From the NCBI GenBank assembly GCA_031272895.1, contig JAISSW010000016.1, positions 159,098 to 223,097 of the forward strand: a stretch of DNA of 64,000 nucleotides. The letters run 5' to 3'. This stretch comes from Clostridium sp. (GTDB taxonomy: Bacteria; Bacillota; Clostridia; Oscillospirales; Acutalibacteraceae). A program made the translations under genes and the position numbers. The notes under the pieces are model-generated. The model ran no database searches. It was not told where the DNA came from and worked only from the letters and a program-made list of their open reading frames with translations. This document shows positions 1-64,000 of this stretch, one piece after another (position 1 is the first letter of the stretch; each line of letters begins with the position of its first letter).

Positions 1-234
1 GCCCTCGTCCGGCGCAAGCAGATTGCTGCCGTTGCCCAAGAAAAACACCGGCATTCCGCTTTCCCTGCAAAGCGACAGCGCAAGGCGAAGCTCTCCCTCG
101 CTTTTTGGGAAAAGCATAAGCTCGGCAGGTCCGCCTATTTTAAAGCTGGTATATTCACTCAGCCGCGCCCCTTGACGCAGCTCAAGCCCCGCCGCCCCGG
201 CAGCTTTAATGATATTCTCTGAGCCGTTGGACAT
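1..234 (-). CDS. murB: UDP-N-acetylenolpyruvoylglucosamine reductase MurB, N-terminal part (gene continues beyond the left edge)
   Basis: My reverse translation from the ATG at 232-234 gives MSNGSENIIKAAGAAGLELRQGARLSEYTSFKIGGPAELMLFPKSEGELRLALSLCRESGMPVFFLGNGSNLL. The YTSFKIGGPA and FxLGxGSNLL stretches are typical of the MurB FAD-binding N-terminus. The gene is absent from the ORF track because it is truncated. Confidence 0.75.
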   Translation of the reverse strand, partial: MSNGSENIIKAAGAAGLELRQGARLSEYTSFKIGGPAELMLFPKSEGELRLALSLCRESGMPVFFLGNGSNLLAPDEG

Positions 235-300
235 GGTTTCTTCTCTCCACACATTTTGTTAAGGATAAGTATACACCATACGCGGCGGGAATTGCAACGC

Positions 301-654
301 CTACGCGCCCTTTATCCACTGCGCCCACAGCTCCGGGCAGTAGCCTATGCTCGCCGCCTTGCCGCAGCGGACTATCGGCGTGCGGTAAAGCTCCGGGTGT
401 TCAAAAAGTGCCTGCTCAACGGCGTCCTCACCCGCTAAGTATGCCACAAAATATTTTTCGTATGCCTTTCCCTTGTCGTCAATCAGCGTTTTTATCTCTC
501 CGCCCAGCGCCGCCCGCACGGAGCGGTATTCCCCCATGCTCAGGCCCTTGCGCAAAATATCCAGCTCATGCACCCTTACGCCTCGCTCCTTGAAGTAGCG
601 AAGCGCCTTTTTTGTGTCAAAGCATTTGCTTTTGCCGAAGATTTGTACTTCCAT
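301..654 (-). CDS. ArsC/Spx-family (YffB-like) thioredoxin-fold protein, 117 aa
   Basis: This is the internal start MEVQIFGKSKCFDTKKALRYFKERGVRVHELD of track ORF 301..1023. The IxGxxxCxxxKKAxxxF pattern is typical of the ArsC family. The upstream part of the track ORF overlaps radC and is not credible. Confidence 0.65.
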   Translation of the reverse strand: MEVQIFGKSKCFDTKKALRYFKERGVRVHELDILRKGLSMGEYRSVRAALGGEIKTLIDDKGKAYEKYFVAYLAGEDAVEQALFEHPELYRTPIVRCGKAASIGYCPELWAQWIKGA

Positions 655-670
655 TTTCTCCTCCCAATGA

Positions 671-1363
671 TTATATAAAAAGTCCCGCGTAGCGCCTGTC
701 CTTTGCCATGGACGTAAGCTCATTATCCGCAAAAATAACGTGGTCACAAAGGCGAACCCTAAGCTCTTTGAGCAGGCGGGCGGCGCGGCGTGTCGCCTCC
801 ACGTCCTCCGCGGACGCCTCTGTGCTGCCGCCGGGGTGGTTGTGCGCCAGAACCACCGCCGCCGCATTGTGCCGCAGCACCTGCTCCGCCAAAAAGCGCA
901 GGTCAAAGCCGGCGGAGTTGCTGCTGCCATGCTGAAATTCGCAGGTGCTTTGCAGCCTGCCGGCGGAATCAAGGCAAAGCAGCAGGGGCTGCTCAAGCTT
1001 AACCCCCGTGTAGCGTGCCGCAAGGTGTGACCTTAAGGCGCGCGAATCCAGAATAAGCGGGTGCGCCGGCTCCCTTTCCATAGCGTAACGCCGGGCAAGC
1101 TGTGGCAGCAGGCGCAGCAGCACGGTGGCGTTATCCGTCATACCGGGGACGGAGCGCAAAGCTTCGTGGGAGCTTTCGAAGATTCTGCGCAGCGAACCAA
1201 AGCGCGTCAATAAATCGTGCGCAAGGGCATTCGTGTCCTTGCGCGGGATTGCGTAGAACAGCAGCAGCTCCAAAACCTGATGTGACGCAAAGCCGCTCAA
1301 GCCCTCTTTCAAAAAGCGTTCCCGTACCCGCAGGCGGTGGTTTTCGTGCATATTTTCAGGCAT
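671..1363 (-). CDS. radC: RadC-family JAMM/MPN+ protein
   Basis: 230 aa with an N-terminal HhH-like region (HQVLELLLFYAIPRKDTNALAHDLLTRFGSL). The C-terminal JAMM motif is AHNHPGGSTEASAEDVEAT. Confidence 0.85.
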   Translation of the reverse strand: MPENMHENHRLRVRERFLKEGLSGFASHQVLELLLFYAIPRKDTNALAHDLLTRFGSLRRIFESSHEALRSVPGMTDNATVLLRLLPQLARRYAMEREPAHPLILDSRALRSHLAARYTGVKLEQPLLLCLDSAGRLQSTCEFQHGSSNSAGFDLRFLAEQVLRHNAAAVVLAHNHPGGSTEASAEDVEATRRAARLLKELRVRLCDHVIFADNELTSMAKDRRYAGLFI

Positions 1364-1482
1364 TCTTTTCTCCCTTCCTCTCGCCCGTGACCGTGCAGGA
1401 GAACGCTTTTTTGGGGGGCTGGTTTTTTAGCCCTTGGTGGAAAACACGGTGGAAAGATTGTTAATAACCCACGCCCCCAGGC

Positions 1483-1511
1483 TTGACTTTACTGAGGCAA
1501 AGTATTATAAT
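1483..1511 (+). promoter_or_regulatory. Sigma-A type promoter of the dcw cluster (TTGACT-17 bp-TATAAT)
   Basis: TTGACT at 1483-1488 and TATAAT at 1506-1511 with an exact 17-bp spacer, about 85 nt upstream of the mraZ ATG. Confidence 0.6.
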
Positions 1512-1594
1512 AGTCAGCAATAGGGAAGATTAGTCGCGAATAGTTTCTAAAAAGCAACTCCAAAGTGAAGCTTAAATAGAAAGGGGGATGGGGA

Positions 1595-2047
1595 ATGATT
1601 CCGTTCTGGGGGACTTCCGAGCATAGCTTGGACGGACAAAACCGCCTGCTGATTCCAAAGGACCTGCGACCGCTGCTTGGCGAGAGCTTTTACGTTTTCA
1701 GCCCCGTCCTCTCCGCCGGCAGCACACTGCCGCACCTTGTTGCTATGCCGGAAGCCAAGTACGAAAACTATATCAGGCGCGTGCGCGGCAGCTACGAAGG
1801 GCAGCTGCGCGACAGGCTGCTGCGCAAGCTTTCCGCCAACGTGCAAACCTGCTCTACGGACAGCGCCGGGCGCGTTTCCCTGAGCGAGGGTCTGCGTGAG
1901 TTTGCCGGGCTGAACGGCAAGGTATTGATTGTTGGCGTGGGCGACAGGCTGGAGCTTTGGAATCCCGAGCGCTTTGACGAGGACATAGCACGGGAGCCCG
2001 ACGGCGACGACGAAACAGGGGGCGTTCCCTTGGACGACGACACATGA
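1595..2047 (+). CDS. mraZ: Transcriptional regulator MraZ
   Basis: 150 aa. The N-terminus is GTSEHSLDGQNRLLIPKDLR and the second half-domain is STDSAGRVSLSEGLREFAGL (duplicated SpoVT/AbrB-like MraZ repeats). It is the first gene of the dcw cluster, with RBS GGGGGA. Confidence 0.85.
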   Translation: MIPFWGTSEHSLDGQNRLLIPKDLRPLLGESFYVFSPVLSAGSTLPHLVAMPEAKYENYIRRVRGSYEGQLRDRLLRKLSANVQTCSTDSAGRVSLSEGLREFAGLNGKVLIVGVGDRLELWNPERFDEDIAREPDGDDETGGVPLDDDT

Positions 2048-2961
2048 GCGGCTTCACACACGTCCCCGTCCTTTTGGACGAGTGCATGAGTGCGCTGCGG
2101 GTGCGCGAGGGCGGATTATACATGGACTGCACCGCCGGCTTGGGCGGGCATTCGTCACAAATCCGCGCGCTTGGCGGCAGGCTGCTTTGCGTTGACCGTG
2201 ACGAGCAGGCAATCGCGGCGCTGCAAAAGCTTTTCGGGGCTGATTCCAACGTAACAATTATACACGCTAATTTCTTTGATTGCAAGCGCTTTTTGGCGGA
2301 ACTGGGGATTTCTTCCTTGGACGGTATACTGCTTGACCTTGGGGTGAGCAGCCTGCAGTTAGACGACGCGGGAAGGGGCTTCAGCTATAACAAGGACGCG
2401 CCGTTGGATATGCGCATGGGTGCCGCCGGACAAACTGCCGCCGATGCCGTAAACAGCCTTGACGAGCAAATGCTGACCGGCATACTTACCCGCTACGCGG
2501 ACGAGCCCTTCGCCCGCCGCATTGCCAAGGCTATCATCTTAGCGCGGCAATGGGAGCCGATTACCACCACGCTGCGCCTTGCGGATATTGTGCGCGACGC
2601 GGTTCCGGCGGCGGCACGGCGCGACGGGCACCCGGCCCGCAGGACCTTCCAGGCACTGAGGATTTACGTCAACGGCGAAATCGACCGCCTGCCGGATGCG
2701 CTGGACGAGCTGTTTGGCTTTTTAATCCCCGGCGGCAGACTTGCCTGTATATCCTTCCACAGCTTAGAGGACAGGATAGTAAAGCAGTTTATCGCCCGTC
2801 AATGCAAGGGCTGCACCTGCCCGCCGGATTTTCCAAGCTGTGTTTGCGGCAAAACCCCAAGGGGGCGCAAGCTTGGCAAGCCACGCACCGCAAGCCACGA
2901 GGAGCTTGGGCAAAACCCGCGCAGCCGCTCCGCAAAGCTGCGGGTAATAGAAAGACTTTAG
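2044..2961 (+). CDS. rsmH: 16S rRNA (cytosine1402-N4)-methyltransferase RsmH
   Basis: 305 aa with HVPVLLDE at the N-terminus and the motifs DCTAGLGGHS and LLDLGVSSLQLD. A 4-nt ATGA overlap with mraZ. Confidence 0.9.
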   Translation: MSGFTHVPVLLDECMSALRVREGGLYMDCTAGLGGHSSQIRALGGRLLCVDRDEQAIAALQKLFGADSNVTIIHANFFDCKRFLAELGISSLDGILLDLGVSSLQLDDAGRGFSYNKDAPLDMRMGAAGQTAADAVNSLDEQMLTGILTRYADEPFARRIAKAIILARQWEPITTTLRLADIVRDAVPAAARRDGHPARRTFQALRIYVNGEIDRLPDALDELFGFLIPGGRLACISFHSLEDRIVKQFIARQCKGCTCPPDFPSCVCGKTPRGRKLGKPRTASHEELGQNPRSRSAKLRVIERL

Positions 2962-3002
2962 CTTAAATTTACATACAATCATTTGTTAAACAGGAGGTTA
3001 AC

Positions 3003-3425
3003 ATGGCACAGATTTATTACGACCGCAACGCGGCACGCAAAATTGAACCGAGAGGCACGGCCGCGCCCAATCGGCGTCCGCTGCAGCCGCAGCCCCAGCG
3101 CCGCCCTACGCCCGTTCCAAGGGCTGTTCCCAGCGCGACGCCGGAGAATATACGCATTACCTCGCAGCGCCGTGTAGCCGCCGTTTTGATTGCGATTGCG
3201 CTGGTTTTGGCGTGGGCGGTTCCCTCTATTATTGCGGACGCAAGCGCGGAGCAGAGAGCCTCCGCCTTTGCCAAGCTGGAGAGCGACTACGCCACGGCGT
3301 TGCAGGAAAATGTGCGCCTTAAGAACGAGGTAGCGCTTGCAATACCTGAGGACGAGGCCTATGACACGGCAATTGCAGAATACGGCATGGTTCGCGCGAC
3401 GGAGGACCCGGTCATTTTAGACTGA
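3003..3425 (+). CDS. FtsL-like cell division protein (single TM plus coiled coil)
   Basis: 140 aa with a basic Pro-rich N-terminus, one TM segment (VAAVLIAIALVLAWAV) and then a heptad-like region. The call rests on its position between rsmH and the PBP gene. Strong RBS AGGAGG. Confidence 0.55.
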   Translation: MAQIYYDRNAARKIEPRGTAAPNRRPLQPQPQRRPTPVPRAVPSATPENIRITSQRRVAAVLIAIALVLAWAVPSIIADASAEQRASAFAKLESDYATALQENVRLKNEVALAIPEDEAYDTAIAEYGMVRATEDPVILD

Positions 3426-3486
3426 GTAATAACGCGCCGCAAAAACTGCATATTTATGGCGGGATTAACTATTGGGAGGGCTGCTT

Positions 3487-5865
3487 ATGCCACGGAGCAG
3501 ACGCGGCAATGCGCTGGACATCAGCATAAAACGCGCAAACACCGTCAAGTGGGTTATGTTTGTGCTTGGCTTTTTGGGCATTGCGGTCAGCCTTTGGTGC
3601 AAGGCGATCGTTCGCGGCGACGAATACCGCGCAAAGGCTGAGGAAAATCAGCTGCAGGACAGCGAAATAAGCCCTGCCCGCGGCAAAATTTATGATTCCA
3701 ACATGGAGCTTTTGGCAGAAAGCACCTCCGCAAAGATGGTTATTTGCTGGCCAAGCAAGTTCTTGGAAATCGCCGATGAGGACGAGCGCCTTTCCATTAT
3801 GACGGCCATAAGCAATGAGCTTGCCCCGCTGATTAACTCTACTCCGGAGTCTGTGCTTAGCAAGCTTAAGCTGACCGATAATCAATCCCTTAAGCTGCGC
3901 GAGCACGCGGAGAATCCCGTAAGCGAAGCGGTGAGCGATTACATTTTCGGTAAGGCGGCGACGGAAACAGCGGAGAAACAGCCCGCCGCGAGTTTCAAAT
4001 ACACAAAGACAGATTCAAAAACGGGAGAAGTATACCAAGCCACCTTTTACGCCTCCACCGTAATAGGTCTTGACCCGGACACCAAGCGCTATTACCCCAA
4101 GGGCAGCTTTGCCTCAAGCCTAATCGGCTTCACCGGCACGGACGACACGGGGCTCGCGGGCTTGGAACACCAGTTCAACGATGTGCTGGCCGGGATTCCC
4201 GGAAGAAAAACCGCCTCTAAGAACTCCTTGGGCGGTGATTTGAACACAGCCTACGACAGCTACACCGACCCGGTTCAGGGGCATTCGCTTGTGCTGACGC
4301 TTGACGCTACAATCCAGCGCTACCTTGAGCGTGAGCTTAAGCAGGCGCAGAAGGATACTCAAGCCGCCGCCACCTACGGCATAGTAATGGAGGTGCAGAC
4401 CGGGGCTATATTGGCAATGGCGGGCACCCCGAGCTATGACCTTAATGACCCATTTACCATTACGGATACCCGAGTGCTGGATAAGCTTAACGCAATGAAG
4501 GACAGCACGGAAAAGGCGCAGGCAGAAACGAATGCCCGGTACGATATGTGGAAGAACCACGCCATTACGGACACCTACTACCCCGGCTCCGTGTTCAAGT
4601 GCATAACCGCCGCCATGGCGTTGGAGGAGGGCACTTGGGACTTGGACGACACCTACACAGACACGGGCAGCATTAAAATCGGCGGCAAAACCTACCATTG
4701 CCACAAGGCAGGCGGACACGGCACGCAGGACTTCACTCAGGCGCTGAGCAATTCCTGCAACCCGTATTTTGTTTCCGTTGGGCAAAGCGTGGGTGTGCAA
4801 AAATTCTCAGATTACTTTGAGGGCTTTGGCTTCACGGAGCAGACCGGCTTTTACCCCTATGCCGAGGCAACGCCAAGGGCGGGCATTACCTACTATGCCC
4901 GCGACAAAATGAGCGTGGTTGACCTTGCGTCGGCGTCCTTCGGGCAGTCCTTTAAGGTTACGCCGCTGCAAATGCTTACGGCAATCAACGCAATCGCAAA
5001 CGGCGGCAAGCTAATGCAGCCCTACATAGTCGCCCGCGAGTTAGACGAAAACGGCAATACCGTTTCCAAAACGGAGCCTGTGGTCAAGCGGCAGGTAATA
5101 TCCGCAGAAACCGCCGCCAAGGTCACCGCAATGATGGAGCAGGTGGTTGTTAACGGCACGGGCAAAAACGGTTATGTGCCGGGTTACCACGCCGCGGGCA
5201 AAACCGGCACCAGCCAAAAGATGGAAAACGGTGAGCATGACGGCAAGTATGTGGCGTCATTTGTGTGCTTTGCCCCGGCGGATGACCCGAAAATTGCAAT
5301 CCTTATAACAATTGACGAGCCGGTGGGGGCTTACAACGGCAGCCAAATCGCCGCTCCGGTTGCCGAGCGTGTGATGGAGGATTCGCTGATTTACCTGAAC
5401 GTGCCCCCAAAATACACGGAGGCTGAAAAGGCTGAATACTTCAACGAGGTCCCTGATGTTCAGGGCAAAAGCCTTGCGGACGCAAAGGCTGCAATAAACG
5501 ACGCCCACCTTACAGTCCGAGTTGTGGGCGACGGCAAGACTGTGGTTTCCCAGGTGCCGGCAAGCGGGGAGCATTTGTACAGGGACGGCTTGGTTTTGCT
5601 TTACACAACAAAAGACGCCAAGGAACAAACCACTACCGTGCCGGACTTCTTAAATAAGTCCCCGGCGCAGGCAAAGGCGCTTGCGGCAAGTGCCGGGCTT
5701 AACTTAAAGTACGCCGCAAACCTTATTGCCGGCGGGCGCGACGTTCCAAAGGCATACCGGCAGGACTTGAGTCCGGGGCTGGAGGTTCCGCAGGGCAGAA
5801 CGGTAACGGTTTATTTTAAGTCATATTTAAGCGACGCGGATTACACGCCATACTTTGTTGATTAG
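3487..5865 (+). CDS. Class B penicillin-binding protein (FtsI/PBP2B/SpoVD type) with two C-terminal PASTA domains
   Basis: Motifs SVFK (SxxK), SNSCN (SxN) and KTGT (KTG). Two PASTA-like repeats follow (VPDVQGKSLADAKAAI... and VPDFLNKSPAQAKALA...). I prefer the ATG at 3487 (RBS GGGAGGG 6 nt upstream) over the track TTG at 3472. Confidence 0.85.
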   Translation: MPRSRRGNALDISIKRANTVKWVMFVLGFLGIAVSLWCKAIVRGDEYRAKAEENQLQDSEISPARGKIYDSNMELLAESTSAKMVICWPSKFLEIADEDERLSIMTAISNELAPLINSTPESVLSKLKLTDNQSLKLREHAENPVSEAVSDYIFGKAATETAEKQPAASFKYTKTDSKTGEVYQATFYASTVIGLDPDTKRYYPKGSFASSLIGFTGTDDTGLAGLEHQFNDVLAGIPGRKTASKNSLGGDLNTAYDSYTDPVQGHSLVLTLDATIQRYLERELKQAQKDTQAAATYGIVMEVQTGAILAMAGTPSYDLNDPFTITDTRVLDKLNAMKDSTEKAQAETNARYDMWKNHAITDTYYPGSVFKCITAAMALEEGTWDLDDTYTDTGSIKIGGKTYHCHKAGGHGTQDFTQALSNSCNPYFVSVGQSVGVQKFSDYFEGFGFTEQTGFYPYAEATPRAGITYYARDKMSVVDLASASFGQSFKVTPLQMLTAINAIANGGKLMQPYIVARELDENGNTVSKTEPVVKRQVISAETAAKVTAMMEQVVVNGTGKNGYVPGYHAAGKTGTSQKMENGEHDGKYVASFVCFAPADDPKIAILITIDEPVGAYNGSQIAAPVAERVMEDSLIYLNVPPKYTEAEKAEYFNEVPDVQGKSLADAKAAINDAHLTVRVVGDGKTVVSQVPASGEHLYRDGLVLLYTTKDAKEQTTTVPDFLNKSPAQAKALAASAGLNLKYAANLIAGGRDVPKAYRQDLSPGLEVPQGRTVTVYFKSYLSDADYTPYFVD

Positions 5866-5875
5866 GGGAACGACA

Positions 5876-7318
5876 GTGCAGCTACAGCAGCTTTTTGATT
5901 GGTATGACGGCAGGCTGCCCGCCTTTGACGGCGAGATAACAGGCCTTACCGACAGGCTTGAGCGGCTAAGGCCGGGCAACCTGTTTGTTTGCATAAAGGG
6001 CAGGCACTTTGACGGTCACGTCAACGCACAGGCGGCGCTGGAGAACGGCGCGGCATTTGTGGTTACCCGACAGGATTTGGGGTTAGAGCGGCAAATTATC
6101 GTGCAGGACAGCAGGGCGGCTATGTCGCTGCTTTGCGCCGCATGGCATGGATACCCCGCTCGCAGGCTTAAACTAATCGGCATAACGGGCACCAACGGAA
6201 AAACCAGCACCGCCTTTTTGCTGCGGGATATTCTTGAGGCGGCGGGCGAAAAAACAGGGCTAATCGGCACGGTGCAGGGTTCAAGCGACAACGCCGAACC
6301 CTCTTTCACAACGCCGGAGCCGTTTTTGTTCCAGTATTTACTAAAGAGCATGGCGGATAAGGGCTGCACCCATTGCGTGGCGGAGATTTCCTCTCAGGCG
6401 CTTGAACAGCGGCGAACGGCGGGGCTTCCTTTTGCCGCGGCGGTGTTCACCAACCTCACTCAGGACCACCTTGATTACCACGGCAGCATGGAAGAGTACC
6501 GCGCGGTGAAGCGCTGCCTTTTGTCCGACGCCGCGCTGTGCGTCATTAACCTTGACGACCCCTCGGCGGAATATATGGCACAGGCCTCCTTGCGCCGCAC
6601 GGTGAGCTATTCCCTGCGCCTTGACGAGGCGGACTACACCGCAAAGAACCTGGCTCAGGGCCTTGACGGTGTTCGCTTTGACGCCGTTGCGCTGGGGAAA
6701 ATAACACGGCTGCGCCTGCAAACACCGGGGCGCTTTTCCGCGCAGAACGCCCTTGCCTCCCTTGCCGCAGCCGTGGAGCTTGGCGTTGATTTTTCCGCGG
6801 CGGCGCAGGCCCTTTCCCATTCAAAGGGCATACCCGGCAGGCTTGAGAGAGTGCCGACGGATACCCCCTACCGTGTTTATATTGACTACGCACATACCCC
6901 GGACGCCCTTGAAAACGTACTGACCACACTGCGCGAATGCAATCCAAGCCGCCTGCTTTTGCTTTTTGGCTGCGGCGGCGACCGCGACAAAAGCAAGCGT
7001 CCTCAAATGGGGCGCATAGCCGCCGAGCTTGCGGACGAAGTTTTTTTGACCAACGACAATCCGCGCACGGAGGAGCCGGGGGCCATTATCGGCGAGGTGT
7101 TAGCCGGGGTTAGGCAGCGGCGGCGCGGCAAGGTTCATGTTGAGCCGGACAGGGCGCTGGCGATTGCCCAAGCGTTGAAATCCGCACGCGAGGGTGATAT
7201 AATTTTGCTTGCGGGCAAAGGGCATGAGGACTATCAGCTGCTTTCCGCGGGCAAAATACACTTCGACGAGCGGGAAATAGTCCGCCGAGCACTGCTCCCT
7301 GCCGCAAACGACCAATAA
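5876..7318 (+). CDS. murE: UDP-N-acetylmuramoyl-L-alanyl-D-glutamate--2,6-diaminopimelate ligase MurE
   Basis: GITGTNGKTS P-loop and a Mur ligase fold. The DNPR motif (LTNDNPRTEEP) is characteristic of meso-DAP-adding MurE. The start is either GTG 5876 (RBS AGGGGA) or the track TTG 5855. Confidence 0.85.
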   Translation: MQLQQLFDWYDGRLPAFDGEITGLTDRLERLRPGNLFVCIKGRHFDGHVNAQAALENGAAFVVTRQDLGLERQIIVQDSRAAMSLLCAAWHGYPARRLKLIGITGTNGKTSTAFLLRDILEAAGEKTGLIGTVQGSSDNAEPSFTTPEPFLFQYLLKSMADKGCTHCVAEISSQALEQRRTAGLPFAAAVFTNLTQDHLDYHGSMEEYRAVKRCLLSDAALCVINLDDPSAEYMAQASLRRTVSYSLRLDEADYTAKNLAQGLDGVRFDAVALGKITRLRLQTPGRFSAQNALASLAAAVELGVDFSAAAQALSHSKGIPGRLERVPTDTPYRVYIDYAHTPDALENVLTTLRECNPSRLLLLFGCGGDRDKSKRPQMGRIAAELADEVFLTNDNPRTEEPGAIIGEVLAGVRQRRRGKVHVEPDRALAIAQALKSAREGDIILLAGKGHEDYQLLSAGKIHFDEREIVRRALLPAANDQ

Positions 7319-7336
7319 AAGAAAGGACCTCCCGTC

Positions 7337-8386
7337 ATGTCAACCTACTCCGATTTGATTCTTTTTTCAGCCCTTATCGCCGTCATTGCTTTTTCTGTGA
7401 CCGCACTTTTGGGCTTTGTCCTAATACCCTGGCTGCGCAAGCTTAAAATAGGGCAAACCATACTTGACATAGGTCCAAGCTGGCACAAAAGCAAGGAAGG
7501 CATACCCACAATGGGCGGGATTATGTTTGTTGCGGGCAGCGTAATCGCAATAATAATCTTCGTCGTCCTTGCGTCCGCCTTCCAAAGCGGCGGCTTTCTT
7601 CAAAACCTTTCCGGCATTCTCCGCAAAAACGCGGAGCTGTTCATCGGCATACTGATGGCCTTGCTTTTCGGTCTTGTCGGCTTCCTCGACGACTACATTA
7701 AGGTGGTAAAAAAGCGCAACAAGGGTCTGGGGGTGCGGCAAAAAACCGTCCTCCAGGTTCTAATCATTTCCGGCTACCTTGTTGCCCTTTGGTTCATAAA
7801 AAACGGCGCAGTGCAAATGTGGGTTCCCTTTGCGGGCATGGTCACAATGCCTGCGTGGGCTTTCTTCCCCTTTGGCTTTGGTGTGCTTTACGCCGCAACG
7901 AACGCTGTCAACTTTACAGACGGCATTGACGGGCTTTGCTCCTCCGTCACGGCGACGGCGGCGGCGGCGTTCACAGTCCTTGCCATTGCCGTTAGCCGAA
8001 TGAGCTTCGTCGCCTCCTCCGCGCTTTTGGGCGCCTGCCTTGGCTTTTACTGTTGGAACCGTAAGCCCGCCAAGGTCTTCATGGGCGACACAGGCTCGAT
8101 GTTCCTTGGTGGTATGGTCGTCGCCCTTGCGTACGCCCTTAACGCCCCGATTATCCTGCTGTTTTTCGGGCTGATTTATGTCATAGAGGGGCTTTCGGAC
8201 GTGCTTCAGATAGGCTACTTCAAGCTGACGCACGGCAAGCGGATTTTTAAGATGGCTCCCATACACCACCATTTTGAGATGAGCGGCTGGAGCGAAAAAA
8301 AGATAGTTGCGGTGTTTTGCGCCGTCAACCTGATTGGAGTTGCCGCGGGCTTCTTGCTGCTTAAATACTGCGGCTATGATTTTTAG
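7337..8386 (+). CDS. mraY: Phospho-N-acetylmuramoyl-pentapeptide transferase MraY
   Basis: 349 aa polytopic membrane protein with the motifs GFLDDYIKV, NAVNFTDGIDGL and FMGDTGS, and a HHHFE loop. Confidence 0.9.
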   Translation: MSTYSDLILFSALIAVIAFSVTALLGFVLIPWLRKLKIGQTILDIGPSWHKSKEGIPTMGGIMFVAGSVIAIIIFVVLASAFQSGGFLQNLSGILRKNAELFIGILMALLFGLVGFLDDYIKVVKKRNKGLGVRQKTVLQVLIISGYLVALWFIKNGAVQMWVPFAGMVTMPAWAFFPFGFGVLYAATNAVNFTDGIDGLCSSVTATAAAAFTVLAIAVSRMSFVASSALLGACLGFYCWNRKPAKVFMGDTGSMFLGGMVVALAYALNAPIILLFFGLIYVIEGLSDVLQIGYFKLTHGKRIFKMAPIHHHFEMSGWSEKKIVAVFCAVNLIGVAAGFLLLKYCGYDF

Positions 8387-8430
8387 TCGGCGCTTGTATA
8401 GGTAAAAGACACGGGCAAAGGAGGGAGAAA

Positions 8431-9804
8431 ATGAGAAATCGCGGAGCCGCAAACGCAAGGGAATACCGCGCGCCGGAGGACACACTGCTTTATCGGGTCA
8501 CCCCGCACCTGACAAAGCACCCGTTCTTTACCTTTAGCAGCAATGAGGCTAACCTTTGGAGCTGGTTAAGAGCCTTCAAGGCTCAGCCAAGCGTGGACGG
8601 CTTCTTCCTGTGCCTTGTTTTGGGGCTGCTTGCCTTTGGGCTGGTGATGATGTTCTCCGCCGGCTACGTTGACGCCCAAACGCACGAGGGTAACGCCTAT
8701 GCCTATATTCTCCCGCAGGCAAAGAATGCCCTATTGGGGCTTGTCGTAATGTTCATAATCTCCAACATCAACCCTAAGGTCTTCCGGGATTTTGCGTATA
8801 TTGCGCTGGCTGTTTCCGTTGTGCTGCTTGTTGTGGTGCTGTTCTACCACACAAACCTTGGTGAAAACCGTGAGCAAATCGCGCGTTTTATTGCCATTGG
8901 CGGCATTAGCTTCCAGCCCTCCGAGGTTGCAAAGCTTGGGCTGATTATGTTCTGCGCGGCGGATATGGCCGCGCGGCGAGATATAATAATGGGGCGGCTT
9001 ACCCCTCCCTCTCCCCTGCCCGCCTACGGTATGGCAAGGCTTAAGACTAAAGCCAAAAACCTTGCGCGCGGAGCTTGGGAGAGCTGCAGCTCGGTTGGGG
9101 TTTATGCCGTTGTGATTGGCGGAGTAAGCGGTCTTGTTTTTTTGGAAAAGCACCTCTCCGGCACAATACTGCTGCTTGTTATCGGTTTGGTTATGATGTG
9201 GCTGGGCGGCGTTAAATGGTATTGGTTTTTGGTTCCTATCGGCGCTATAGTTCTGTTTGCCGTCGCCTACTGGGTGGGCGTTGGATTTGTAAGAAAGCTT
9301 TTTGACGACTATATGCTGGAGCGGATTGTGGCGTGGTTGGATAAGGACTACGACCCGCTGGGTAAGCGCTGGCAGGTGAACCAGTCGCTTTACGCAATAG
9401 GCTCGGGGGGGCTGAAAGGGCTTGGCTTTGGACAAAGCCAGCAAAAGCATCTTTATGTTTCCGAACCTCACAACGACTTTATTTTTGCAATAATATGCGA
9501 GGAATTGGGCTACCTCGGCGCAATAGCAATAATGCTGCTGTTTGTTTTGCTGGTGCGCCAGGGCTTTGTGATTGCCCAGCGCCAGCGCGGGGAGGGTAAG
9601 CACTTTAACTCCCTGCTGTGCATGGGGATTTGCTTCCAGGTTGGGCTGCAAACGGCGCTGAACATTGCCGTGGTCACGGACACAATACCAAACACGGGTA
9701 TTGGGCTGCCCTTCTTCAGCTACGGCGGCACATCCCTGATTATTCTGCTGGCGGAGATGGGCATTGTGCTGTCCTGCTCACGTTATATGAGAAAGAAGCG
9801 CTGA
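8431..9804 (+). CDS. ftsW: SEDS-family peptidoglycan polymerase FtsW/SpoVE/RodA
   Basis: 457 aa polytopic protein. It carries SEDS motifs (FQPSEVAKL, HNDFIFAIICEELG, PNTGIGLPFFSYGGTS). RBS AAAGGAGGG. Confidence 0.85.
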   Translation: MRNRGAANAREYRAPEDTLLYRVTPHLTKHPFFTFSSNEANLWSWLRAFKAQPSVDGFFLCLVLGLLAFGLVMMFSAGYVDAQTHEGNAYAYILPQAKNALLGLVVMFIISNINPKVFRDFAYIALAVSVVLLVVVLFYHTNLGENREQIARFIAIGGISFQPSEVAKLGLIMFCAADMAARRDIIMGRLTPPSPLPAYGMARLKTKAKNLARGAWESCSSVGVYAVVIGGVSGLVFLEKHLSGTILLLVIGLVMMWLGGVKWYWFLVPIGAIVLFAVAYWVGVGFVRKLFDDYMLERIVAWLDKDYDPLGKRWQVNQSLYAIGSGGLKGLGFGQSQQKHLYVSEPHNDFIFAIICEELGYLGAIAIMLLFVLLVRQGFVIAQRQRGEGKHFNSLLCMGICFQVGLQTALNIAVVTDTIPNTGIGLPFFSYGGTSLIILLAEMGIVLSCSRYMRKKR

Positions 9805-9821
9805 CGGCGTCAATAACTAAA

Positions 9822-9858
9822 CAAAGCCCCCGCCACAGCGGAGGCTTTGCTGTTTTTG
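9822..9858. terminator. Bidirectional intrinsic terminator between ftsW and the small ORF
   Basis: The 12-bp stem CAAAGCCCCCGC/GCGGAGGCTTTG has one mismatch and a 4-nt loop. A T-run follows on the plus strand (CTGTTTTTGTG) and TTTGTTT follows on the minus strand. Confidence 0.6.
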
Positions 9859-9873
9859 TGCCTACTGTTTTGA

Positions 9874-10017
9874 TTACACTTCGCCGGTGCCCCAGTGGAA
9901 CGGCCAACCAAGCACAACTTCCAACCACTCAACAAGAATGGTGTAGAGGTGTTCAAAGGTCCAGCCGGAAGCCCAGCTGAAGAAGTCCGCAAACGCTTGT
10001 GTGAACGCTTCGCCCAT
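9874..10017 (-). CDS. Small 47-aa acidic, Trp/Phe-rich protein of unknown function (below the ORF-track length cutoff)
   Basis: Codon-by-codon translation gives MGEAFTQAFADFFSWASGWTFEHLYTILVEWLEVVLGWPFHWGTGEV followed by a stop. The RBS AAAGGAGG lies 8 nt upstream. It has its own promoter (10063-10091) and a terminator (9822-9858). Confidence 0.55.
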   Translation of the reverse strand: MGEAFTQAFADFFSWASGWTFEHLYTILVEWLEVVLGWPFHWGTGEV

Positions 10018-10062
10018 GAGAGTAGCCTCCTTTGTAATGTTATCAGCTTTCGCTACAAGTTA

Positions 10063-10091
10063 ACTATATCACAATCGGCAAAAGATTGCAA
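10063..10091 (-). promoter_or_regulatory. Sigma-A type promoter for the 47-aa ORF (TTGCAA-17 bp-TATAGT, with TG extension)
   Basis: On the minus strand the sequence reads TTGCAAtcttttgccgattgtgaTATAGT. The -10 element ends about 45 nt upstream of the ATG at 10017. Confidence 0.5.
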
Positions 10092-10178
10092 GGGTTTTTT
10101 TGAAATTACAGCCAAAAATGAACAACAATTTTGTAACCACCCGTTTTTTGCCTGTTTCGCCGCCATAAGCTGATTAGC

Positions 10179-12326
10179 CTACGCCCGCTTTTTGGTTTTT
10201 GTTTCCTTTGCCCGTTTTTCCGCATATCCGCAGCCCTCGTTAAGGCAAAGCGCCAAGCTTCCCTTTTTTTGGAAGAAAAGCGCCTTTCCGCACTCGGGGC
10301 ATACCTCGCCCGGCAGCGGCTCGTTCCAGGTCACAAAATCGCAGCCCTCATTGCGGGGCTTCCAGTTTTCGCAACCAAAGAACACCCTGCCCTTTTTGCT
10401 TGTGCGCTGCAGCAGCATACCGCCGCATTTCGGGCACGGCACTCCCGTTTCCACCCTTGGCGGCTTAATTGGCTTTGCGTTGCTGCACTCAGGGTATGCG
10501 CTGCAGGAGAGGAAACGCCCAAAGCGTCCGTGCTTAATTATCATGGGCTTGCCGCAAAGCTCGCAGACTTGGTCTGTTTTGTCCTCCTCCAGCAGGATTT
10601 TTACATCCTTCATATCCGCCTTTGCCTTGGCAAGCGTATCCATAAAGTCGCCGTAAAAGCCTTGGAGCATATTGGGGTAGCTTTCCTTGCCCAAGGCTAT
10701 GTCGTCCAGCTCTCTTTCCATTCCGGCGGTGAATTTGGTGTCTACAATCTTCGGGAAGCGCTCCTTTAACAGCCTCGTGCTGACCTCCCCCGCCTCCGTT
10801 GGGCTGAGCGCCTTGCTTTGGCGCGTAACATAGCCGCGCTTTTGTATTGTGCTCATAATAGAGGCATATGTGCTTGGGCGCCCTATGCCGTTTTCCTCCA
10901 GCGCCTTTATTAGCGTCGCCTCGGTGTAGCGTGCGGGCGGCTCCGTGAAGTGCTGCGCGGGCAGCAATTCCCTGCACTTTACCCTTTCGCCCTCAGTAAG
11001 CGGGGGCAGCATTTTGCCTCCCTCGTCGTCGCCCTGCGGCAGGACGTACAGCTTGGTGAAGCCGTCAAACTTAACATCATAGCCTGACGCGTTGAAAAGC
11101 ACATATTTGCCCGCCGCGTCCTCAGGCTTTGCGGCGCAGATTTCGGCTTTTATGGTGTTCTGCACACATTCCGCCATTTGGGAGGCAATAAAGCGCTTCC
11201 AAATAAGCGTATACAGCTTGAGCTGGTCCGCGGAAAGTGAAGTCTTAATGCTCTCGGGACTGCGGGCGGGGTTTGTGGGTCGGATTGCCTCGTGACCGTC
11301 CTGCGCGCCCGAACGTGAGCGGAACACGCGGGGCTTGGAGGGCACATACTTTCCGCCGTATTCCGCCCTTATGAATGCCGCCGCGCCCTCAAGCGCTTCC
11401 TGGCTTATCCTCAGCGAGTCCGTGCGCATATAGGTAATAAGACCCGTGCTCCCTTGCCCATGCAGGTTAACGCCCTCGTAAAGCTCCTGCGCAACGCGCA
11501 TGGTGCGCTGCGACTGGAAGCCCAGCTTTGCGCTTGCCTCCTGCTGCAATGTAGAGGTTGTGAACGGCGGCGCGGGGGATTTCTTGCGCGTACCCTTTTT
11601 TACGCTGCGGACTGTATATTCTGCGCCGTCAAGCCGCTCAAGGTACTTGTCGGTCTGCGGCTTATCCTTTAGCTTTACCTTGCCTGTTTCGTCGCCGGCA
11701 AACGACGCTATGAACAGCTTTTTGCCGCTGTTGGCAAGCTTTGCGTCCAAGCTCCAGTATTCCTGCGGCACAAAGGCGCGGATTTGCTCCTCCCGGTCAA
11801 CAATCATGCGCACGGCGATGGATTGCACCCTGCCCGCGGAAAGCCCACGGCGTATTTTGCTTGCCACAAAGGGGCTGAGCTTGTAACCTACGATACGGTC
11901 CAGCAGGCGGCGACCCTGCTGCGCATTAACAAGGTCCATATCTATCGTCCGCGGCGCCTCCATTCCTGCGCTGACGCCGCTTTTTGTAATCTCATTAAAG
12001 GTGACGCGCGTCGGCTCGTTCTCCGGCAGGGAGAATATTTGCGCCAAATGCCAGGCAATCGCCTCTCCCTCGCGGTCAGGGTCCGTTGCAAGGTAAACCT
12101 TATCCGCCTTTTTTACCAGCTTTTTCAGCTCGTCAACCCGCTTTTCCTTGTCCTCCGGTATAACATACTTAGGCAAAAAGCCCTTTTTTACGTCTATTGC
12201 AAGTCCTCCGCCTTTAACGGGCAAATCGCGCACATGACCGTAGCTTGCCGCTACCTCGTAGCCGGCTCCCAAATACTTCTGGATTGTTTTAGCCTTTGCA
12301 GGCGACTCAACAATAACTAAATCCAT
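10179..12326 (-). CDS. topA: DNA topoisomerase I
   Basis: 715 aa with a TOPRIM N-terminus (MDLVIVESPAKAKTIQKYLG ... DPDREGEAIAWH). The active-site region is GLITYMRTDS. C-terminal Cys4 zinc ribbons are present (CELCGKPM...CSAYPEC, CPKCGG..., CPECGK...). Confidence 0.95.
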   Translation of the reverse strand: MDLVIVESPAKAKTIQKYLGAGYEVAASYGHVRDLPVKGGGLAIDVKKGFLPKYVIPEDKEKRVDELKKLVKKADKVYLATDPDREGEAIAWHLAQIFSLPENEPTRVTFNEITKSGVSAGMEAPRTIDMDLVNAQQGRRLLDRIVGYKLSPFVASKIRRGLSAGRVQSIAVRMIVDREEQIRAFVPQEYWSLDAKLANSGKKLFIASFAGDETGKVKLKDKPQTDKYLERLDGAEYTVRSVKKGTRKKSPAPPFTTSTLQQEASAKLGFQSQRTMRVAQELYEGVNLHGQGSTGLITYMRTDSLRISQEALEGAAAFIRAEYGGKYVPSKPRVFRSRSGAQDGHEAIRPTNPARSPESIKTSLSADQLKLYTLIWKRFIASQMAECVQNTIKAEICAAKPEDAAGKYVLFNASGYDVKFDGFTKLYVLPQGDDEGGKMLPPLTEGERVKCRELLPAQHFTEPPARYTEATLIKALEENGIGRPSTYASIMSTIQKRGYVTRQSKALSPTEAGEVSTRLLKERFPKIVDTKFTAGMERELDDIALGKESYPNMLQGFYGDFMDTLAKAKADMKDVKILLEEDKTDQVCELCGKPMIIKHGRFGRFLSCSAYPECSNAKPIKPPRVETGVPCPKCGGMLLQRTSKKGRVFFGCENWKPRNEGCDFVTWNEPLPGEVCPECGKALFFQKKGSLALCLNEGCGYAEKRAKETKTKKRA

Positions 12327-12346
12327 TTTTCTCCCCCGTACTCCCT

Positions 12347-14071
12347 TTACTTAAAGACCCTTGCGTGCGTAGCGTCGCCTGCCGTGGCAAGAAGCTGATT
12401 CGCCACGCCGTCCTTTAGCTTTATCCCTTCAAATATGAATATTCCGCCGCCCTTTTGTGTGCCCGCCTTTTTGCCGTTAACGCTCAGCGTAACCTCCGCG
12501 GCGTTTGAGTAGACCGTGACCCTTTTTGGGTGGGCGGGGTCCGCAGCGGCAATACGCACGAAGCTTGGCGCAGGCGGCAGGTTGGATTGCGGAGTATGTG
12601 CTTTTGCGGCAGCCCCTTCGCCGTCCTTTGCTGCAGGGCTAACGCTCCACGCCGCGCGCAAAAGGTAATATGCATCCTCAGGCTCGTTTTTGGCGGAAAG
12701 CAGCGCAGCCTTGTTGTTTTCCTCGTATAGCCTTGCCGCGCCGAAAACCCCGCACCACGGGCGAATGCTCAGCGCCTTTATGAAGTCCGCGTCAATTATA
12801 CCCTTGGTTTGAGCAACGCCCAAAATAAGCTTGGGCTTTTTTGCGCGCAGCTTGTCCAGCGCGTCCCAATCCGACTTGCTTTGTATGCACACCGCCGCGC
12901 CGTCGCCTATTTGCTCGCCGCTGCCGCGAAGCTCCTCAAGGCTGCGATTGAGCAGGATAATCGGGCGGCTATCCGCGTGGCGCACAAGCTCGCAAAGGGC
13001 TCGCAGGCTGCTGTCGTCCTCTCCGTCCGCGTCGATAGCCCAACCGGCAATGCAGGCACGGTTAATCAGGCGGAAAACAAGCTTTTTGGCGGCGTCAAGC
13101 CCGTCCTTGCGGTTTTTGAAGCCCTTAAGTCCGCCAAGCGTTTGGAAAACCCTCAGCCCGGCGGCGTCGCAGGCGGAGTAGTAGGCTTCGCGTTCGGGCG
13201 TTCCCGTCAAGGTTATTGTGTCCGCCCCCAAGCCGCGCAAAAGCGCAATCTCCTTTTCCGGCTCAAGCGCCGCCTCAAAGGCTCCGCCGTGGCGCAGCAC
13301 ACCGTGCAGCGGCATATTTACGCCGTTCCACAAGGCTTCGTTCGGCGTCAGCTTTAGGGCACGCACACCAAAGGGAACATCAACCGTATCAAGGTGGGTG
13401 CCGTCCTGGTGGTTAAGTATTGCCCGCAGAGTGTAAAGGAAAGGGTCGCCGTAAGACCAGAGCCTTGGGCGCGGTATGGCAAACTCCGCGGCGGGCACCG
13501 CAACCGGCACCGAAACACGCGGACCTCCGATTGCGAAGCTGATTTTTTGCCCCTCGGCGGGCTTTTGTACGGCAGCGCTGACCTTAACCTTTGCGGACCC
13601 GTTTTCGCCGAACTCCGTGGCTATGCTAACCCCCAATTCGCCCTTTGAATCAAAGGAAAAATGGCTTTGCGGCAGGGAATACAGCGAAATTCCGCGCGGA
13701 AAGCCGCCCACCGCCTTGTCCTCCGCCCCGCGGAACCGGAACGAAATCATCAAGGCTCTTCCACGCTTGTGGTACTGCGTCAGCTCTACCATGTGAACCA
13801 TTCCCGCCCGCAGCTTCTCTATTTCGTATGCGCCAACAAAAACGCGGCAGTTTGCGCCCGGGGAATCCACACGCAGGTAAAGCCGCTCGCCCGGCATACG
13901 CTCAAGCTGCAGCGCCTTGCAATACCAGTAACGCCCCGGAAAGCCCTCCTCCGGGCGGTGCGGCAGCTCAACCTCCTGCCACGTCTTATCCCTAAAACGC
14001 GGCGGGCGGCGGTTTGGCGTGTCCGCAGGCAGATAGAACCAACGCTCGTTTAGTTGTGTCACAGAACGCAT
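12347..14071 (-). CDS. Glycoside hydrolase family 2-like protein (574 aa), possibly with a degenerate catalytic motif
   Basis: Internal ATG at 14071 (MRSVTQLNERWFY..., RBS AGAGGGGA). The first 54 codons of track ORF 12347..14233 are Cys/Phe-rich junk. The GH2 layout is visible: a sugar-binding N-domain (DKTWQEVELPH, LYLRVDSPGANCRVFVG), then LWSYGDPFLYTL, FGVRALKL, and a C-terminal VTVYSNAAEVTLSVNGKKAG. Confidence 0.55.
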   Translation of the reverse strand: MRSVTQLNERWFYLPADTPNRRPPRFRDKTWQEVELPHRPEEGFPGRYWYCKALQLERMPGERLYLRVDSPGANCRVFVGAYEIEKLRAGMVHMVELTQYHKRGRALMISFRFRGAEDKAVGGFPRGISLYSLPQSHFSFDSKGELGVSIATEFGENGSAKVKVSAAVQKPAEGQKISFAIGGPRVSVPVAVPAAEFAIPRPRLWSYGDPFLYTLRAILNHQDGTHLDTVDVPFGVRALKLTPNEALWNGVNMPLHGVLRHGGAFEAALEPEKEIALLRGLGADTITLTGTPEREAYYSACDAAGLRVFQTLGGLKGFKNRKDGLDAAKKLVFRLINRACIAGWAIDADGEDDSSLRALCELVRHADSRPIILLNRSLEELRGSGEQIGDGAAVCIQSKSDWDALDKLRAKKPKLILGVAQTKGIIDADFIKALSIRPWCGVFGAARLYEENNKAALLSAKNEPEDAYYLLRAAWSVSPAAKDGEGAAAKAHTPQSNLPPAPSFVRIAAADPAHPKRVTVYSNAAEVTLSVNGKKAGTQKGGGIFIFEGIKLKDGVANQLLATAGDATHARVFK

Positions 14072-14249
14072 TGGCGTTATTCCCCTCTTTAATAAAGTAT
14101 TGGGTAAGCAAAAGCAAACAAAGCCGTAGCAACACGGCGTTACAATAGGATAACATAATTTTGAAAATATTGCAAGGGCGGCGGCAAGGCACTTTACAAA
14201 ATGAGTGAAAACGTGTATACTAAAGCAAAACATAATCCGGGGGAAAACA

Positions 14250-14912
14250 ATGAAAGAAAAGCTTTACAAAATCATCACAGCCGGTCTTTCGCTTGGCGGC
14301 GTTGCCGCGCTTCTGCTGCTGCCCATTGCGCGTTTTGCGGCGAATGTCAGCGCCGTGCTTATCGGCGACATAAGCGCGGACTTCAAAATTAACGCGCTGT
14401 GGATTTTTCGCCTGATTAAGGATAAGCAGACCGGGGTTGACAGCTTGGACAGCCTGCTGAGCGGCGAAACCCTAAGCGGGGCAAGCATTTGGGAGAACCT
14501 TGGCGAAATCCGCGTGAGGCTGATTATCTTTGCCACGGCGGTAGCCCTCTGCCTGCTGCTTGCCGTTGCGGTGGCGGTGTTGGTGCTGGTACTCAAAAAG
14601 AGCAAGGGAGTTATTTTACCCTTAAGCGCGGCGGGCTTTTTCAGCGCCGTTACGGCAAGCGCCGCGTTTTCCTCTGTGTCGGCGCCGTTTTTGAGCGGCA
14701 AAACCTCCCTGAGCGATGTTTTGGGCAGTCTTGCCAGCCTTGCCAGCATAGAGATACAGCGTTTCAGCCTTGGGAGCGCCGTTACGCTGGTGCTGGTGCT
14801 GTTTGTCTTGATTTTTGTCGCCTGCGCGGCGTTTATGCTTGCTGATTTTATTGCGGCTAACTCCAAGCCGAAGAAAAAAAAGAAAAAGCCCGCCGCGGCA
14901 AAGAAAAAATAA
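14250..14912 (+). CDS. Membrane protein of unknown function with a poly-lysine C-terminal tail
   Basis: ATG at 14250 (MKEKLYKIITAG..., RBS GGGGGA). There are about 4 hydrophobic segments. The protein ends in KPKKKKKKPAAAKKK. Confidence 0.55.
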   Translation: MKEKLYKIITAGLSLGGVAALLLLPIARFAANVSAVLIGDISADFKINALWIFRLIKDKQTGVDSLDSLLSGETLSGASIWENLGEIRVRLIIFATAVALCLLLAVAVAVLVLVLKKSKGVILPLSAAGFFSAVTASAAFSSVSAPFLSGKTSLSDVLGSLASLASIEIQRFSLGSAVTLVLVLFVLIFVACAAFMLADFIAANSKPKKKKKKPAAAKKK

Positions 14913-14963
14913 AGGCCTTGCGCGGCTTAATTCCTGCCCCGGGGCAGCTTGGGAGGTAACGAG

Positions 14964-15389
14964 ATGAAATACACAAAATCAGGCGACACATATATTCTGC
15001 GGGCTGACGTTGGCGAGGAGGTCTGCACCTGTGTGCTGGAGCTTGCGCGCAGCGAGGGCATAAGCCTTGCGGAAATCAGCGGGTTGGGGGCTGCGTCCTC
15101 GGCAAGCGTTGGCATATATGACGTTGCGCAGCGCAAATACACACAGGTCGGTGCGGCTGAATACCCGCTTGAGGCGATTTCCCTGACGGGCAACATCACC
15201 CTCAAGGACGGCGCTCCCTACCTACATATGCACGCGCTGCTGGCAAACCCCGTGACCGGCACCGTGCTGGCAGGTCACCTCAACGAATTTATTGTCGGCG
15301 CCACGGCGGAGCTGTTTATTCGCTCCCTGCCGGGCAGCATCGACCGCATGGTTTGCCCTAAAACAGGACTTAACATAATGAAGCTGTAG
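14964..15389 (+). CDS. PPC (DUF296) domain protein
   Basis: Starts MKYTKSGDTYILRADVGEEVCTCVLELARSEGISLAEISGLGAASSASVG and later reads GNITLKDGAPYLHMHALL. This resembles the PPC/DUF296 fold signature. RBS GGGAGG. Confidence 0.55.
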   Translation: MKYTKSGDTYILRADVGEEVCTCVLELARSEGISLAEISGLGAASSASVGIYDVAQRKYTQVGAAEYPLEAISLTGNITLKDGAPYLHMHALLANPVTGTVLAGHLNEFIVGATAELFIRSLPGSIDRMVCPKTGLNIMKL

Positions 15390-15424
15390 CTCGTACCCGC
15401 TGTTGCAAACAGTTGAGCAAAAAA

Positions 15425-15457
15425 CGCTATGCTTTACGAGCATAGCGCTTTTGTTTT
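15425..15457. terminator. Bidirectional intrinsic terminator between convergent genes
   Basis: Stem CGCTATGCT/AGCATAGCG (9 bp) with loop TTACG, flanked by AAAA on the left and CTTTTGTTTTG on the right. Confidence 0.65.
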
Positions 15458-15483
15458 GTGACGGGCTGCTTGCGCAGGGTTCC

Positions 15484-16212
15484 TTAACCCCTATTGCGCA
15501 TGGAAGAGAGCAGGCTTTCGACGGCGCCGGGGTTTTGGGCAATGTATGAATCAGATATGGCTGTCAGGCAGTCATAAAGCGGCAAAAGCTTGATGTAATC
15601 ATCGCAAAGCCTTTTGGGGAAGGTCTGCTTTGCTAAGGCGGGAAAATCCGTCTTAGTGCGCAGGAAATATATCTCCTTTTTCAGCATAAAACGTAAAAGC
15701 TCCGGCGGCGCCTCGCCCGGCTTCGGCTTTTTGTATTCCTCCCCCGTAAGTAAAAACCCGGCTTTCTCCGCAGCGGCAATTGCGGGAATTGCACTGCCTG
15801 CGTTTTCAATCAGCCACGCCCGCCAATGCTCCGCAAACAGCGGCGGCTGGTACCAATAGCCCACGCCGGCGCCGTAGCCGCCCGGGTACACCTCGAACCA
15901 AAAGCAGGGGTGCAGCGGCCACTCCTTTTTGCCGCGCCCGACGGTAAGCCACACATGGTCGCGGTAAAGGGATTTATCCTTGGTGAAGCGTGTGTCCCTG
16001 CGTACACGGGACACCATTCGTGTTGGCATAACCTGCACAAGCGGGTCGTGCTCCAGCATAAGCTCACCCGCTGTTTGCGCAAGCTGCCGCATAGGCTCAA
16101 TCACCTGTGCGTTGATTTGCGCCTTATGCTCCTCGTAGTAATCGCGGCTGTCGCGCAGGCGGTTTTCCGCCAAAAGCAGCATTGCGTCCGCCGTTATACC
16201 CGAATAACCCAT
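15484..16212 (-). CDS. DUF2461 (TIGR02453) family protein
   Basis: 242 aa. The segments LLLAENRLRDSRDYYEEHKAQI and RVRRDTRFTKDKSLYRDHVW match the DUF2461 pattern as I remember it. RBS AGGAGG. Confidence 0.55.
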   Translation of the reverse strand: MGYSGITADAMLLLAENRLRDSRDYYEEHKAQINAQVIEPMRQLAQTAGELMLEHDPLVQVMPTRMVSRVRRDTRFTKDKSLYRDHVWLTVGRGKKEWPLHPCFWFEVYPGGYGAGVGYWYQPPLFAEHWRAWLIENAGSAIPAIAAAEKAGFLLTGEEYKKPKPGEAPPELLRFMLKKEIYFLRTKTDFPALAKQTFPKRLCDDYIKLLPLYDCLTAISDSYIAQNPGAVESLLSSMRNRG

Positions 16213-16224
16213 TGCCCGCTCCTC

Positions 16225-17472
16225 CTATCGCTTCACTTTCTGTACCTGCTCCGCCGCATTGAGTATTGCCGCCCTTGCGCTGTGGTAGTTAAGCCCGCCC
16301 TGGAACCAAACCGCATAAGGCTCACGCAGGGGCGCGTCCGCAGAAAGCTCTATGCTCGCGCCGCCTGTGAAGGTGCCCGCCGCCATAATAACCTTGCAGT
16401 CATAGCCGGGCATATCCCAAGGCTCCGGGGCAAGGTATGAGTCCACCGGCGACGCCGCCTGTATCCCGCGGCAAAAAGCAATCAGCCTCTCCTCGCAGCC
16501 CAAGCTTATGCTTTGCACAATGTCAAAGCGTTCCTCGTTGGGCGAGGGGGAAACACCATAGCCAAGTTCCTTAAACAGCGCGGAGGCAAACACTGCTGCC
16601 TTCAGCGCCTCACCCGTAACGTGCGGCGCATGAAACAGCCCCATGAACAGTTCCCTGTTGCCGCCAAGGCTTGCGCCCACCTCCCGCCCAAGGCCGGGGC
16701 AGCTCATTCGTGCCGCTGCAAGCTCAATCAAATCCTTGTTGCCGGCAAGGTAGCCGCCGCTTTTTGCCACGCCGCCGCCGGCGTTTTTAATCAGCGAACC
16801 GGCGACTATATCCGCGCCCACGGAGCAGGGCTCTTTCTCCTCCACAAACTCGCCGTAGCAGTTATCAACAAACAATACCGCGGCGCTGCACGAATGCACA
16901 AGCTCCGCCAGCCTGCCTATCTCCTCCACGCTGATTGCCCGCCGCAGGGTGTATCCCCGTGAGCGCTGGACATAAACCAGCCTTGGTTTTTTCTCCCTTA
17001 GCGCGGCGGTAATGGCGGGGTAATCAAAGCCCCCGTCCGCCAACAGCTCAAGCTGCTCGTATTCCACGCCAAAATCCTTTAGGCTGCCCTTGCCCTCCCT
17101 AAGACCAAGCACCGGCAGCAGGGTATCATAGGGCTGCCCGCTGACGCTGAGCATAAGGTCGCCGGGGCGCAAAATACCGAACAGCCCCGCCGCAATGGTA
17201 GCCGTGCCGCAGGCAAAGCTCTGCCGTATAAGCGCCTCCTGCGCCCCGAAGATTTTTGCGCACAGCCTGTCTAAGGTTTCCCTCCCCGCGTCGCCGTAGC
17301 CGTAGCCCGTGCTTTCGGCAAAGTGGCGGCTCTCCACGCGGCAATCCACAAAGGACTGCAAGACACGGCGCTGGTTTTGCTCGGTTACTCTCTCTATCCT
17401 CTCCAGCGCGGGAGCTGCCGCGGCTATCGCCCTTTGCTCCGCGGCGGTTATTTGCGAAGAAAAATTAAACAT
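16225..17472 (-). CDS. PLP-dependent methionine gamma-lyase-family protein (YnbB / aluminium-resistance protein type)
   Basis: I prefer the start MFNFSSQITAAEQRAI at 17472 (track GTG at 17514). The segment FAESTGYGYGDAGRETLDRLCAKIFGAQEALIRQSF resembles the YnbB family. Confidence 0.6.
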   Translation of the reverse strand: MFNFSSQITAAEQRAIAAAAPALERIERVTEQNQRRVLQSFVDCRVESRHFAESTGYGYGDAGRETLDRLCAKIFGAQEALIRQSFACGTATIAAGLFGILRPGDLMLSVSGQPYDTLLPVLGLREGKGSLKDFGVEYEQLELLADGGFDYPAITAALREKKPRLVYVQRSRGYTLRRAISVEEIGRLAELVHSCSAAVLFVDNCYGEFVEEKEPCSVGADIVAGSLIKNAGGGVAKSGGYLAGNKDLIELAAARMSCPGLGREVGASLGGNRELFMGLFHAPHVTGEALKAAVFASALFKELGYGVSPSPNEERFDIVQSISLGCEERLIAFCRGIQAASPVDSYLAPEPWDMPGYDCKVIMAAGTFTGGASIELSADAPLREPYAVWFQGGLNYHSARAAILNAAEQVQKVKR

Positions 17473-17553
17473 TGGAAGTCCTTTGTGTGTTTTTTTCGCT
17501 GCTAATTTTACCACTTTTTCGCCTTACTTTCAATAGAGGAACAAAATAGTCAC

Positions 17554-17582
17554 TTGTTATGGAACTAAGTTTGTGGTATACT
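17554..17582 (+). promoter_or_regulatory. Sigma-A type promoter for rsfS-guaA (TTGTTA-17 bp-TATACT with a TGTGG extension)
   Basis: TTGTTA at 17554-17559 and TATACT at 17577-17582 with a 17-bp spacer, 33 nt upstream of the rsfS ATG. Confidence 0.5.
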
Positions 17583-17614
17583 ATTAGCCATAAAATCAAA
17601 CCCAAGGAGGCTGC

Positions 17615-17947
17615 ATGGAACCCAAGGAGCTTGCGAAGGCTGTTATAAAGGCATTGGACGACAAAAAGGGAGTGGACATCCGCGCGCTGGCGGTTGGCGG
17701 ACTGACGATTGTTGCGGATTACTTCATCGTAGCCGGCGGAACCAGCGACACGCACATAAACGCCCTGAGCGAGGCTGTGCAGGACGAGCTTGCAAAGCTT
17801 GGTATTGAGCCGCGTCACACGGAGGGTCGCGCAAGCGGCTGGGTGGTGCTGGATTATGCGAGCGTACTGGTGCATATTTTCGGCGCGACGGAGAGGGAAT
17901 ACTACAACCTTGAGCGCCTCTTCCCGGACGCCGCCGTGCTTGTTTAA
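17615..17947 (+). CDS. rsfS: Ribosome silencing factor RsfS (iojap family)
   Basis: 110 aa. The segments LDDKKGVDIRALAV and ADYFIVAGGTSDTHINAL, followed by WVVLDYASVLVHIF, form the typical RsfS signature. Confidence 0.9.
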   Translation: MEPKELAKAVIKALDDKKGVDIRALAVGGLTIVADYFIVAGGTSDTHINALSEAVQDELAKLGIEPRHTEGRASGWVVLDYASVLVHIFGATEREYYNLERLFPDAAVLV

Positions 17948-17958
17948 GGAGGATTGAC

Positions 17959-19512
17959 ATGGAAAAGATTCTTGTCTTGGATTTTGGCGGTCAATACAAC
18001 CAACTGATTGCCCGCCGTGTGCGCGAACATAACGTCTTTGCGGAAATCCGTGCCGGGAGCAAAATAGGAACGGACGGCGGCGCAAGCCTTGACCAGCTGC
18101 GCGAATATAAGGGCATTATTTTTACCGGCGGGCCCAACTCCGTCTATGCCGACGGGGCGCCGCGCTGCCCTGCCGCAGTGCTGGATTTAGGCGTGCCTGT
18201 TTTGGGCATTTGCTACGGTGCCCAGCTGATTGCCTACCTTGCGGGCGGACAGGTCAAGCCCAACAACGGCGTTAGCGAGTATGGGCATACGCCGTTCACA
18301 CACAACGGCGCTTCCAAGCTCTTTGACGAGGTGCCGGCTCAAAGCGTGTGCTGGATGAGCCATGGCGACAGCATAACCGAGCTGCCTTACGGCTTTGCTG
18401 CCACCGCCGCCAGCGAGGGCTGCCCTGTCGCCGCAATGGAGAACCCCGAAAAGGGGCTTTACGCCGTGCAGTTCCACCCGGAGGTTAACCACACGGAATA
18501 CGGCGAAAAAATCTTCCATAACTTTTTATATAATATCTGCGGCTGCAAGGGTGATTGGGTCTTGGACGATTTTATCAGCCGCAAAATCAGCCAATACCGC
18601 GACGAATTGAACGGCAAAAAGGTACTGCTGGCTCTCTCCGGCGGGGTGGACAGCTCTGTCACCGCGGCGCTGCTGAGCAAGGCAATCGGCGAAAATTTGG
18701 TCTGCGTTTTTGTTGACCACGGGCTTATGCGCAAGGACGAGGGCGACTGGGTTGAGCAATATTTTACTTCCAACTTCGACATGCGCTTCGTGCGGGTCAA
18801 CGCGGCAAAGCGTTACCTAAAAAAGCTCAGGGGCGTCACCGAGCCTGAGAAAAAGCGCAAAATAATCGGCGCGGAGTTTGTGGAAATTTTCAAGGAAACC
18901 ATGGAGCAAATCGGCTATAAGCACGTTTTTGCTCAGGGAACAATCTACCCCGATGTGATTGAAAGCGGCGTAGGCGACGCTGCGGTTATAAAAAGTCACC
19001 ACAACGTGGGCGGGCTGCCCAAGGAGGTGCTGGAGAAATTTGACGGTCTGCTTGAGCCGCTGCGCGATTTGTTCAAGGACGAGGTGCGCACAATCGGCGA
19101 AAAGCTTGGGCTTCCGCATGAGCTTGTTTGGCGGCAACCGTTCCCCGGTCCGGGGCTTGGGATACGCTGCATAGGCGAGGTTACGGAGGAAAAGCTGAGC
19201 ATCGTGCGCGAGGCTGACGCAATCTTCCGTGATGAGGTTGAAAAGGCGGGGCTTGATTACACCCTGAGCCAATATTTTGCGGTTGTGACCGATGTAAAAA
19301 GCGTTGGCGTTATGGGCGACAGCCGCAGCTATGACCGGATGGTGGCGCTGCGCTCAATCGACACGGCGGACTTTATGACCGGCAACTGGAGCCGAATCCC
19401 GTATGAGCTGCTGGCAAAGGTGAGCAGCAGGGTTATCAATGAGGTAAAGGGCGTTAACCGTGTTGTTTATGACATAACCAGCAAGCCCCCGGGCACGGTG
19501 GAGTGGGAGTAG
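17959..19512 (+). CDS. guaA: GMP synthase (glutamine-hydrolysing)
   Basis: 517 aa. It has a GATase domain (ILVLDFGGQYNQLIARRVRE, GICYG), the PP-loop SGGVDSSV, and the C-terminal GTVEWE. Confidence 0.95.
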   Translation: MEKILVLDFGGQYNQLIARRVREHNVFAEIRAGSKIGTDGGASLDQLREYKGIIFTGGPNSVYADGAPRCPAAVLDLGVPVLGICYGAQLIAYLAGGQVKPNNGVSEYGHTPFTHNGASKLFDEVPAQSVCWMSHGDSITELPYGFAATAASEGCPVAAMENPEKGLYAVQFHPEVNHTEYGEKIFHNFLYNICGCKGDWVLDDFISRKISQYRDELNGKKVLLALSGGVDSSVTAALLSKAIGENLVCVFVDHGLMRKDEGDWVEQYFTSNFDMRFVRVNAAKRYLKKLRGVTEPEKKRKIIGAEFVEIFKETMEQIGYKHVFAQGTIYPDVIESGVGDAAVIKSHHNVGGLPKEVLEKFDGLLEPLRDLFKDEVRTIGEKLGLPHELVWRQPFPGPGLGIRCIGEVTEEKLSIVREADAIFRDEVEKAGLDYTLSQYFAVVTDVKSVGVMGDSRSYDRMVALRSIDTADFMTGNWSRIPYELLAKVSSRVINEVKGVNRVVYDITSKPPGTVEWE

Positions 19513-19518
19513 TTGAAT

Positions 19519-19570
19519 CACGCCGTCAAATGCCTGTGTTTATCAGCATTTGGCGGCGTGTGTGTTTTGG
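19519..19570 (+). terminator. Intrinsic terminator of guaA
   Basis: A 15-bp stem CACGCCGTCAAATGC/GCATTTGGCGGCGTG with one A/G mismatch and a 12-nt loop, followed by TGTGTTTTGG. Confidence 0.6.
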
Positions 19571-19769
19571 TGGTGGCTCTGCTTTGGCTCTACGCGAGGA
19601 CTTCGGGATTTTTTTGCGCCATGCTTCACGCTCCACTCTTAATCTGCCGTTGGTTCTTGAAAGACTACCGTTTCGATCCGTTTCATCGAATTTGCACTCA
19701 CCGCGACGATACATATCCGCCCAAAAAGCAATAGCCTATTTTTTGCATTTTGCCAAAGCGTGGGCGAAA

Positions 19770-20708
19770 TTACCTTTTTTTGCGCTTTTTCTTTTTGCCG
19801 TGTATCTGCTTTGGCGCTCCGTTCCACGCCCGCTTGAGCTTTTGTCCCACGCTCTCCGCCGCCGCCAATAGCCTTTGGTTCAGGCTCCTCTCGCCGCGCG
19901 CTTCAAACGCCTTGTTATACAGCACCCACAGCCAAGCCACGCAGTAGATAACCGTAAGCAGGCTGAACCACTGCCAAAGGGTCAGCCCAAGCGTGTGCCC
20001 TACGGGGTCAGTAGCTGAGTAATAGCGGAAAAAGTCGCTTATAAAACGGAGCGTGCTGAAAATCCCGGCACAAATAGGCCAAGCGCTTCCGATAATATAG
20101 CTCTTGCTCTTTTTTATAAACCATAGGGTAAATATGCAGGCAAAAAGTGCCGCAAATGATTCAAATTCCGGAATGGGAAGATAATATACTGATGTTGCCC
20201 CTTCAGTCAAGACTGCCGGCGTAACCCCCCATGATGCCAGTTCGCCAAAGCAGCAGCCACCGAAGCAGCAGCCCAGCTTGCCAAAGCAAACCATAATTGC
20301 GATTGGCGCGGCAGATAGGTCGTAAAACTCCTTTTGCGGCAGGCGCGCAAGCTTCAGCAGCGGCCACATGAGCGCCGGCAAAAACAGGAAAGCTCCCGGA
20401 ATCAGCAGGAAGCTGCCTATTATTTCATTTCTGCCTCCCCAGCCATCAAATATCCATGCTGTGAACAGGGCGCTAAAAAAACCGGCGGGGACGATAGTAA
20501 TAGTTATAAGCGGAGCCTGCCGAATACGGATATTCATCCACTTCAGCGTACAAATCACCAATATAGTTGCGACAATCAGACCCACTCCGCTGCTGCCCCA
20601 ATAGAGCATATCGCGCACAGCGGCGGTAGTTATCTCATTATCATCAGTGCTGAGTTTTTCCGCCAACCATTGCGGAAAATTATTAAATAAAAGGTCAAAC
20701 AGATTCAT
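19770..20708 (-). CDS. Divergent Lgt-family (prolipoprotein diacylglyceryl transferase-like) polytopic membrane protein with a poly-Lys/Arg tail
   Basis: 312 aa with about 7 TM segments. FGKLGCCFGGCCFGE sits where Lgt has GRxGNFxNxExxG. LRFISDFFR resembles the Lgt RFxxEFxR motif. A WGG motif is present. The C-terminus is HGKKKKRKKR. G+C is visibly lower than in the flanks. Confidence 0.45.
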   Translation of the reverse strand: MNLFDLLFNNFPQWLAEKLSTDDNEITTAAVRDMLYWGSSGVGLIVATILVICTLKWMNIRIRQAPLITITIVPAGFFSALFTAWIFDGWGGRNEIIGSFLLIPGAFLFLPALMWPLLKLARLPQKEFYDLSAAPIAIMVCFGKLGCCFGGCCFGELASWGVTPAVLTEGATSVYYLPIPEFESFAALFACIFTLWFIKKSKSYIIGSAWPICAGIFSTLRFISDFFRYYSATDPVGHTLGLTLWQWFSLLTVIYCVAWLWVLYNKAFEARGERSLNQRLLAAAESVGQKLKRAWNGAPKQIHGKKKKRKKR

Positions 20709-20736
20709 ACAAACCTCAGTGCTTCACTATGCCAAA

Positions 20737-20763
20737 GCAGACCGCCCGCGAGGGGCGGCCTGC
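20737..20763 (-). terminator. GC-rich hairpin between the giant gene and the Lgt-like gene (weak terminator or attenuator)
   Basis: The minus-strand RNA reads GCAGGCCGCCC-CUCGC-GGGCGGUCUGC. It forms 11 bp including one G-U pair and is followed only by UUUGG. Partial read-through into the Lgt-like gene therefore seems plausible. Confidence 0.4.
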
Positions 20764-20792
20764 TTGCTTGTTAACTGCGCAACGCTTTTGAC

Positions 20793-23700
20793 TTAGGCAA
20801 ACAACCCGAAGATTTTCTTCACCCAAGCAATCAGCGTCAAGAAGAGCTGAATGAAACCAAATTGCGCAATGCCCTCACTCGGCGTTACAACCGCCTTGAA
20901 GTACTTATTGGCAAAGGCTTCTGCGTTCTTCGCGTAGGCTTGGTCGTAGCTGTTGGAGCTGAGCAAGCGCTGATATGCGTTCTTGATAGCCGTATTCAGC
21001 GACTGCCACTTGTTATACGCGGGTGTTATAACCTTTGTATCAAGCCCGAAGCACAGCACGAACAGCGCGTTCAGGGCGACATCAACGCCATAGGTGGTCT
21101 TGCCGGTGATGTCTGACTTGTGGTATGTGGTGATGAACACCAGGATATCCTCAAGTGTTTGCTTGATTGCGGAATACATGGGCTCCTTCAGGCCGTTGTC
21201 GGCGAGGGTCGCCATGATTGTATCCACATTGACCTGAGTACCCGCAACGGACACGAGAACCAACCTGAGCAGCGCGGTGAGCATATACGCCTCGTTTACG
21301 CTGTCTGTCTTGATATAGAGCGCCGGGGCGGCTCCGCTGGCGGAGGTGTAGACTGTTTCGTCTCCGGCGACGACAGCCCTGAGTGCGTCATAGGTCAAGC
21401 CAAGACCCAGACCCTGCAGCACGTCGTCAAGCAATGCGGGAATATCGAGGGCAACATCAATCGGGTCGGTAACGAAGTAGAGCTTGTTGACCTCGGAGAG
21501 GACGTAGTTGACAGGCTCAAGCAGCTTGTCGATGCAGGTATTGAGGTTTGTTTCAGCGAAGTAGAGCAGGTTCGGGAGAACCTTGAAGATATTGACTGTC
21601 GGGTTCGCAAGGATTTGCTCAACCGCGTAGAGAATCGGCTGCAGGATGGCGCGGATTTGTCCCTCGCCGTCCAATGTTGCGAATGTCGCCGGGTCAACAA
21701 CCTCTGTGAGCTTATCTTCGCCAAGTCCGACTACGAACGCCTCAAGGATAGGCACTAAGGCAACCTTGTATCCGTCCGCGCCGAAGATGTTGATGATGTA
21801 GGTGGAGCTATCCGCCTTAACAGCGTGGAGCTTGCTGCTGCTGAGCAACAGGTCAACCACCGGGATTGCGGGCTCAAGCAGCTGCACCAAGCCGTTCACA
21901 AAGCTTGTTTCATCGTTAACGACGATTGAGCCGGAGGTGTAATTCTCGAACGGAGCGAGGATTACGTCAAGGTCGAGCGACTGGATTGTACCCTGTGTTG
22001 CGTTGCTTACCGCCACAAGGTCCTTAAGCAGCTCTGCCAAGCTCTTGCCGCCAACGTTGATGTTGCGGATTGTGGGGATATAGTCCTTAACAAGGTCAAC
22101 AATCATGTCGAAGTTGGACTGCGTGTAGAGCGCGTTGCCAAGCAGGTCTGTGAGGATTGACTCCTCCTCTTCAATCACGTCGTCGATTGTAGCCTGTACG
22201 CTGCCGAACGGCTTACCGAAGAGAATCTTGAACACCTTGTTCAGGAAGTCGTCCGCATGGGCGTAGGTGTAGTCAATGTGCTCCTGCGTCCACCACTCGT
22301 CACGGATTTGGCTGTCAAGCGTGAAGCCCTCTGCGTCGCCGTAGGTTATTGGTGTGTTGAACGTGAACACGCCGTCAGGTCCGTACATGAGGTGGTAGAG
22401 TGCGTCAAGTACAACGTCCGGGTCACCCTGAATGTTGCCGAGTACCTCCGCGACGATGTCAACAATCTGTTGGTCGCCAAGGAACTGGTAGACAAGGTCA
22501 AGTCCCTCTGTTGTGTTAAGTGCGTCAACAAGGTTGAGCAGCACCGAGAAGAAGTATTCAACCTGGCTGGTGCTTAGCTTCGGATAGTATCCTGTCCTTA
22601 CCGCCGACTTGCACTGAACCTTTGCGGTTGTGCTGACGGAGGCTGTGTCGGTTATTGTTCCGACGACAAGCGCCTTGACCAAGTCCGCGTCAACGACGGT
22701 GGTAAGGTCAACGCCTTTAACAACCAACAGACCCTCGTCCTTAAGCATACCGAGTATGCCGTCCAAGCTGAGCATATCAACATAGGAATTGATGAGGTCG
22801 GAGGTGTTGTAGAGCGGACGCACCGTGTCGAGCAGCACCAACAGTGTTTCCAGCGTGTTCTTCAGCGCGTCGCTGAGCGCCGTGTCTGAGGCGAGGAAGA
22901 ACACCATTTGCGGCAGACGGTCAAGCAGCTCGCCAATTGGGTCTGCGGCAATAACCGCCAAGGAGTCGAACACCGGCGCCAGGATTGCGTTGACGAAAGC
23001 CTCGTTGCCGGCCGCCGTGCCGTCATAGAGCGCCTTAACCGCCGTTGCGGATTGCAGGTTAGTGGTGAGCGTCAAGCCCTCCAGCAGCGGGATAAGGCCG
23101 TTCTCGTAGCCATTGTAGCCGGGGATAATGATTGTGTCGTCAAGCACACCCAAATCCTTGTTGAAGAGCATTGTGTAAAGCAGCGGGGCAATTGGCGAAA
23201 CCAGTTTGCCGAGTGCCGCCTGGAATTCCGCCTTGTCGTCAATCTGGTCGTCGCCGTTGCCGATTCCGGTCCAGAACGTGCCGCCGCTGGTGTAGGTCCA
23301 GGTGTTGTACTGGTCAAGGTCAATTTCGGGCAGCAGCTCCGCAACAAGCGGCAGGTAGTCCGCGATTGGGCTTGCCGGTCCAACATACTTCAGCAACAAG
23401 TCTTTAACTTTGTTGAAGATATCCGTTGTGTAAACCTTGCCGTCCAGCAGGTCGTTGACTAAGGCGTTCACGTCCATCAACTCGCCGCCGGTTAGGGCAG
23501 TCAAAATCATGTCGAGTATTGCCTGACCCTCAGCCTGGCTGAGCGGGTGCGTCGCGTTAAAGGTATACGGCGCCTGAACAATACCCGGCGTGTAGCCGAT
23601 TGTGTAGGCGGCGTAATCCGCGCTGGGAATCATAAGCTCCGTTACCGCGGCAATTGCCTCTTCGCTGTCGGGGATTGAAAGGTTCAGCCCAATATCTCTC

Positions 23701-26700
23701 ATGTAGCTGTCATTCAGAACCCTTGTCAGCAAGGTATACAAAACGTCAGCTTTGTCTGCCGTGATGTAGTGACGTGGCTGGGAATTATTAAGCGTATCTG
23801 TACGTTTAGTCGGCAGAATTGTCGCACCGGCAATGTCTGTCGCAGAGGAGCGAATTGTACCGTAGGTTTCAATGTCCGTCAAATCCGGAACATACGCTGC
23901 CGCGCCGCCAAACAGTGCAAGAACTGAATTGAAATTGCCCAAATCCAAACCAAGCCCATCAAGTACACCATTGATTACACTTGAAAGATCGATTCCGGGA
24001 ATAATAAGCGGGTCAGGCATAATTTTATTGTGCGACTCTTCATAAGCTTGCTGCGAAGCCGCCAGACCAGATCCTTGAATCCAAATGTGGATACCATGTT
24101 TCATCGAACCATCCGGGATGTCCGGAGTGCTTTGTAACACAGAGCAGGCAGAAAACGAACCCATTCGTATCCAACCATCAATGTCCACATTCAGTTCAAG
24201 TATAATGCCGTCTAACAGTGAGGAAATACGGTCACGGTCAAATGCGTACAGTAGGTTCGGCAAGAGCTCAAGGAGCTTGCTGACCGGTGCCGCCCCCAAC
24301 TGTTGAATGTAAGCGTCAATCGGGTTCAGTATTGCGTTAACTATATTTTTGCTTGCAGTAAGCACGCTGGACTGATTATAAGTATAGTTTGACTTGCCGG
24401 TTACGTACTTGTAGAATTGGCCCTTGACTCCCGGCGGGTTGCTTTGTCCGGCTGAACCCGCAACCTGTCCATAACTAACACCACCCAAGAAGTTGCCCGA
24501 CGAACCATCGCCATCTGTTGCAGTTGCATAAACCTTGGTAACATGCCCAATTGGCTTGCCGTAATTTGTTTGTGACTGCAGGGTTGACTGCGTTGGAATC
24601 GAATCATAAATCGTTCCTGCACCGGTCGCGGTACCCGCAAGCACTTCAAAGATTGGCGCAAGCAATTCGTTGTAAAGACTCATCGCCGGGATTTGCAGTT
24701 CAATGTAAATTCCGCCTGCCGCAGTTGTTGACCCATTGACAGTGTCGCCCATTGGGCTATACATCGCGTTAAGGTTAAACGGAATAGTGAAATCGCCTTG
24801 TTTTACCGAACCCGTCAAGCTACCGATATTATCGTGGAAAGCGTAGTATTCGGTTCCTGCCATCATTGTTTTCAGCAAAGGCAACAGACCGCTCAACGCC
24901 GCCGCGAGTGCTTTTTTAAACTGCGCCACGCGAGTGCTACCTGCAAGACTATCAATACCCCAGTCAAATACGAGTTCCCCTGCCTTTTGGAAATATGCAT
25001 TATTGGGGTTTGACGGATTTGCGTAATCATATTCCGTCACTCCGGCGGGAGGCGGATTCAACGGGTCGGTAGTGTAAACCTGACGCCCCAAGCTATCAAT
25101 CGTTGGAGTCCAAATTGAAGAATCGTGCCAAATGCCACCGTTTGCCTTGTTGATTGTACCCGGCACATAACCTGAAACGCCGCCTTGAGCGTTTGACTTA
25201 ACAAACAACGACCCATGCAAGTCTGTGTAAGGCGCCTGCGCGGTATAGGTTCCGCCTCCGGCAAGCGTAAAGTTATCAGGTCCAAGTTTTTTCAGTGCGT
25301 TATAGATAGCCGGGAATTCCGAAGAACCCATCGCATCTGCAACAAGGTCCGGATAGAGCCGCAAATCCTGAATGGTATTGGTGTTCAGCGCTGCTTTAGC
25401 CTTATTCGCCAAAATATCGTGCAGGTTAAAGATTTCTAAGGTAAGACCATCATTGCCTTCCAACAGAGATGGGCTAGCAATACCACTAAAGGCGTCCTCA
25501 AACTTCGCCAAAACCAATGGATACAGGAACAACATGAGTGTGTTGACCATCTTGTTGCTGTAAAGCTGATTTTCCAAAATCCCTTGCAAAATGGTGCTGA
25601 CGTTGGTCGTGTCCACACCGTAAAGCATGCTTTCAGGATTACTTGTGTCAACCTTGAGTAAATCAAAGATTGCCTTCACGTCGCCATTGGAGCCAAGCAA
25701 GTCATCCAACTTTGCAACAACATCATTGATTTTATCCTCAGTCACAAGATATTCGTGGTTGTCAACCAGGTCATCCGCTTTTGGTGTTCGGTCAACGTAG
25801 TTGCCGCTTCCGGCCGGGCTGTCTGCGTTATTTGTTATCCAATATTTCTCCGGGTTGTTCTCATAGTCCTGCACTAAGGGCTTAACCTTATTTAACAGGA
25901 ATAGATAGTCATTGATAACATTGCGTGCAACATCTGTGTACGGCGCACCAAACAGCGTTGGCGCCGTTAGCGGGGTAATCGCGTTTATATACTCTTCACG
26001 ATAAGTAGTGTTGAGAAGTCCATTATACAAGCTCGCCTTTATTGCATTGATTGCCATAAGCAAAGGCGCCGCATTTGTTGGGCTAACCCTTATGGTGCCA
26101 TCCGTGAACTGAATAAGGTTGCTTGCCTCAAGGTCAAAGTAAACGCTCATGGCATTTGAAACCTGCTCTGCAAAGCGTGAAGCAAGCTCGCCGCCATTAC
26201 TGCCGAGTACATTCGGCATAATGTAGTAATCCTCATAGGAAATCCACGCTGAGTTAACCGAATCGTAAATATACCAAATTTCTTGGTTAAGCTCCGCCGT
26301 CATCTTGGAGTCTGCATAGGCGGCTGCCTTTGCAGTCTTATATTCGGTGTACTTAGCGTCCGCCGCGGCAAAATTGCTGATTAGCGTTGCATCATTCGCG
26401 AGCTTTGCCTGGGCGGCAGTTATCCCCATTGAGAGGAAGTCATTACGCAAGCTATACCACGTTGCCTCATGCACCTTGCGGTATTGTACCTCTGCGTTAA
26501 GACGATTGTAAATGCTAGACATCTTAAGGTAGAATGGGAACAGTGTGCCAACGTCCGAACCCAACCCATTAAGAACCGCCTGGTATGTGTTTGCTTGAAG
26601 CGAAAGCACACCGATTTGATTTGTGGAAACATACTTGTCCTGGTCCGCCACAGGGGTTCCGGCAGGATACGGTAAATCCCAATTCGCCCCCCACCAGCTG

Positions 26701-28304
26701 TTTTCGTCCGTTTCAGTTTCGGGGTAATAGTGGAAGTTGAATTCACTGTTAACACTATAATCGCTTTGTTGAGCCGGGGGCAAGGCAGATATTTCGGCAG
26801 CAGTGATTTCGGCATAGTCATTAACCATTGCACGAATATCCGGCTCCAAAATGGCGAACGAACACAGCGACAAAACCTTAACCATGTTGGTGTTATAGTT
26901 AACCCAAGCAGTAGTATCGGCAGTCGCCAAGCTATTGTCCGTAAGGTATGTGTCAAGGTCCGTCCTATCCTGGGCGGAATAGGTCGCAGAATTATAGCCA
27001 TTGGTGTAATTGGCTGTGAAGTTGTTAATCGCGGCGGTAAAGCCGGTTGTAACAACATCTCCGTTAACGTCCGTCGTGGCTGTAAAACCGTCAATCAACC
27101 CGGCGTTTACGTCCTGAGCCAACGGCCATTGGTCGCTAAGGTTTGGTGTGAAATTAAACGCCGCCGTGTTGGACGGAGTCGTTGCGGTCAGCACACCCGT
27201 AGCGCCTTGGAAGTACTTATAGTAATTATAGAGATTTTCAATGCGAGCAGCTTTCGTTATGGCGTTGTTTAGGTTGGTGATTGCCGCATCAACATTGGTG
27301 TAGTTTGCGGAACCGAAGAAATGCCCAAGCAGAGTGTCGCGCTCACTTGCAGCAACACCTGTTGCGCCCGTGATTGCAGTCTTTGCAGCGTTCAATTCCG
27401 TGCGGATATCCCACAAGGTGGTTTCGCCGTTAATTACATAATCGCCAACCAAGGCTTCAATTTCGTCGCTTGTGTCAACCTGGTCATAGTTTGCGGTGTT
27501 GGTTTTCCAAGTTGTCAGTGCGTCCTTAATCCCCTTGATATTTGTCGTGGTTACCGAGGCCGTGGGCCGCTCCGACATTGTTATGCCGCTTGCACGGCCG
27601 CCCCTAACCCTGTAATTTAAAAGTCCAACGTATCTCCACCAATACCATTGTTGTTGCAGAGCTGATGTTGGGCCAACAGACATACTTGCGGCAGTGTCTA
27701 TTGTGTCCGTCAAGGTGGTCCAATCCGAAACGGTCGTTATGATGTCCACCGCGGTATATGGACCCGCAGAGTAGCTGCCGCCGTTTTGGCTACTAACCGT
27801 CGGATAGTTCGGATAGCTCGGGCTCGCGCCGGTTTTAGCGTAATACCTCGTACTGCTTTCAGAATAGGCGGCAAGCGGAGTAGTTCCCGTATCGGCGGTA
27901 GAATCATTAGCTCCCGTCGCCGCTTGGAGGATTGCCTGCACCTGGGCAGCCGTTGCCCCCGCAACAGTCGTGCCCTTCAGGGCTTGGTAAATCAGCTTTG
28001 GCGTATAGTTTGTTCCGGCAGTTTTTGTCGCCGAAGCACCGTCGCTCGTTTCAGCACCTTGCGCCGGGTAAACCGAATACGCCAGCTTTGTCCAAGTCAT
28101 GCTGTCCATTGCCCTTGCCAAGGCTGCGGCAATTTTTAAGTTCAGTTGTGCTGCGGCGTCAGGTGTGGCCGCAACAGCGTCATCCTTCAGCACCGCCGGC
28201 AGGGCCAGCAGCGGCACAACGCACACAACCGCGCTGAGTACCATGAGTATGCTCAGCAGCAGACCTAAGGTGCGCCGTGGCAACTTGCGTAGGGTTCTTT
28301 TCAT
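20793..28304 (-). CDS. Giant (2503 aa) predicted envelope protein of unknown function, with an N-terminal signal/anchor and a C-terminal hydrophobic tail
   Basis: A single uninterrupted 7.5-kb ORF with RBS AAGAGG. The N-terminus is MKRTLRKLPRRTLGLLLSILMVLSAVVCVVPLLALPAVL, a basic n-region followed by a long hydrophobic stretch. The last 21 aa are FGFIQLFLTLIAWVKKIFGLFA. The composition is rich in T/N/D/A/L/Y. I recognise no known domain, no LPXTG signal and no cell-wall-binding repeat. Confidence 0.8.
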   Translation of the reverse strand: MKRTLRKLPRRTLGLLLSILMVLSAVVCVVPLLALPAVLKDDAVAATPDAAAQLNLKIAAALARAMDSMTWTKLAYSVYPAQGAETSDGASATKTAGTNYTPKLIYQALKGTTVAGATAAQVQAILQAATGANDSTADTGTTPLAAYSESSTRYYAKTGASPSYPNYPTVSSQNGGSYSAGPYTAVDIITTVSDWTTLTDTIDTAASMSVGPTSALQQQWYWWRYVGLLNYRVRGGRASGITMSERPTASVTTTNIKGIKDALTTWKTNTANYDQVDTSDEIEALVGDYVINGETTLWDIRTELNAAKTAITGATGVAASERDTLLGHFFGSANYTNVDAAITNLNNAITKAARIENLYNYYKYFQGATGVLTATTPSNTAAFNFTPNLSDQWPLAQDVNAGLIDGFTATTDVNGDVVTTGFTAAINNFTANYTNGYNSATYSAQDRTDLDTYLTDNSLATADTTAWVNYNTNMVKVLSLCSFAILEPDIRAMVNDYAEITAAEISALPPAQQSDYSVNSEFNFHYYPETETDENSWWGANWDLPYPAGTPVADQDKYVSTNQIGVLSLQANTYQAVLNGLGSDVGTLFPFYLKMSSIYNRLNAEVQYRKVHEATWYSLRNDFLSMGITAAQAKLANDATLISNFAAADAKYTEYKTAKAAAYADSKMTAELNQEIWYIYDSVNSAWISYEDYYIMPNVLGSNGGELASRFAEQVSNAMSVYFDLEASNLIQFTDGTIRVSPTNAAPLLMAINAIKASLYNGLLNTTYREEYINAITPLTAPTLFGAPYTDVARNVINDYLFLLNKVKPLVQDYENNPEKYWITNNADSPAGSGNYVDRTPKADDLVDNHEYLVTEDKINDVVAKLDDLLGSNGDVKAIFDLLKVDTSNPESMLYGVDTTNVSTILQGILENQLYSNKMVNTLMLFLYPLVLAKFEDAFSGIASPSLLEGNDGLTLEIFNLHDILANKAKAALNTNTIQDLRLYPDLVADAMGSSEFPAIYNALKKLGPDNFTLAGGGTYTAQAPYTDLHGSLFVKSNAQGGVSGYVPGTINKANGGIWHDSSIWTPTIDSLGRQVYTTDPLNPPPAGVTEYDYANPSNPNNAYFQKAGELVFDWGIDSLAGSTRVAQFKKALAAALSGLLPLLKTMMAGTEYYAFHDNIGSLTGSVKQGDFTIPFNLNAMYSPMGDTVNGSTTAAGGIYIELQIPAMSLYNELLAPIFEVLAGTATGAGTIYDSIPTQSTLQSQTNYGKPIGHVTKVYATATDGDGSSGNFLGGVSYGQVAGSAGQSNPPGVKGQFYKYVTGKSNYTYNQSSVLTASKNIVNAILNPIDAYIQQLGAAPVSKLLELLPNLLYAFDRDRISSLLDGIILELNVDIDGWIRMGSFSACSVLQSTPDIPDGSMKHGIHIWIQGSGLAASQQAYEESHNKIMPDPLIIPGIDLSSVINGVLDGLGLDLGNFNSVLALFGGAAAYVPDLTDIETYGTIRSSATDIAGATILPTKRTDTLNNSQPRHYITADKADVLYTLLTRVLNDSYMRDIGLNLSIPDSEEAIAAVTELMIPSADYAAYTIGYTPGIVQAPYTFNATHPLSQAEGQAILDMILTALTGGELMDVNALVNDLLDGKVYTTDIFNKVKDLLLKYVGPASPIADYLPLVAELLPEIDLDQYNTWTYTSGGTFWTGIGNGDDQIDDKAEFQAALGKLVSPIAPLLYTMLFNKDLGVLDDTIIIPGYNGYENGLIPLLEGLTLTTNLQSATAVKALYDGTAAGNEAFVNAILAPVFDSLAVIAADPIGELLDRLPQMVFFLASDTALSDALKNTLETLLVLLDTVRPLYNTSDLINSYVDMLSLDGILGMLKDEGLLVVKGVDLTTVVDADLVKALVVGTITDTASVSTTAKVQCKSAVRTGYYPKLSTSQVEYFFSVLLNLVDALNTTEGLDLVYQFLGDQQIVDIVAEVLGNIQGDPDVVLDALYHLMYGPDGVFTFNTPITYGDAEGFTLDSQIRDEWWTQEHIDYTYAHADDFLNKVFKILFGKPFGSVQATIDDVIEEEESILTDLLGNALYTQSNFDMIVDLVKDYIPTIRNINVGGKSLAELLKDLVAVSNATQGTIQSLDLDVILAPFENYTSGSIVVNDETSFVNGLVQLLEPAIPVVDLLLSSSKLHAVKADSSTYIINIFGADGYKVALVPILEAFVVGLGEDKLTEVVDPATFATLDGEGQIRAILQPILYAVEQILANPTVNIFKVLPNLLYFAETNLNTCIDKLLEPVNYVLSEVNKLYFVTDPIDVALDIPALLDDVLQGLGLGLTYDALRAVVAGDETVYTSASGAAPALYIKTDSVNEAYMLTALLRLVLVSVAGTQVNVDTIMATLADNGLKEPMYSAIKQTLEDILVFITTYHKSDITGKTTYGVDVALNALFVLCFGLDTKVITPAYNKWQSLNTAIKNAYQRLLSSNSYDQAYAKNAEAFANKYFKAVVTPSEGIAQFGFIQLFLTLIAWVKKIFGLFA

Positions 28305-28495
28305 TGTTGTTACCTCTTTTCTTAGATTATATTGCCTGAGTTTGGAATGTGAATTGGTGCCGTGTTACGGCGGTTTGCCTGCAATCATGTGTTATCAAAC
28401 CCCATTTCTTTATATTTGCCATTGGTTTAGCCGATTTTGGGATAGCGGTTTCCCCGCAATACCGAGTAAAGGGGCATAGCTCCCCCCTATGGGGT

Positions 28496-28524
28496 AATGA
28501 TAGCACTCAAATCCCGCGAAGTCA
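28496..28524 (-). promoter_or_regulatory. Candidate sigma-A promoter of the giant gene (TTGACT-17 bp-TATCAT)
   Basis: On the minus strand the sequence reads TTGACTtcgcgggatttgagtgcTATCAT. It implies a 5' UTR of about 185 nt ahead of the ATG at 28304. Confidence 0.45.
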
Positions 28525-28535
28525 AGCCTTTTATA

Positions 28536-28562
28536 GAAAAAAAAGCGACGTTTTTGCCGCCG
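28536..28562 (-). terminator. Candidate intrinsic terminator ending dpaAB transcription
   Basis: The minus-strand RNA reads GCGGCG-GCAAAAA-CGUCGC followed by U8. The stem is short (6 bp, including one G-U pair). Confidence 0.4.
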
Positions 28563-28579
28563 CTTGTGCAATTTGCACA
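28563..28579. promoter_or_regulatory. Perfect 17-bp palindrome TTGTGCAA-T-TTGCACAA (candidate operator)
   Basis: Read directly from the sequence. Related half-sites lie at 28588-28595 (TTGCACAA), 28604-28611 (TCGTGTAA), 28631-28638 (TTACACAA) and 28679-28686 (TTGTGTAA). Confidence 0.4.
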
Positions 28580-28617
28580 AATGTCATTTTGCACAAAAAG
28601 TTTTTCGTGTAACGTCC

Positions 28618-28632
28618 GTTTTTTTTTTTTTT
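28618..28632. repeat. Homopolymeric T15 (A15 on the coding strand of the giant gene)
   Basis: Counted directly: 15 consecutive T residues. They lie between the inverted half-sites TCGTGTAA and TTACACAA. Confidence 0.95.
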
Positions 28633-28773
28633 TACACAAAAGATATTCGCTCGAAATTTTATTTTTCCGCTAAAGAAATTTGTGTAACCCGATTTTTACC
28701 ACTTGTAAACGGTTTTTATTCAATTTGCCCTAAAAACTTTGTCACATGGCGTTCATTTTTCCTCAATCTGCCC

Positions 28774-29346
28774 TCACTTTTTTGCCAACAGGGGCTGAAT
28801 TTGCCTGCCAAGCAGGGCTTGCTCCAGCGCTTGGGCAGTTTGACCAAAGTCCGCCACCAAGGAGCGGGGCTTGCCCTGTGCGTCGTCCTGCCCGAATGGT
28901 ATAAAATATATGTTTCGCGCGTTCAGCAGGCGTCCAAGGCTCTGTGCGCTGCCGCTCAAGCCGTCGTTGGTCGCTACGCCTATCAGCACGGGGCGCTCAT
29001 TGCGCAGCTGTGCCTTGGCCGCCATGGTTACGGCCGTGTCGGTTATCCCCCTTGCCAGCTTGCCGAGGCTGCCGCCTGTGCAGGGCGCGATAATCAGGCA
29101 GTCAAACAGCCTGCCCGGACCAATCGGCTCCGCCTGAGGTATTGTGTGCCAGACCTCCTTGCCGCTGCATTTTTCCGCGCGGCTGACCCAATCCGCCGCC
29201 AAGCCGAAGCGGGTATCCAGCGAATACGCGTTGGCGGAGAATATCGCCCGCAGCTCATGCCCGGCGGCGCAAAGCTCCTCCATGACGGGAAAGACGGCGG
29301 CAAAGCTGCAAAACGAGCCTGTGACGCAAAAAGCGATTTTTGCCAT
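28774..29346 (-). CDS. dpaB: Dipicolinate synthase subunit B (SpoVFB)
   Basis: 190 aa flavoprotein-like protein (MAKIAFCVTGSFCSF..., IIAPCTGGSLGKLARGITD). It sits directly downstream of dpaA. Confidence 0.85.
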   Translation of the reverse strand: MAKIAFCVTGSFCSFAAVFPVMEELCAAGHELRAIFSANAYSLDTRFGLAADWVSRAEKCSGKEVWHTIPQAEPIGPGRLFDCLIIAPCTGGSLGKLARGITDTAVTMAAKAQLRNERPVLIGVATNDGLSGSAQSLGRLLNARNIYFIPFGQDDAQGKPRSLVADFGQTAQALEQALLGRQIQPLLAKK

Positions 29347-29369
29347 AGCGCACCCCTTCTTTTGTTTAA

Positions 29370-30254
29370 TCAGCCCGCAGAGCGCCTAAGCTCCCGCAGG
29401 ATTGAGTGAACCGTATCCGCAATAATAAGCCCCGCTGTTTTTGGCGCCGCCTTGCCCGGCAGACCCTGCGCAAGTATATAGTGCATACCAAGCCGCCTTG
29501 CCGCCTGCGAGTCAATACCAAAGGGTGCGCCCGCTATCTCTATCAGCAGGCAGGCTTTACCTAACGCGGCAAGCTGCTTTTCCCCCAAACACTGTGCCGG
29601 TATTGTGTTCACCAGCGCGTCAAAGCGGCGTGGGCTGTCGGCAAGCTCCTCCAGCGCTATCGGCTCACAGCCCTCCGCAAGCGCCTGCGCCAGGTCACGC
29701 CTTTTCCTTGCGGCTACTGCCACCCTTGCGCCTATCCCCCGCAGCACTCGGGCAAGCGCCCTTGCGCAGCGCCCATAGCCTGTGACGCAGATTGTGCAGC
29801 CTGCCACCGCCGTTTCCAGCTCCCTAAACAGGATCGCGAGCACACCCTGCGCCGTCGGCACGGCATTTGCAATAGCCGCCTCCTGGCAGGCAAGGTAATC
29901 GAACACGGCAATCCCCTTGGCAAAAAACAGCTGCCTAAGCTCCCGCGGCGGCAGACCCGCCAGCACCGTCTGACCGGGCGTAACAAGTGACACAATTTCC
30001 TTAGCCGACAGTTCTTCGTCAAAAAAATCCGCGCGCAGTATATCACGCCCCTTGGAGTTTTTAGTAAAAAGCGGCAGCACCGCGGCATCACAATGCCCAA
30101 GCGCCCCGCGCCAAGCACAGCCCTTTACAAAGCGCAGTGCTTCAAAGTCCTCCTGCGGCTCAAAGCCGCCCACAAGCGTATCATAGCCCTTTTTCTTAAG
30201 GCTCTGCGCCGCAAAAAGCATACGGCGGTCGCCGCCAAGCAGCAGCAGTTCCAT
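29370..30254 (-). CDS. dpaA: Dipicolinate synthase subunit A (SpoVFA)
   Basis: Rossmann motif VTGYGRCARALARVLRGIGARV with an N-terminal MELLLLGGDRR. I prefer the ATG at 30254 (RBS AGGGGG) over the track GTG at 30260. Confidence 0.85.
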   Translation of the reverse strand: MELLLLGGDRRMLFAAQSLKKKGYDTLVGGFEPQEDFEALRFVKGCAWRGALGHCDAAVLPLFTKNSKGRDILRADFFDEELSAKEIVSLVTPGQTVLAGLPPRELRQLFFAKGIAVFDYLACQEAAIANAVPTAQGVLAILFRELETAVAGCTICVTGYGRCARALARVLRGIGARVAVAARKRRDLAQALAEGCEPIALEELADSPRRFDALVNTIPAQCLGEKQLAALGKACLLIEIAGAPFGIDSQAARRLGMHYILAQGLPGKAAPKTAGLIIADTVHSILRELRRSAG

Positions 30255-30365
30255 TCCCACACCCCCTGCCGACAGCTTATGCTCTCACCCTCGGGCGGGT
30301 GCCGCAGTTCTATGCCCCTGCCTGTCCGCATAGACTTAACAGGACAAACTCAAGGGGGCGAAGGC

Positions 30366-31337
30366 ATGGAGAGCAGAAACTCGGAGCGTTTCCGTCAGGC
30401 AGCGGGCTTTTTGTGTCCGCGCCTTACTCAGTTGCTTTGTTCCTTAGATGAGGGGCTTCGCGGCTCGGTAAGGGAAATTCGCCTGAGGAGCGAGCGTCCC
30501 CTGCAGCTCCTTACGGGGGAGGGGCTGTTTTTTGTTGTTGACGGCAGTCTTTCCAAGACCGGGGCGGGCGCTGCCTGTGTAAGCTCCGCAGAGCTGCGCG
30601 AGTGCTTCAGCCGCCTTTGCGAATACTCTGTCCACGCGCACGGGGCAAGCATTGCCCGTGGCTTTGTTGCTGTTCGCGGCGGTCACAGGGCTGGGCTTTG
30701 CGGCACGGCAGTGCTCGCCGACGGACAAATCACTTCCCTGCGGGATATTTCCTCAATCAACCTGCGCGTTGCGGGGGAATACCCCGGTGCGGCAAACGGC
30801 CTTTTCGGACGTTTTTTTGCCCACGGCTTATGCTCCCTGCTGCTGGCGGGACCGCCCGGCTGCGGGAAAACCACCCTGCTTAGGGATTTGGCGCGGCAGC
30901 TGAGCCTTTCCGGCAGACGGGTCAGCCTGCTGGACGAGAGGGGGGAAATTGCGGCTGCGCACCGCGGCGTTCCCCAAAACGATGTCGGCTTCTCGGACGT
31001 CCTCACGGGCTATCCAAAGGGCGAGGGGCTTCAAATTGCCATTCGCTGCCTTAATCCTCAGCTTATCCTGTGCGACGAAATAGGCTCCATTGCGGAGCTG
31101 CGCGCCATGGAGGAGGGGCTGAACGCGGGTGTCAGCTTAGTCGCAAGCGCCCACGCCGGCGACGAAAAGCAGCTGTTGACCCGACCCCAGCTACGCCGTC
31201 TTTTAGGGGCGGGGATATTTGATTATATCGTGCTGCTTGGAGAACAGCCCGGCTCCGCATACCGAGTGCTTGGTGTACACCAAACGGCGCAACCCTTATT
31301 GAGGGACAACGCAGCGGAAGCAAAAACATTTTTTTGA
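30366..31337 (+). CDS. spoIIIAA: Stage III sporulation protein AA (ATPase)
   Basis: Internal ATG at 30366 (MESRNSERF..., RBS AAGGGGG). Walker A motif LLAGPPGCGKTTLLRDL. First gene of an eight-gene spoIIIA-ordered operon. The upstream part of track ORF 30093.. overlaps dpaA in antisense. Confidence 0.85.
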   Translation: MESRNSERFRQAAGFLCPRLTQLLCSLDEGLRGSVREIRLRSERPLQLLTGEGLFFVVDGSLSKTGAGAACVSSAELRECFSRLCEYSVHAHGASIARGFVAVRGGHRAGLCGTAVLADGQITSLRDISSINLRVAGEYPGAANGLFGRFFAHGLCSLLLAGPPGCGKTTLLRDLARQLSLSGRRVSLLDERGEIAAAHRGVPQNDVGFSDVLTGYPKGEGLQIAIRCLNPQLILCDEIGSIAELRAMEEGLNAGVSLVASAHAGDEKQLLTRPQLRRLLGAGIFDYIVLLGEQPGSAYRVLGVHQTAQPLLRDNAAEAKTFF

Positions 31338-31361
31338 GAGCGAAAAAGGAGGGGTATCAGC

Positions 31362-31865
31362 ATGAGGTACCTTGGGGCGGCGTTATTAGCGGCGGGTGCG
31401 GCGCTGGCGGGGCGCTGGTGGGTTGCGCGCCTGCGCGGGCGGGAGGAGTGCTTGGAGGGCTTGGTGCTTATGCTCAACCGAATGCAAACGGAGCTTGAAT
31501 ACTCCGCGCCGCCGCTTGAGGGGCTTCTTGAATGCCTTTGCGCGACGGAGCTTGGAGCTGCGTCAAGCCTTGTGCGGGTATGCAGGGAACGGCTTGCAGT
31601 ATGCGGCGACTTTCCATCGGCGTGGCGGGAGGCTGTTAAAAGAACTGCCCCGCGGCTCAACGCGGAGGACAGGGCAAGCCTGCTTGCCTTTGGGCAAGGA
31701 CTTGGCACTACGGACCTTAACGGGCAAAGGCGGGGGCTTGCGCTGTACTTGCGCCTGTTTGACGAGGCGCGGACAAGGGCAAGGAGCGAACGGGAGAAGT
31801 ATGGGGCATACCTGCCGCGGCTATCACTGCTGCTTGGGCTTTGCGGTGCGGTTTTGCTGCTTTAA
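31362..31865 (+). CDS. spoIIIAB: Stage III sporulation protein AB
   Basis: 167 aa. Its position, size and terminal TM segments fit SpoIIIAB. RBS AAGGAGGGG. Confidence 0.75.
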   Translation: MRYLGAALLAAGAALAGRWWVARLRGREECLEGLVLMLNRMQTELEYSAPPLEGLLECLCATELGAASSLVRVCRERLAVCGDFPSAWREAVKRTAPRLNAEDRASLLAFGQGLGTTDLNGQRRGLALYLRLFDEARTRARSEREKYGAYLPRLSLLLGLCGAVLLL

Positions 31866-31874
31866 GGGAGGCGC

Positions 31875-32072
31875 ATGGTGGAGCTTGATTTTGTACTTAA
31901 AATTGCGGCGATTGGGCTGATTGTCGGCGTGCTGCACCAGGTGCTTGCCAAAAACGGGCGTGAGGAATACGCCCAACTGACGGCGCTGGCGGGGCTTGTG
32001 GTTGTGCTTCTGCTGTTGCTGCCGCAGCTGCTTAGCCTGCTGGAGCAGCTGCGCGGCGCGTTTGGTTTTTAA
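31875..32072 (+). CDS. spoIIIAC: Stage III sporulation protein AC
   Basis: 65-aa two-TM protein. LKIAAIGLIVGVLHQVLAKNGREEYAQL is typical of SpoIIIAC. Confidence 0.85.
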   Translation: MVELDFVLKIAAIGLIVGVLHQVLAKNGREEYAQLTALAGLVVVLLLLLPQLLSLLEQLRGAFGF

Positions 32073-32074
32073 GC

Positions 32075-32473
32075 ATGGACGAGAGCGTGTTCAAAATCTG
32101 CGCGCTTGCGCTTGTGACTGCCGTAGCCTCGGTGCTTTTGCGGCAGTACCGCCCCGAATACGCCCCGGTGGCTGTGCTTGCGGGCATTGCGGCGGTTGCG
32201 GCTTCTGTCGTGAGCGCCCTGCCGTCGGTCAGCGGGCTGTCGCAGGCGTTTTTGGGCTTTGGCGGCTTGGACTCCGGCTGGCTGAAGCTGCTGCTTAAAG
32301 CTCTTGGTATTGCCGTGCTGATTCAAACAAGCGCCGACCTGTGCCGCGACAACGCCAACACTGCCCTTGCCGGCGTTGTGGAGCTTGCGGGCAAGCTCCT
32401 TCTGCTGACGCTCGCAATCCCCCTGCTGCGCGCCGCGGCGGAAATTGCGGTAGGCTTGATTAACGGAGGATAG
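32075..32473 (+). CDS. spoIIIAD: Stage III sporulation protein AD
   Basis: 132-aa polytopic protein. The segments KICALALVTAV and LLKALGIAVLIQTSADLCRD fit SpoIIIAD. Confidence 0.8.
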   Translation: MDESVFKICALALVTAVASVLLRQYRPEYAPVAVLAGIAAVAASVVSALPSVSGLSQAFLGFGGLDSGWLKLLLKALGIAVLIQTSADLCRDNANTALAGVVELAGKLLLLTLAIPLLRAAAEIAVGLINGG

Positions 32474-32477
32474 GTAA

Positions 32478-33638
32478 ATGAGAAAGGCTGTAACAGCTTT
32501 GGCGGTGCTTTCGCTGTTCGTGGCGCTGTGCTTCCCGGTGCTTGGGCTGAGCGCCGAGGACGGCTATTATTCCGCGGACGGCGAGGGGCTGTTTGAGCGC
32601 CAGGCTCAGGAGAGCGGCGCCGCCTCCCTTTATGGTGAGCTGCCCTCCAAAACACGCCGCCTGCTCGCGGAGCTTGGTATTGAAAGCGTGGACTTTTACA
32701 GCCTGCTGAACAGCTCCCCGCGCTCGGTCATAAGCCTGCTGATGAATATGCTTGGCGGGCAGGCGACCGTGCCGCTGAAAACAATGCTGCAGCTTGGCGG
32801 GATTCTGCTTTTGCTTGCGGCGGCGCAGGCTTTGGTTCCTAAGGGCGACAGCCTGCACGACAGCCTGCGGCTGCTTGGGGCGGCTCTCATGCTTGTTTCC
32901 CTTATTGGTCCGATGTCCGCTGTTTTTTCGGCAAGCGCCTCGGCAATCGGCATTGGAGCGGACTTCATGCTGCTGCTGCTGCCGGTTTACACGGGCATTA
33001 TTGCGGCAAACGGTCAACCAAGCCTGGCTCTTGGCAGCAGCACGCTGGCCTTTGCGGCGGCTCAGGGGCTTGCGCAGTTTTCCAAGGGCTTTGTCGTCCC
33101 GTTCTGTGGAATGTTCGCCGCCTTAGGCTCCATAGGCTCCTTTGTGCCGGAGCTTGAGCTGAACTCCCTTACAAAAATGGTACGGCGGCTGGCAATCGGC
33201 GTAACAACGGCGGCGGCCTCTCTTTACGCGGCGCTGCTTTCGCTCAAGGGTGTGCTGGCAAACGCGGCGGACAGTGTTGGCGCAAGGGGTATTCAGCTGC
33301 TGTTAAAGTCGGCGGTGCCGGTTGTTGGCGGGGCGCTGAGCGAGGCATACGCGTCAATTGCGGGCAGCCTTTCGCTGTTAAAAAGCACCGTTGGGGTTTT
33401 TGCAATCCTTGCCGTGCTGCTGATAAACGCGCCCGTGCTTATTCAGGCGCTGTTGTGGCTTGGCGGGCTGCGTATGCTGGCCGCCGCGGCGGGTATGCTC
33501 GGAGTAGAAAGCATTGCCGCCCTGCTTGAGGCAATCGCCGCCGCGGTGACACTGCTTGCCGTGCTGGTGCTGTTCGGCGTGGTTCTGCTGCTGCTGAGCG
33601 TGGGCGTGACGCTGAGCCTGCGGCAAGCCCCTGTTTAA
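32478..33638 (+). CDS. spoIIIAE: Stage III sporulation protein AE
   Basis: 386 aa with a signal peptide followed by multiple TM segments. Its position and size fit SpoIIIAE. Confidence 0.8.
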   Translation: MRKAVTALAVLSLFVALCFPVLGLSAEDGYYSADGEGLFERQAQESGAASLYGELPSKTRRLLAELGIESVDFYSLLNSSPRSVISLLMNMLGGQATVPLKTMLQLGGILLLLAAAQALVPKGDSLHDSLRLLGAALMLVSLIGPMSAVFSASASAIGIGADFMLLLLPVYTGIIAANGQPSLALGSSTLAFAAAQGLAQFSKGFVVPFCGMFAALGSIGSFVPELELNSLTKMVRRLAIGVTTAAASLYAALLSLKGVLANAADSVGARGIQLLLKSAVPVVGGALSEAYASIAGSLSLLKSTVGVFAILAVLLINAPVLIQALLWLGGLRMLAAAAGMLGVESIAALLEAIAAAVTLLAVLVLFGVVLLLLSVGVTLSLRQAPV

Positions 33639-33653
33639 TCTTGGAGGTGCTGT

Positions 33654-34112
33654 ATGGAATTTGTAAGGAGCTGGCTGCTTTCAATCACGGCGGCGGCGCT
33701 GGCGGGTATGCTGGTTTATGTGCTTGCCCCAAAGGGCGGAACAAAAAAGGCGCTGCGCGTGGTGACGGCGGTGTTCTTTTTGGCGGCATTCTTTTTGCCC
33801 TTCGGCAGGCTTGAGCTTGACGGGCTTAGCCTGCCGGAAATTGAGGAAAACGCTGCTTTTCAGAGCAGCTCCTTGGCGCTGGAGGAGTTGGTTAACGAGC
33901 AGATACTCGGGGCGCGCAAGGACGCCGTTTCGCTGATTATTAACAGGGAGCTGGAGAGTCTGGGGCTGCCGCAGGCACAGCTTGAGTTCATTGCCGGCGG
34001 CGCGGAGCTTGAGGCAGTGGAGGTAACCGGGCTCAGCGCCGGGCTTTGCGTCGGGCTTGAGCATGAAATTACCCGGCAAACGGGGCTCGAAGTAAAGGTG
34101 GTGGCAAAATGA
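33654..34112 (+). CDS. spoIIIAF: Stage III sporulation protein AF
   Basis: 152 aa with two N-terminal TM segments (WLLSITAAALAGMLVYVLAP). Assigned by operon position. Confidence 0.75.
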   Translation: MEFVRSWLLSITAAALAGMLVYVLAPKGGTKKALRVVTAVFFLAAFFLPFGRLELDGLSLPEIEENAAFQSSSLALEELVNEQILGARKDAVSLIINRELESLGLPQAQLEFIAGGAELEAVEVTGLSAGLCVGLEHEITRQTGLEVKVVAK

Positions 34113-34666
34113 AGGGCTTAAAGGTATTTTGGGAAAAACTGCCGCAGGGACTGCGCGGCGATAAAAGGCTTGCTCTTATTGTAGGGCTTTGCGTGCTTGG
34201 GGTTCTTCTGCTCGTCCTATCCGCTTTGCCCGGCGGCAAGCAGGACACCGACAACACGGCACAAGCAGCACCGCAAATAAGCTCCTACGACGTGAGTGAT
34301 TACGTCACGCGGCTGGAGGAGCGGCTTTGCGCCCTGCTTGGGGAGATTGACGGCGCGGGGAAAGCAAGGGTCATGCTCACGCTGGAAAGCGGCACGCAGG
34401 AGGTCTATGCCGGTGATGAGCGGCAAAAAACCAGCAGCTCCGCACAGGGCGCAAGCAGCGAAAATGACTTTGAATACATAACCATAAAAGCAAAGGACGG
34501 CAGCGAGCAGGGGCTGCTGCTGACCATTGTGCAGCCGCGGGTGCGCGGCGTTGCCGTTGTGTGTGAGGGCGGCGGCAGCGCCCTTGTTCAGGCGGCGGTA
34601 ATCCAGGCTGTTACGGCCGTGCTGGACGTGAGCGCGGCAAGGGTGAGCGTGAGCAAAATGGGATAG
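34109..34666 (+). CDS. spoIIIAG: Stage III sporulation protein AG
   Basis: 185 aa with one N-terminal TM segment. The C-terminal ring-forming region is PRVRGVAVVCEGG...AVTAVLDV. ATGA overlap with spoIIIAF. Confidence 0.8.
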   Translation: MKGLKVFWEKLPQGLRGDKRLALIVGLCVLGVLLLVLSALPGGKQDTDNTAQAAPQISSYDVSDYVTRLEERLCALLGEIDGAGKARVMLTLESGTQEVYAGDERQKTSSSAQGASSENDFEYITIKAKDGSEQGLLLTIVQPRVRGVAVVCEGGGSALVQAAVIQAVTAVLDVSAARVSVSKMG

Positions 34667-34728
34667 GCATATTTTGCCGCCTTGCCGTCTATAATCATAT
34701 GACGGCATAAACAAAAGGAGAGAGCATT

Positions 34729-35286
34729 ATGTTTAACTCAAAAAAACGGAACCTGCTTTTGGCGACCTTAGTGGTGGCGCTTGCCTGCGCGGTTTTTGTT
34801 AATTGGTATTATACCCGCCCGCCCGCGGACGAGGAAGCCGCCGCGCAAACCACAAGAACAGGCGGGGCAAGTCTTGGCGACGCACAGTATGTAGGCTCAA
34901 TGAGCGAGGAAGAGGAGGCTATTGCGGCAAACGCCAGCGCGGAATATTTTGCCTCAGCGAAGCTGCGCCGCCAAACCGCCCAGGATAAAGCCAAGGAAGC
35001 CCTCGGCAAGGTTATTGCGGACAGCAAGGCAAGCAAGGAAAGCGTGGAGAGCGCAAACAAAGCCCTTGCCTCCCTTGCCGCAACAATAAAAAAGGAGGCT
35101 GACATTGAAAACCTTATCAGCGCAAAAATCGGCGGCGATTGTGTTGTTATTATCAATGACGACGGGGTTGAGGTCATTGTTGAGGGCGGCAGGCTGAACG
35201 ACCAAAGCGCCCTGCAAATCAAGGATATTTGCGTCAAGCAGACCAAGCTGCCCGCAAGCTCCGTGACCATTGTTGAACAAAAATAG
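34729..35286 (+). CDS. spoIIIAH: Stage III sporulation protein AH
   Basis: 185 aa with an N-terminal TM segment. A Lys/Ala-rich linker and a C-terminal domain follow. It is the last gene of the operon. RBS AAAGGAGAG. Confidence 0.75.
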   Translation: MFNSKKRNLLLATLVVALACAVFVNWYYTRPPADEEAAAQTTRTGGASLGDAQYVGSMSEEEEAIAANASAEYFASAKLRRQTAQDKAKEALGKVIADSKASKESVESANKALASLAATIKKEADIENLISAKIGGDCVVIINDDGVEVIVEGGRLNDQSALQIKDICVKQTKLPASSVTIVEQK

Positions 35287-35295
35287 CCCGCTGCT

Positions 35296-36534
35296 TCAAG
35301 CAAGCAGGCTGAGGATTTTCTCCGCGCAGTCCTCCGCCGTGCCGCGGTTATCCACCTCTAAGTCGGCGGTTTGGGCATAAAGGGCCTTGCGCTCCTCCCA
35401 AAGCCGCCGTGCCGCCCCTCCTTGGGACAGCGGCCGCCCGTCGGTGGCAAGCTCCTCCAGCGGGCGGCGCAGCCAAACCACCCGGCTGTTGAACCGCAGG
35501 GCGGTTCGGTTTTTCTCCCGAAGGATTGCCCCGCCGCCGGCGGCTATCACCCGTCCTCCGCTCGCGCACAGCTCGGCAAGCACCTCGCTTTCCAGCCCGC
35601 GGAAATATGCCTCGCCGTGTTCGGCAAAAATACGCGGAATATCCATGCCGGCGCGGCGCTCAAGCTCCTCGTCGGCGTCCGCGAAGTCAAGCCCCGCTTT
35701 TGCCGCAAGCAAGCGCCCAACTGTGCTTTTCCCGCAGCCCGGCATACCAATCAGGGCAATGCCGCGGCGTTTTTTTGTCAGCTCCGCAAGGGCGCGCGCA
35801 ATGTTTTTCTCGGCGCCGTCCTCCCCTTGCCCAAACCATATTCTTCTTGAGTATTCCGCTTGGGCGGCAAGCATTGGCAGCCCACCCGCCGCTGGGATTC
35901 CCAAAAGCTGCGCCTGCTGCAAAAGACGGGTGCGCAGGGGGTTATATATCACATCCGCAACCCCGCCGCAATGCGGAAAGGCTCGCAGGTCTATCAGCGG
36001 CTCGTCGCCGCAGTGCGGGAACATACCCACCGGGGTAGTGTTTATTATCCGCGTATAATCCGCAAAGCGCGGCAGCATATCATAGCGGTTTTCTCCTTTG
36101 CGGGAAATAACCGTTGTTTTTTCAGCACCCATTTCCCATACGGCTCGGCACACCGCCTTGGAAGCCCCCCCGTCGCCCAGGACAAGCACCCTCTCCCCCG
36201 CAAAGCCAATGCCCGAAAGCCTGCAGGCATAAATAAAGCCGGCGCAATCCGTGTTATCCCCAAAAAGGCTTCCGTCGCCGCGGCGGACAAGCGTGTTCAC
36301 CGCCCCAATTACCCGCGCCCTTTCGCTGATTTCCCCGCAAAAGGGAATAACCGCCTGCTTATAGGGTATGGTTACATTCAGTCCCTTGAAATCGCCGGCA
36401 AGCAAAAAGCTGCCCAGCCTCTCAGGCTCCAGCTCCACAAGGGAATAGCCGTAATCGCCCAAGCCGGCGTGCAGCTCAGGCGAGCAGGAATGCTTAAGGC
36501 TGCGTCCAATCAGCCCGTATTCAAGCCCCGGCAT
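35296..36534 (-). CDS. aroE: Bifunctional shikimate dehydrogenase / shikimate kinase (AroE-AroK fusion)
   Basis: The N-terminal ~270 aa look like AroE (GLIGRSLKHSCSP, GLNVTIPYKQ, GAVNT, GDNTD, LGDGGASKA). The C-terminal ~150 aa look like AroK (IALIGMPGCGKSTVGRLLA..., AAGGGAI). It is one uninterrupted ORF. Confidence 0.85.
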   Translation of the reverse strand: MPGLEYGLIGRSLKHSCSPELHAGLGDYGYSLVELEPERLGSFLLAGDFKGLNVTIPYKQAVIPFCGEISERARVIGAVNTLVRRGDGSLFGDNTDCAGFIYACRLSGIGFAGERVLVLGDGGASKAVCRAVWEMGAEKTTVISRKGENRYDMLPRFADYTRIINTTPVGMFPHCGDEPLIDLRAFPHCGGVADVIYNPLRTRLLQQAQLLGIPAAGGLPMLAAQAEYSRRIWFGQGEDGAEKNIARALAELTKKRRGIALIGMPGCGKSTVGRLLAAKAGLDFADADEELERRAGMDIPRIFAEHGEAYFRGLESEVLAELCASGGRVIAAGGGAILREKNRTALRFNSRVVWLRRPLEELATDGRPLSQGGAARRLWEERKALYAQTADLEVDNRGTAEDCAEKILSLLA

Positions 36535-36537
36535 TAC

Positions 36538-37398
36538 TCAAAGCTCCATTTCCTCAAAAAGCTGCGGGATTGCAAAGCCGTCCTCCCCGCGCTCCACGCA
36601 CAAAAAGCGGGTGGTGTTTTCCTCGCTGTCCTGAATATCCCTTGCAAGGATTTGAAGCCCGTAAAGCTCCGCGCATTCCGGTGAGGCTATTGCCGCGCAC
36701 TCAAGGCTATCACCCTGCGCAACCTCCCGCGCCGCCACCGCCGTGTTGGCGCACTCCTTCAGCTCCGCGCCGTTGAGCTTAGACAGGAAGCCACCGCACT
36801 GCCCGAGCGCCTGCGGGTGTGACACCACCGTGCGGATTCCCTCTATGGCGGCTCCCGGCTTTGCCAACAGGCAGTGCCCGACCTTAAGCCTTATTGCCCT
36901 GACCACACGGAAGCGGTATTGCCCCAATAGCTCCCGCACCTCCGCAACGGAGCCGGCGGTGCTGTTTTCCACGGGCACAATACCGTACTGGCAGAGTCCC
37001 TGCTCAACAGCGGAAAAAACGCCCGCAAAGCTGCGGAAAAAAAGTATGTTCGGCTCATTAAAAACGGCAAGGCAGGCCGCATGGGAAAACGCCCCGTCGG
37101 TTCCTTGGCAGGCAACCGTAGCCCCCCGCGGAGTATCCGACAAAAGCAGGCTGCGCTGGTAGCTGCGGCTTAGCGCAAGCACCGTTTCCATAAAGGCGTC
37201 GCCGTATTGGGCAAGCTGCGGCGGCAAAAGCGACGCAAAGCGTTCCTTTACCTGCCTTTCCCGCTCGGAATCCAAAACGGGCACGCCGCCGCGCTTTGCT
37301 TCGGCTACAAGCCGCGCAAAACCCATACGGCGGGCAAAAAGCCCCGCAAGCTCCGCGTCCAAGGTGTCAATTTCTTTCCTCAGCTCAGGCAAATCCAT
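36538..37398 (-). CDS. pheA: Chorismate mutase / prephenate dehydratase (P-protein)
   Basis: The N-terminus has a chorismate mutase helix (LRKEIDTLDAELAGLFARRM). A prephenate dehydratase domain follows (VACQGTDGAFSHAA, VPVENSTAGSV) and then an ACT-like C-terminus. I prefer the ATG at 37398 (RBS GGGGGA). Confidence 0.85.
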   Translation of the reverse strand: MDLPELRKEIDTLDAELAGLFARRMGFARLVAEAKRGGVPVLDSERERQVKERFASLLPPQLAQYGDAFMETVLALSRSYQRSLLLSDTPRGATVACQGTDGAFSHAACLAVFNEPNILFFRSFAGVFSAVEQGLCQYGIVPVENSTAGSVAEVRELLGQYRFRVVRAIRLKVGHCLLAKPGAAIEGIRTVVSHPQALGQCGGFLSKLNGAELKECANTAVAAREVAQGDSLECAAIASPECAELYGLQILARDIQDSEENTTRFLCVERGEDGFAIPQLFEEMEL

Positions 37399-37416
37399 GG
37401 TGTGTTCCCCCAAAAT

Positions 37417-38250
37417 TTATTCGCTCCGCCGCGGCAAGGCCGCCCGCAGCTTCGCTGTTCCCCAGCAAACAAGATATACCGCAAGGTTACACATAACAAT
37501 GCTTGCCCCCGCGGGCGTACCCAAAAACCAAGACGCCGCAAGCCCCGCCCCAAAGCCAAGCAGGGCAAACGCCACCGCTCCCAGCGTCACCGCACGGTAG
37601 CTGCCAAAGCTGCGCATTGCCGCAAGCGGCGGAAACAATATCAGCGCGGAGATTAGCAGCGCACCCATGAGGCGCATACCAAGCACCACAACGGCGGCGG
37701 TTAGGGCGGCAAGCACCGCCCCGCTCAACCCCGCCGGCAAGCCCGCGGCACGGGCAAAGGGCTCGTCAAAGCTGACGGCAAAAAGCTGGTGATAAAATAT
37801 TGCGTAAAGCAGCAGCACAAGCACCGCCAAGCCCTCGCTGAGAATTGTATCCTGGCGCGAGAGAGCAAGTAGGCTGCCGAAAAGGTAGCTGTTAAGGTCC
37901 GCGTTTGCCCCTTTTAGGGACAGCACCAACACTCCCGCCGCCAAAGCGCTGACCGAAAGCAGCGCCACAGCGGAATCCCCGCCGAGCTTTCCCTTGCCGC
38001 CGAAGCGCAAAAGCAAAATTGCCGCCAAAACGGTGATGGGTATTGCCGCCCAAAGCGGCGCTAGCCCCAAAGCGGAGGACACTGCCAAAGCGCCAAATGC
38101 CGTGTGGGAAAGCCCGTCGCCAATCATGCTGTAGCGCTTAAGCACAAGGTTAACACCCAACAGGGCGGCGCATACGGCAACACAGACCCCCGCCGTCATG
38201 GCGCGCAGGAGGAAAGGATAATCCTTAAGGGCTGACAGGAATTCAGACAC
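37417..38250 (-). CDS. Metal (Zn/Mn/Fe) ABC transporter permease, ABC-3 (ZnuB/TroC-like) family
   Basis: Polytopic protein. The segments YPFLLRAMTAGVCVAVCAALLGVNLVLKRYSMIGDGLSHTAFGALA are typical of the ABC-3 family. The start is either GTG 38250 (RBS GGAGAG) or the track TTG 38265. Confidence 0.7.
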   Translation of the reverse strand: MSEFLSALKDYPFLLRAMTAGVCVAVCAALLGVNLVLKRYSMIGDGLSHTAFGALAVSSALGLAPLWAAIPITVLAAILLLRFGGKGKLGGDSAVALLSVSALAAGVLVLSLKGANADLNSYLFGSLLALSRQDTILSEGLAVLVLLLYAIFYHQLFAVSFDEPFARAAGLPAGLSGAVLAALTAAVVVLGMRLMGALLISALILFPPLAAMRSFGSYRAVTLGAVAFALLGFGAGLAASWFLGTPAGASIVMCNLAVYLVCWGTAKLRAALPRRSE

Positions 38251-38380
38251 GGCGACTCTCCGCAATAAGAATGTGTTAACCTAAAGTATACCAAATTCGC
38301 GGGATAATTGCAATCAGCTATTGCGTTTGCGGCGCTGCGGGAGTATAATTGTTGCAAAACAAAAAAACAGGGGAAAAACA

Positions 38381-40126
38381 ATGCTTAAAATAAACGGGGA
38401 TTCCTTTGAGCTGGACGGCAAGCCTTTCAAAATCTACAGCGGGGCAATGCACTATTTCCGCACCCTGCCGCAGCAGTGGGAGGACCGCCTGAGCAAGCTT
38501 GCGGCCTGCGGCTTTAACTGTGTGGAAACCTATGTTTGCTGGAACCTGCACGAACCGAAGAAAGGCGTGTTTAATTTTGAGGGTCTGCTGGATATTGCCC
38601 GTTTCCTTAAAACGGCCAAGGAGCTGGGACTTTACGCCATAGTTCGCCCCGGACCATACATTTGCGCCGAGTGGGAGTTCGGTGGTCTGCCGGCGTGGCT
38701 GCTCGCCGACGACGCCCTGCGTCTGCGCAGCAGTGAGCCGCGCTACCTTGCGCACGTTCGTGATTTTTTTGCAAGGCTGCTGCCGATTCTCGCACCGCTG
38801 CAGCTGCATAGGGGCGGGAACATTATAGCCGTGCAAATAGAAAATGAATACGGCAGCTTTGGCAACGACCATGAATACTTAAAAGAAATTGAGAAAATGC
38901 TGCGCGGCGGCGGACTTGACTGCCTGCTTATCACCTCCGACGGAACTGATTCCAATATGCTTTCCGGCGGAACTCTGCCCCATATCCACAAAACCGCAAA
39001 CTTCGGCTCCGCGGCGGGGCGCAACTTTGCCGCTCTGCGCAAAATGCAGCCAAACGGTCCGCTTATGTGCATGGAATTTTGGGACGGCTGGTTTGACCAT
39101 TACGGTGAAATGCACCATGTGCGCCCGGCAAGGCATTTTGTCGCCTCCTTTAAGGAGCTGCTGGAAACGGGCGCTGATTTTAACGTGTATATGTTCCACG
39201 GAGGGACTAACTTCGGTTACATGGGCGGGGCAAACCACAGCGGCAGGAAGTACCAGCCCACGGTCACAAGCTATGACTACGACGCCCTGCTGACGGAGTG
39301 GGGCGGCTACACAAAAAAATATCATCTCACCCGCAAAATGCTCTGCGCTCACCGCTCAATTGCCCCCCCTCCCCTGCCGCCGCAGGGCAGCCCGAAAGCC
39401 TACGGCACGGTGTCCTTAGACGAATACGCGGATGTTTTTTCAAGCCTTGAGGGCAGGCTTGAGCCGCAAAAAAGCGTTACGCCCGAATACATGGAGAAAT
39501 TCGGGCAAAATTACGGGCTTATACTCTACCGCCACCGCCTTGAGGGGGAATACCGCGGAAAGCTGTTTGTGGACGGGCTGCACGACAGGGCTTGGGTCTT
39601 TGCGGACGGGCGGCACATGGGTACCCTTTGGCGCGGCGATAGCGGAGGCGTTGAGCTTGGTACGCTTGGCGAGTGCACAATTGACGTGCTGGTGGAGGGC
39701 ATGGGACGGGTTAACTATGGTCCCAAGCTGCCGTTTGACCGCAAGGGGGCGGCACAAATCCGCATTGGCAACCAGCTGCTGTTTGGCTGGCAGATTTTTC
39801 CGCTTGAGGACTTCTGCGAGGAGCTGCAGGGCAAGGGCTCGGCTTACCAAAAAGGAACGCCCGGCTCGGCTCCCTGCTTTCTGCGCGGCAGCTTCAGTGC
39901 GCAGGAAAAGGCCGATACCTTCGTTCAGCTCAAGGGCTTCACAAAGGGCTTTGTGTGGGTGAATGGCTTTATGCTGGGGCGCTATTGGTCAATCGGTCCG
40001 CAGCAGACGCTGTATTTGCCCGCGCCGCTGCTTAAGGACGAGAACAGCATAACCGTGCTGGAGCTTGAAAAACTGCCGACTCACCCCGCCGTTGAGCTTG
40101 TTGCAAAGCCAAGGCTGCACCGCTGA
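38381..40126 (+). CDS. Beta-galactosidase, glycoside hydrolase family 35
   Basis: ATG at 38381 (MLKINGDSFELDGKPFKIYSGAMHYFR). The GH35 hallmarks are NCVETYVCWNLHEP, RPGPYICAEWEFGGLP and IAVQIENEYG. Confidence 0.85.
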   Translation: MLKINGDSFELDGKPFKIYSGAMHYFRTLPQQWEDRLSKLAACGFNCVETYVCWNLHEPKKGVFNFEGLLDIARFLKTAKELGLYAIVRPGPYICAEWEFGGLPAWLLADDALRLRSSEPRYLAHVRDFFARLLPILAPLQLHRGGNIIAVQIENEYGSFGNDHEYLKEIEKMLRGGGLDCLLITSDGTDSNMLSGGTLPHIHKTANFGSAAGRNFAALRKMQPNGPLMCMEFWDGWFDHYGEMHHVRPARHFVASFKELLETGADFNVYMFHGGTNFGYMGGANHSGRKYQPTVTSYDYDALLTEWGGYTKKYHLTRKMLCAHRSIAPPPLPPQGSPKAYGTVSLDEYADVFSSLEGRLEPQKSVTPEYMEKFGQNYGLILYRHRLEGEYRGKLFVDGLHDRAWVFADGRHMGTLWRGDSGGVELGTLGECTIDVLVEGMGRVNYGPKLPFDRKGAAQIRIGNQLLFGWQIFPLEDFCEELQGKGSAYQKGTPGSAPCFLRGSFSAQEKADTFVQLKGFTKGFVWVNGFMLGRYWSIGPQQTLYLPAPLLKDENSITVLELEKLPTHPAVELVAKPRLHR

Positions 40127-40150
40127 CTTTACGCTTATAGGCAAACAAAA

Positions 40151-40190
40151 GGGCTGCTCCCGTGGCAGGGGGCAGCCCAAGTCTTTTCTC
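40151..40190. terminator. Bidirectional intrinsic terminator between convergent genes
   Basis: Stem GGGCTGCTCCC/GGGGGCAGCCC with one G-U pair. It is flanked by AAACAAAA on one side and AGTCTTTTCTC on the other. Confidence 0.6.
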
Positions 40191-40196
40191 TATCCG

Positions 40197-41330
40197 TTAA
40201 CGTAAGGCTTGCTCTAAGTCCGCAATCAGGTCGTCCGCGTCCTCAATCCCAACGGAAAGCCGCAGCAGACGGTCGCTTATACCCAGGCTTGCTCGAACCT
40301 CCTCCGGCACGTCCGCGTGGGTTTGCCTTATCGGGTAAGTCATCAGGCTTTCAACCCCGCCAAGGGACTCCGCAAAGCTGATTAGCTTAAGCTTGCCCAA
40401 AATCGCCGCCGCCCGCTCGGCGCTGTCCACATCAAAGGAGAGCATTGCCCCAAAGCCGCTCGCCTGCCTTTGGCTTATTTGGTAGCCCTCAGAGCTTGGC
40501 AGACCGGCGTAGCGCACCGCAGTGACCTCAGCGCGGCTGCTTAGCCATTCGGCTATTTTTAGTGCGTTTGCCTGAGCCTTTTCCATGCGCAGGGCAAGGG
40601 TTTTTATGCCTCGGATTAACAGGTAGCTTTCCCACGGGGCAAGTATTGCCCCCGTTGTTTTGTAAAGCAGGCGCAGCTTTTCGGAAAGCTCCGTGCCGCG
40701 CAGCGCCAAAAAGCCCGCCAAGGCGTCGTTGTGTCCGCCAAGGTATTTGGTTCCGCTATGGATAACAATATCCGCACCCAAATTCAGCGGCCGGCAAAAA
40801 TACGGCGTCAGAAAGGTGTTATCCACCGCAAGCAGAATCCCGCGCCCCCTCAGCAGCTGCGCCAAGGCGCTTATGTCCGTAATGTGCATCATTGGGTTGC
40901 TGGGGCTTTCCACCAGCACAAGCCGTGTGTTTTCCGTCATTGCGGCGCTGACAGCCTGTAAATCCCCTGTGTCAAGATAGGTGACGCCCAAGCCGTGCTT
41001 TTTGCCAAGCGAATCAAGCAGACGTACGGAGCCGCCGTAAAGGTCGTCTGAGGCTATTACCTCGTCGCCGGGCCCAAGCAGCTCCAAAAGGCAGCTTATT
41101 GCCGCCATTCCGCTGGAAAACGCAAGGCTGTCCTCGGCGTCCTCCAGAGCGGCCACAAGCTGCTCCAGCGCCTGCCGCGTTGGGTTCTGTTGGCGGGAAT
41201 AATCGTAGCCCGTCGTTTCCCCCAAGGCGGGGTGTGCAAAGGTTGCGCACTGATAAACCGGCACTGTTACCGCGCCTGTGGTGTTGTTTGCGTCCGTGCA
41301 ACCGTGGACGCAAAGGGTTTGCCGCCGCAT
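40197..41330 (-). CDS. metC: PLP-dependent trans-sulfuration enzyme (cystathionine beta-lyase / gamma-synthase family)
   Basis: 377 aa. Motifs: YSRQQNPT, SSGMAAI and SGTKYLGGHND (PLP lysine). RBS AAGGAG. The exact substrate specificity cannot be decided from the sequence. Confidence 0.75.
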   Translation of the reverse strand: MRRQTLCVHGCTDANNTTGAVTVPVYQCATFAHPALGETTGYDYSRQQNPTRQALEQLVAALEDAEDSLAFSSGMAAISCLLELLGPGDEVIASDDLYGGSVRLLDSLGKKHGLGVTYLDTGDLQAVSAAMTENTRLVLVESPSNPMMHITDISALAQLLRGRGILLAVDNTFLTPYFCRPLNLGADIVIHSGTKYLGGHNDALAGFLALRGTELSEKLRLLYKTTGAILAPWESYLLIRGIKTLALRMEKAQANALKIAEWLSSRAEVTAVRYAGLPSSEGYQISQRQASGFGAMLSFDVDSAERAAAILGKLKLISFAESLGGVESLMTYPIRQTHADVPEEVRASLGISDRLLRLSVGIEDADDLIADLEQALR

Positions 41331-41360
41331 ATTGGCTCCTTGCCGACTAAAATGATAGGT

Positions 41361-41389
41361 ATTTTAGCATATTCCGCGCGATTTGTCAA
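41361..41389 (-). promoter_or_regulatory. Consensus sigma-A promoter for the trans-sulfuration gene (TTGACA-17 bp-TAAAAT)
   Basis: On the minus strand the sequence reads TTGACAaatcgcgcggaatatgcTAAAAT. The leader is only about 25-30 nt. Confidence 0.6.
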
Positions 41390-41426
41390 TTTGCGGCGCC
41401 AAAAAACGACGGATTTGTGCAGGTGC

Positions 41427-41455
41427 TTGCAAATACGGCGGGTTTATGCTAAAAT
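41427..41455 (+). promoter_or_regulatory. Sigma-A promoter for the GPH symporter gene (TTGCAA-17 bp-TAAAAT)
   Basis: TTGCAA at 41427-41432 and TAAAAT at 41450-41455. It lies back-to-back with the divergent promoter. Confidence 0.55.
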
Positions 41456-41499
41456 ACTGTGGGTTATTGAACAAAATATTTTTTAGGGGGCTTGCACGC

Positions 41500-42918
41500 A
41501 TGGGCAAGGTGCAGGAGTTAATCGCCGGGATTCGCGAGAATGAGCGTAACCCGGAGAAGATGAAGCTGAATGAATACATCTCCTACGCGCTTGGCAGTTT
41601 TTCTTTCCGCTCAATGAGCAAAATGTGCAGCGATTATGTGCTGCAGTTTTATCTTTCAATCGGCTTGGGCAACAAGCGCAGCGGGCAAATTATTGCCGGC
41701 ACCAAAATTTGGGACGCAATAAACGACCCGATTGCCGCAACAATTATTGATAACGGCGGCAGGCACGGCGACCGCTTTAAGCCCTATATTACCAAGCTGG
41801 TGCCGCTGCTGGCGGTGCTTTCGCTGCTGATGTTCCTGCGCCCGCCAATGGACAGCCCCTCCTTTATGGTGGGCTGGTGCGTTATTATTTATGTTCTGTG
41901 GGAAACGACAAACACTTTCAGCTCCGTTTCCTTTCAGGCAATAGCCACGGTCATGTCCTCGGACCCGGTGGAGAGAACAAGCTACTTCACCATCGGCGGC
42001 ATAGGCGAAAAAATAGCCGACGGGCTGCCCGGGCTGCTGCCTGTGTTCATGGGGCTTGCAATGCCGTTTATGTCCGAAAGCACGTTTTACACCTGCTGCG
42101 CGGCGCTGTTCGGTGTGCTTGGCTGCGCCGCCGGGCTTTTCACCACCAACCTTAAGGAACGCATTGCGCCGGAAAAAAAGCCCCAGCACGTTTGGGACAG
42201 CTTTGTTACTTTCTTCAAAAACAAGCAGCTGCTGCTTCTGTGGAGCAGCAACCTTTCTTGGGCCGTTTCCACCATAGGCTGGTCGGTAGGCGGGCTTTTC
42301 TTCAAGGACGCCGTGGGCAATTACGGCTACCAAACCCTGATTTGGACGCTGACGGGTCTGCCCGCCTTTTTCGCCTCCTGGCTCTCTCCCCTTTTCCTAA
42401 AGCGCTTTAAGCCAAGCCGTATCGTTATCTTCAATAACATCCTCAACGCCGGCTGCTGCATTCTTATGTATTTTATTGTTGGAAGAATGGGCTATAATAC
42501 CGGCGCCGGAATGGCTGTGCTTATCGGCTTTTTGCTCGTTGGTTCAATACCCGGCGGCGTGAGCGGAATAGCCCAGCGTGTTTGCCAGGTTAACACCTTT
42601 GATTACATGGAGCTGAAAACCGGTCAGCGGGCGGAGGCGACAAGCCTTGTTGCAACGGGTATGCTCACCAAGGGAGTTGCGGCAATCGGCAACCTGCTTT
42701 TGGGTTATGCCCTTGATTCAATCGGTTATGTCGGCACGGCGGGTACAATGCAAACCCAGGAGGCTAAGGACGGGCTTTTCCTGTTCTACGCCGTTTTCCC
42801 GGCAATCGGCACCTTGATTTCCACTATACCCTACCTGTTCTTCAAGTTAGAGGGCAAATATTATGATAACATAATGGCGGAGCTTAAAGAGAAGCGCGGG
42901 CTTTCCGCCGAAGAATAA
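41500..42918 (+). CDS. Glycoside-pentoside-hexuronide (GPH):cation symporter family transporter
   Basis: ATG at 41500 (MGKVQELIAG...). The protein is polytopic. WDAINDPIAATIIDN matches the GPH motif DxxxDPxxG. Confidence 0.7.
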   Translation: MGKVQELIAGIRENERNPEKMKLNEYISYALGSFSFRSMSKMCSDYVLQFYLSIGLGNKRSGQIIAGTKIWDAINDPIAATIIDNGGRHGDRFKPYITKLVPLLAVLSLLMFLRPPMDSPSFMVGWCVIIYVLWETTNTFSSVSFQAIATVMSSDPVERTSYFTIGGIGEKIADGLPGLLPVFMGLAMPFMSESTFYTCCAALFGVLGCAAGLFTTNLKERIAPEKKPQHVWDSFVTFFKNKQLLLLWSSNLSWAVSTIGWSVGGLFFKDAVGNYGYQTLIWTLTGLPAFFASWLSPLFLKRFKPSRIVIFNNILNAGCCILMYFIVGRMGYNTGAGMAVLIGFLLVGSIPGGVSGIAQRVCQVNTFDYMELKTGQRAEATSLVATGMLTKGVAAIGNLLLGYALDSIGYVGTAGTMQTQEAKDGLFLFYAVFPAIGTLISTIPYLFFKLEGKYYDNIMAELKEKRGLSAEE

Positions 42919-42923
42919 AAGCC

Positions 42924-44066
42924 CTACAGCCTTGCGGCAAGCCTGCCGCCAAACGCCGCCTTAAAATCCGCGAGAGTGCCGTTATCCAGCACCTCGCGGA
43001 TTTTTGTTAAGAGATTATTGTAGAACCAAAGGTTATGGCTTACGGCAAGGCGCATTCCCAGCATTTCGTTAGCCTTAAGCAGATGACGTATATACGCCCT
43101 GCTGTGTCCCTGAGAGCAGGCGGGGCAGCCGCAGCCTTGCTCTATTGGCTCCGGGTCACTCTGGTATTTTGCGTTGTTAAGGTTGCGTATGCCCTCCCAA
43201 GTAAACAAATGCCCGTGGCGGGCGTTGCGGCTTGGCATAACGCAATCAAACAAATCAATACCTCTGCTTACAGCCTCGAGTATGTTTGCGGGGGTGCCCA
43301 CCCCCATAAGGTAGCGGATTTTATCCCGCGGCATATGCGGCTCCACCGCGGTTATTATGCGGTACATTTCCTCCGTCGGCTCTCCCACCGCAAGCCCGCC
43401 TATGGCGTAGCCGTCCAAGTCCAGCGCGGCAATTTCCTCCATATGGGCTATGCGCAGCTCGTCAAAGGTGCAGCCCTGGTTTATTCCAAAAAGCAGCTGC
43501 CCCCTGTTTAGGGTTTCCGGCAGGGAATTCAGCCGTTCCATTTCCTGCTTGCAGCGTATCAGCCAGCGTGTCGTCCTTTGGCAGGAAAGCCTTGCGTATT
43601 CAAGCGTAGCCGGGTTTTCCACACATTCGTCAAACGCCATGGCGATTGTTGAGCCAAGCGCCGACTGGATTTGCATACTCTCCTCCGGCCCCATGAACAG
43701 CGCGCGCCCGTCAATATGCGATTTGAAACGCACTCCCGCCTCGCTTATTTTTCTCAGCTCCGCCAAGCTGAACACCTGAAAGCCGCCGGAATCCGTGAGG
43801 GTAACTCCACCCCAGCCCGTAAAGCCGCGCAAGCCGCCAAGCCCGCGCACCACAGTCTCTCCGGGGCGCAGGTGCAGGTGATAGGTATTGCAAAGCATTA
43901 TTTGGCAGTTAAGCTCTTCAAGGTCACGCGCCCCAAGCCCGCCGCGTATTGCCGCCGCTGTCGCCACATTCATGAAAGCGGGTGTTTGCACCGTGCCGTG
44001 AGCCGTAACAAGCTCCCCGCGCCGTGCTTTGTCCTCCTGCCCCAGCAGACGGAAGGGCTTGCTCAC
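42924..44066 (-). CDS. tgt: Queuine tRNA-ribosyltransferase (tRNA-guanine transglycosylase)
   Basis: 380 aa. Motifs: TPAFMNVAT, LTDSGGFQV and GLAVGE. The zinc site is CxCxxC (CGCPAC). Confidence 0.95.
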   Translation of the reverse strand: MSKPFRLLGQEDKARRGELVTAHGTVQTPAFMNVATAAAIRGGLGARDLEELNCQIMLCNTYHLHLRPGETVVRGLGGLRGFTGWGGVTLTDSGGFQVFSLAELRKISEAGVRFKSHIDGRALFMGPEESMQIQSALGSTIAMAFDECVENPATLEYARLSCQRTTRWLIRCKQEMERLNSLPETLNRGQLLFGINQGCTFDELRIAHMEEIAALDLDGYAIGGLAVGEPTEEMYRIITAVEPHMPRDKIRYLMGVGTPANILEAVSRGIDLFDCVMPSRNARHGHLFTWEGIRNLNNAKYQSDPEPIEQGCGCPACSQGHSRAYIRHLLKANEMLGMRLAVSHNLWFYNNLLTKIREVLDNGTLADFKAAFGGRLAARL

Positions 44067-44467
44067 GCTTTTTCCCTCTCGCGCACAAGCGTGCGCAGCA
44101 CACCGTTAACAAAGCCGGCGTCGCTTTCCTCCCCAAAACGGCGGCTTAGCTCAACACATTCGTTAATAGTCGCCCCGTCGGGGATATCGTCGCAATAAAG
44201 GATTTCCGTAACGCCAAGGCGCAGCGCCGCCAGCGCCACGCGGGACAGCCTGCCGCGGCTCCAGTTTTCCGTCAGTCGCTCTATTGTTTCGTCTATTGTG
44301 TAAAGATGCTCCCAAGCACTCTCCGCAAGGCGCAGGGTGAACTTATTGTTCTTCATCGAACCGTTTTGGAGCGAAAGCTCCGTCAGAACACCAAGGTCGG
44401 CGTCCGGGTGGAAGGATTTTTCAAACAAAAGGGCAAATGCCTGCTCCCTTGCCTCAGAACGTGTCAT
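44063..44467 (-). CDS. nusB: Transcription antitermination factor NusB
   Basis: 134 aa. Starts MTRSEAREQAFALLFEK and continues LRLGVTEILYCDDIPDGATINECVELSRRFG. RBS GGGAGG. 4-nt overlap with tgt. Confidence 0.9.
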   Translation of the reverse strand: MTRSEAREQAFALLFEKSFHPDADLGVLTELSLQNGSMKNNKFTLRLAESAWEHLYTIDETIERLTENWSRGRLSRVALAALRLGVTEILYCDDIPDGATINECVELSRRFGEESDAGFVNGVLRTLVREREKA

Positions 44468-44539
44468 AATGCGCCTCCCTATGGTGTATTACTCTTAAAA
44501 GTATACCATATTATCGGGAGAAACGCAAGAAGCAAGCAC

Positions 44540-45226
44540 TTACGGGGCAGTGATTGCCGCGCTTATGCAGTCCACAAAGGCGGCGTTGGCGGCTTCCCCG
44601 TTCAGGTGAATCCCGTCGCCCGCAAGGTATTCGCTATGCTCCTTGGCTATTGCCTCCCAATCCGCAACACGCACGTTCCCGTAATAATCCGGCAGGGCGC
44701 GTATTTTTTCCGCAAGAGCGGGCGTCCGCAGCGTGCCGTAGCCCGTGACGAACACAACCCTTTTAACGTCCTGCAGCAAAAACAGCATTTCCTCCATGGC
44801 GGTAAGGGTGTTGTCGTTGATGTTTGTTGCAAGCTCCACAACAACAACCTTCGGCATTTTTTTGACGTAGGTAGCCCGCATGGCGGCATTAAGCCCCCCG
44901 TCCATGAAGCGCCCTACCTCCGCGTCCACCGTCGCCTTGGGGTAAAGCTCCAATATTTTGTTTGTCGCCCCCACCATCAGGGAGTCCCCGATAAAAACAA
45001 GCTCGCCGTCGCCGTCAATATCCACCAGCACCCCGTCGTTATAGGGCGGGCGGGTTTCTTCCTCTTCCTGCTCACCCAGCTGCTGCAAAAAGCTCAGGTC
45101 AATATATCCCCCGCCGACCAAGCCGCTGAAGGCAAAGCCCGCCGCCAGCACAAGCAAGCAGACGAAAGCTATGATAAAGCCCTTGGGGATTCCGGTTCGT
45201 TTCTTTCTCTTTGCCTCGTTAGCCAA
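44540..45226 (-). CDS. Membrane-anchored SGNH/GDSL-like hydrolase-fold protein
   Basis: TTG start at 45226 (RBS AGAGGTG). It has an N-terminal TM segment and a FIGDSLMVGA block. The C-terminal GDGIHLN is reminiscent of the SGNH DxxH block. Confidence 0.5.
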   Translation of the reverse strand: MANEAKRKKRTGIPKGFIIAFVCLLVLAAGFAFSGLVGGGYIDLSFLQQLGEQEEEETRPPYNDGVLVDIDGDGELVFIGDSLMVGATNKILELYPKATVDAEVGRFMDGGLNAAMRATYVKKMPKVVVVELATNINDNTLTAMEEMLFLLQDVKRVVFVTGYGTLRTPALAEKIRALPDYYGNVRVADWEAIAKEHSEYLAGDGIHLNGEAANAAFVDCISAAITAP

Positions 45227-45244
45227 GGCGATTCACCTCTAATG

Positions 45245-46519
45245 TCATCTTAAAATCAATTCTTCCCGCCGCGGACCGACCGAAACCATGGTTACCGGCA
45301 GCTCCAGCTCTTTTTCTATGAACAGCACATAGTCCTTGGCGTTTTGCGGCAGCTCGTCAAAGGAGGTTATTCCCCTGAGCGGCGCACCGAAGCCCGGCAG
45401 TGTTTTTAGCACCGGCTTTGCCTTGGCAAGCTTTGGGGTGACGGGAAAATCCCTTGTGATTTCGCCGTCAAGTTCATAGCCCACGCAAACCTTAATCTCG
45501 TCCAAATAGCTAAGGCAGTCAATGGCCGTCAGCACCACCTGCGTAGCCCCCTGCACCGCACAGCCGTAACGGCTTGCCACGCAGTCGAACCAGCCCATTC
45601 GGCGCGGACGGCCCGTTGTTGCGCCGAATTCACCCGCGTCACCGCCGTGTGTGCGCATTGCGTCCGCCTCTTCGCCGAAGATTTCGCTTACAAACTCGCC
45701 CGCGCCAACAGCGCTGGAATACGCCTTTGTTACCGCAATCACTTCTTTGATTGCCCAGGGCGGCACACCCGCTCCAACGGCACCGAAGCCCGCCAAAGTG
45801 GAGGAGCTTGTAACCATGGGGTAGATGCCGGCGTCGGGGTCCTTAAGGCTGCCAAGCTGCCCTTCCAGCAGGATTTGCTTGCCTGCCTTTTCCGCCTCGC
45901 GCAGGAGCTTGGCTGTGTCCGCAACGAAGGGGGCGACTATGTCGCGCTGGGCAAGCAGCTCGGCATAAAGCTCTTCCTCGTCCAAAAGCTCCTTATTATA
46001 AACATACTTCAAAATCAGGTTTTTATACTCGCAGGCCTTATGCACACGCTCGCGCAGCACCTCTTCGTCAAACAGCTCGCAGACCTGCAGCCCTATCTTT
46101 GAATACTTATCCGCGTAAAACGGCGCTATGCCGCTTTTGGTTGAGCCGAACGCCTTATCCGCCAGCCGCGCCTCCTCGTATGTATCAAGCAGGATGTGGT
46201 ACGGCAGCATAACCTGCGCACGCTCGGAAACAAGCAGCTTCGGCGCGGGAACACCGGCGTCCACAATAGAGCGGTACTCCTTGTCGAGCTTACGGATATC
46301 CAGCGCAACGCCGTTTGCGATTATATTGACCGTGTTCGGCTGAAAAACACCTGACGGCAGCAGGTGCAGCGCAAACTTGCCGTAGTTATTGATTATGGTA
46401 TGCCCGGCGTTCGCGCCGCCCTGAAAACGAACGACTATATCCGCCGCAGCCGCAAAATAATCCGTGATTTTGCCCTTGCCCTCGTCGCCCCAGTTGGCGC
46501 CAACTATCGCCTTAACCAT
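45245..46519 (-). CDS. purA: Adenylosuccinate synthase
   Basis: 424 aa. Motifs: VVGANWGDEGKGKITD, GGANAGHT and GTTGRPRR(M)GWFD. Confidence 0.95.
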   Translation of the reverse strand: MVKAIVGANWGDEGKGKITDYFAAAADIVVRFQGGANAGHTIINNYGKFALHLLPSGVFQPNTVNIIANGVALDIRKLDKEYRSIVDAGVPAPKLLVSERAQVMLPYHILLDTYEEARLADKAFGSTKSGIAPFYADKYSKIGLQVCELFDEEVLRERVHKACEYKNLILKYVYNKELLDEEELYAELLAQRDIVAPFVADTAKLLREAEKAGKQILLEGQLGSLKDPDAGIYPMVTSSSTLAGFGAVGAGVPPWAIKEVIAVTKAYSSAVGAGEFVSEIFGEEADAMRTHGGDAGEFGATTGRPRRMGWFDCVASRYGCAVQGATQVVLTAIDCLSYLDEIKVCVGYELDGEITRDFPVTPKLAKAKPVLKTLPGFGAPLRGITSFDELPQNAKDYVLFIEKELELPVTMVSVGPRREELILR

Positions 46520-46572
46520 GGTTCTCCGCCCCTTATAAGGAATTACGGGTGCTTTTTGCGCACACGATTGGT

Positions 46573-46601
46573 ATTATACCACAAAAGCTCCCTGCGCGCA
46601 A
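46573..46601 (-). promoter_or_regulatory. Sigma-A type promoter for purA (TTGCGC-17 bp-TATAAT, TG-extended)
   Basis: On the minus strand the sequence reads TTGCGCgcagggagcttttgtggTATAAT. Confidence 0.45.
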
Positions 46602-46646
46602 GGCTGCCGAACGCCCAAGCTGCAATTTTCCCCCCGCACAAGGCGC

Positions 46647-46675
46647 TTGACTACTCCGCGCGGCTGTGCTATAAT
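46647..46675 (+). promoter_or_regulatory. Consensus sigma-A promoter for the ferritin gene (TTGACT-17 bp-TATAAT)
   Basis: TTGACT at 46647-46652 and TATAAT at 46670-46675. Confidence 0.6.
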
Positions 46676-46714
46676 CTGCACTGTGGTCAAATCAATAGTC
46701 GGGAGGAAAATAAT

Positions 46715-47227
46715 ATGCTTAGCCCTGCAATCACAAAGGCTCTTAACGAACAGCTGAACAAGGAATTCTATTCGGCTTACCTGTACCTTTCAATGGCGAA
46801 CTACTACGACGACGAGGGGCTTAACGGCTTCCAAAACTGGATGGAAATCCAGGCACAGGAGGAGCGCTCCCACGCCATGCTGTTCAGGGAATACCTGCAG
46901 CAAAACGACGCGGAGGTTATCCTGGCGGCGATTGACGCGCCCGATGCCGATTTTTCCTCACGCATTGAGCCGCTTGAAAAGACCTTGGAGCACGAGCGCA
47001 AGGTTACCGCGTCAATCCACGCAATATATGCCCTTGCGTTTGATGAAAAGGACTTCCGCACAATGCAGTTTTTGGATTGGTTCGTCAGTGAGCAGCGTGA
47101 GGAGGAGCACAACGCCCAGGATATAATCAAATGGTTCAAGCTCTATGGACAGGACGCAAAGGGGCTTTATGACCTTGACGCAAAGCTGGCGGCAAGGGTG
47201 TTTTCTCCGCCCGGCCTGGTTCTTTAA
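46715..47227 (+). CDS. ftnA: Non-haem ferritin
   Basis: Internal ATG at 46715 (MLSPAITKALNEQLNKEFYSAYLYLSMANYY...EERSHAMLF). The ferroxidase-centre residues are visible. RBS GGGAGG. The upstream part of the track ORF overlaps purA in antisense. Confidence 0.85.
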   Translation: MLSPAITKALNEQLNKEFYSAYLYLSMANYYDDEGLNGFQNWMEIQAQEERSHAMLFREYLQQNDAEVILAAIDAPDADFSSRIEPLEKTLEHERKVTASIHAIYALAFDEKDFRTMQFLDWFVSEQREEEHNAQDIIKWFKLYGQDAKGLYDLDAKLAARVFSPPGLVL

Positions 47228-47243
47228 GCCTTAAAAGCGCCCA

Positions 47244-47280
47244 AAGGCGGACGGCTTCATGCTTGCCGTCCGCTTTTTTA
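47244..47280 (+). terminator. Intrinsic terminator of the ferritin gene
   Basis: Stem GCGGACGGC/GCCGTCCGC (9 bp, extended by A-T pairs) followed by TTTTTT. Confidence 0.7.
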
Positions 47281-47304
47281 GCCGCTTGCGGGCTTCTTCG
47301 GCTA

Positions 47305-47333
47305 TTGTTACGGGAGGCGAAATGTGCTATAAT
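47305..47333 (+). promoter_or_regulatory. Sigma-A promoter for dnaB-tilS (TTGTTA-17 bp-TATAAT, TGTGC-extended)
   Basis: TTGTTA at 47305-47310 and TATAAT at 47328-47333. It contains the shared 15-mer AAATGTGCTATAATT. Confidence 0.55.
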
Positions 47334-47362
47334 TAGCACAATATTGTGCGCGGGAGGGCGCT

Positions 47363-48751
47363 ATGGCGGATTTTCAGTTTTCCGACTTCAACCAAATTAA
47401 CCTGCCCTTTGCCCAAGAGGCGGAGCAAGCCGTTTTGGGCAGCATACTAAAGGATCCGGCCTGTATAAGCCAGGTTCAGCTTATTTTGCGCCCGGAGCAT
47501 TTTTATCTGCCGCAGCATCAGGCAATCTTCTCCCAAATGGTAAGAATAGAAACCATGGGCGGCAAAATCGACCCGCTCATCGTCCTTGACGCGCTTGTGA
47601 GCGACAAGGTTTATGACGACGCGGGCGGGCGGCAATATCTGTTCCAGCTGGCGCAGGCTGTGCCAAGCACTGTCAACGTGGAGCAATGGGCAAGGATTAT
47701 CCGCGAAAAATCCGTGCTGCGGGCGCTGATTGACGTATCGCGGCAAACAATAGAGTCCGCGGCGGCGCAGGCGGAGGACGCCGACACCCTGCTTGACGCC
47801 GCAGAGCAAAGGCTTTATGAGCTTCGCGGCGGCAGGGCTAACAACCTGCCCAGCAAGCTGATTGACGTTGTAACCGGGGAGGTCTATCCGCGGCTGCAGC
47901 TGCTGTCAGACCCAAAAACAGCTCAGGAGCTTAAAGGGCTTTCCACGGGCTTTTCCAATCTTGATTCCGTAATCGGCGGGCTGAATAAATCCGACTTGAT
48001 TATTTTGGGCGCCCGCCCCGCGGTGGGCAAAACCAGTGTTGCCCTTAACCTTGCGCGCAACGTGGCGGGTCACGGCAAAAAGGTTGTGTTCTTCAGCTTA
48101 GAGATGACAAAGCAGCAGCTTGCCCAGCGCGTTATGTCCTCCGAGGCAGGGATGGAGCTGTTCCGTATGCGCGACCCGGGACACATTGACAAGCGTGAGT
48201 GGCACAGCCTTAGCGACGCCATGCTTAAGCTGAAGGACGTGGAGCTTTATTTGGACGACACGTCAAACATAACCGTTTCAGAAATAAAGGCGCGTATTCG
48301 CCGCATGAAGAACGTGGGCTGCGTTTTTGTTGATTACCTTGGTCTTCTTGCCGGCGACCAAAAGGCTGAAAACCGTGTTCAGGAGGTTAGCAAAATAACC
48401 CGCTCCCTAAAAATGCTTGCTAAGGATATGAACATACCCGTGGTGGTGGCGGCGCAGCTCTCCCGCGCAAGCGAGCAGGGAGGCAAGCACCGCAAGCCGA
48501 TTCTTGCGGATTTGCGCGAATCAGGCTCCATTGAGCAGGACGCGGATATTGTACTCATGCTGCACCGCACGGAGTATAACCCGGAGGGGCAGGATATGCC
48601 TGAGCCAAACGGCGATATTTCCATGCTGGAGATTATTGTGGCGAAAAACCGCCATGGCGCCTGCAAGACACTCAGCTTCCACTTTGACGGCAAATACACC
48701 CGTATAACGCAAATTGCCGAGGGGGAGTTTGATTTTGATTATGACGACTGA
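47363..48751 (+). CDS. dnaB: Replicative DNA helicase (DnaB family; called DnaC in Bacillus)
   Basis: 462 aa. The N-terminus is PFAQEAEQAVLGSIL. Walker A is GARPAVGKTS. Also present: FSLEM and SGSIEQDADIV. Confidence 0.95.
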   Translation: MADFQFSDFNQINLPFAQEAEQAVLGSILKDPACISQVQLILRPEHFYLPQHQAIFSQMVRIETMGGKIDPLIVLDALVSDKVYDDAGGRQYLFQLAQAVPSTVNVEQWARIIREKSVLRALIDVSRQTIESAAAQAEDADTLLDAAEQRLYELRGGRANNLPSKLIDVVTGEVYPRLQLLSDPKTAQELKGLSTGFSNLDSVIGGLNKSDLIILGARPAVGKTSVALNLARNVAGHGKKVVFFSLEMTKQQLAQRVMSSEAGMELFRMRDPGHIDKREWHSLSDAMLKLKDVELYLDDTSNITVSEIKARIRRMKNVGCVFVDYLGLLAGDQKAENRVQEVSKITRSLKMLAKDMNIPVVVAAQLSRASEQGGKHRKPILADLRESGSIEQDADIVLMLHRTEYNPEGQDMPEPNGDISMLEIIVAKNRHGACKTLSFHFDGKYTRITQIAEGEFDFDYDD

Positions 48752-49724
48752 AGAAAGCGTCAGGGCGTGTGTATTGCGGCGCGGGCTGCTTAAGGCGGGC
48801 GACAGAGTTATTGTGGGGGTGTCCGGCGGCGCGGATTCCCTCTGTCTGCTTTACAGCCTTTTTTCTTTGCGCGGGGAGCTTGGGCTTGCCGGGCTGCGGG
48901 CTGCGCACGTCAACCATGGGCTGCGCGGCGCTCAAGCGGACGGGGACGAGGAGCTTACCCGCCGCCACTGCGCTAAGCTGGGAATACCGCTCGAGGTGCT
49001 GCGGGTTAACTGCGCGGCGGAGGCAAAAAAGCGCAAAATCGGCGTTGAGGAGTGCGGGCGCATACTGCGCTACGGTTTTTTTGAGGAGCAGGCGAACGGA
49101 GCTAAAATCGCCCTTGCCCACACCCTGAGCGACCGCTGCGAAACCCTGCTGTTCAACCTTGCAAGGGGCTGTTCGGCAAGGGGGCTGCTCTCTATTCCGT
49201 ATTCACGGGAGGAGGGCACGGCGACGGTTATACGTCCGCTGCTTGACACCACCCGCGCACAGGTTGAGGAATACTGCGCCCGCGGCGGTATTGAATACGC
49301 AACGGACGCCAGCAACGCGGACACGGCGTATTCCCGCAACCGCCTGCGAGCGGAGGTTATGCCGCAGCTGAGGGAGCTTAATCCTCGGTATGAACAGGCG
49401 TTCCTTCGTATGTTCAACTCAGTGGAAAATGATGTGGAATACCTTGAAAACAGCGCCGAGGAGCTGCTTTGCGGCTGTGTGCTGCACGGCAAGGAGCCAA
49501 ACGGAATCGGCATGGTGCTCGATGCCCGTGCTTTGCTTGCCGCGCCTGAGCCTATACTCGGCAGGGCGCTGAGGCTGCTGCTTGAGCGGGTGGGAGCGCC
49601 GGTTACCGCCACGGCGCTGGAGCGTCTGCGCGGGGTGCTTGCCGGCGGAAGGACTTCCTTGGGGGGTAATGTGCTTGCGGCTTGTTCGGGTTCGGCGCTC
49701 AGCTTTGGGCGGGAGAGGCGTTAG
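48741..49724 (+). CDS. tilS: tRNA(Ile)-lysidine synthase
   Basis: PP-loop VGVSGGADSLCLL, followed by AHVNHGLRG and AHTLSD. I prefer the ATG at 48741 (MTTEES), which overlaps the dnaB end by 11 nt. At 327 aa it is short for TilS, lacking the long C-terminal domain. Confidence 0.8.
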   Translation: MTTEESVRACVLRRGLLKAGDRVIVGVSGGADSLCLLYSLFSLRGELGLAGLRAAHVNHGLRGAQADGDEELTRRHCAKLGIPLEVLRVNCAAEAKKRKIGVEECGRILRYGFFEEQANGAKIALAHTLSDRCETLLFNLARGCSARGLLSIPYSREEGTATVIRPLLDTTRAQVEEYCARGGIEYATDASNADTAYSRNRLRAEVMPQLRELNPRYEQAFLRMFNSVENDVEYLENSAEELLCGCVLHGKEPNGIGMVLDARALLAAPEPILGRALRLLLERVGAPVTATALERLRGVLAGGRTSLGGNVLAACSGSALSFGRERR

Positions 49725-49799
49725 TGAGGATATTTTGCTTGCTAATCGGCAGGAGCTATGGTACAATAAAACAAATCATACCTTAGCGGGGGGATTACA

Positions 49800-50285
49800 A
49801 TGAGCTATAATATAGCGCTTGCAAAAGAAATTGACCTTTATTTGGACAGCCAGGAGTGGCATTATACCTTTGACCCGGAAAAGGGCATATTTGATTTTGC
49901 CATGAACATAGGCGGCAAGCTTAACCGCGTGTTTATCAAAATCCTTGTTGGGGAAAAGCATTTCAGCGTATACGCCGTGGCTCCCATGCACGCGGACGAA
50001 AGCGACGCAAAAAGCTTTGCGCTTGTTAACGAATACCTGACGCGGGCAAATTACGGTCTGCGCACGGGTAACTTTGAGCTTGATTACTACGACGGCGAGA
50101 TGCGCTACAAGGCCTCCCTCTTTTGCGCAGATAAAATACCCACGGAGGAAATTATTGCCCATGTGGTGGATATTCCTTTCCTTATGTGGGCGCGTTACGG
50201 CAACGGTATGCTCAATGTGCTTTATGGCGGCAAAAACCCGGCTGAGGAAATTGAGAAGGCGGAATCCCGGGACAGCGACGACTAA
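49800..50285 (+). CDS. YbjN-like (type III secretion chaperone-fold) domain protein
   Basis: 161 aa acidic protein. The pattern GIFDFAMNIGGKLNRVFIKILVGEKHFSVYAVAP...ALVNEYLTRANYGLRTGNFELDYYDGEMRYK resembles the YbjN family. Confidence 0.4.
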   Translation: MSYNIALAKEIDLYLDSQEWHYTFDPEKGIFDFAMNIGGKLNRVFIKILVGEKHFSVYAVAPMHADESDAKSFALVNEYLTRANYGLRTGNFELDYYDGEMRYKASLFCADKIPTEEIIAHVVDIPFLMWARYGNGMLNVLYGGKNPAEEIEKAESRDSDD

Positions 50286-50361
50286 AAGCGACCCCGCGGC
50301 GAAGAACCGCTGCAGCACCGTACTAAGGCACCGCTGAAAATATTTGGGCGGCCCGACACAA

Positions 50362-50398
50362 AAAAGCGCTGTGACTTGCTCATAGCGCTTTTATTTTG
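50362..50398. terminator. Bidirectional intrinsic terminator between convergent genes
   Basis: A 12-bp stem AAAAGCGCTGTG/CATAGCGCTTTT with one G-U pair and loop ACTTGCT, followed by ATTTTG. Confidence 0.65.
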
Positions 50399-50471
50399 AG
50401 TATAATCACCTGTCGGTTTCTTCACAGCCTTGTTTTGCGGCAGGAGCCCGCCGCCAATGCCTCTTCAGGTC

Positions 50472-51275
50472 TTATTCCGTCATCAACTCGCTTATGTCCT
50501 CCGGCGAAAGTCCGGGCTGCAGGGCGGCATTTATTCCCAGCGCTATCAGCCGTGCCGCCCGCGAGGAAAGCAGGTCAATGTCGCGCGGGGCGACAAAATG
50601 GCTTGTGCCGTCCTCCGTGGGGTAATCCACCACAGTGGGTACGCCCACGGCAAGCACCGCCACCCCAAGGCTTGAGCGGCTAAGCTCCGGGCGGGTGTTT
50701 TGCACACCGCTGCCCGGCGATATGCCCGTGTCTGTCAGCTGCACGGTGTTACCAAGACGGCTGATATCGCCCGCCGCAAGGGCATCGACGGCAACAACAA
50801 GCGCCGGCTTGATTGCCCCCACAAGCGCCCTGAGCAGCTCCGCGGAGTCTATGCCTGTTTGGGCAAATACCCCGGGGGCAAGGGCACAGACCTCCCGCAG
50901 GCCCTCAATTCCGCGCCCGCGAGTGGTTAAAATAAGCCCCGCCGTGCGCGGACCAAGCGAATCCGGCGTGACCTGCGCGTTGCCCAGCCCCAGCACCAAG
51001 CAGCGCCCGCCAAGCGGTATTTTTTTGAGTATGGCGCTGATTTCCCGTGCAAGCAGCAGCGCCTGCTCCATTTTCGGCGCTTGGGAGGACAGCGCTTGGT
51101 CAAAGCGCAGGGTTACATAATTCCCCGCGGGCTTGCCGAAGGAATCTGCGTTTTTGCCTACACGCAGGCGGGTTATTACACAATCCCCGTGCTTTTCCTC
51201 AGTTTTTATTATGCCTGCCTGCGGAGCGCTGCGCTCGTGCAGCTCGTGGGCAAGGTCTGTGCGCGGCAATGCCAT
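50472..51275 (-). CDS. gpr: Germination protease GPR (spore endopeptidase)
   Basis: 267 aa. It starts RTDLAHELHE and later has LVLGLGNAQVTPDSLGP and VVAVDALAA, as in GPR family proteases. Confidence 0.8.
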   Translation of the reverse strand: MALPRTDLAHELHERSAPQAGIIKTEEKHGDCVITRLRVGKNADSFGKPAGNYVTLRFDQALSSQAPKMEQALLLAREISAILKKIPLGGRCLVLGLGNAQVTPDSLGPRTAGLILTTRGRGIEGLREVCALAPGVFAQTGIDSAELLRALVGAIKPALVVAVDALAAGDISRLGNTVQLTDTGISPGSGVQNTRPELSRSSLGVAVLAVGVPTVVDYPTEDGTSHFVAPRDIDLLSSRAARLIALGINAALQPGLSPEDISELMTE

Positions 51276-51327
51276 GTTACACCCCTTTTTTATAGCCTGA
51301 GCGGCTCTGCCGTGCCGCCCGCCGAAA

Positions 51328-51357
51328 TATTTTAGCCGTGACGGAGCAAAAAATTCA
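51328..51357 (-). promoter_or_regulatory. Candidate forespore (sigma-F/sigma-G type) promoter of gpr
   Basis: On the minus strand the sequence reads TGAAT-15 nt-GGCTAAAATA. This compares with the Bacillus sigma-F pattern GCATR-15-GGnnAnAHTR as I remember it. It lies about 50 nt upstream of the ATG. Confidence 0.3.
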
Positions 51358-51504
51358 CTGCGCCGGCAAAAGCGGCTTTACTTTCGCTGAAAAAAGGCGT
51401 AAAATACACTCGGAAACAGAGAATTTTTTGCGCTATGCAACAAAACGCGGCTAAAAACACTCTATTGTTATGTAAGCGCCAAACCGACATAAGGAGAGGT
51501 AACC

Positions 51505-52011
51505 ATGACTCAGGCAAACCCGGTACGGCTGGCAATGGAAGGCAGCTCCCAGGCCTTCGGGGAGCTTTACCGGCTGTACCACAAGCGCCTTTATGCCTAC
51601 GCCTGTATCTGCCTTCGCTCCGGGGCGCTGGCGGAGGAGGCTGTGCAGGACACCGCACTGATTGCTTGGCGCGAAATCCCGCGGCTGCGCAGTGAGGCGC
51701 AATTTGAGCACTGGCTGTTCAAGATTTTGGCGAACCGCTGCCGCCTGATTGCCCGCAAGGAGGCTCGCGTTATCCCCTTGGATGAAAACGACACCCCCGC
51801 TCCCGCCGCCCCGGACAGCCTTGCGCTCTCCCAAGAAACCCGCGACGCGCTGGACACGCTGCCCTTCGACGAAAGGGAAATTGTGCTGCTCTGCGTCCTG
51901 ACGGGACTGAGCGGACGGGAGGCTGCAAGGCTGCTCAACATCAACTATTCCACGCTGCGCTCCAAACGCTCGCGCGCCCTGACAAAGCTGCGCGGTCTGC
52001 TCAGCGACTGA
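51505..52011 (+). CDS. ECF-type RNA polymerase sigma factor (sigma-70 family, regions 2 and 4)
   Basis: 168 aa. Region 2 is LYRLYHKRLYAYACICL...AEEAVQDTALIAW. Region 4 is LPFDEREIVLLCVLTGLSGREAARLLNINYSTLRSKRSRALTKL. RBS AAGGAGAGG. Confidence 0.85.
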   Translation: MTQANPVRLAMEGSSQAFGELYRLYHKRLYAYACICLRSGALAEEAVQDTALIAWREIPRLRSEAQFEHWLFKILANRCRLIARKEARVIPLDENDTPAPAAPDSLALSQETRDALDTLPFDEREIVLLCVLTGLSGREAARLLNINYSTLRSKRSRALTKLRGLLSD

Positions 52012-52038
52012 AGCACCCTTTATTAGGAGGTTAGCAAG

Positions 52039-54549
52039 ATGAAAACCAACGACCTTAACACCGCTCGCCGTCTGCGGCGTGAGTTCCGCGCGGCGCTGCA
52101 CAATACCACCGTGCCGGACAGCATTTCTCCCCGGCGCGCCGAAGAAAACATTGCCTGGCAGCAAAGCAAAAATCCGCGGCGTTACAAGGCCAAATGGAAA
52201 AAGCCGCTCATCTCCGTGGCGGCGGCGGTGCTTGCCCTTTGCCTTGCGCTTGGCGTAATGCTGCAGCAAACGGGCTTGCCGCTAACAAGCTCCCTGCCGC
52301 CCGAGTGGGTGAACATGGATGCCTCTTCCGATGAACCAAGCTCCGAGCGCATTGTTAAGCCCCAAAACGCCCAAGAGCTGGAGGCTCTGTTCAAGTATTA
52401 CCGTGAGGGCGGCGGCAGCACCGCTTGGGATGCCCTAAGGGAAAAATACGGCGGTATCTTTAACTCCAAAGCAACGGCTAATGACGTCATAGACGGACAT
52501 TTTTCGGGAGTCACGGCCTTTTCGGGAGTCACGGCCGAAGTCGGCGACGCAATCGCCCCTGCTTCCGAAAGCGACGGCGGGGCGGGCGGCGGCACGGAGG
52601 TTGGGCAAACCAACAACCAGCTTGCCGACGTTGACGAGCAGGACATCATCAAAAACAGCGGCAAGACTCTTTTCATTGCCCAGAGAGGCAATATAGACAA
52701 CCCCGGCACAGTCGAGGCTACGGTTAATGTTGCGGTGCGGCGGATTCAGCTGCTTGCGAACGGCGAAATGAAGGAAATAAGTCCCGTCACTGTATACCAA
52801 GGCTGGCAATACGTCAAGGAATACGAGGAAATCGTCGGTCTGTTCCTGAGCGAGGGCAAGCTGGTGGTTATCAGCCAAACCCAGGGCTACTTCCTCCAAA
52901 AGCAGTCCGACGGTATTGCGGATATGGTGGGCGACAGCAGTAAAATTGTTACAATAACCCGCGTTTATGACGACGCCGACGGGGAAAGCCCCAAGCTGCT
53001 CTACACCTACTCCCAGGACGGCAGCTGCATTTCCTCACGGCTTTACAACGGAAGGGTAACGGTTGCAACAAGCTACGGTATTCCTTATTACGAAGAGGGC
53101 TTTGACCTTGAAAATGATATTTACCCCAAATACAGCGAGAACGCCGATGCTGCAACAAATATTCCCCTGCCGTCAATCTATTGCGCGGTTAACAACCCCA
53201 CGCCATACTACCTTGTGGTAGCCGGCATAGATTTGAACGCCGAAACGCTCAAGGCCGAGCAATGCGCCGTTTTGGGCGCGGGCTCAACCCTTTATTCCTC
53301 CGGCGAAAACCTATATATTGCCCGCAGCATATATAACAGCGGCAGCGATACTTCGGAAACCGAAATCTTCAAGTTCTCCGTTGGCGGTAAGCCAAGCTTG
53401 GCGGCAAGCGGGGTCGTTGCCGGAACCATGCTTAACCAATTCAGCATGGACGAATATAACGGCTACCTGCGTGTTGCCGCGCAGGTAACAAGCTACGAGG
53501 GCGGTCCCAATGGGGCCAATAATGTGGTAAGCGATGCGGTGGTAACCCCCGGCGGCTCCGTCAGCAGCAGCATTTATGTTCTGGATAAAAACCTTAAAAC
53601 GGTGGGCGAGCTAAAGGGGCTTGCCGCGGGCGAGAATATCCGGTCCGTGCGCTTCGTGGGCGACACAGGCTATGTTGTAACCTTCCTGCAAACTGACCCG
53701 CTGTTTGTTATTGACCTTAAGAACCCCAAAAAGCCTGCGCTGCTCGGCGAGCTTAAAATCCCCGGCTTTTCCTCCTACCTGCACCCCGTAGCCGACGGCT
53801 GGGTTGTGGGCGTGGGCTACCCGGGCACGGATACCGGCACAACACAGGGTGTTAAGCTCTCACTATTTGACGTGCGCGACCCAAGCAAGCCCAAGCTGGC
53901 GGACAGCGTTGAGTTTAACGGCAGCAGTTATTCCGCCGTGGGTACCTGGAACGAGTATTATTCCAACGCCGTTAACGAGCACAAGGCTTTCTTCAGCTAC
54001 GCAAGCAAGGGGCTTATCGGCATTCCCGTCCACAAGGACACCATAACCAATTCTTCGGGCTATTGCAGCTCCGTGCGCCAAAGTACGCTGTACGTTTACA
54101 GTGTTGAGAACGGTAAGCTAAAGGAATACGGCAGCTACAGCACGGATAAAATTACCAACAGCACGGATAAAACGTATCAATACAGCTATTTCAGCATTGG
54201 CATTGACGACCGCGCCACCTATGTTGGCGAAACCCTTTACAGCTACATCACGGGCGTTCTTTGCAGCTATGACCTGAGCACCGCAAAGCGGCTTGCAACC
54301 TACGACACTGTCCAAAACGCGCTGCCCTACGCCGCCAAACCAAGCACTGCTCCGCCTGAAGAGGAGTACAAACCAGAAAGCCCCGTTGAAACCCAACTTG
54401 AAAATACCACCACCGGCGCAAGCGAGCCGGAGCAAACCTCGCAAGCGGCAGAACCGGGCACCGCCGCTCCCGCGGAAAGCACAAGCGCCGCCTCCGGGCA
54501 GGTTGAGCCGCAAGCTCCCGACATCACAACCGAACCCTTTGCCGGCTAA
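52039..54549 (+). CDS. Single-pass membrane protein with a large extracytoplasmic beta-propeller-type domain; candidate anti-sigma partner
   Basis: 836 aa. A cytoplasmic N-terminal segment of about 66 aa precedes the TM segment LISVAAAVLALCLALGVML. The large ectodomain has features I associate with the Firmicutes/archaeal beta-propeller domain family (NQFSMDEYNGYLRVA, IRSVRFVGDTGYVVTFLQTDPLFVIDL, GFSSYLHP). The tail is P/E/T/A-rich. It starts 28 nt after the sigma gene. RBS AGGAGG. Confidence 0.6.
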   Translation: MKTNDLNTARRLRREFRAALHNTTVPDSISPRRAEENIAWQQSKNPRRYKAKWKKPLISVAAAVLALCLALGVMLQQTGLPLTSSLPPEWVNMDASSDEPSSERIVKPQNAQELEALFKYYREGGGSTAWDALREKYGGIFNSKATANDVIDGHFSGVTAFSGVTAEVGDAIAPASESDGGAGGGTEVGQTNNQLADVDEQDIIKNSGKTLFIAQRGNIDNPGTVEATVNVAVRRIQLLANGEMKEISPVTVYQGWQYVKEYEEIVGLFLSEGKLVVISQTQGYFLQKQSDGIADMVGDSSKIVTITRVYDDADGESPKLLYTYSQDGSCISSRLYNGRVTVATSYGIPYYEEGFDLENDIYPKYSENADAATNIPLPSIYCAVNNPTPYYLVVAGIDLNAETLKAEQCAVLGAGSTLYSSGENLYIARSIYNSGSDTSETEIFKFSVGGKPSLAASGVVAGTMLNQFSMDEYNGYLRVAAQVTSYEGGPNGANNVVSDAVVTPGGSVSSSIYVLDKNLKTVGELKGLAAGENIRSVRFVGDTGYVVTFLQTDPLFVIDLKNPKKPALLGELKIPGFSSYLHPVADGWVVGVGYPGTDTGTTQGVKLSLFDVRDPSKPKLADSVEFNGSSYSAVGTWNEYYSNAVNEHKAFFSYASKGLIGIPVHKDTITNSSGYCSSVRQSTLYVYSVENGKLKEYGSYSTDKITNSTDKTYQYSYFSIGIDDRATYVGETLYSYITGVLCSYDLSTAKRLATYDTVQNALPYAAKPSTAPPEEEYKPESPVETQLENTTTGASEPEQTSQAAEPGTAAPAESTSAASGQVEPQAPDITTEPFAG
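52501..52536 (+). repeat. Perfect 18-bp tandem duplication inside the CDS (encodes FSGVTA FSGVTA)
   Basis: TTTTCGGGAGTCACGGCC occurs twice, head to tail. Read directly from the sequence. Confidence 0.95.
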
Positions 54550-54572
54550 CGCTAACACCCCCTTAACCCAAG

Positions 54573-54606
54573 GCACGCCCGTCCCCCGCGGGTGTGCTTT
54601 GGGTTT
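54573..54606 (+). terminator. Intrinsic terminator after the beta-propeller gene
   Basis: Stem GCACGCCCG/CGGGTGTGC with one G-U pair, followed by TTTGGGTTTC. Confidence 0.5.
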
Positions 54607-54629
54607 CTGTCAAAAAACTCCTTTGCGGC

Positions 54630-54658
54630 TTGCGGGTATTGACCAAATGTGCTATAAT
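54630..54658 (+). promoter_or_regulatory. Sigma-A promoter for the orphan gene (TTGCGG-17 bp-TATAAT, TGTGC-extended)
   Basis: TTGCGG at 54630-54635 and TATAAT at 54653-54658. It contains the same 17-mer AAATGTGCTATAATTAG as the dnaB promoter. Confidence 0.5.
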
Positions 54659-54693
54659 TAGACCAAGCCACAGCGAAAGGAGGCAGTTCCGAT

Positions 54694-55791
54694 ATGAATG
54701 ATAAGCGTTCCACCGACCCGGATGGTATTCCCGCCGAGCTGAAAAACCTGTTGTTCAATTACCTGCTGGATTATGACGTTGAGGGGATTGTTAACTCGCT
54801 GACAAGCCTGCGCGACGGTTCGCCGGAGCATTTTTCGATGGCGGCAAGCTCCACCGTCAGCCTCTTCCCGTGGAAAAAGGTGCCACTAAAGGACACCTTA
54901 CGCGTGTGGGCATTGCTGCCGGACAAGCTTTCAACCGAGCAAGGACTGCTTGCAAAGATTTTGGATAACATGACCTCACAGCTCAACACTCTGCCGGAGA
55001 ACGAGCCTGTTCCCATGTCCGTGCTTAGCGCCTGGGAGCGGATAGACGGCAACGAGCTTGCAAAGCGCAGCAATGTTTTGCCTGAGCTGAAAAATGCGCT
55101 GGACAGCTTTGTTAAAACCATGGGTGACCGAGGCTTCCCAATACCAAGGCGCGCGAACGAATCACCCGAGCTTGACGAGAGGCTTCGTGTTTATTCCATT
55201 TTAGAGGACTTCCGCAAGGGGACACCAATAATGCCCTCAATGCTCAGGCGCCTGCGGCTGCTCAACGAAAAGCTGGACGGTCCGATGAAAAATGACGGCC
55301 CTTTTCGCGTTAAATTCCTTAACATAAAGCGCCAAAAGCTTTGGGAGTGCTTAGCTGCAAAGGATGATACGGACGCACAATTCCTTGCGGATGTACTGTG
55401 TGATGGCTTTCCGGATTCTGAAGTGCTGGTTTCGGGCGAAAAAAAAATGACGGTCGCCCAAATGCGCGAGGCAATGGGGCTTGAGGATTTATCGCTCATC
55501 TCCGTTCTGCGGAAGGGTTACATACCTCAAATCGAAAACCATCCCCCCCATCCCCCCTTTAAGCTAAGTGATATCTTCAACATACAGGAACCCAAAAAGT
55601 ACAGCCGAAAAGACTACCTTAAGGATATGCTTCCCTGGCTTGCGGTGCTGTTTTTTGTCGGCATAGGCGCCTTTTTACTGGACGGAATGGTCGGCGGTAT
55701 GCTGCGCGGCGCGGGACTCGTTCTCCTTATATTTGCCGTAGTCAACGGCGTGATACGTTTCAAATGGGCAAGGCAGGGGCACAGGGATTGA
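54694..55791 (+). CDS. Hypothetical protein: soluble N-domain of about 300 aa plus two C-terminal TM helices
   Basis: 365 aa with RBS AAAGGAGG, its own promoter and its own terminator. The C-terminus is LPWLAVLFFVGIGAFLL...GLVLLIFAVVNGVI. I recognise no motif. Confidence 0.6.
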   Translation: MNDKRSTDPDGIPAELKNLLFNYLLDYDVEGIVNSLTSLRDGSPEHFSMAASSTVSLFPWKKVPLKDTLRVWALLPDKLSTEQGLLAKILDNMTSQLNTLPENEPVPMSVLSAWERIDGNELAKRSNVLPELKNALDSFVKTMGDRGFPIPRRANESPELDERLRVYSILEDFRKGTPIMPSMLRRLRLLNEKLDGPMKNDGPFRVKFLNIKRQKLWECLAAKDDTDAQFLADVLCDGFPDSEVLVSGEKKMTVAQMREAMGLEDLSLISVLRKGYIPQIENHPPHPPFKLSDIFNIQEPKKYSRKDYLKDMLPWLAVLFFVGIGAFLLDGMVGGMLRGAGLVLLIFAVVNGVIRFKWARQGHRD

Positions 55792-55795
55792 CTAA

Positions 55796-55829
55796 CTGCC
55801 GCCGAAGCTGACCGGGCGGCAGTTTTTTT
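55796..55829 (+). terminator. Intrinsic terminator of the orphan gene
   Basis: Stem CTGCCGCC/GGCGGCAG followed by T7. It ends immediately before the 3' end of dprA, which runs on the other strand. Confidence 0.65.
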
Positions 55830-55830
55830 G

Positions 55831-57072
55831 TCATGCCAAAACAAAGCGGTTGCCGGCCAAACGTCCCGCCGCACCGAATAGCTCAAGCTCCGTGAGCGCC
55901 GCCATTACCTGCCCCATGGGCAGCGCGCAGCTCCTTGCGATTTCGTCAGCGCCGCGCCCCTCTTTTGCGTCTAACTGCTCAAACACGGCTCTTGCGTCCT
56001 CGCTGCAGCCCTCCGGGCAAGCCCTCGTGCGCCGGGCTGCGGCTATATCCTCCGCCGCAGGTAGCATTTTCCCCTCCGGCTCTCTCCTTGCCGTCTGCGG
56101 CTGTTTTATGCTGCGTTTTTTTCGCGGTTTTTCCACCGGCGGGATATAATCCGGCGATGCCTGCAGCACGGTTTCCGCCCGCTCAAGCTCAATAATACCG
56201 GGGAACCTGAGCGCATAATCCTCCAGCACGTCATAGGCGGAAAAGACCGGCTTCGCCCCCTCTCTTATCAGCTTGTTTGAGCCGTTATTGGCGCTTTCGG
56301 CAATATCCCCCGGTACTGCAAAAACATCCCTGCCCTGCTCCAGCGCAAGACCCGCCGTAATCAGCGAGCCGCTCCTCTCGCCCGCCTCAATCACCAAAAC
56401 ACCGCGGCTTATTCCGGCGATTATCCTGTTGCGTATTGGAAAATTGCGCGGCGTTGCCTCACTGCCCGGCGGATATTCGCTTATCAGCGCACCGTTCTCG
56501 GCAATGCGCTTGCGCAGAGGTGCGTTTTCTTTCAGGTAAGGCACGTCCAGTCCCGCGCCAAGCACGGCAATTGTTTTTCCTCCGGCGGCAAGCGCACCCT
56601 CGTGCGCAGCGGAATCCACGCCAAGCGCCGCCCCGCTGACTATCAGCCCCCCCGCGCCGGTTATGGAAACACAAAGGCGGTTTGCTATCTTGCGGCTTTT
56701 GTAGCTGGCGTTGCGGGTTCCAACAACGCCAAGCGGCATGGGGTGCTTGAGTACGGCGGTATCCCCGCTGCAAAAAAGAGCCAGCGGCGGGTTGATTATT
56801 CCGCGCAGCAGCGGAGGATAATCTGCGCTCTCCGGTGTAAGGATTGCCCAGCCGTTTGCGGCGCAGCGGCGTATAAGCGGGGCATAATCCCGCGGGCTGC
56901 TTTGGCGCATGGCGTTAAGCTGCCTTGGCGTAAATGCCGCGCTGACAACTCTTGCCGTCGGGCTTGCCTCCCAAACGGCGCGCGCCGTGCCGAACGCCGC
57001 AAGCAGCTCCTGCGTGTTGGCGCCGGGTCCCATGGCGTTTTGCAGCCATAGCCAATAGGCGGCTGTTCCCAT
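55831..57072 (-). CDS. dprA: DNA processing protein DprA (Smf)
   Basis: 413 aa. The Rossmann-like core is GVVGTRNASYKSRKIA...SGAALGVDSAAHEGAL...EYPPGSEATPRNFPIRNRIIAG...GSLITA. A C-terminal winged-helix-like tail follows. RBS AGGAGG. Confidence 0.9.
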   Translation of the reverse strand: MGTAAYWLWLQNAMGPGANTQELLAAFGTARAVWEASPTARVVSAAFTPRQLNAMRQSSPRDYAPLIRRCAANGWAILTPESADYPPLLRGIINPPLALFCSGDTAVLKHPMPLGVVGTRNASYKSRKIANRLCVSITGAGGLIVSGAALGVDSAAHEGALAAGGKTIAVLGAGLDVPYLKENAPLRKRIAENGALISEYPPGSEATPRNFPIRNRIIAGISRGVLVIEAGERSGSLITAGLALEQGRDVFAVPGDIAESANNGSNKLIREGAKPVFSAYDVLEDYALRFPGIIELERAETVLQASPDYIPPVEKPRKKRSIKQPQTARREPEGKMLPAAEDIAAARRTRACPEGCSEDARAVFEQLDAKEGRGADEIARSCALPMGQVMAALTELELFGAAGRLAGNRFVLA

Positions 57073-57075
57073 GCC

Positions 57076-58620
57076 CTACCTCCTGAATCCGATTGCGGCG
57101 TGCAGGCGCTTAAGGTCCTCAAGCACAATAAGCCTGCCCTCTTCGTCGCCCTGAAACGCACCCTGTGCGTTTGTCACTCCCGCCGGTCTGCGCATATTTG
57201 CCAACAGCGCGCGCAGGCTTTTTTTGGTTTCCTCGCTGCCGTATTCCAGCAAATAGCGTGCCTTGCGTACCCCACGCACACCCTGCGCCAGCAGCAAAAA
57301 GCGGCGGCTCAGCTGCTGCGGGTAAAGCAAGAAGCAGTCGCCGCTTTCCCAAAAGCGGTAGCTTGCGTCCTCCAATGGGTTTTCGTTCCAGGCGTCCAGC
57401 GCCCAGCGCAAAAAGCCGTCCGCGCCCTGGGCAAAGGCATACCAAACACACCATTCGCTTTCCTCCGGCACGGAGCGGACAAAGCTGTTCGGGTAATTCC
57501 CGCCGCAGGTATAAATGGTCGTCGTCTGTCCGCGTTCCCTGCGCTCGGCTATTATTTTTTTTAGCCCTGAGCCTTCAAGCGGAACCCGCCTTTGCTCAAT
57601 CGAGATGTCGTCCGCCTCCCTTGCGGGCAGCAGCCCCGCGCGCTTAAGGTTAATAGCGCAGGATATTTTCAGCCGCTCCCCTGCAGAGCTTTTGAATTGC
57701 CGCAAAAAGCGCAGCGCCTTTCGGGTCACGTTTGCGGGGCGCTCGTCCACGGCAATATACACCCTGCCGAACCAAGCGTTTTCCTCAAGGTGGGCAATAA
57801 AGTCGTGCAGAAAAGCAGTCCAAACCTCTCGCCAGCGCTTGCCGCCAACCCTAAGGCTTATCTCTTTTTCCCCGCCGCTTGCCTCGTCAAAATACCGCAG
57901 GCGGTCGCCCCAGGGCAAAAGGGAGAAGCACTTTATAGCCCCGGTAATCCCGCAGTCCCGCGCAAGGCAAACCCAGGCGTCAAAGTCCGTGTAGTCAAAC
58001 GTAAAGCCTCCGCCCTTGCCGCGCCGCCACTTTACCATGGACGGATAGGGGTCATAGGTTTGACCATTCCAGGGGTTCTCGCAAATTGTTGCGGTAAGGA
58101 TATTTCCGCCCGCCCGCCTGTAAAGCCGCAAATGCTCCGCCGCCTGCTCCCCAAAGCCTGTGGAATTATAATACCTGTTTAGAGTATATGGGTACTGCCA
58201 CAGCTCAAGGCTAAAGCCCTCCTGCGGCAAGACCCGCTCCAGCACACGCACAAGGATAAGCCTTTCCAAACTGGCCTTGCCCAGACGCAGCTTTAGCGTA
58301 ATTTCATAGCTGCCGGGGATTGTGTGTTTCGGCGCGGCTATGTGCAGCAGCAGCTCAAGCCTGCCGTCGTCCGGTACAAAGCTCGGCTCCCCCTTATAAA
58401 GAATATCCGGTACGCTTTCCTTTAATTCTTTTTTGTTCCAATCGTCGTTTTTGCCGTAGCCACGCCCCACATAGGCAAGCACCGGCTTGACCCAAAACAG
58501 CTCTACCCTCAGTCCGGCGCCGTATTCCGGGCGCAGCTCAAACTCAGTGCCCGGCGTAACATCAAATTCCAGCGGTATTTCTGCGGCGTCGCCGCGCCAA
58601 AGTGTGTACTCCTCAACCAA
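57076..58620 (-). CDS. DUF4091-like (GH123-related?) protein
   Basis: 514 aa with a TTG start and RBS GGGGGTG. An N-terminal beta-sandwich-like region (IPGSYEITLKL) is followed by a TIM-barrel-like region rich in W/Y. The family assignment comes from memory of DUF4091 proteins and is tentative. Confidence 0.35.
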   Translation of the reverse strand: MVEEYTLWRGDAAEIPLEFDVTPGTEFELRPEYGAGLRVELFWVKPVLAYVGRGYGKNDDWNKKELKESVPDILYKGEPSFVPDDGRLELLLHIAAPKHTIPGSYEITLKLRLGKASLERLILVRVLERVLPQEGFSLELWQYPYTLNRYYNSTGFGEQAAEHLRLYRRAGGNILTATICENPWNGQTYDPYPSMVKWRRGKGGGFTFDYTDFDAWVCLARDCGITGAIKCFSLLPWGDRLRYFDEASGGEKEISLRVGGKRWREVWTAFLHDFIAHLEENAWFGRVYIAVDERPANVTRKALRFLRQFKSSAGERLKISCAINLKRAGLLPAREADDISIEQRRVPLEGSGLKKIIAERRERGQTTTIYTCGGNYPNSFVRSVPEESEWCVWYAFAQGADGFLRWALDAWNENPLEDASYRFWESGDCFLLYPQQLSRRFLLLAQGVRGVRKARYLLEYGSEETKKSLRALLANMRRPAGVTNAQGAFQGDEEGRLIVLEDLKRLHAAIGFRR

Positions 58621-58639
58621 GCCGTCACCCCCGCCGCGC

Positions 58640-59266
58640 TTAATACTCGCGCGTAAGCCCTATAACCTTGCCCAGTATAATTAGTTCCCGGCAAAGTATG
58701 GGCTTGTAGTCGTCGTTTTCCGGCTGCAGGCGAAAGCCCCTTTTTTCCTGGAAGAAGCGCTTGACTGTAGCCTCATCTTCCAGCATTGCAACCACAATAT
58801 CGCCGTTTTCTGCGGCTGGTGTCTGCTCAACAATAACAATGTCGCCGTCCAAAATGGCGGCGTTCTTCATGCTGTCGCCGCGCACACGCAGGGCAAACAG
58901 CTTTTTTTGCCGCCCGGCACGCCCCGAATACGGCACATATCCCTCTATCTGCTCCACCGCAAGGATAGGCTCGCCGGCGGTGACTAAGCCCACAAGCGGC
59001 ACACTGACCGGCTCCGAATCGTCCGAAGAGGTGAGGCGCAGTGAACGCTTGCGCATTTTGTCGCGCTTAATAAAGCCCGCCTCCTCAAGCGAATTAAGGC
59101 AAGCCTGTACGCTGGAGGTTGACTTTAACCCCACTGCGGCGCAGATTTCCCGCACTGTCGGCGGTATTCCGTCATGGCGGCGCTGCTGCAAATACGCCAG
59201 CACACGGCGCTGGGTTTGGCTTTTTGGCAGTGCTTCTTCTCCGTCAATATGAGCTTTATCTAACAT
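58640..59266 (-). CDS. lexA: LexA repressor
   Basis: 208 aa with an N-terminal winged HTH (TQRRVLAYLQQRRHDGIPPTVREICAAVGLKSTSSVQACL). The cleavage-site region is LVTAGEP. The catalytic Ser is in GDSM and the catalytic Lys in TVKRF. Confidence 0.95.
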   Translation of the reverse strand: MLDKAHIDGEEALPKSQTQRRVLAYLQQRRHDGIPPTVREICAAVGLKSTSSVQACLNSLEEAGFIKRDKMRKRSLRLTSSDDSEPVSVPLVGLVTAGEPILAVEQIEGYVPYSGRAGRQKKLFALRVRGDSMKNAAILDGDIVIVEQTPAAENGDIVVAMLEDEATVKRFFQEKRGFRLQPENDDYKPILCRELIILGKVIGLTREY

Positions 59267-59296
59267 ACTACCCTCCGCTTATATATTACAGCGGAA

Positions 59297-59325
59297 ATTA
59301 TAGCACATTTGTTTTGTTTTTGCAA
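59297..59325 (-). promoter_or_regulatory. Sigma-A promoter of lexA (TTGCAA-17 bp-TATAAT, TGTGC-extended)
   Basis: On the minus strand the sequence reads TTGCAAaaacaaaacaaatgtgcTATAAT. The -10 element lies about 30 nt upstream of the ATG at 59266. Confidence 0.55.
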
Positions 59326-59363
59326 ATATATCTCAACCCGCGCCAAGATATGTCACTGTGACG

Positions 59364-60362
59364 TCAATCAATCCGCATTGTGGCTTGAGGGTTGAAGTCC
59401 GCACCGGCGGTATTCCCCGCAAGGAATTCGTAATATCCCTGCGCCCCAACCATTGCTGCGTTATCTCCGCAAAGCCGTGCCTCCGGCAAAAAAAGCTCCC
59501 TGCCTTGCGCACTGCAGGCATCGCTCACCATTTGGCGCAGGCGGCTGTTTGCGCAAACCCCTCCCGCCAGCACAATCGGCAGCCTGCCCGCCGCTATCAG
59601 GGTATGCTCCGTAAGATAGGCGCAAACCGCCTCGCGGAAGGAGGCGCAGAAGTCAGCGACGGCGATTTCCTCCCCCTTTTGCTTGGCGCTGTTTATTGTG
59701 TTAAGCGCCGCTGTTTTTAACCCGGAAAAGCTGAAATCCAAGGTGTTTCCGCTCAGGCGCGGGCGCGGGAATTTATATGCCGTGCTGTCGCCGCCCTGCG
59801 CCGTAATATCCATATGCAGCCCGCCGGGGTAAGGCAAGCCCAATGAGCGCGCAACCTTATCCATTGCCTCGCCGGCGGCATCGTCGCGGGTTTGCGCAAG
59901 GATTTTGTACTCTGTCCAGCCCTCTACACGCACAAGGTGGCTGTGCCCGCCTGAGGCAATTAGTGCGGCAAATGGCGGCTTCAGCCGGGCATGGCTCAAA
60001 TAATTTGCCGCCACATGGGCGCGCAGATGGTGAACCGGAACAAGCGGCAGACCCGCGGACATACACAGCCCCTTGGCAAAATTTACCCCCACAAGCAGGG
60101 CGCCGATTAGCCCCGGCGCGCCCGTTACGGCTACCGCGTCAAGCTGCGTGTAGGCGGATAAGCCCGCCTGAGCCATTGCCTGCTCCGTCACCGCAACAAT
60201 AGCCTCCGTGTGCATTCGGGAGGCAATCTCCGGCACAACGCCGCCAAAGCGCTTGTGCTCCTCAATTTGGGAGGCGACTGAGCTTGAGAGGACCTTTCTT
60301 CCGTCCTCCACCACGGCGGCGGCTGTTTCGTCACAAGAGGATTCGATTGCAAGAATTTTCAT
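59364..60362 (-). CDS. tsaD: tRNA N6-adenosine threonylcarbamoyltransferase TsaD
   Basis: Starts MKILAIESSCDETAAAVV and contains HHLRAH and GGVCANSRLR. I prefer the ATG at 60362 (RBS GGAGGG). ATGA overlap with aroK. Confidence 0.95.
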   Translation of the reverse strand: MKILAIESSCDETAAAVVEDGRKVLSSSVASQIEEHKRFGGVVPEIASRMHTEAIVAVTEQAMAQAGLSAYTQLDAVAVTGAPGLIGALLVGVNFAKGLCMSAGLPLVPVHHLRAHVAANYLSHARLKPPFAALIASGGHSHLVRVEGWTEYKILAQTRDDAAGEAMDKVARSLGLPYPGGLHMDITAQGGDSTAYKFPRPRLSGNTLDFSFSGLKTAALNTINSAKQKGEEIAVADFCASFREAVCAYLTEHTLIAAGRLPIVLAGGVCANSRLRQMVSDACSAQGRELFLPEARLCGDNAAMVGAQGYYEFLAGNTAGADFNPQATMRID

Positions 60363-60871
60363 TCTTCCGCCCTCCAAAGCGCCATTTGCGCCACAAGCCG
60401 TTCCGCGCTGATGTTGTTTGCCTCAAAGCTCTTTTCCGCCCATTTTTTGTAAAGGGGCAGCCGCTCCTCGTAAAGCCTGTGAATGCTTTGCCCGGGGCGC
60501 GCCACAACCCCGCGGGCGGTAATATCCGCAATGCGGCGGGCTGCTTCCTCCGGCGAAATATCTATAAAATATATTTCGCCTTTTTCCCTTAAGCGCTCCA
60601 TTCCCTCGCCGCAATAAACGGCGCTGCCCCCGGTAGCCACGACTGTATTTTCTACGTCAACGGAAAGCAGGGCAGCGTTTTCCTCCCGCAAAAAGCCGTC
60701 AATGCCGCTCTGTTCAATAATTTGCGGCAGCAGCTTTCCGCAGCGCTGCTGAATAAGCAGGTCGGTATCCAAAAAACCCATGCCAAGCGTTTTGGCAAGC
60801 AAAACACCCGCCGTGCTTTTTCCGCTGGCGGGCATACCTATTAAAACAATGTTACTTTTTTTCATGCGCAT
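60359..60871 (-). CDS. aroK: Shikimate kinase (stand-alone)
   Basis: 170 aa. Walker A is VLIGMPASGKSTAGVLLA. Also present: LDTD and TGGSAV. The start could instead be the ATG at 60865. Confidence 0.85.
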   Translation of the reverse strand: MRMKKSNIVLIGMPASGKSTAGVLLAKTLGMGFLDTDLLIQQRCGKLLPQIIEQSGIDGFLREENAALLSVDVENTVVATGGSAVYCGEGMERLREKGEIYFIDISPEEAARRIADITARGVVARPGQSIHRLYEERLPLYKKWAEKSFEANNISAERLVAQMALWRAEE

Positions 60872-60921
60872 GAATTCAGGAATAAGGCGGGGAGAACACC
60901 GGGTTCCCCCCGCCGTTGCTT

Positions 60922-62718
60922 TTATTCCGCAGCCTCCCCTGCCAGCTCGCCCTCCTCGCGGCGGCGCGCCTGCAGTGATGCAAGGATTTCCTCATGCTCC
61001 TTGTTGTTAAGGGCATAGCGCCAGGTGGGAATGACGGAAAGCAGGTTGCCGATTGCGGGAATCACGGACACGCAGAAGAACAGCAGCGTCATGAACACAA
61101 ACAGCTGGTCGCCCGTCAGACGTCCATCAAGTGACGTGAACACCTCGTCGCCGCTGGGATTTGCGGCTCCGCCCTCGAAGAAGCGCTTTATAACGGTAAA
61201 GAAGTTGTCGCCCTTGTCAATCAGTCCCTGCATTTTACCGCGGATAGTGTCGTCGCCGCCGTCAACAAACTGCTGCACCAGCTTGACGTTGTTATCCGAA
61301 TAGCCGACAAGCTCACGCAAGCCGAAGTAAATTGCGCTGGAAAGCCCGGAGCCGATTTTGACGATGAAGGTCTGACCGGAGAAGAACACCGCGTCCGGAC
61401 GCAGGTGGTTGTGGTAATCCTCGTAGTCCACCGCGTCGCCAATCATAATTGTTTGCAGGGTGTTAAACAAGCCAAGGCAAATGCCCTTGATTGTGAACAT
61501 GAGGGCCATGGGAATAAGCATATACCATTCCGTAAGCCCCGCCGGCATGATGATAAACAGCAGGAACAGAATAACGTTGGGGAAGAACTCCAGGATGTTT
61601 GACAGGTTGTAGATGGTTTTTTTGCTGTATTTTTGCAGCAGCTTTGGCACAAAGATTGTGACGACGCCCATGCCGCCGAATAAGCCGCCGCCCAACAGAC
61701 CAAGGAAGAGGATAACCTGCACCGGGTCCTTTGAGGCAAAGTAGAAGTTGACAATTGCCATTGCCACAAGCATTGTAAGGTTGCGTGTGCCGCCCAAAAT
61801 GCCGGAGAGCAGGATTTGGCGGTACGGCTTGTTGCGGAACATTGTTTTGAAGTTCGCGATGACGCCGTTCCTTGAGGGGGACGGGGAGATGCGCTCGCGG
61901 CAGCAAATACCAACCAGCTGGAAAGTAATCACCGCAACAACAGTAAGCAGGATTGCCATATAAAGGAAAGCTTTTTTCTCGTTATCCAAAGAAACGGTAA
62001 GGTAGTCGTCAGCCGCCCAGCCATGCTTAGTTGCAATGCTGACTATTGTTTCTGTTACATTTTTTTTAGCCTCGGTCGCAACCTCGCCGTACTTAAAGCC
62101 GCTGTAGCCCCTGTTTGCCGCAACCATATCCATCAGGATTTCCTTGACCTTGAATGCCAAGGGCTGGAAACCGAGCATTACCGCCGCCGTGCCGATATAG
62201 GAGGCCAAGCGCCCCGCCGCCTGCAGCTTTTGGCGGGCTGTGGCGTCCTCTGTCATAAGGGAGGAAATGCCCCAAATGGGAATATCCCCGGCGGTGTAGG
62301 TCATGCCCCAAAAGATGTAAAACACCGCGGCAAGAACAATAACGCCGCCCTTTTTCCCCCAGCTGTCCGCGTTGCCGTCATAGGTCGGCAGGCTGAAGCA
62401 AAGTATGGTCATAACGCCGATGATGACCGGCATAACCATAAGGTAGGGGCGCATTTTGCCGTACTTCGTGCGTGTGCGGTCAACAATCGTTCCCATAATC
62501 GGGTCGTTGAAGGCGTCCCAAATTTGCGCGATCAGGAGGATTGCGCTGACGGCGCCCGCCGGTACACGCAAAACGTCCGCAAGGTAGTAGGACACAAAGA
62601 CGTTGATGATGTTGTAAATCATATTCTGCCCAAGCAGCCCTACCATGTAGGCGTTACGTTCCTTGGGGGAATAGGACTTGAGTGCGCCCTTCGGCGCGGC
62701 GGTTGGGGAATTGCTCAT
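60922..62718 (-). CDS. GPH-family sugar:cation symporter with a long hydrophilic insertion before the last TM and an acidic tail
   Basis: I prefer the ATG at 62718 (MSNSPTAAPKG...). WDAFNDPIMGTIVDRTRTKYGKMRPY is the GPH signature. A soluble stretch of about 90 aa (VGYSDNNVKLVQQFVDGGDD...TSLDGRLTGD) precedes the final TM segment. Confidence 0.7.
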   Translation of the reverse strand: MSNSPTAAPKGALKSYSPKERNAYMVGLLGQNMIYNIINVFVSYYLADVLRVPAGAVSAILLIAQIWDAFNDPIMGTIVDRTRTKYGKMRPYLMVMPVIIGVMTILCFSLPTYDGNADSWGKKGGVIVLAAVFYIFWGMTYTAGDIPIWGISSLMTEDATARQKLQAAGRLASYIGTAAVMLGFQPLAFKVKEILMDMVAANRGYSGFKYGEVATEAKKNVTETIVSIATKHGWAADDYLTVSLDNEKKAFLYMAILLTVVAVITFQLVGICCRERISPSPSRNGVIANFKTMFRNKPYRQILLSGILGGTRNLTMLVAMAIVNFYFASKDPVQVILFLGLLGGGLFGGMGVVTIFVPKLLQKYSKKTIYNLSNILEFFPNVILFLLFIIMPAGLTEWYMLIPMALMFTIKGICLGLFNTLQTIMIGDAVDYEDYHNHLRPDAVFFSGQTFIVKIGSGLSSAIYFGLRELVGYSDNNVKLVQQFVDGGDDTIRGKMQGLIDKGDNFFTVIKRFFEGGAANPSGDEVFTSLDGRLTGDQLFVFMTLLFFCVSVIPAIGNLLSVIPTWRYALNNKEHEEILASLQARRREEGELAGEAAE

Positions 62719-62849
62719 ACGGAAAACCCTTTCAGACAATTTATTTGCACATACCATGGTATTATAATAGATTTTACAAAAAAGTTCAAGTGCTTGGCTG
62801 AATATTTCGGATATTCTTCGCGGCGGCAGATTTTACCTGTGCGCGGCAC

Positions 62850-62878
62850 TTGCCAAAAAGCCTTGAATGTGCTATACT
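62850..62878 (+). promoter_or_regulatory. Sigma-A promoter for the LRR surface protein gene (TTGCCA-17 bp-TATACT, TGTGC-extended)
   Basis: TTGCCA at 62850-62855 and TATACT at 62873-62878. Confidence 0.5.
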
Positions 62879-62930
62879 TTGGGCATAGACGTTTACTTTT
62901 TTACTTTGGATTATAATGAGGTTAGACACC

Positions 62931-64000
62931 ATGAAGAAAACAACCGCCCTGCTGCTTGCCGTTATCTTTTTGTTGGGGATATTTGCCCCGGCGGTCTTTG
63001 CCGCGCCGGAATACGGTGTGGTTGGGGCAAAAACCAGCGGCGTGTTCACCTATACGCTAATAAACAGCGGCAAGGAGGTGCGCATTGACTATTCCGCCAA
63101 TGCAAAGGGGGCACTCACGATCCCCGCGAAAATAGCCGGCAAGCCCGTCACTCAAATCGGCGCGGGAGCCTTTTATACGCGCCAAATCACCAGCGTAACA
63201 ATCCCCTCCGGCGTTAAGAGCATAGGCGCGCACGCCTTTGATTTTTGCACAAGCCTAAAAACACTTACGCTGCCCGCCACGCTTACTTCAATCGGCACCT
63301 GGGCGTTTGCATTTTGCAGTGTGCTTGGCTCGGTAACAATACCCTCCAAGGTAAGCTCGGTCGGTGACTTTGCCTTTGCCTACTGCGAGGGTATGACGAA
63401 GGTTACAATACCAAGCAGCGTAACAAAAATCCCCGCAAGCTGCTTTGAGGGCTGCTCCAAGCTGAACAATGTTTCCCTCCCCTCCTCCGTAAAAACAATC
63501 GGCTCCTTGGCGTTTGCCGGCTGCTCCGCCCTGAGCAAGCTGAGTCTTACAAGCCAAATAACAACAATCGCCTCGAACGCCTTTTCTCAGTGCGGCAAGC
63601 TAAAGGCGCTGAGCATAAGCGCAACAATCGGCGTTGGGCAAAAATATACCCTGCCGGATTACAAAGCGGTAGCAAGCAGCGCATGGAAGGGCGGCAACAC
63701 AACGCTGCTCAAAAAAACAAGCGGCGTCACCTACCAAGGGCTTAAGGCCGGCAGCACAAGCTACTATGTCACGGATTCTGCGGGGCGCAAGCTGACCGTA
63801 AGCGTGACCGTTAAGGCCGCGCCCACAAAGGTTGTACTTAACAAAGCCATGACGCTTGGCGTTGGGGAAGCCGTTGCCACAAGCATAACCCTAACGCCCT
63901 CCGGCGCACTGGGCACAAGAACCTACAGCTCAAGCAATACCTCCGTCGCCACGGTGGATAAAAACGGCAAAGTCACGGCAAAGGCGGTCGGCACGGCAAG
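62931..64000 (+). CDS. Secreted BspA-like leucine-rich-repeat protein followed by Ig-like (Big_2-type) repeats; truncated at the right edge
   Basis: My own translation gives MKKTTALLLAVIFLLGIFAPAVFA, a signal peptide. Repeated LRR units of about 23 aa follow (ITSVTIPSGVKSIGAHAFDFCTSLKTLTLPATLTSIGTWAFAFC...). These are followed by VTVKAAPTKVVLNKAMTLGVGE...SSSNTSVATVDKNGKVTAKAVG. It is absent from the ORF track because no stop codon falls inside the window. Confidence 0.75.
   Translation, partial: MKKTTALLLAVIFLLGIFAPAVFAAPEYGVVGAKTSGVFTYTLINSGKEVRIDYSANAKGALTIPAKIAGKPVTQIGAGAFYTRQITSVTIPSGVKSIGAHAFDFCTSLKTLTLPATLTSIGTWAFAFCSVLGSVTIPSKVSSVGDFAFAYCEGMTKVTIPSSVTKIPASCFEGCSKLNNVSLPSSVKTIGSLAFAGCSALSKLSLTSQITTIASNAFSQCGKLKALSISATIGVGQKYTLPDYKAVASSAWKGGNTTLLKKTSGVTYQGLKAGSTSYYVTDSAGRKLTVSVTVKAAPTKVVLNKAMTLGVGEAVATSITLTPSGALGTRTYSSSNTSVATVDKNGKVTAKAVGTA

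Follow-up and report, generated by a model that had tools for sequence, protein, structure and literature searches.

A predicted accessory cell-envelope locus encoding a giant modular protein and an Lgt-like paralog between guaA and dpaB in a Clostridium genome

Flanked by housekeeping and sporulation genes, with guaA at one border and dpaA, dpaB and spoIIIAA-AH nearby, a 9.2-kb interval of a Clostridium sp. chromosome holds only a very large gene and a small Lgt-like one, raising the question of what the two encode, whether they belong together and how they came to lie there. We analysed this interval within a 64,000-nucleotide stretch of contig JAISSW010000016.1 (the window), for which a sequence-only reading had favoured a low-G+C, horizontally acquired or otherwise atypical accessory module combining an orphan envelope protein with a dedicated lipid-transferase-like partner.

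Layout of the locus

Checking of coordinates confirmed the positions given by the sequence-only reading for both minus-strand genes, for the hairpins and for the AT-rich leader (Table 1). The sole open reading frame in the spacer next to guaA (19503-19871, plus strand) overlaps the ends of both neighbouring genes and was taken as spurious. The region 5′ of the giant gene (469 bp, 39% G+C) contains two promoter-like sites, one about 190 nt 5′ of the start codon, together with a predicted terminator that sets dpaB transcription apart from that of the giant gene. Between the giant and Lgt-like genes, which share a strand, lie 84 bp with a hairpin and a GAGG ribosome-binding site of the Lgt-like gene, which comes after the hairpin. 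The hairpin itself is confirmed; the weak U tract formerly ascribed to it is not, as there is no real one and the terminator scan does not call the structure. Read-through of this U-less hairpin would allow both genes to be co-expressed.

Table 1 Features of the guaA–dpaB interval and its borders, in window coordinates
Feature	Position	Strand	Basis or remark
guaA	17959-19512	+	Identified by family search
guaA terminator	19519..19570	+	Arms 19519-19533 and 19546-19560, then TGTGTTTTGG; read from sequence
Non-coding spacer, 199 bp, 48% G+C	19571..19769	.	Between convergent guaA and Lgt-like gene
Lgt-like ORF, 312 aa	19770..20708	-	GC3 0.575
RFISDFFR, aa 221-228	20025..20048	-	Lgt TM6 motif counterpart
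Variant Lgt signature motif GKLGCCFGGCCFGE, aa 143-156	20241..20282	-	Alignments
13-bp perfect GC-rich hairpin, 5-nt loop, in 84-bp intergenic spacer	20735..20765	-	Centroid -25.8 kcal/mol
Giant ORF, 2,503 aa	20793..28304	-	ORF call
3′ compositional segment, codons 1560-2503	20793..23627	-	GC3 0.717, G+C 0.546; change point
C-terminal tail GIAQFGFIQLFLTLIAWVKKIFGLFA	20796..20873	-	Conserved, predicted helical, hydrophobic to amphipathic, membrane-seeking
Canonical module copy 2, aa 2003-2277	21474..22298	-	Module HMM; motifs GADGYKVALVPILEAF and FKVLPNLLYF
Canonical module copy 1, aa 1596-1834	22803..23519	-	Module HMM
5′ compositional segment, codons 1-1559	23628..28304	-	GC3 0.530, G+C 0.493; change point
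Single-copy head, aa 830-1385	24150..25817	-	Diverged family module with long insertions
Variable N-terminal region, aa 46-829, Thr/Ala/Asn-rich	25818..28169	-	Coverage histogram
Predicted N-terminal signal peptide or anchor, aa 1-45	28170..28304	-	Basic n-region, 28-residue hydrophobic stretch, then AVA-A
Giant gene ribosome-binding site AGAGGT	28312-28317	-	
Second promoter-like site TTCACA-16-TATAAT, 11/12	28326..28353	-	Directly 5′ of ribosome-binding site
Sigma-70-type promoter-like site TTGACT-17-TATCAT, extended -10 TG	28497..28525	-	Consensus match only
dpaB intrinsic terminator, 8-bp stem then T8	28543..28565	-	Terminator scan
dpaB	28774-29346	-	Family search

A family of giant modular proteins

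The giant protein, described as an orphan from its sequence, proved to have many relatives: a full HMMER scan returned about 294 cluster representatives at E <= 1e-3 (122 at E <= 1e-30), all of them 2,000-7,700 aa long, with several matched stretches each and mostly unnamed, every one of which had been missed by a word-index search. The records that bear names are termite-gut Oscillospiraceae MAGs. Family-wide features are a signal peptide, an N-terminal pattern 'K/R..LSxxLSxLMV', tandem modules and a Phe/Lys-rich amphipathic C-terminal helix. Mostly helical and ~300-450 aa in length, the module occurs in one to about thirteen tandem copies, and protein length rises with the copy number found by the module HMM (r = 0.92). 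Neither the window protein nor the family matched any Pfam, NCBIfam, PHROG or PADLOC model or PDB sequence, and the family gave no PDB fold match. These features point to a large family, not described before, of giant proteins that are modular, predicted to be exported and found in gut Clostridia.

The window protein is acidic and rich in Leu, Ala and Thr, with six Cys only, of which Cys28 lies in a non-lipobox context (AVVC). Almost no family members match aa 1-600 in the coverage histogram. The head is homologous to the C-terminal module (hhalign A5 versus A1, probability 99.1%, E = 1.6e-18). AF2 models of the head (pLDDT 70.4, pTM 0.73) and of aa 1984-2503 (pLDDT 76.6, pTM 0.68) are mostly helical with hairpins, at pLDDT 70-77; the head had no PDB fold match and the C-terminal region none in PDB or BFVD, which is soft evidence because only 23-26 sequences went into either model. 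The tail is unusually Phe-rich (20%) and comes after a conserved A-P/Q-N-G-F motif. Its median hydrophobic moment across the family is 0.62 versus 0.33 for internal windows, and in the window protein hydrophobicity outweighs amphipathicity (mean hydrophobicity 0.58, hydrophobic moment 0.42). The giant protein does bear a signal or anchor at its N terminus and, at its C terminus, a membrane-seeking tail.

Two kinds of known protein offer partial parallels. E. coli PBP5 and PBP6 are exported enzymes with C-terminal amphipathic-helix membrane anchors; as in the giant family, a Sec-exported protein ends in a helix that is hydrophobic on one side and basic on the other and that would fasten the protein along the plane of the outer leaflet, but there is no homology, and the giant-family tail is set apart by its Phe content and the A-P/Q-N-G-F motif before it. 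The RCC1-type giant genes of Oscillospiraceae (bioRxiv 10.1101/2023.11.21.568195) and the S-layer/MBG-domain giants of 'Hodor' megaplasmids (bioRxiv 10.64898/2026.02.21.707213) likewise encode very large exported tandem-repeat proteins of gut Clostridia whose length varies with repeat number. In those giants the building blocks are beta-rich domains already in Pfam, with sortase linkage in some, whereas the family described here has no Pfam domain, is mostly helical, lacks LPXTG and ends in a C-terminal tail of its own.

An Lgt-like paralog with altered catalytic residues

The product of the small gene matches PF01790 (E = 7e-11, 42.3 bits versus a cut-off of 24.9) over model positions 84-239 only, and scores 42.7 under NF000778, for which the equivalog cut-off is 334. 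Its earlier identification as an Lgt-like paralog therefore stands, far under equivalog cut-offs: it is a true member of the Lgt family and probably not the housekeeping enzyme. Set beside E. coli Lgt, whose structures are PDB 5AZB and 5AZC, it matches over the major TM domain, retains the Arg239 equivalent in the TM6 motif (RFxxxFxR), with Glu243 replaced by Asp, and has seven hydrophobic segments (by eye) and a basic, cytoplasmic C-terminus in the form of a poly-Lys tail. Part of the Gly/Cys-rich region typical of clostridial Lgts (GRIGCxxxGCCFG in P0003) is also present. The N-terminal third, however, is unrelated to Lgt, no HGGL motif is recognisable and nothing can be aligned with HGGL/His103, and the neighbouring giant protein has no lipobox. 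Streptomyces Lgt1 and Lgt2 also exemplify an additional Lgt-family gene in a Gram-positive genome, but those paralogs retain their catalytic residues and act on ordinary lipoproteins, and the window gene does not retain them. Its Lys144 sits where E. coli Lgt has the essential Arg143, at which substitution by Ala, Glu or Lys inactivates the enzyme (R143A/E/K; PMC4728403). This replacement together with the missing HGGL could simply mean a dead enzyme.

Pairing of the two genes

The Lgt-like gene does not accompany the family in general. The two lie side by side in the window and in one relative, L002, where a tandem pair of Lgt-like genes sits directly upstream of the giant gene amid different flanking genes, so that the link has survived rearrangement. 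A GK[LF]GC..GCC motif is common to the window protein and both L002 copies, and is also found on a metagenome contig, again in a tandem pair. At P0042 a PF01790 gene lies 6 kb away. No Lgt-like neighbour is present at five loci viewed on two sides (P0011, P0157, P0007, the fragmented L019 copy and the same-genome paralog P0154), and none was seen at four further, partly viewed loci, three with the upstream side unread and one with very short flanks. An Lgt-family gene within 10 kb at 2/10 other loci corresponds to a rough estimate of p ~0.03, and a functional link between the genes is suggestive only. No Cys or lipobox is conserved among the giant proteins whose genes neighbour an Lgt-like gene, and Cys28 of the window protein is missing from P0153 and P0042.

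The family libraries and literature searched contained no description of such a pairing, in agreement with the initial reading, which did not recognise it as any described system. The nearest parallels are conceptual. Lipocone 'Skillet-1' enzymes, encoded next to proteins with a GS lipobox-like motif, are predicted to carry out non-canonical lipidation (PMC12419801), as is the archaeal AliA/AliB system (PMC12462473); both present a dedicated membrane lipid-transferase-like enzyme beside an exported proposed substrate, in replacement of Lgt. They have no sequence relationship to the window pair, which lacks a conserved acceptor motif and whose association is sporadic.

Base composition

The interval has 50.6% G+C versus 56.5% in the rest of the window and is the lowest 9.2-kb stretch there, the lowest non-overlapping one having 0.549. 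Recounting of the single 60-nt lines on which the low-G+C claim had been based gave 0.367, 0.483 and 0.383 inside the interval and 0.783 outside; the counts were accurate and the size of the effect was overstated, as 60-nt lines have an sd of 0.08 everywhere in the window. GC3 is 0.600 in the giant gene (z = -1.7) and 0.575 in the Lgt-like gene (z = -2.3), relative to 47 other window genes (mean 0.664, sd 0.038), a few of which are equally low (minimum 0.564). Once amino-acid composition is allowed for, both genes still fall 2.3-2.8 points under expectation, or ~1.6-2 sd.

This low composition is not uniform across the interval. The giant gene has a single GC3 change point at codon 1559 (~nt 23627; log-likelihood ratio 44, against a maximum of 9.1 in 500 permutations), with 0.530 on its 5′ side and 0.717 on its 3′ side. 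The 3′ 2.8 kb therefore looks native, in contrast to the 5′ 4.7 kb and the Lgt-like gene. The 3′ segment and the family's conserved C-terminal unit coincide, and homology blocks with the closest relatives begin at ~aa 1595-1633. No such step occurs in relatives or in the same-genome paralog, which has native GC3 (0.686); one relative's copy has higher GC3 than its own flanks and adjoins TraG/TnpV remnants. Against the L019 copy, head and tail of the window protein are about equally distant (38.5% and 40.2% identity), so the GC3 step comes without matching phylogenetic incongruence.

Origin and role of the locus

The explanation we prefer, which taken as one whole we regard as on balance probable, though not strongly so, is that the guaA–dpaB interval is a chromosomal accessory cell-envelope locus of two genes. 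Of the initial proposal it keeps the atypical composition and the accessory envelope character, and gives up the single insertion. That insertion, a recent horizontal cassette placed as a unit between guaA and dpaB, we consider improbable. Its appeal lies in the lowest-G+C stretch of the window, the position of both genes in the low tail of GC3, the housekeeping and sporulation flanks, and the unrelated contexts of relatives' copies, one of them by TraG/TnpV remnants; yet one clean insertion does not fit, because the 3′ 2.8 kb lying between two low-GC3 parts is at or above the genome norm. The locus also has no integrase, tRNA or flanking or direct repeats, there is no plasmid, phage or viral match, and a paralog of native composition is already in the genome. 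No donor can be identified, as the nearest relatives of the giant protein are only ~40% identical; for GuaA, the collection searched contained no relative above 90% identity. More serious, if still doubtful, is that the genes are ordinary native neighbours by chance, the giant being a surface protein typical of the lineage and the Lgt-like gene a paralog either unrelated or in decay; low GC3 would then come from weakly selected codons and drift towards AT in sequence that evolves fast and is poorly expressed, rather than from a foreign source. The rarity of the Lgt-like neighbour at family loci, its degenerate catalytic residues, other window genes equally low in GC3, the location of low GC3 in the less conserved part of the giant protein and the lack of mobile-element marks all accord with chance proximity. 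Yet the adjacency recurs in L002 in another order, with other flanks and the same derived R-to-K signature, and the within-gene GC3 step is abrupt and peculiar to this copy; faster evolution is not its obvious cause, because divergence from the L019 copy is about the same for the head as for the tail.

A sporulation role for the giant protein, as a surface structure such as part of the exosporium or of an appendage, with the gene sited by dpaAB and spoIIIA for use in sporulation, seems highly improbable: its gene neighbours and a BclA-like collagen protein adjoining one relative's copy would suit such a role, whereas the best upstream promoter-like sites are of sigma-70 type, the dpaB terminator divides the two units, and family members elsewhere lie among unrelated housekeeping genes. 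Least credible of all is a role of the giant protein as secreted effector or toxin, or as phage or defence-system cargo. Size, signal peptide and variable N-terminal part recall polymorphic toxins, superficially only; there is no toxin, PHROG or PADLOC family match, fold comparison gave no hit to structures of Tc, large clostridial toxin or MARTX type, and there is no immunity-like small gene and no viral or plasmid relative.

Under the preferred explanation of an accessory envelope locus, the giant protein would be exported and anchored to the outer side of the cytoplasmic membrane through its C-terminal helix, possibly also through an uncleaved signal, while its fast-evolving, elongated N-terminal part would extend across the wall to form a fibre or spacer at the surface. 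The Lgt-like protein would not be the housekeeping prolipoprotein diacylglyceryl transferase; it may be a specialised lipid transferase or lipid-binding partner at the membrane face of the giant anchor, or an inactive relic. We postulate that recombination or gene exchange between related gut Clostridia, and not a single clean insertion of a cassette, shaped the locus.

A family of giant modular exported proteins

Exhaustive HMMER searching shows that the 2,503-residue protein encoded between guaA and dpaB belongs to a widespread family, not described before, of giant exported proteins of modular build, and this is the most secure result of our analysis. With its C-terminal 1,200 residues as the query against 1.84 billion cluster representatives, the full scan recovered 294 proteins at E ≤ 1e-3, of which 122 also pass E ≤ 1e-30; almost all have lengths of 2,000–7,700 residues, and many match in 5–16 separate stretches. 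The sequence-only reading had called this ORF an orphan, a description that the 294 relatives overturn. A word-indexed search with the full protein likewise retrieved nothing beyond the query (annotated 'MAG: hypothetical protein LBQ80_05805 [Clostridium sp.]' and lying on a single 224,732-bp contig), and a search of the same kind with a 23-sequence family alignment gave no match, the 8,000 candidate slots of the index having been taken by chance matches to a query that is long and compositionally biased. The lesson is that the word-indexed orphan call was an artefact of method.

The few named relatives are annotated as 'hypothetical protein' in Oscillospiraceae MAGs, and a genome scan with an alignment of close relatives found five loci, with isolates Gsp477_bin26, Cf509_bin60 and Hs463_bin127 as sources; Glyptotermes, a termite, is the animal whose gut yielded the Gsp477 series (PMC11707648). 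One 90% cluster has 62 members spread over many contigs, the longest of 304 kb. The MAG that carries the giant gene holds a second family member, LBQ80_03850 (4,322 aa), whose locus in sample SRR14710912 (L014 2736–15704) shows a native GC3 of 0.686, ZnuA/ABC transporter genes downstream and no Lgt-like neighbour. Neither the giant protein nor segments of it matched anything in Pfam, NCBIfam, PHROG, PADLOC or PDB sequences, six relatives had no match in Pfam, and the literature that we found on giant bacterial genes concerns other families only (RCC1-type and S-layer/MBG-type). The giant gene cannot be assigned to any described family or fold.

Across the family, the N-termini consist of a basic stretch followed by a hydrophobic LSxxLSxLMV pattern, as in long Gram-positive signal peptides, and the start of the giant protein (MKRTLRKLPRRTLGLLLSILMVLSAVV) fits the Sec-type K/R-x-LSxxLSxLM pattern shared by most full-length members. 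The C-termini carry (A/Q)x(N/F)GF and then a stretch of about 20 residues in which Phe (20%), Ile and Lys are frequent; the giant protein ends in GIAQFGFIQLFLTLIAWVKKIFGLFA, which fits this conserved aromatic/Lys C-terminal helix, hereafter the tail. The helical hydrophobic moment of the tail has a family median of 0.62 versus 0.33 in internal windows and exceeds the internal 95th percentile in 75% of members, the tails of the giant protein and its nearest relatives being more uniformly hydrophobic. Between the termini lie tandem repeats of one module, for which a module HMM counts two canonical copies in the giant protein (aa 1596–1834 and 2003–2277) and 5–13 in larger members, and copy number correlates with protein length (r = 0.92, n = 150). 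Both module motifs, G-x-x-G-Y-x-x-x-x-x-P-[IL]-x-E-A and LP-N/x-x-x-Y, are present in the giant protein. Its single-copy head (aa 830–1385) proves to be a further, diverged copy of the module (hhalign probability 99.1%, E = 1.6e-18), and residues 1–600 are essentially without counterpart in other family members. No LPXTG sorting signal was found in the C-terminal 60 residues, and Pfam and NCBIfam searches of the giant protein and six relatives found no SLH, CWB, choline-binding, dockerin or adhesin repeat domains.

AlphaFold2 models of residues 1984–2503 (pLDDT 76.6, pTM 0.68; 23 family sequences) and of the head (pLDDT 70.4, pTM 0.73; 26 sequences) are made mainly of helices with a few hairpins, the tail being predicted as a terminal helix (residues 501–519 of the modelled segment). 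Foldseek comparison of the two models with the PDB gave best E values of 0.45 and 8.2, and comparison of the C-terminal model with BFVD gave 0.12, with no hit below 0.1 in either collection.

Layout of the locus

The two minus-strand genes and the guaA hairpin, as originally placed, agree with the ORF map and the sequence. The giant and Lgt-like genes lie on the same strand with a gap of 84 bp, in which a hairpin with a weak U-tract had been described; the hairpin stands and the U tract does not. The terminator scan of the window did not call this hairpin, and a GAGG ribosome-binding site comes after it, ahead of the Lgt-like gene. Rfam and tRNA scans of the window returned no RNA family and no tRNA, and the 5′ leader of the giant gene has no significant RNA structure (z = −0.5).

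Features of the locus from guaA to the spoIIIA operon
Feature	Position	Strand	Remark
guaA	17959–19512	+	
guaA hairpin, then T-rich tail	19519–19560	+	read directly from sequence
Lgt-like ORF, 312 aa	19770–20708	−	
Perfect 13-bp GC-rich hairpin without U tract	20735–20765	−	in the intergenic spacer
Giant ORF, 2,503 aa	20793–28304	−	
Weak internal promoter-like site	20840–20812	−	
AGAGGT ribosome-binding site		−	upstream of giant gene, after promoter-like site 28326–28353
Second promoter-like site	28326–28353	−	upstream of giant gene
Sigma-70-type site with extended −10, rated good	28497–28525	−	upstream of giant gene
dpaB terminator, canonical	28543–28565	−	
Perfect palindrome TTGTGCAAATTGCACAA	28564–28580		
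Second palindrome TTGTGCAAA	28588–28596		
14-A run	~28612–28626	−	in 39%-G+C leader region between giant gene and dpaB
dpaB	28774–29346	−	
dpaA	29370–30260	−	
spoIIIA operon	from ~30.1 kb	+	

The two palindromes lie just upstream of the −35 site of the giant gene, overlapping the dpaB terminator, and could form an operator; the 9-mer TTGTGCAAA occurs in 4 copies in the window versus 1.2 expected. Among other genes of the window, DpaA scores under both NCBIfam cut-offs (212 versus 261 and 181 versus 320; NCBI name 'hypothetical'), unlike DpaB, which passes, and these low scores suggest a divergent lineage. The mechanical spoIIIAA ORF (30093–31337) has 414 residues; with 323 residues in the called gene and a Pfam match that begins only at position 124, translation probably starts near 30366. 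In the GH2-family ORF (12347–14233), GC3 is 0.36 in the first 61 codons versus 0.68 in the remainder; the GTG annotated as its start probably lies too far upstream.

A compositional mosaic within the giant gene

The guaA–dpaB interval has a G+C content of 0.506 versus 0.565 for the remaining window and is its lowest 9.2-kb stretch, the next lowest non-overlapping one having 0.549. Four single-line G+C counts made by hand in the sequence-only reading were correct on recount; such 60-nt lines scatter with an s.d. of 0.08 throughout the window. Measured against 47 other window genes (mean GC3 0.664, s.d. 0.038), GC3 is 0.600 in the giant gene (z = −1.7) and 0.575 in the Lgt-like gene (z = −2.3). 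Both genes still fall 2.3–2.8 points below the G+C content expected from their amino-acid composition and the codon usage of the window; the low G+C therefore persists once amino-acid composition is allowed for, but it is modest in size.

The giant gene is a compositional mosaic. Its GC3 is 0.41–0.62 in all 100-codon blocks up to codon 1600 and 0.65–0.76 beyond, and maximum likelihood places the change point at codon 1559 (about nt 23627), with 0.530 before and 0.717 after. The log-likelihood ratio of this step is 44, compared with a maximum of 9.1 among 500 permutations and 1–12 in five control genes. It lies near the start of the conserved C-terminal unit, where homology blocks shared with the relatives P0005, P0008 and P0006 begin (aa 1595–1633), and is absent from the relatives' giant genes compared. 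Low-GC3 DNA thus makes up the leader, the first 4.7 kb of the giant gene and, beyond 2.8 kb of native-like sequence that forms the 3′ part of that gene, the Lgt-like gene. What had been taken for a uniformly low-GC cassette is a within-gene mosaic, with GC3 passing from 0.53 to 0.72 to 0.575.

This mosaic sits poorly with the proposal that the interval was acquired as a cassette, as do its surroundings: the tRNA scan of the window and a repeat search at the interval found no tRNA and no meaningful flanking repeats, and no recombinase occurs among the adjoining ORFs. Plasmid, phage and viral collections contain no relatives of the giant protein and lend no support to an origin from such elements. 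Relatives with more than 90% identity to GuaA, DpaB, DpaA or RsfS are absent from a collection of 15 billion proteins. What does hint at horizontal movement is the context of the family copy in Gsp477_bin26 (L019 5651–12628 = L003), where GC3 is 0.68–0.74, above the 51%-G+C flanks, and a TraG-fragment gene and a TnpV gene adjoin. This copy is broken into three consecutive ORFs of 508, 827 and 875 residues, a break that may mean a pseudogene or a misassembly.

Relatives' family genes occupy unrelated genomic contexts, and gene exchange within the giant-protein family is plausible. Descent of the head from another lineage than the tail is not supported by comparison with the Gsp477_bin26 copy, from which the two are about equally distant (38.5% and 40.2% identity), so in the available data no phylogenetic signal accompanies the GC3 step. 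We reject gene conversion of the 3′ part by the same-genome paralog, to which identity is only about 34%.

A catalytically altered Lgt paralog

The neighbour that had been read as an Lgt-like paralog is a real PF01790 homolog (E = 7.3e-11; 42.3 bits versus a gathering score of 24.9), the match spanning only model positions 84–239 of 240, the second two-thirds; the first 100 residues fall outside it and are poorly aligned. The protein scores 42.7 bits against the NF000778 equivalog, below the 334-bit cut-off for NCBI naming; P0003, a canonical-scoring clostridial Lgt, passes TIGR00544 (151.5 versus 118.9). A phmmer search with the Lgt-like protein gave no link to any solved structure.

The E. 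coli Lgt signature is G142-R-L-G-N-F-I-N-G-E-L-W-G154, in which Arg143 is essential; the crystal-structure paper reports that R143A/E/K and every substitution of His103 abolish activity (PMC4728403). In our alignment, in which the signature motif of the E. coli row is confirmed by that paper, the corresponding region of the Lgt-like protein is GKLGCCFGGCCFGE, with Lys at the position of Arg143, and that of P0003 is GRIGCFLNGCCFG. An HGGL motif or aligned His103 was not seen in the Lgt-like protein, a soft negative given the weak alignment there. The TM6 motif RFxxxFxR is kept as RFISDFFR, with Arg at the equivalent of position 239 and Asp replacing Glu243, and is invariant among three giant-linked Lgt paralogs. 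Since R143A/E/K and His103 substitutions are inactive, the protein is very unlikely to be the housekeeping enzyme. It may be a re-tooled transferase or an inactive protein. That the neighbour is a catalytically altered paralog is our next most secure result.

Cys28 of the giant protein lies mid-way in a hydrophobic stretch, in the context AVVC, and departs from the lipobox [LVI][ASTVI][GAS]C. We reject it as an atypical lipobox because no Cys is found at this position in P0153 and P0042, the relatives with Lgt-like neighbours. Giant proteins with such neighbours share no distinguishing conserved Cys or lipobox.

Gene neighbourhoods across the family

We read the neighbourhoods of eleven other family loci, all distinct, and a local HMM search of all ORFs of all fetched loci agrees with this locus-by-locus reading. 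At the locus of P0153 (L002; 2,375 aa), two tandem Lgt-family genes, both with the signature GK[LF]GC..GCC, lie immediately upstream on the same strand, in the order TokK-like B12 radical-SAM methyltransferase, two Lgt-like genes, giant gene, metK. At the locus of P0042 (L007), one PF01790 gene lies 6 kb off, among clustered genes for AMP-binding, carrier and condensation-domain proteins. There is no Lgt-family gene near P0011, P0157, P0007, P0170, P0009, the same-genome paralog P0154, P0013 (flanks very short) or the three-ORF copy of Gsp477_bin26, nor on the readable downstream sides of P0008, L004 and L005. The pairing proposed earlier recurs side by side at one locus and loosely at another, with no Lgt-family gene seen in the flanks read at the others.

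If a genome of about 2,500 genes contains 2–3 Lgt-family genes, we roughly estimate p at about 0.03 for meeting one no more than 10 kb away at 2 of 10 additional loci. Some weight is added by the derived signature that these genes share and by the altered gene order. A metagenome scan that started from the Lgt-like genes yielded only one 1.4-kb contig (L013 1–1439), which carries two tandem Lgt-like genes with Lys in place of Arg143 (K-variants) and with poly-Lys C-termini, resembling the tandem pair beside P0153; the contig offers no surrounding context. Taken together, these observations are suggestive of a link between Lgt-like and giant genes that is restricted to a sub-lineage.

Other neighbours were noted at these loci. 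The methyltransferase gene near P0153 (L002 74–2146) encodes a cobalamin-dependent radical-SAM enzyme close to TokK (E = 5.5e-103 to PDB 7KDX). Lipid- or acyl-handling genes, which may represent a recurring acylation theme, stand beside family genes at L007 19283–25961 (an NRPS-like C-A-T protein, a free carrier protein, an AMP-ligase and the PF01790 gene), L018 11353–12063 (AMP-binding) and L016 21431–26268 (GDSL lipase, MBOAT and AlgX/DHHW). DUF6273 genes precede two distant family genes (L017 722–8470 and L018 1–609); L017 also encodes a separate 2,582-residue Flg_new-repeat protein and has an ABC exporter downstream, as L005 likewise has.

Implications

Overall, the observation behind the sequence-only reading is confirmed in part, and its interpretation is supported in part. 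The mechanism that we infer is that of a surface fibre tethered to the membrane and served by a partner that handles lipids. In a more far-reaching reading, dedicated K-variant Lgt transferases would link a membrane glycerolipid covalently to a site in the giant protein that is neither a cysteine nor a lipobox, or would construct the membrane anchor of that protein in some other way, and the giant proteins would be envelope-spanning helical fibres of a new fold class, with module number setting their length. We consider this more far-reaching reading quite improbable; if true, K-variant Lgt activity would constitute a new protein-lipidation route in Bacillota.

The sporadic link to catalytically altered Lgt paralogs is a concrete, testable entry point to possible non-canonical lipid anchoring in Gram-positive bacteria, as are the acyl-activating, carrier-protein and MBOAT neighbours elsewhere. 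The family represents a substantial piece of envelope 'dark matter', its pairing with an Lgt-like gene being weakly supported. If it is as it appears, hundreds of exported proteins of 2,000–7,700 residues are encoded by gut Clostridia, much-sampled lineages such as that of the 62-member cluster included, and they are built from a module that has no described relative and no known function. Surface proteins this large are likely to influence adhesion, cell spacing, or interaction with hosts, protists or phages.

Follow-up and report, generated by a model that had tools for sequence, protein, structure and literature searches.

A large, unnamed family of giant modular proteins in Oscillospiraceae and related Clostridia

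The window, by which we mean the whole 64,000-nucleotide stretch of DNA that was analysed, carries a gene for a protein of 2503 amino acids beside two groups of sporulation genes. What is such a giant, does it have relatives and what might it do for the cell? An earlier note, made from the sequence by eye, had described the product as an orphan and had suggested that it might be a surface or inter-membrane protein of a new family. We find that the protein is one of a large and as yet unnamed family of giant proteins from Oscillospiraceae and related Clostridia, and that it has all three elements of the family's architecture (head, module and tail).

Oscillospiraceae are abundant gut bacteria, most of which have not been cultured. 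In this group the family supplies proteins as long as 7,700 residues, often with several in one genome and all without annotation; in a community they add up to hundreds of kilobases of 'dark' coding sequence, probably devoted to the cell surface. It is at the cell surface that bacteria attach to fibre, to the host or to other microbes, and that they come into contact with phages.

The gene and its surroundings

The gene and its start signals are laid out as follows.

20793..28304, minus strand: complete open reading frame of 2503 codons plus stop codon; the product is identical to protein LBQ80_05805 of a Clostridium sp. metagenome-assembled genome (MAG)
28313..28318, minus strand: ribosome-binding site AAGAGG, 8 nt upstream of the ATG
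28326..28353, minus strand: σ70-type promoter-like site TTCACA-16-TATAAT, 11/12 matches, about 22 nt before the ATG (a pattern match only)
20735..20765, minus strand: hairpin with a 13-bp GC-rich stem and UUUGG after it, separating the giant gene from the Lgt-like gene

The single unbroken reading frame and the good ribosome-binding site had both been pointed out before and both stand; the strand, which had been left unstated, is the minus strand, with reading running from the ATG start codon at 28304 to 20793. If equal codon use is assumed, 2503 open codons would arise by chance with a probability of about (61/64)^2503 ≈ 1e-52. The source is a MAG, and an assembly chimera or a pseudo-ORF that is not expressed therefore had to be considered, but we give this explanation practically no weight: an identical giant gene is present in a second, independent assembly (a Logan contig), hundreds of homologues have the same architecture over the full length, as far as the last residues, and the ribosome-binding site and promoter match are both in place. 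The hairpin at 20735..20765 could serve as a weak terminator or as a stem that stabilises the mRNA. A search of Rfam found no riboswitch upstream of the gene, the sole match reaching 24.8 bits where the gathering score is 100.

The giant gene is flanked by dpaAB and by the spoIIIA operon. From this adjacency (spoVF/spoIIIA) the earlier note had raised a role at the spore or forespore envelope, possibly as an inter-membrane protein anchored at both ends, the double anchoring being its own inference. Such a role could also draw on one relative that lies near gpr and spoIIP, on another that lies near two CotH genes, and on the long N-terminal hydrophobic segment, which could be an uncleaved signal anchor. 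The neighbourhood is not conserved, however, and the other family loci examined all lack dpaAB and spoIIIA. The promoter of the giant gene is separated from dpaB by a same-strand hairpin that resembles a terminator, the best promoter match is of the σ70 type, and GC and GC3 are lower in the giant gene and the Lgt-like gene than in the sporulation genes around them. We consider a spore role very improbable. The lower GC also raised the question of horizontal transfer, but the difference in GC3 is slight (0.60 against 0.63-0.72), so that it is not decisive.

A family built from a head, modules and a tail

The protein is no orphan. An exhaustive HMMER search with residues 1304-2503 as the query yielded 294 cluster representatives at E≤1e-3, of which 122 reached E≤1e-30; they are 2,000-7,700 aa long, with many matched stretches per protein. 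An exhaustive search was needed, as a word-index homologue search returned the query alone and a 14-sequence module profile returned P0004 only. Five loci, all from termite-gut-type Oscillospiraceae MAGs, were found in an alignment-based search for related loci. Wherever a member carries a source name, it is listed as a 'hypothetical protein' and comes from a MAG of Oscillospiraceae, Clostridia or Clostridium; our search of the literature turned up no account of the family. Several paralogues, with a hypervariable tip, occur per genome; the MAG that encodes the 2503-residue protein also encodes a paralogue of 4322 aa.

Searches of Pfam, NCBIfam and PDB sequences with the whole protein, tiles and profiles found no domain, in agreement with the earlier reading by eye, and Pfam gave no match in the relatives either. 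Profile matches in PDB sequences to BGA71 (E = 0.013) and Merlin (E = 0.17) were marginal and at chance level. Regular expressions for LPxTG, NPxTG and variants found no sorting motif, Pfam searches of the protein and its tiles found no SLH, CWB2 or choline-binding repeat domains, and Pfam and related searches found no glucosyltransferase, C80 peptidase or pore domains and no RHS/YD repeats; the absences that had been listed by eye (LPXTG, SLH, choline-binding and CWB repeats, RHS/YD, toxin motifs) are thus upheld. No ligand-binding or adhesin-type domain was recognised, and tblastn against phage genomes gave no match.

Members of the family share one order: a signal peptide, a hypervariable region of about 270 aa, one all-α head, an array of α-rich modules of about 440 aa and a C-terminal helix. 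In the 2503-residue protein, these parts are placed as follows.

28170..28304, minus strand: aa 1-45, family-typical signal peptide with a basic n-region, LGLLLSILMVLSAVVCVVPLLALPAV and then AVA|A, the presumed cleavage site
27363..28169, minus strand: aa 46-314, variable T/A/S/G/Y-rich region without detectable similarity even to the closest relatives
25662..27362, minus strand: aa 315-881, conserved head domain, from the family profile and an AlphaFold model
23577..25631, minus strand: aa ~892-1576, module copy 1, diverged and with insertions (HMM matches 892-994 and 1087-1576)
22170..23501, minus strand: aa 1602-2045, module copy 2 (family HMM 341 bits)
20850..22169, minus strand: aa 2046-2485 (start also placed at 2043), module copy 3 (family HMM 324 bits)
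20796..20861, minus strand: aa 2482-2503, hydrophobic/amphipathic helix FGFIQLFLTLIAWVKKIFGLFA, which matches the family tail of the PNGFIxFFxxIxxFFKKIFxFF type

Residues 315-881, the head, score 317 bits with the iterated family HMM, and the domain is present in 119 of the 170 family sequences examined. Where head and modules occur together (99 representatives), there is one head in 97 cases and two in 2, and the head lies N-terminal to the first module in 98. Head and module are unrelated. AlphaFold models residues 315-881 as helical almost throughout, the core at about residues 554-824 being confident. The first ~1100 residues had been described as T/N/Y/A-rich and beta-rich; the composition stands, but a beta-rich fold does not agree with this model. 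The L/D/V-rich composition reported for the C-terminal part is confirmed. An aromatic/His motif, 'HYHH', ahead of the head was considered as a further family feature and set aside as inconsistent (13/99).

Three copies of the module are found in the protein by the family HMM. The repeat had been missed by self-BLAST and was found by Smith-Waterman alignment with shuffles, in which residues 1616-2037 against residues 2051-2481 gave a score of 212 (z = 17). Two motifs mark the module, GYxYGlIPlLEAl and aIL.Pi...LPnl.YF, the first of which (GYxYGLIPLLEAL) is conserved in every module; the core motif of copy 1 is aIL.Pi...LPnLLYa at about residues 1322-1354. The number of modules, 3 here and up to 14 in the family, sets the length of the protein, which follows 1021 + 432 × modules (r = 0.91).

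The AlphaFold model of copy 3 (pLDDT 71, pTM 0.63) consists of about 20 helices and three small β-hairpins; at a pTM of 0.63 for one module, a compact domain fits at least as well as a rod. Foldseek found nothing in the PDB for the head or module models, and nothing in BFVD for the module model. A bridge-like lipid-transfer protein (AsmA/TamB/YhdP, or a VPS13-like β-groove 'taco' or AsmA/DUF490 domain) was considered and rejected, as the models are mostly helical (2 of ~5 regions) and Pfam gave no match. The work thus adds a head/module/tail architecture and two domain families for curation, neither conserved domain matching a solved structure.

The two ends of the protein and the Lgt-like neighbour

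The N-terminus reads MKRTLRKLPRR, followed by about 26-28 hydrophobic residues, and its 'RRTLGLLLSILMVLSAV..P' motif aligns with the N-termini of relatives. Of the 138 family members with an initial Met, 91 keep the motif, with AxA-like sites after it. By its sequence, the segment resembles the cleavable signal peptides of Gram-positive bacteria, with AVA|A at about residues 43-46, AxA-type sites standing in the same place in relatives.

The earlier note had correctly seen the basic n-region, the hydrophobic stretch and a lone early cysteine; Cys28 is in fact the only Cys before residue 481. The significance attached to this residue does not hold up. The nearest relatives (P0002/P0151, P0003, P0005 and P0009) have Ile or Val in its place, and the context of Cys28, LSAVVC, fails the lipobox rule [LVI][ASTVI][GAS]C (of the PROSITE PS51257 type) because Val stands at position -1; the hydrophobic residues also run on past the Cys. 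A lipobox-like 'LMAFSC' does occur in 33 of the 91 family signal peptides, its carriers being some distant members of the family.

At the other end, a hydrophobic/amphipathic C-terminal segment had been described as a 21-mer; the segment is there, with 22 residues. The family tail is conserved to its last residues, FGFIQLFLTLIAWVKKIFGLFA aligns with the tails of relatives, and AlphaFold models the tail as a separate terminal helix. The median hydrophobic moment of family tails, 1.91, exceeds the 99th percentile of all 18-mers of this protein (1.73). Many members have strongly amphipathic, Lys-rich tails, such as FFQKIAEFFKKIGDFFKNLF. The tail of the 2503-residue protein is hydrophobic rather than cationic, and with a 19-residue hydropathy of 1.72 it could instead act as a short transmembrane segment. 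Between the two ends, 19-residue windows with a hydropathy above 1.5 are few; they reach at most 1.91, at residues 1769-1787, and lie inside the helical modules. The protein as a whole is acidic and Cys-poor (6 Cys), a composition typical of extracellular proteins. Of the suggested surface or inter-membrane protein of a new family, what remains is a protein that is predicted to be exported, probably surface- or membrane-associated, without a described domain and unnamed in databases.

Next to the giant gene lies a gene for a member of the Lgt family.

19770..20708, minus strand: 312-aa divergent Lgt-family membrane protein (PF01790, E = 7e-11)

This is not a canonical Lgt. It scores 42.7 bits, far below the NCBIfam equivalog cut-off of 334, and the signature GRxGNFxNxExxG is replaced, with FGKLGCCFGGCCFG standing in its place when compared with what we take to be the E. 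coli Lgt sequence. In the Lgt-like proteins, presumably, N146 and E151 of the canonical signature have become Cys. The 'RFxxEFxR' Arg/acidic motif of Lgt is kept.

Lgt-like genes lie directly beside family genes in five independent loci, from at least two distant subclades, with tandem pairs in two of them. The flanks examined at about 10 other family loci hold no Lgt-like gene, some of these flanks ending with the contig. When metagenomes were scanned with a degenerate DNA pattern for the Lgt motif, the matches listed were mostly generic environmental Lgt homologues with the same GC...GCC motif; among these matches, no family gene lay beside a generic homologue, and the two best-scoring Lgt-like ORFs (L079) were immediately upstream of a family gene. 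A genome normally has about one Lgt-family gene, and the adjacency is therefore very unlikely to be due to chance (rough p below 1e-5). Judged by its gene position, the Lgt-like protein is probably a functional partner of the giant, in anchoring, modification or assembly, and an enzyme that travels with the gene in this way is a candidate new use of the Lgt fold.

A lipid-linked system would follow if the Lgt-like enzyme lipid-modified the giant at a non-canonical site, or if the modules carried the enzyme's lipid or a glycolipid. Like lipoproteins processed by Lgt and Lsp, the giants have an adjoining Lgt-family gene, a Cys in the signal peptide here and LMAFSC in some distant members; unlike them, the protein has Val at -1, its Cys is not conserved and the neighbouring enzyme is a divergent paralogue. 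The closest relative has a signal peptide without any Cys, yet two Lgt-like genes adjoin its gene. The enzyme's retained Arg/acidic motif and the adjacency of the genes speak for such a system. On the other side, module and tail alignments contain no invariant Cys, two signature positions of the enzyme are presumably occupied by Cys, the neighbour is missing at about 10 loci, and the helical models have no recognisable lipid-transfer fold. We regard a lipid-linked system as rather improbable. The lipid- or glycan-handling scaffold that had been offered as another option, to which a lipid-linked system comes close, likewise found no confirmation, the recurrent Lgt-like neighbour being the one result, and an indirect one, that points towards it. 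The widest reading would make the giants and a dedicated Lgt-like enzyme a new envelope system of gut Clostridia, with two unseen folds, a length-adjustable fibre and lipobox-independent attachment or maturation by the Lgt family; this too we hold to be a long shot.

A possible surface stalk and its alternatives

Our tentative preference, put at somewhat below an even chance, is for a Sec-exported surface protein that is tethered by its C-terminal helix and presents its head on a stalk of variable length. The protein would be exported by the Sec pathway and its signal peptide removed, and the C-terminal helix would then embed in the outer face of the cytoplasmic membrane, much as in PBP5. The array of modules would form the stalk, whose length would be set by the number of modules and which could cross the thick wall or extend past it. 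At the cell surface, the stalk would thereby display the head and the hypervariable N-terminal tip for binding, be it in adhesion or in recognition. The anchoring mechanism proposed here is open to testing.

Parallels exist for both halves of this proposal. Ebh of Staphylococcus aureus and Embp of S. epidermidis, giants that bind the extracellular matrix, combine an export signal, a rod of helical repeats and a C-terminal membrane region (PMC7587433). Like them, the family consists of Gram-positive giants with an export signal, an α-helical repeat array, a presumably membrane-associated C-terminal region and a length set by the number of repeats. Unlike them, it is without FIVAR, GA and DUF1542 domains (Pfam) or a YSIRK motif; its unit is about 440 aa long as against about 125-170 aa, it has a single conserved head, and its tail is an amphipathic or short hydrophobic helix where Ebh and Embp have a predicted transmembrane region. 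Foldseek retrieves neither Ebh/Embp nor any other structure. By analogy, we infer that the giants share the design logic of Ebh and Embp while being unrelated in sequence and fold.

For the tether there is the precedent of PBP5, which is exported by Sec and then held on the membrane's outer face by a C-terminal amphipathic helix (PMC2909392). E. coli PBP5 (DacA) resembles the giants in having a signal peptide and a terminal amphipathic helix of about 18-22 residues, predicted from sequence in the giant family; the rest of the giant protein is unrelated and has no peptidase S11 domain.

With the same topology, the protein could instead be an envelope scaffold that links membrane and wall, or that organises the synthesis or modification of wall polymers. 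Envelope-polymer genes are present at several family loci (GT2, IspD, MBOAT, DHHW and GDSL at one; YfhO and CotH at another; VanY at a third; GT2, B12-radical SAM and an Lgt-like gene at a fourth), and the GYxYGLIPLLEAL motif of every module could be a putative, repeated wall-polymer binding site. In S. aureus, an unstructured region of Ebh has been implicated in osmoresistance (PMC7587433), which would suit a structural role. No single neighbour is conserved across the family, though, and a hypervariable tip and multiple paralogues suit outward recognition better than housekeeping. We judge a scaffold unlikely.

A further alternative is a released effector or toxin, in which a cationic amphipathic C-terminal helix would attack the membranes of competitors or of the host. 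The family's Lys-rich, amphipathic tails do resemble antimicrobial peptides, and size and signal peptide recall large secreted toxins; TcdA/TcdB and the Tc/RHS toxins are of similar length (~2,400-2,700 aa) and clostridial origin. The giants differ from these toxins in lacking their Pfam domains and in having a Sec signal peptide, variable tandem modules and a conserved tail. Neither toxin, peptidase nor glycosyltransferase domains were found by Pfam, and no small immunity-like gene is conserved downstream at the loci examined. We think a toxin distinctly improbable: a variable number of modules is not typical of toxins, and the tail of the 2503-residue protein itself departs from the cationic type.

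The giant gene and its family

The earlier note had described an uninterrupted ORF with a good ribosome-binding site; this reading stands, and the ORF lies on the minus strand with the following signals.

Features of the giant gene
20793-28304, minus strand: giant ORF, ATG start, 2503 residues
8 nt upstream of the ATG, minus strand: ribosome-binding site AAGAGG, read from the sequence
28353-28326, minus strand: σ70-type promoter match TTCACA-16-TATAAT, 11/12 positions, by pattern match
28565-28543, minus strand: terminator-like hairpin on the giant-gene strand, between dpaB and the σ70-type match

By our own arithmetic, the chance of an open frame of 2503 random codons is ~1e-52, so the ORF lies far beyond chance. 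A contig from an independent assembly carries the same gene, identical in sequence, and the gene product is deposited as MAG protein LBQ80_05805, 'hypothetical protein [Clostridium sp.]'. That the gene is an artefact can practically be dismissed. The stretch between dpaB and the giant gene (28526-28679, minus strand) matches Rfam SQ2397 weakly (24.8 bits, the gathering score being 100; E = 0.04), most likely by chance.

Searches of Pfam, NCBIfam and PDB sequences with the whole 2503-aa protein and with tiles gave no match, in agreement with the earlier impression that it contains no recognizable domain. The accompanying description of an orphan protein has to be withdrawn: when 1.84 billion cluster representatives were searched exhaustively with HMMER, residues 1304-2503 as the query retrieved 294 proteins at E≤1e-3, of which 241 reach E≤1e-10 and 122 reach E≤1e-30. 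A word-index homology search with the giant protein returned the query alone and missed the family, including relatives that are 44% identical, probably because unrelated giants crowd the candidate lists when a query is long and compositionally biased. In view of the HMMER result, an orphan verdict based on that search alone would have been wrong.

Family members are 2,000-7,700 residues long, up to 16 separate stretches per protein match the query, and many matches reach the C-terminus to within a few residues. Wherever a source names them, the name is 'hypothetical protein', from MAGs of Oscillospiraceae bacterium, Clostridia bacterium or Clostridium sp., and Pfam gave no match for any relative tested, among them proteins of 6,554 and 7,691 residues. 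The MAG studied here encodes a paralogue of 4322 aa (P0003, LBQ80_03850), and further MAGs have two or three, as on three contigs of Gsp477_bin26 (L003, L006 and L007). Our literature search found no paper describing the family; the giant Oscillospiraceae proteins reported previously (10.1101/2023.11.21.568195) belong to a different class, that of RCC1-repeat proteins. Far from being a unique orphan, the protein represents a family of the 'dark' proteome whose architecture is clear, whose function we infer and which offers hypotheses open to test.

Modular architecture and predicted structure

Residues 1616-2037 are homologous to residues 2051-2481 (Smith-Waterman with shuffling, score 212, z = 17), and a third, weaker core motif, 'aIL.Pi...(~20)...LPnLLYF', occurs near residue 1348. 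An HMM iterated on 170 family sequences delineates this tandem unit of ~440 aa, the module, and a second HMM, likewise iterated but started from the N-terminal 900 residues, settled on a domain of ~500 positions, the head.

Domains of the giant protein
Residues 315-881: head domain, second iterated HMM
Residues ~892-1576: module copy 1, diverged and with insertions, iterated HMM
Residues 1602-2045: module copy 2, iterated HMM
Residues 2043-2485: module copy 3, iterated HMM

The head is found in 119 of the 170 family sequences, and hhalign detected no relation between it and the module (probability 0.2). Among 99 representatives with both elements, the head is single in 97 and double in 2 and lies ahead of the first module in 98, and protein length equals 1021 + 432 × (number of modules), with r = 0.91. 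Up to 14 modules occur in the family, and paralogues within one genome differ in module number (2503 and 4322 aa in this MAG). Residues 46-314, the variable tip, have no detectable similarity even to the nearest relatives.

The reported compositional split, with a first part rich in T/N/Y/A and a second rich in L/D/V, is confirmed. AlphaFold2 models module 3 with the C-terminal tail (14-sequence alignment; mean pLDDT 71, pTM 0.63) as ~20 helices and three small β-hairpins, followed by a separate low-confidence terminal helix. The head (22-sequence alignment; pLDDT 63, pTM 0.57) is modelled as essentially all-helical, with long helices and a confident core at ~554-824; for residues 315-881 this model contradicts the β-rich look ascribed to the first ~1100 aa. 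Foldseek, one of the checks that the earlier note had proposed, assigned neither modelled domain to a known fold: no match was found for either model among 350,542 PDB chains (best E 0.87 and 1.8, query-normalized TM-scores ≤0.16), or for the module in BFVD. Searching PDB sequences with profiles, and Pfam with individual members, yielded nothing either. Head and module look like undescribed folds or families, at moderate model confidence.

Export signal and proposed membrane attachment and role

The N-terminus has the basic n-region and the ~26-28-residue hydrophobic stretch containing Cys28 that had been noticed before. The signal-peptide motif [KR]..LS..LS.LM..S...P is present in 91 of the 138 family members starting with Met, usually followed by an AxA-like site. 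Cys28 does not fit the lipobox rule, because its context, LSAVVC, places Val at -1 and hydrophobic residues beyond the Cys; the nearest relatives have Ile or Val at this position. A PROSITE-type lipobox, LMAFSC or LMAVSC, occurs in 33 of the 91 signal peptides, in more distant members (such as P0019, P0020, P0023 and P0024), and lies in the mid h-region, upstream of the AxA site.

The hydrophobic C-terminal end, FGFIQLFLTLIAWVKKIFGLFA, is likewise as described. The extreme C-terminus is kept across the family in two main variants, of the types PNGFIxFFxxIxxFFKKIFxFF and W..LLGT...FMP.I.W...L.G, and is strongly amphipathic (median hydrophobic moment 1.91; the 99th percentile over all 18-mers in the 2503-aa protein is 1.73). 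The tail of the 2503-aa protein is more hydrophobic (mean hydropathy 1.42-1.72) and, judged from its sequence, may be an in-plane helix or else span the membrane as a short segment.

This is a family with a modular architecture, an export signal and an amphipathic tail. On this basis, we tentatively favour a surface protein that would be exported through Sec and most likely lose its signal peptide, with the C-terminal helix keeping it on the outer face of the cytoplasmic membrane and a variable number of modules serving as a stalk that would set the distance of the single head and hypervariable tip from the membrane. Attachment to that face by a C-terminal helix is established for PBP5 (PMC2909392), and the staphylococcal giants Ebh and Embp have a signal for export, a rod in which helical units are repeated and, at the C-terminus, a membrane region (PMC7587433). 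The likeness to Ebh/Embp is one of overall logic, as the giant protein has none of the features that define membership there. A wall or membrane scaffold would have the same topology as the tethered stalk and is a possible, rather unlikely alternative.

The defining features of lipoproteins, S-layer or cell-wall-binding proteins and, going by Pfam and the two regions modelled, bridge-like lipid-transfer proteins are also absent, as are those of LPXTG proteins; a motif search found no LPXTG-like match, as previously noted. The same is true of clostridial, RHS and Tc toxins, and a released effector acting on membranes, perhaps through the amphipathic tail, seems quite improbable. We infer a Gram-positive surface protein, giant and modular, in which two undescribed domain families are combined.

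The Lgt-like neighbour and the genomic setting

Directly downstream of the giant gene lies a divergent Lgt-family gene, whose product scores 42.7 bits vs an equivalog cut-off of 334. Such genes are found directly beside family genes at five independent loci.

Lgt-like loci and adjoining hairpin
Window 19770-20708, minus strand: locus 1, Lgt-like membrane protein of 312 residues (PF01790, E = 7e-11), downstream of the giant gene
Window 20735-20765, minus strand: 13-bp GC-rich hairpin then UUUGG, between the giant-gene stop and the Lgt-like start
L002 4937-5860 and 5956-6873: locus 2, two in tandem, upstream (relative P0002)
L004 1-240: locus 3, fragment at contig end, immediately upstream of a family gene
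L011 8883-9785: locus 4, beside the family gene of P0049, a distant subclade
L079 2-883 and 883-1836: locus 5, tandem pair upstream of an ORF opening with the family signal peptide

A genome normally has close to one Lgt-family gene, so the adjacency appears non-random (p below 1e-5 by a rough estimate). The neighbouring proteins share a poly-Lys/Arg C-terminus and the motif FGK[FL]GCxxxGCCxG, which by comparison with E. coli Lgt takes the place of the canonical Lgt signature, with RFxxEFxR retained. This GC...GCC variant is widespread, occurring at nearly all of at least 120 metagenome loci (L014-L133) with an Lgt homologue of 45-100 bits to a local HMM; the matches listed come from marine, sediment, freshwater and soil contigs and, locus 5 apart, none lies near a gene of the giant family. 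Specificity for the giant-protein system thus cannot be ascribed to the motif itself. Partnership with the Lgt-like protein could take the system beyond a giant modular surface protein. The adjacency speaks for a lipid-linked function exercised together with this partner; the giant protein beside the Lgt-like gene has no conserved Cys, some 10 other family loci have no Lgt-like gene in the flanks covered, and we consider such a function unlikely. The hairpin (-36.8 kcal/mol for the surrounding 96 nt, z = -1.85) may be a leaky terminator or a stabilizing stem.

Several family loci have neighbours related to the envelope or lipid modification, among which no single partner is conserved. At L002, an amino oxidase, a GT2 and a B12-binding radical SAM protein (207-4878) precede the Lgt-like genes; YfhO, two CotH and a radical SAM protein (L010 1-9352) lie near one family gene, and IspD, GT2, GDSL, MBOAT and DHHW (L012 7741-9806 and 21366-27069) near another. 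At L011, an Ebh-type, FIVAR-containing giant of more than 3,268 aa (1-8695), the Lgt-like gene (8883-9785) and a 4,705-aa family member (10001-24118) are arranged head to tail, and at L013 the ORF directly ahead of a family member is at least 3,344 aa long and has no Pfam match.

A role at the spore or forespore envelope had been raised as a speculative option from the position of the gene. This copy is indeed flanked by dpaA/dpaB and the spoIIIA operon, an arrangement repeated in none of the other family loci examined; one of those has gpr and spoIIP in its vicinity, and another has two CotH genes. GC is 0.47-0.55 in the giant and Lgt-like genes vs ~0.60 in their neighbours, and GC3 is slightly lower (0.60 and 0.575, respectively, vs 0.63-0.72), which is consistent with insertion between genes for housekeeping and for sporulation. 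Because the neighbourhood is unrepeated and the composition is compatible with insertion, the link is most likely coincidental, and a spore or inter-membrane protein is highly improbable. The longest spoIIIAA ORF (414 aa, 30093-31337, plus strand) overlaps the start region of dpaA (29370-30260, minus strand); its real start is probably further downstream, as the gene call on the sister contig gives a 323-aa product.
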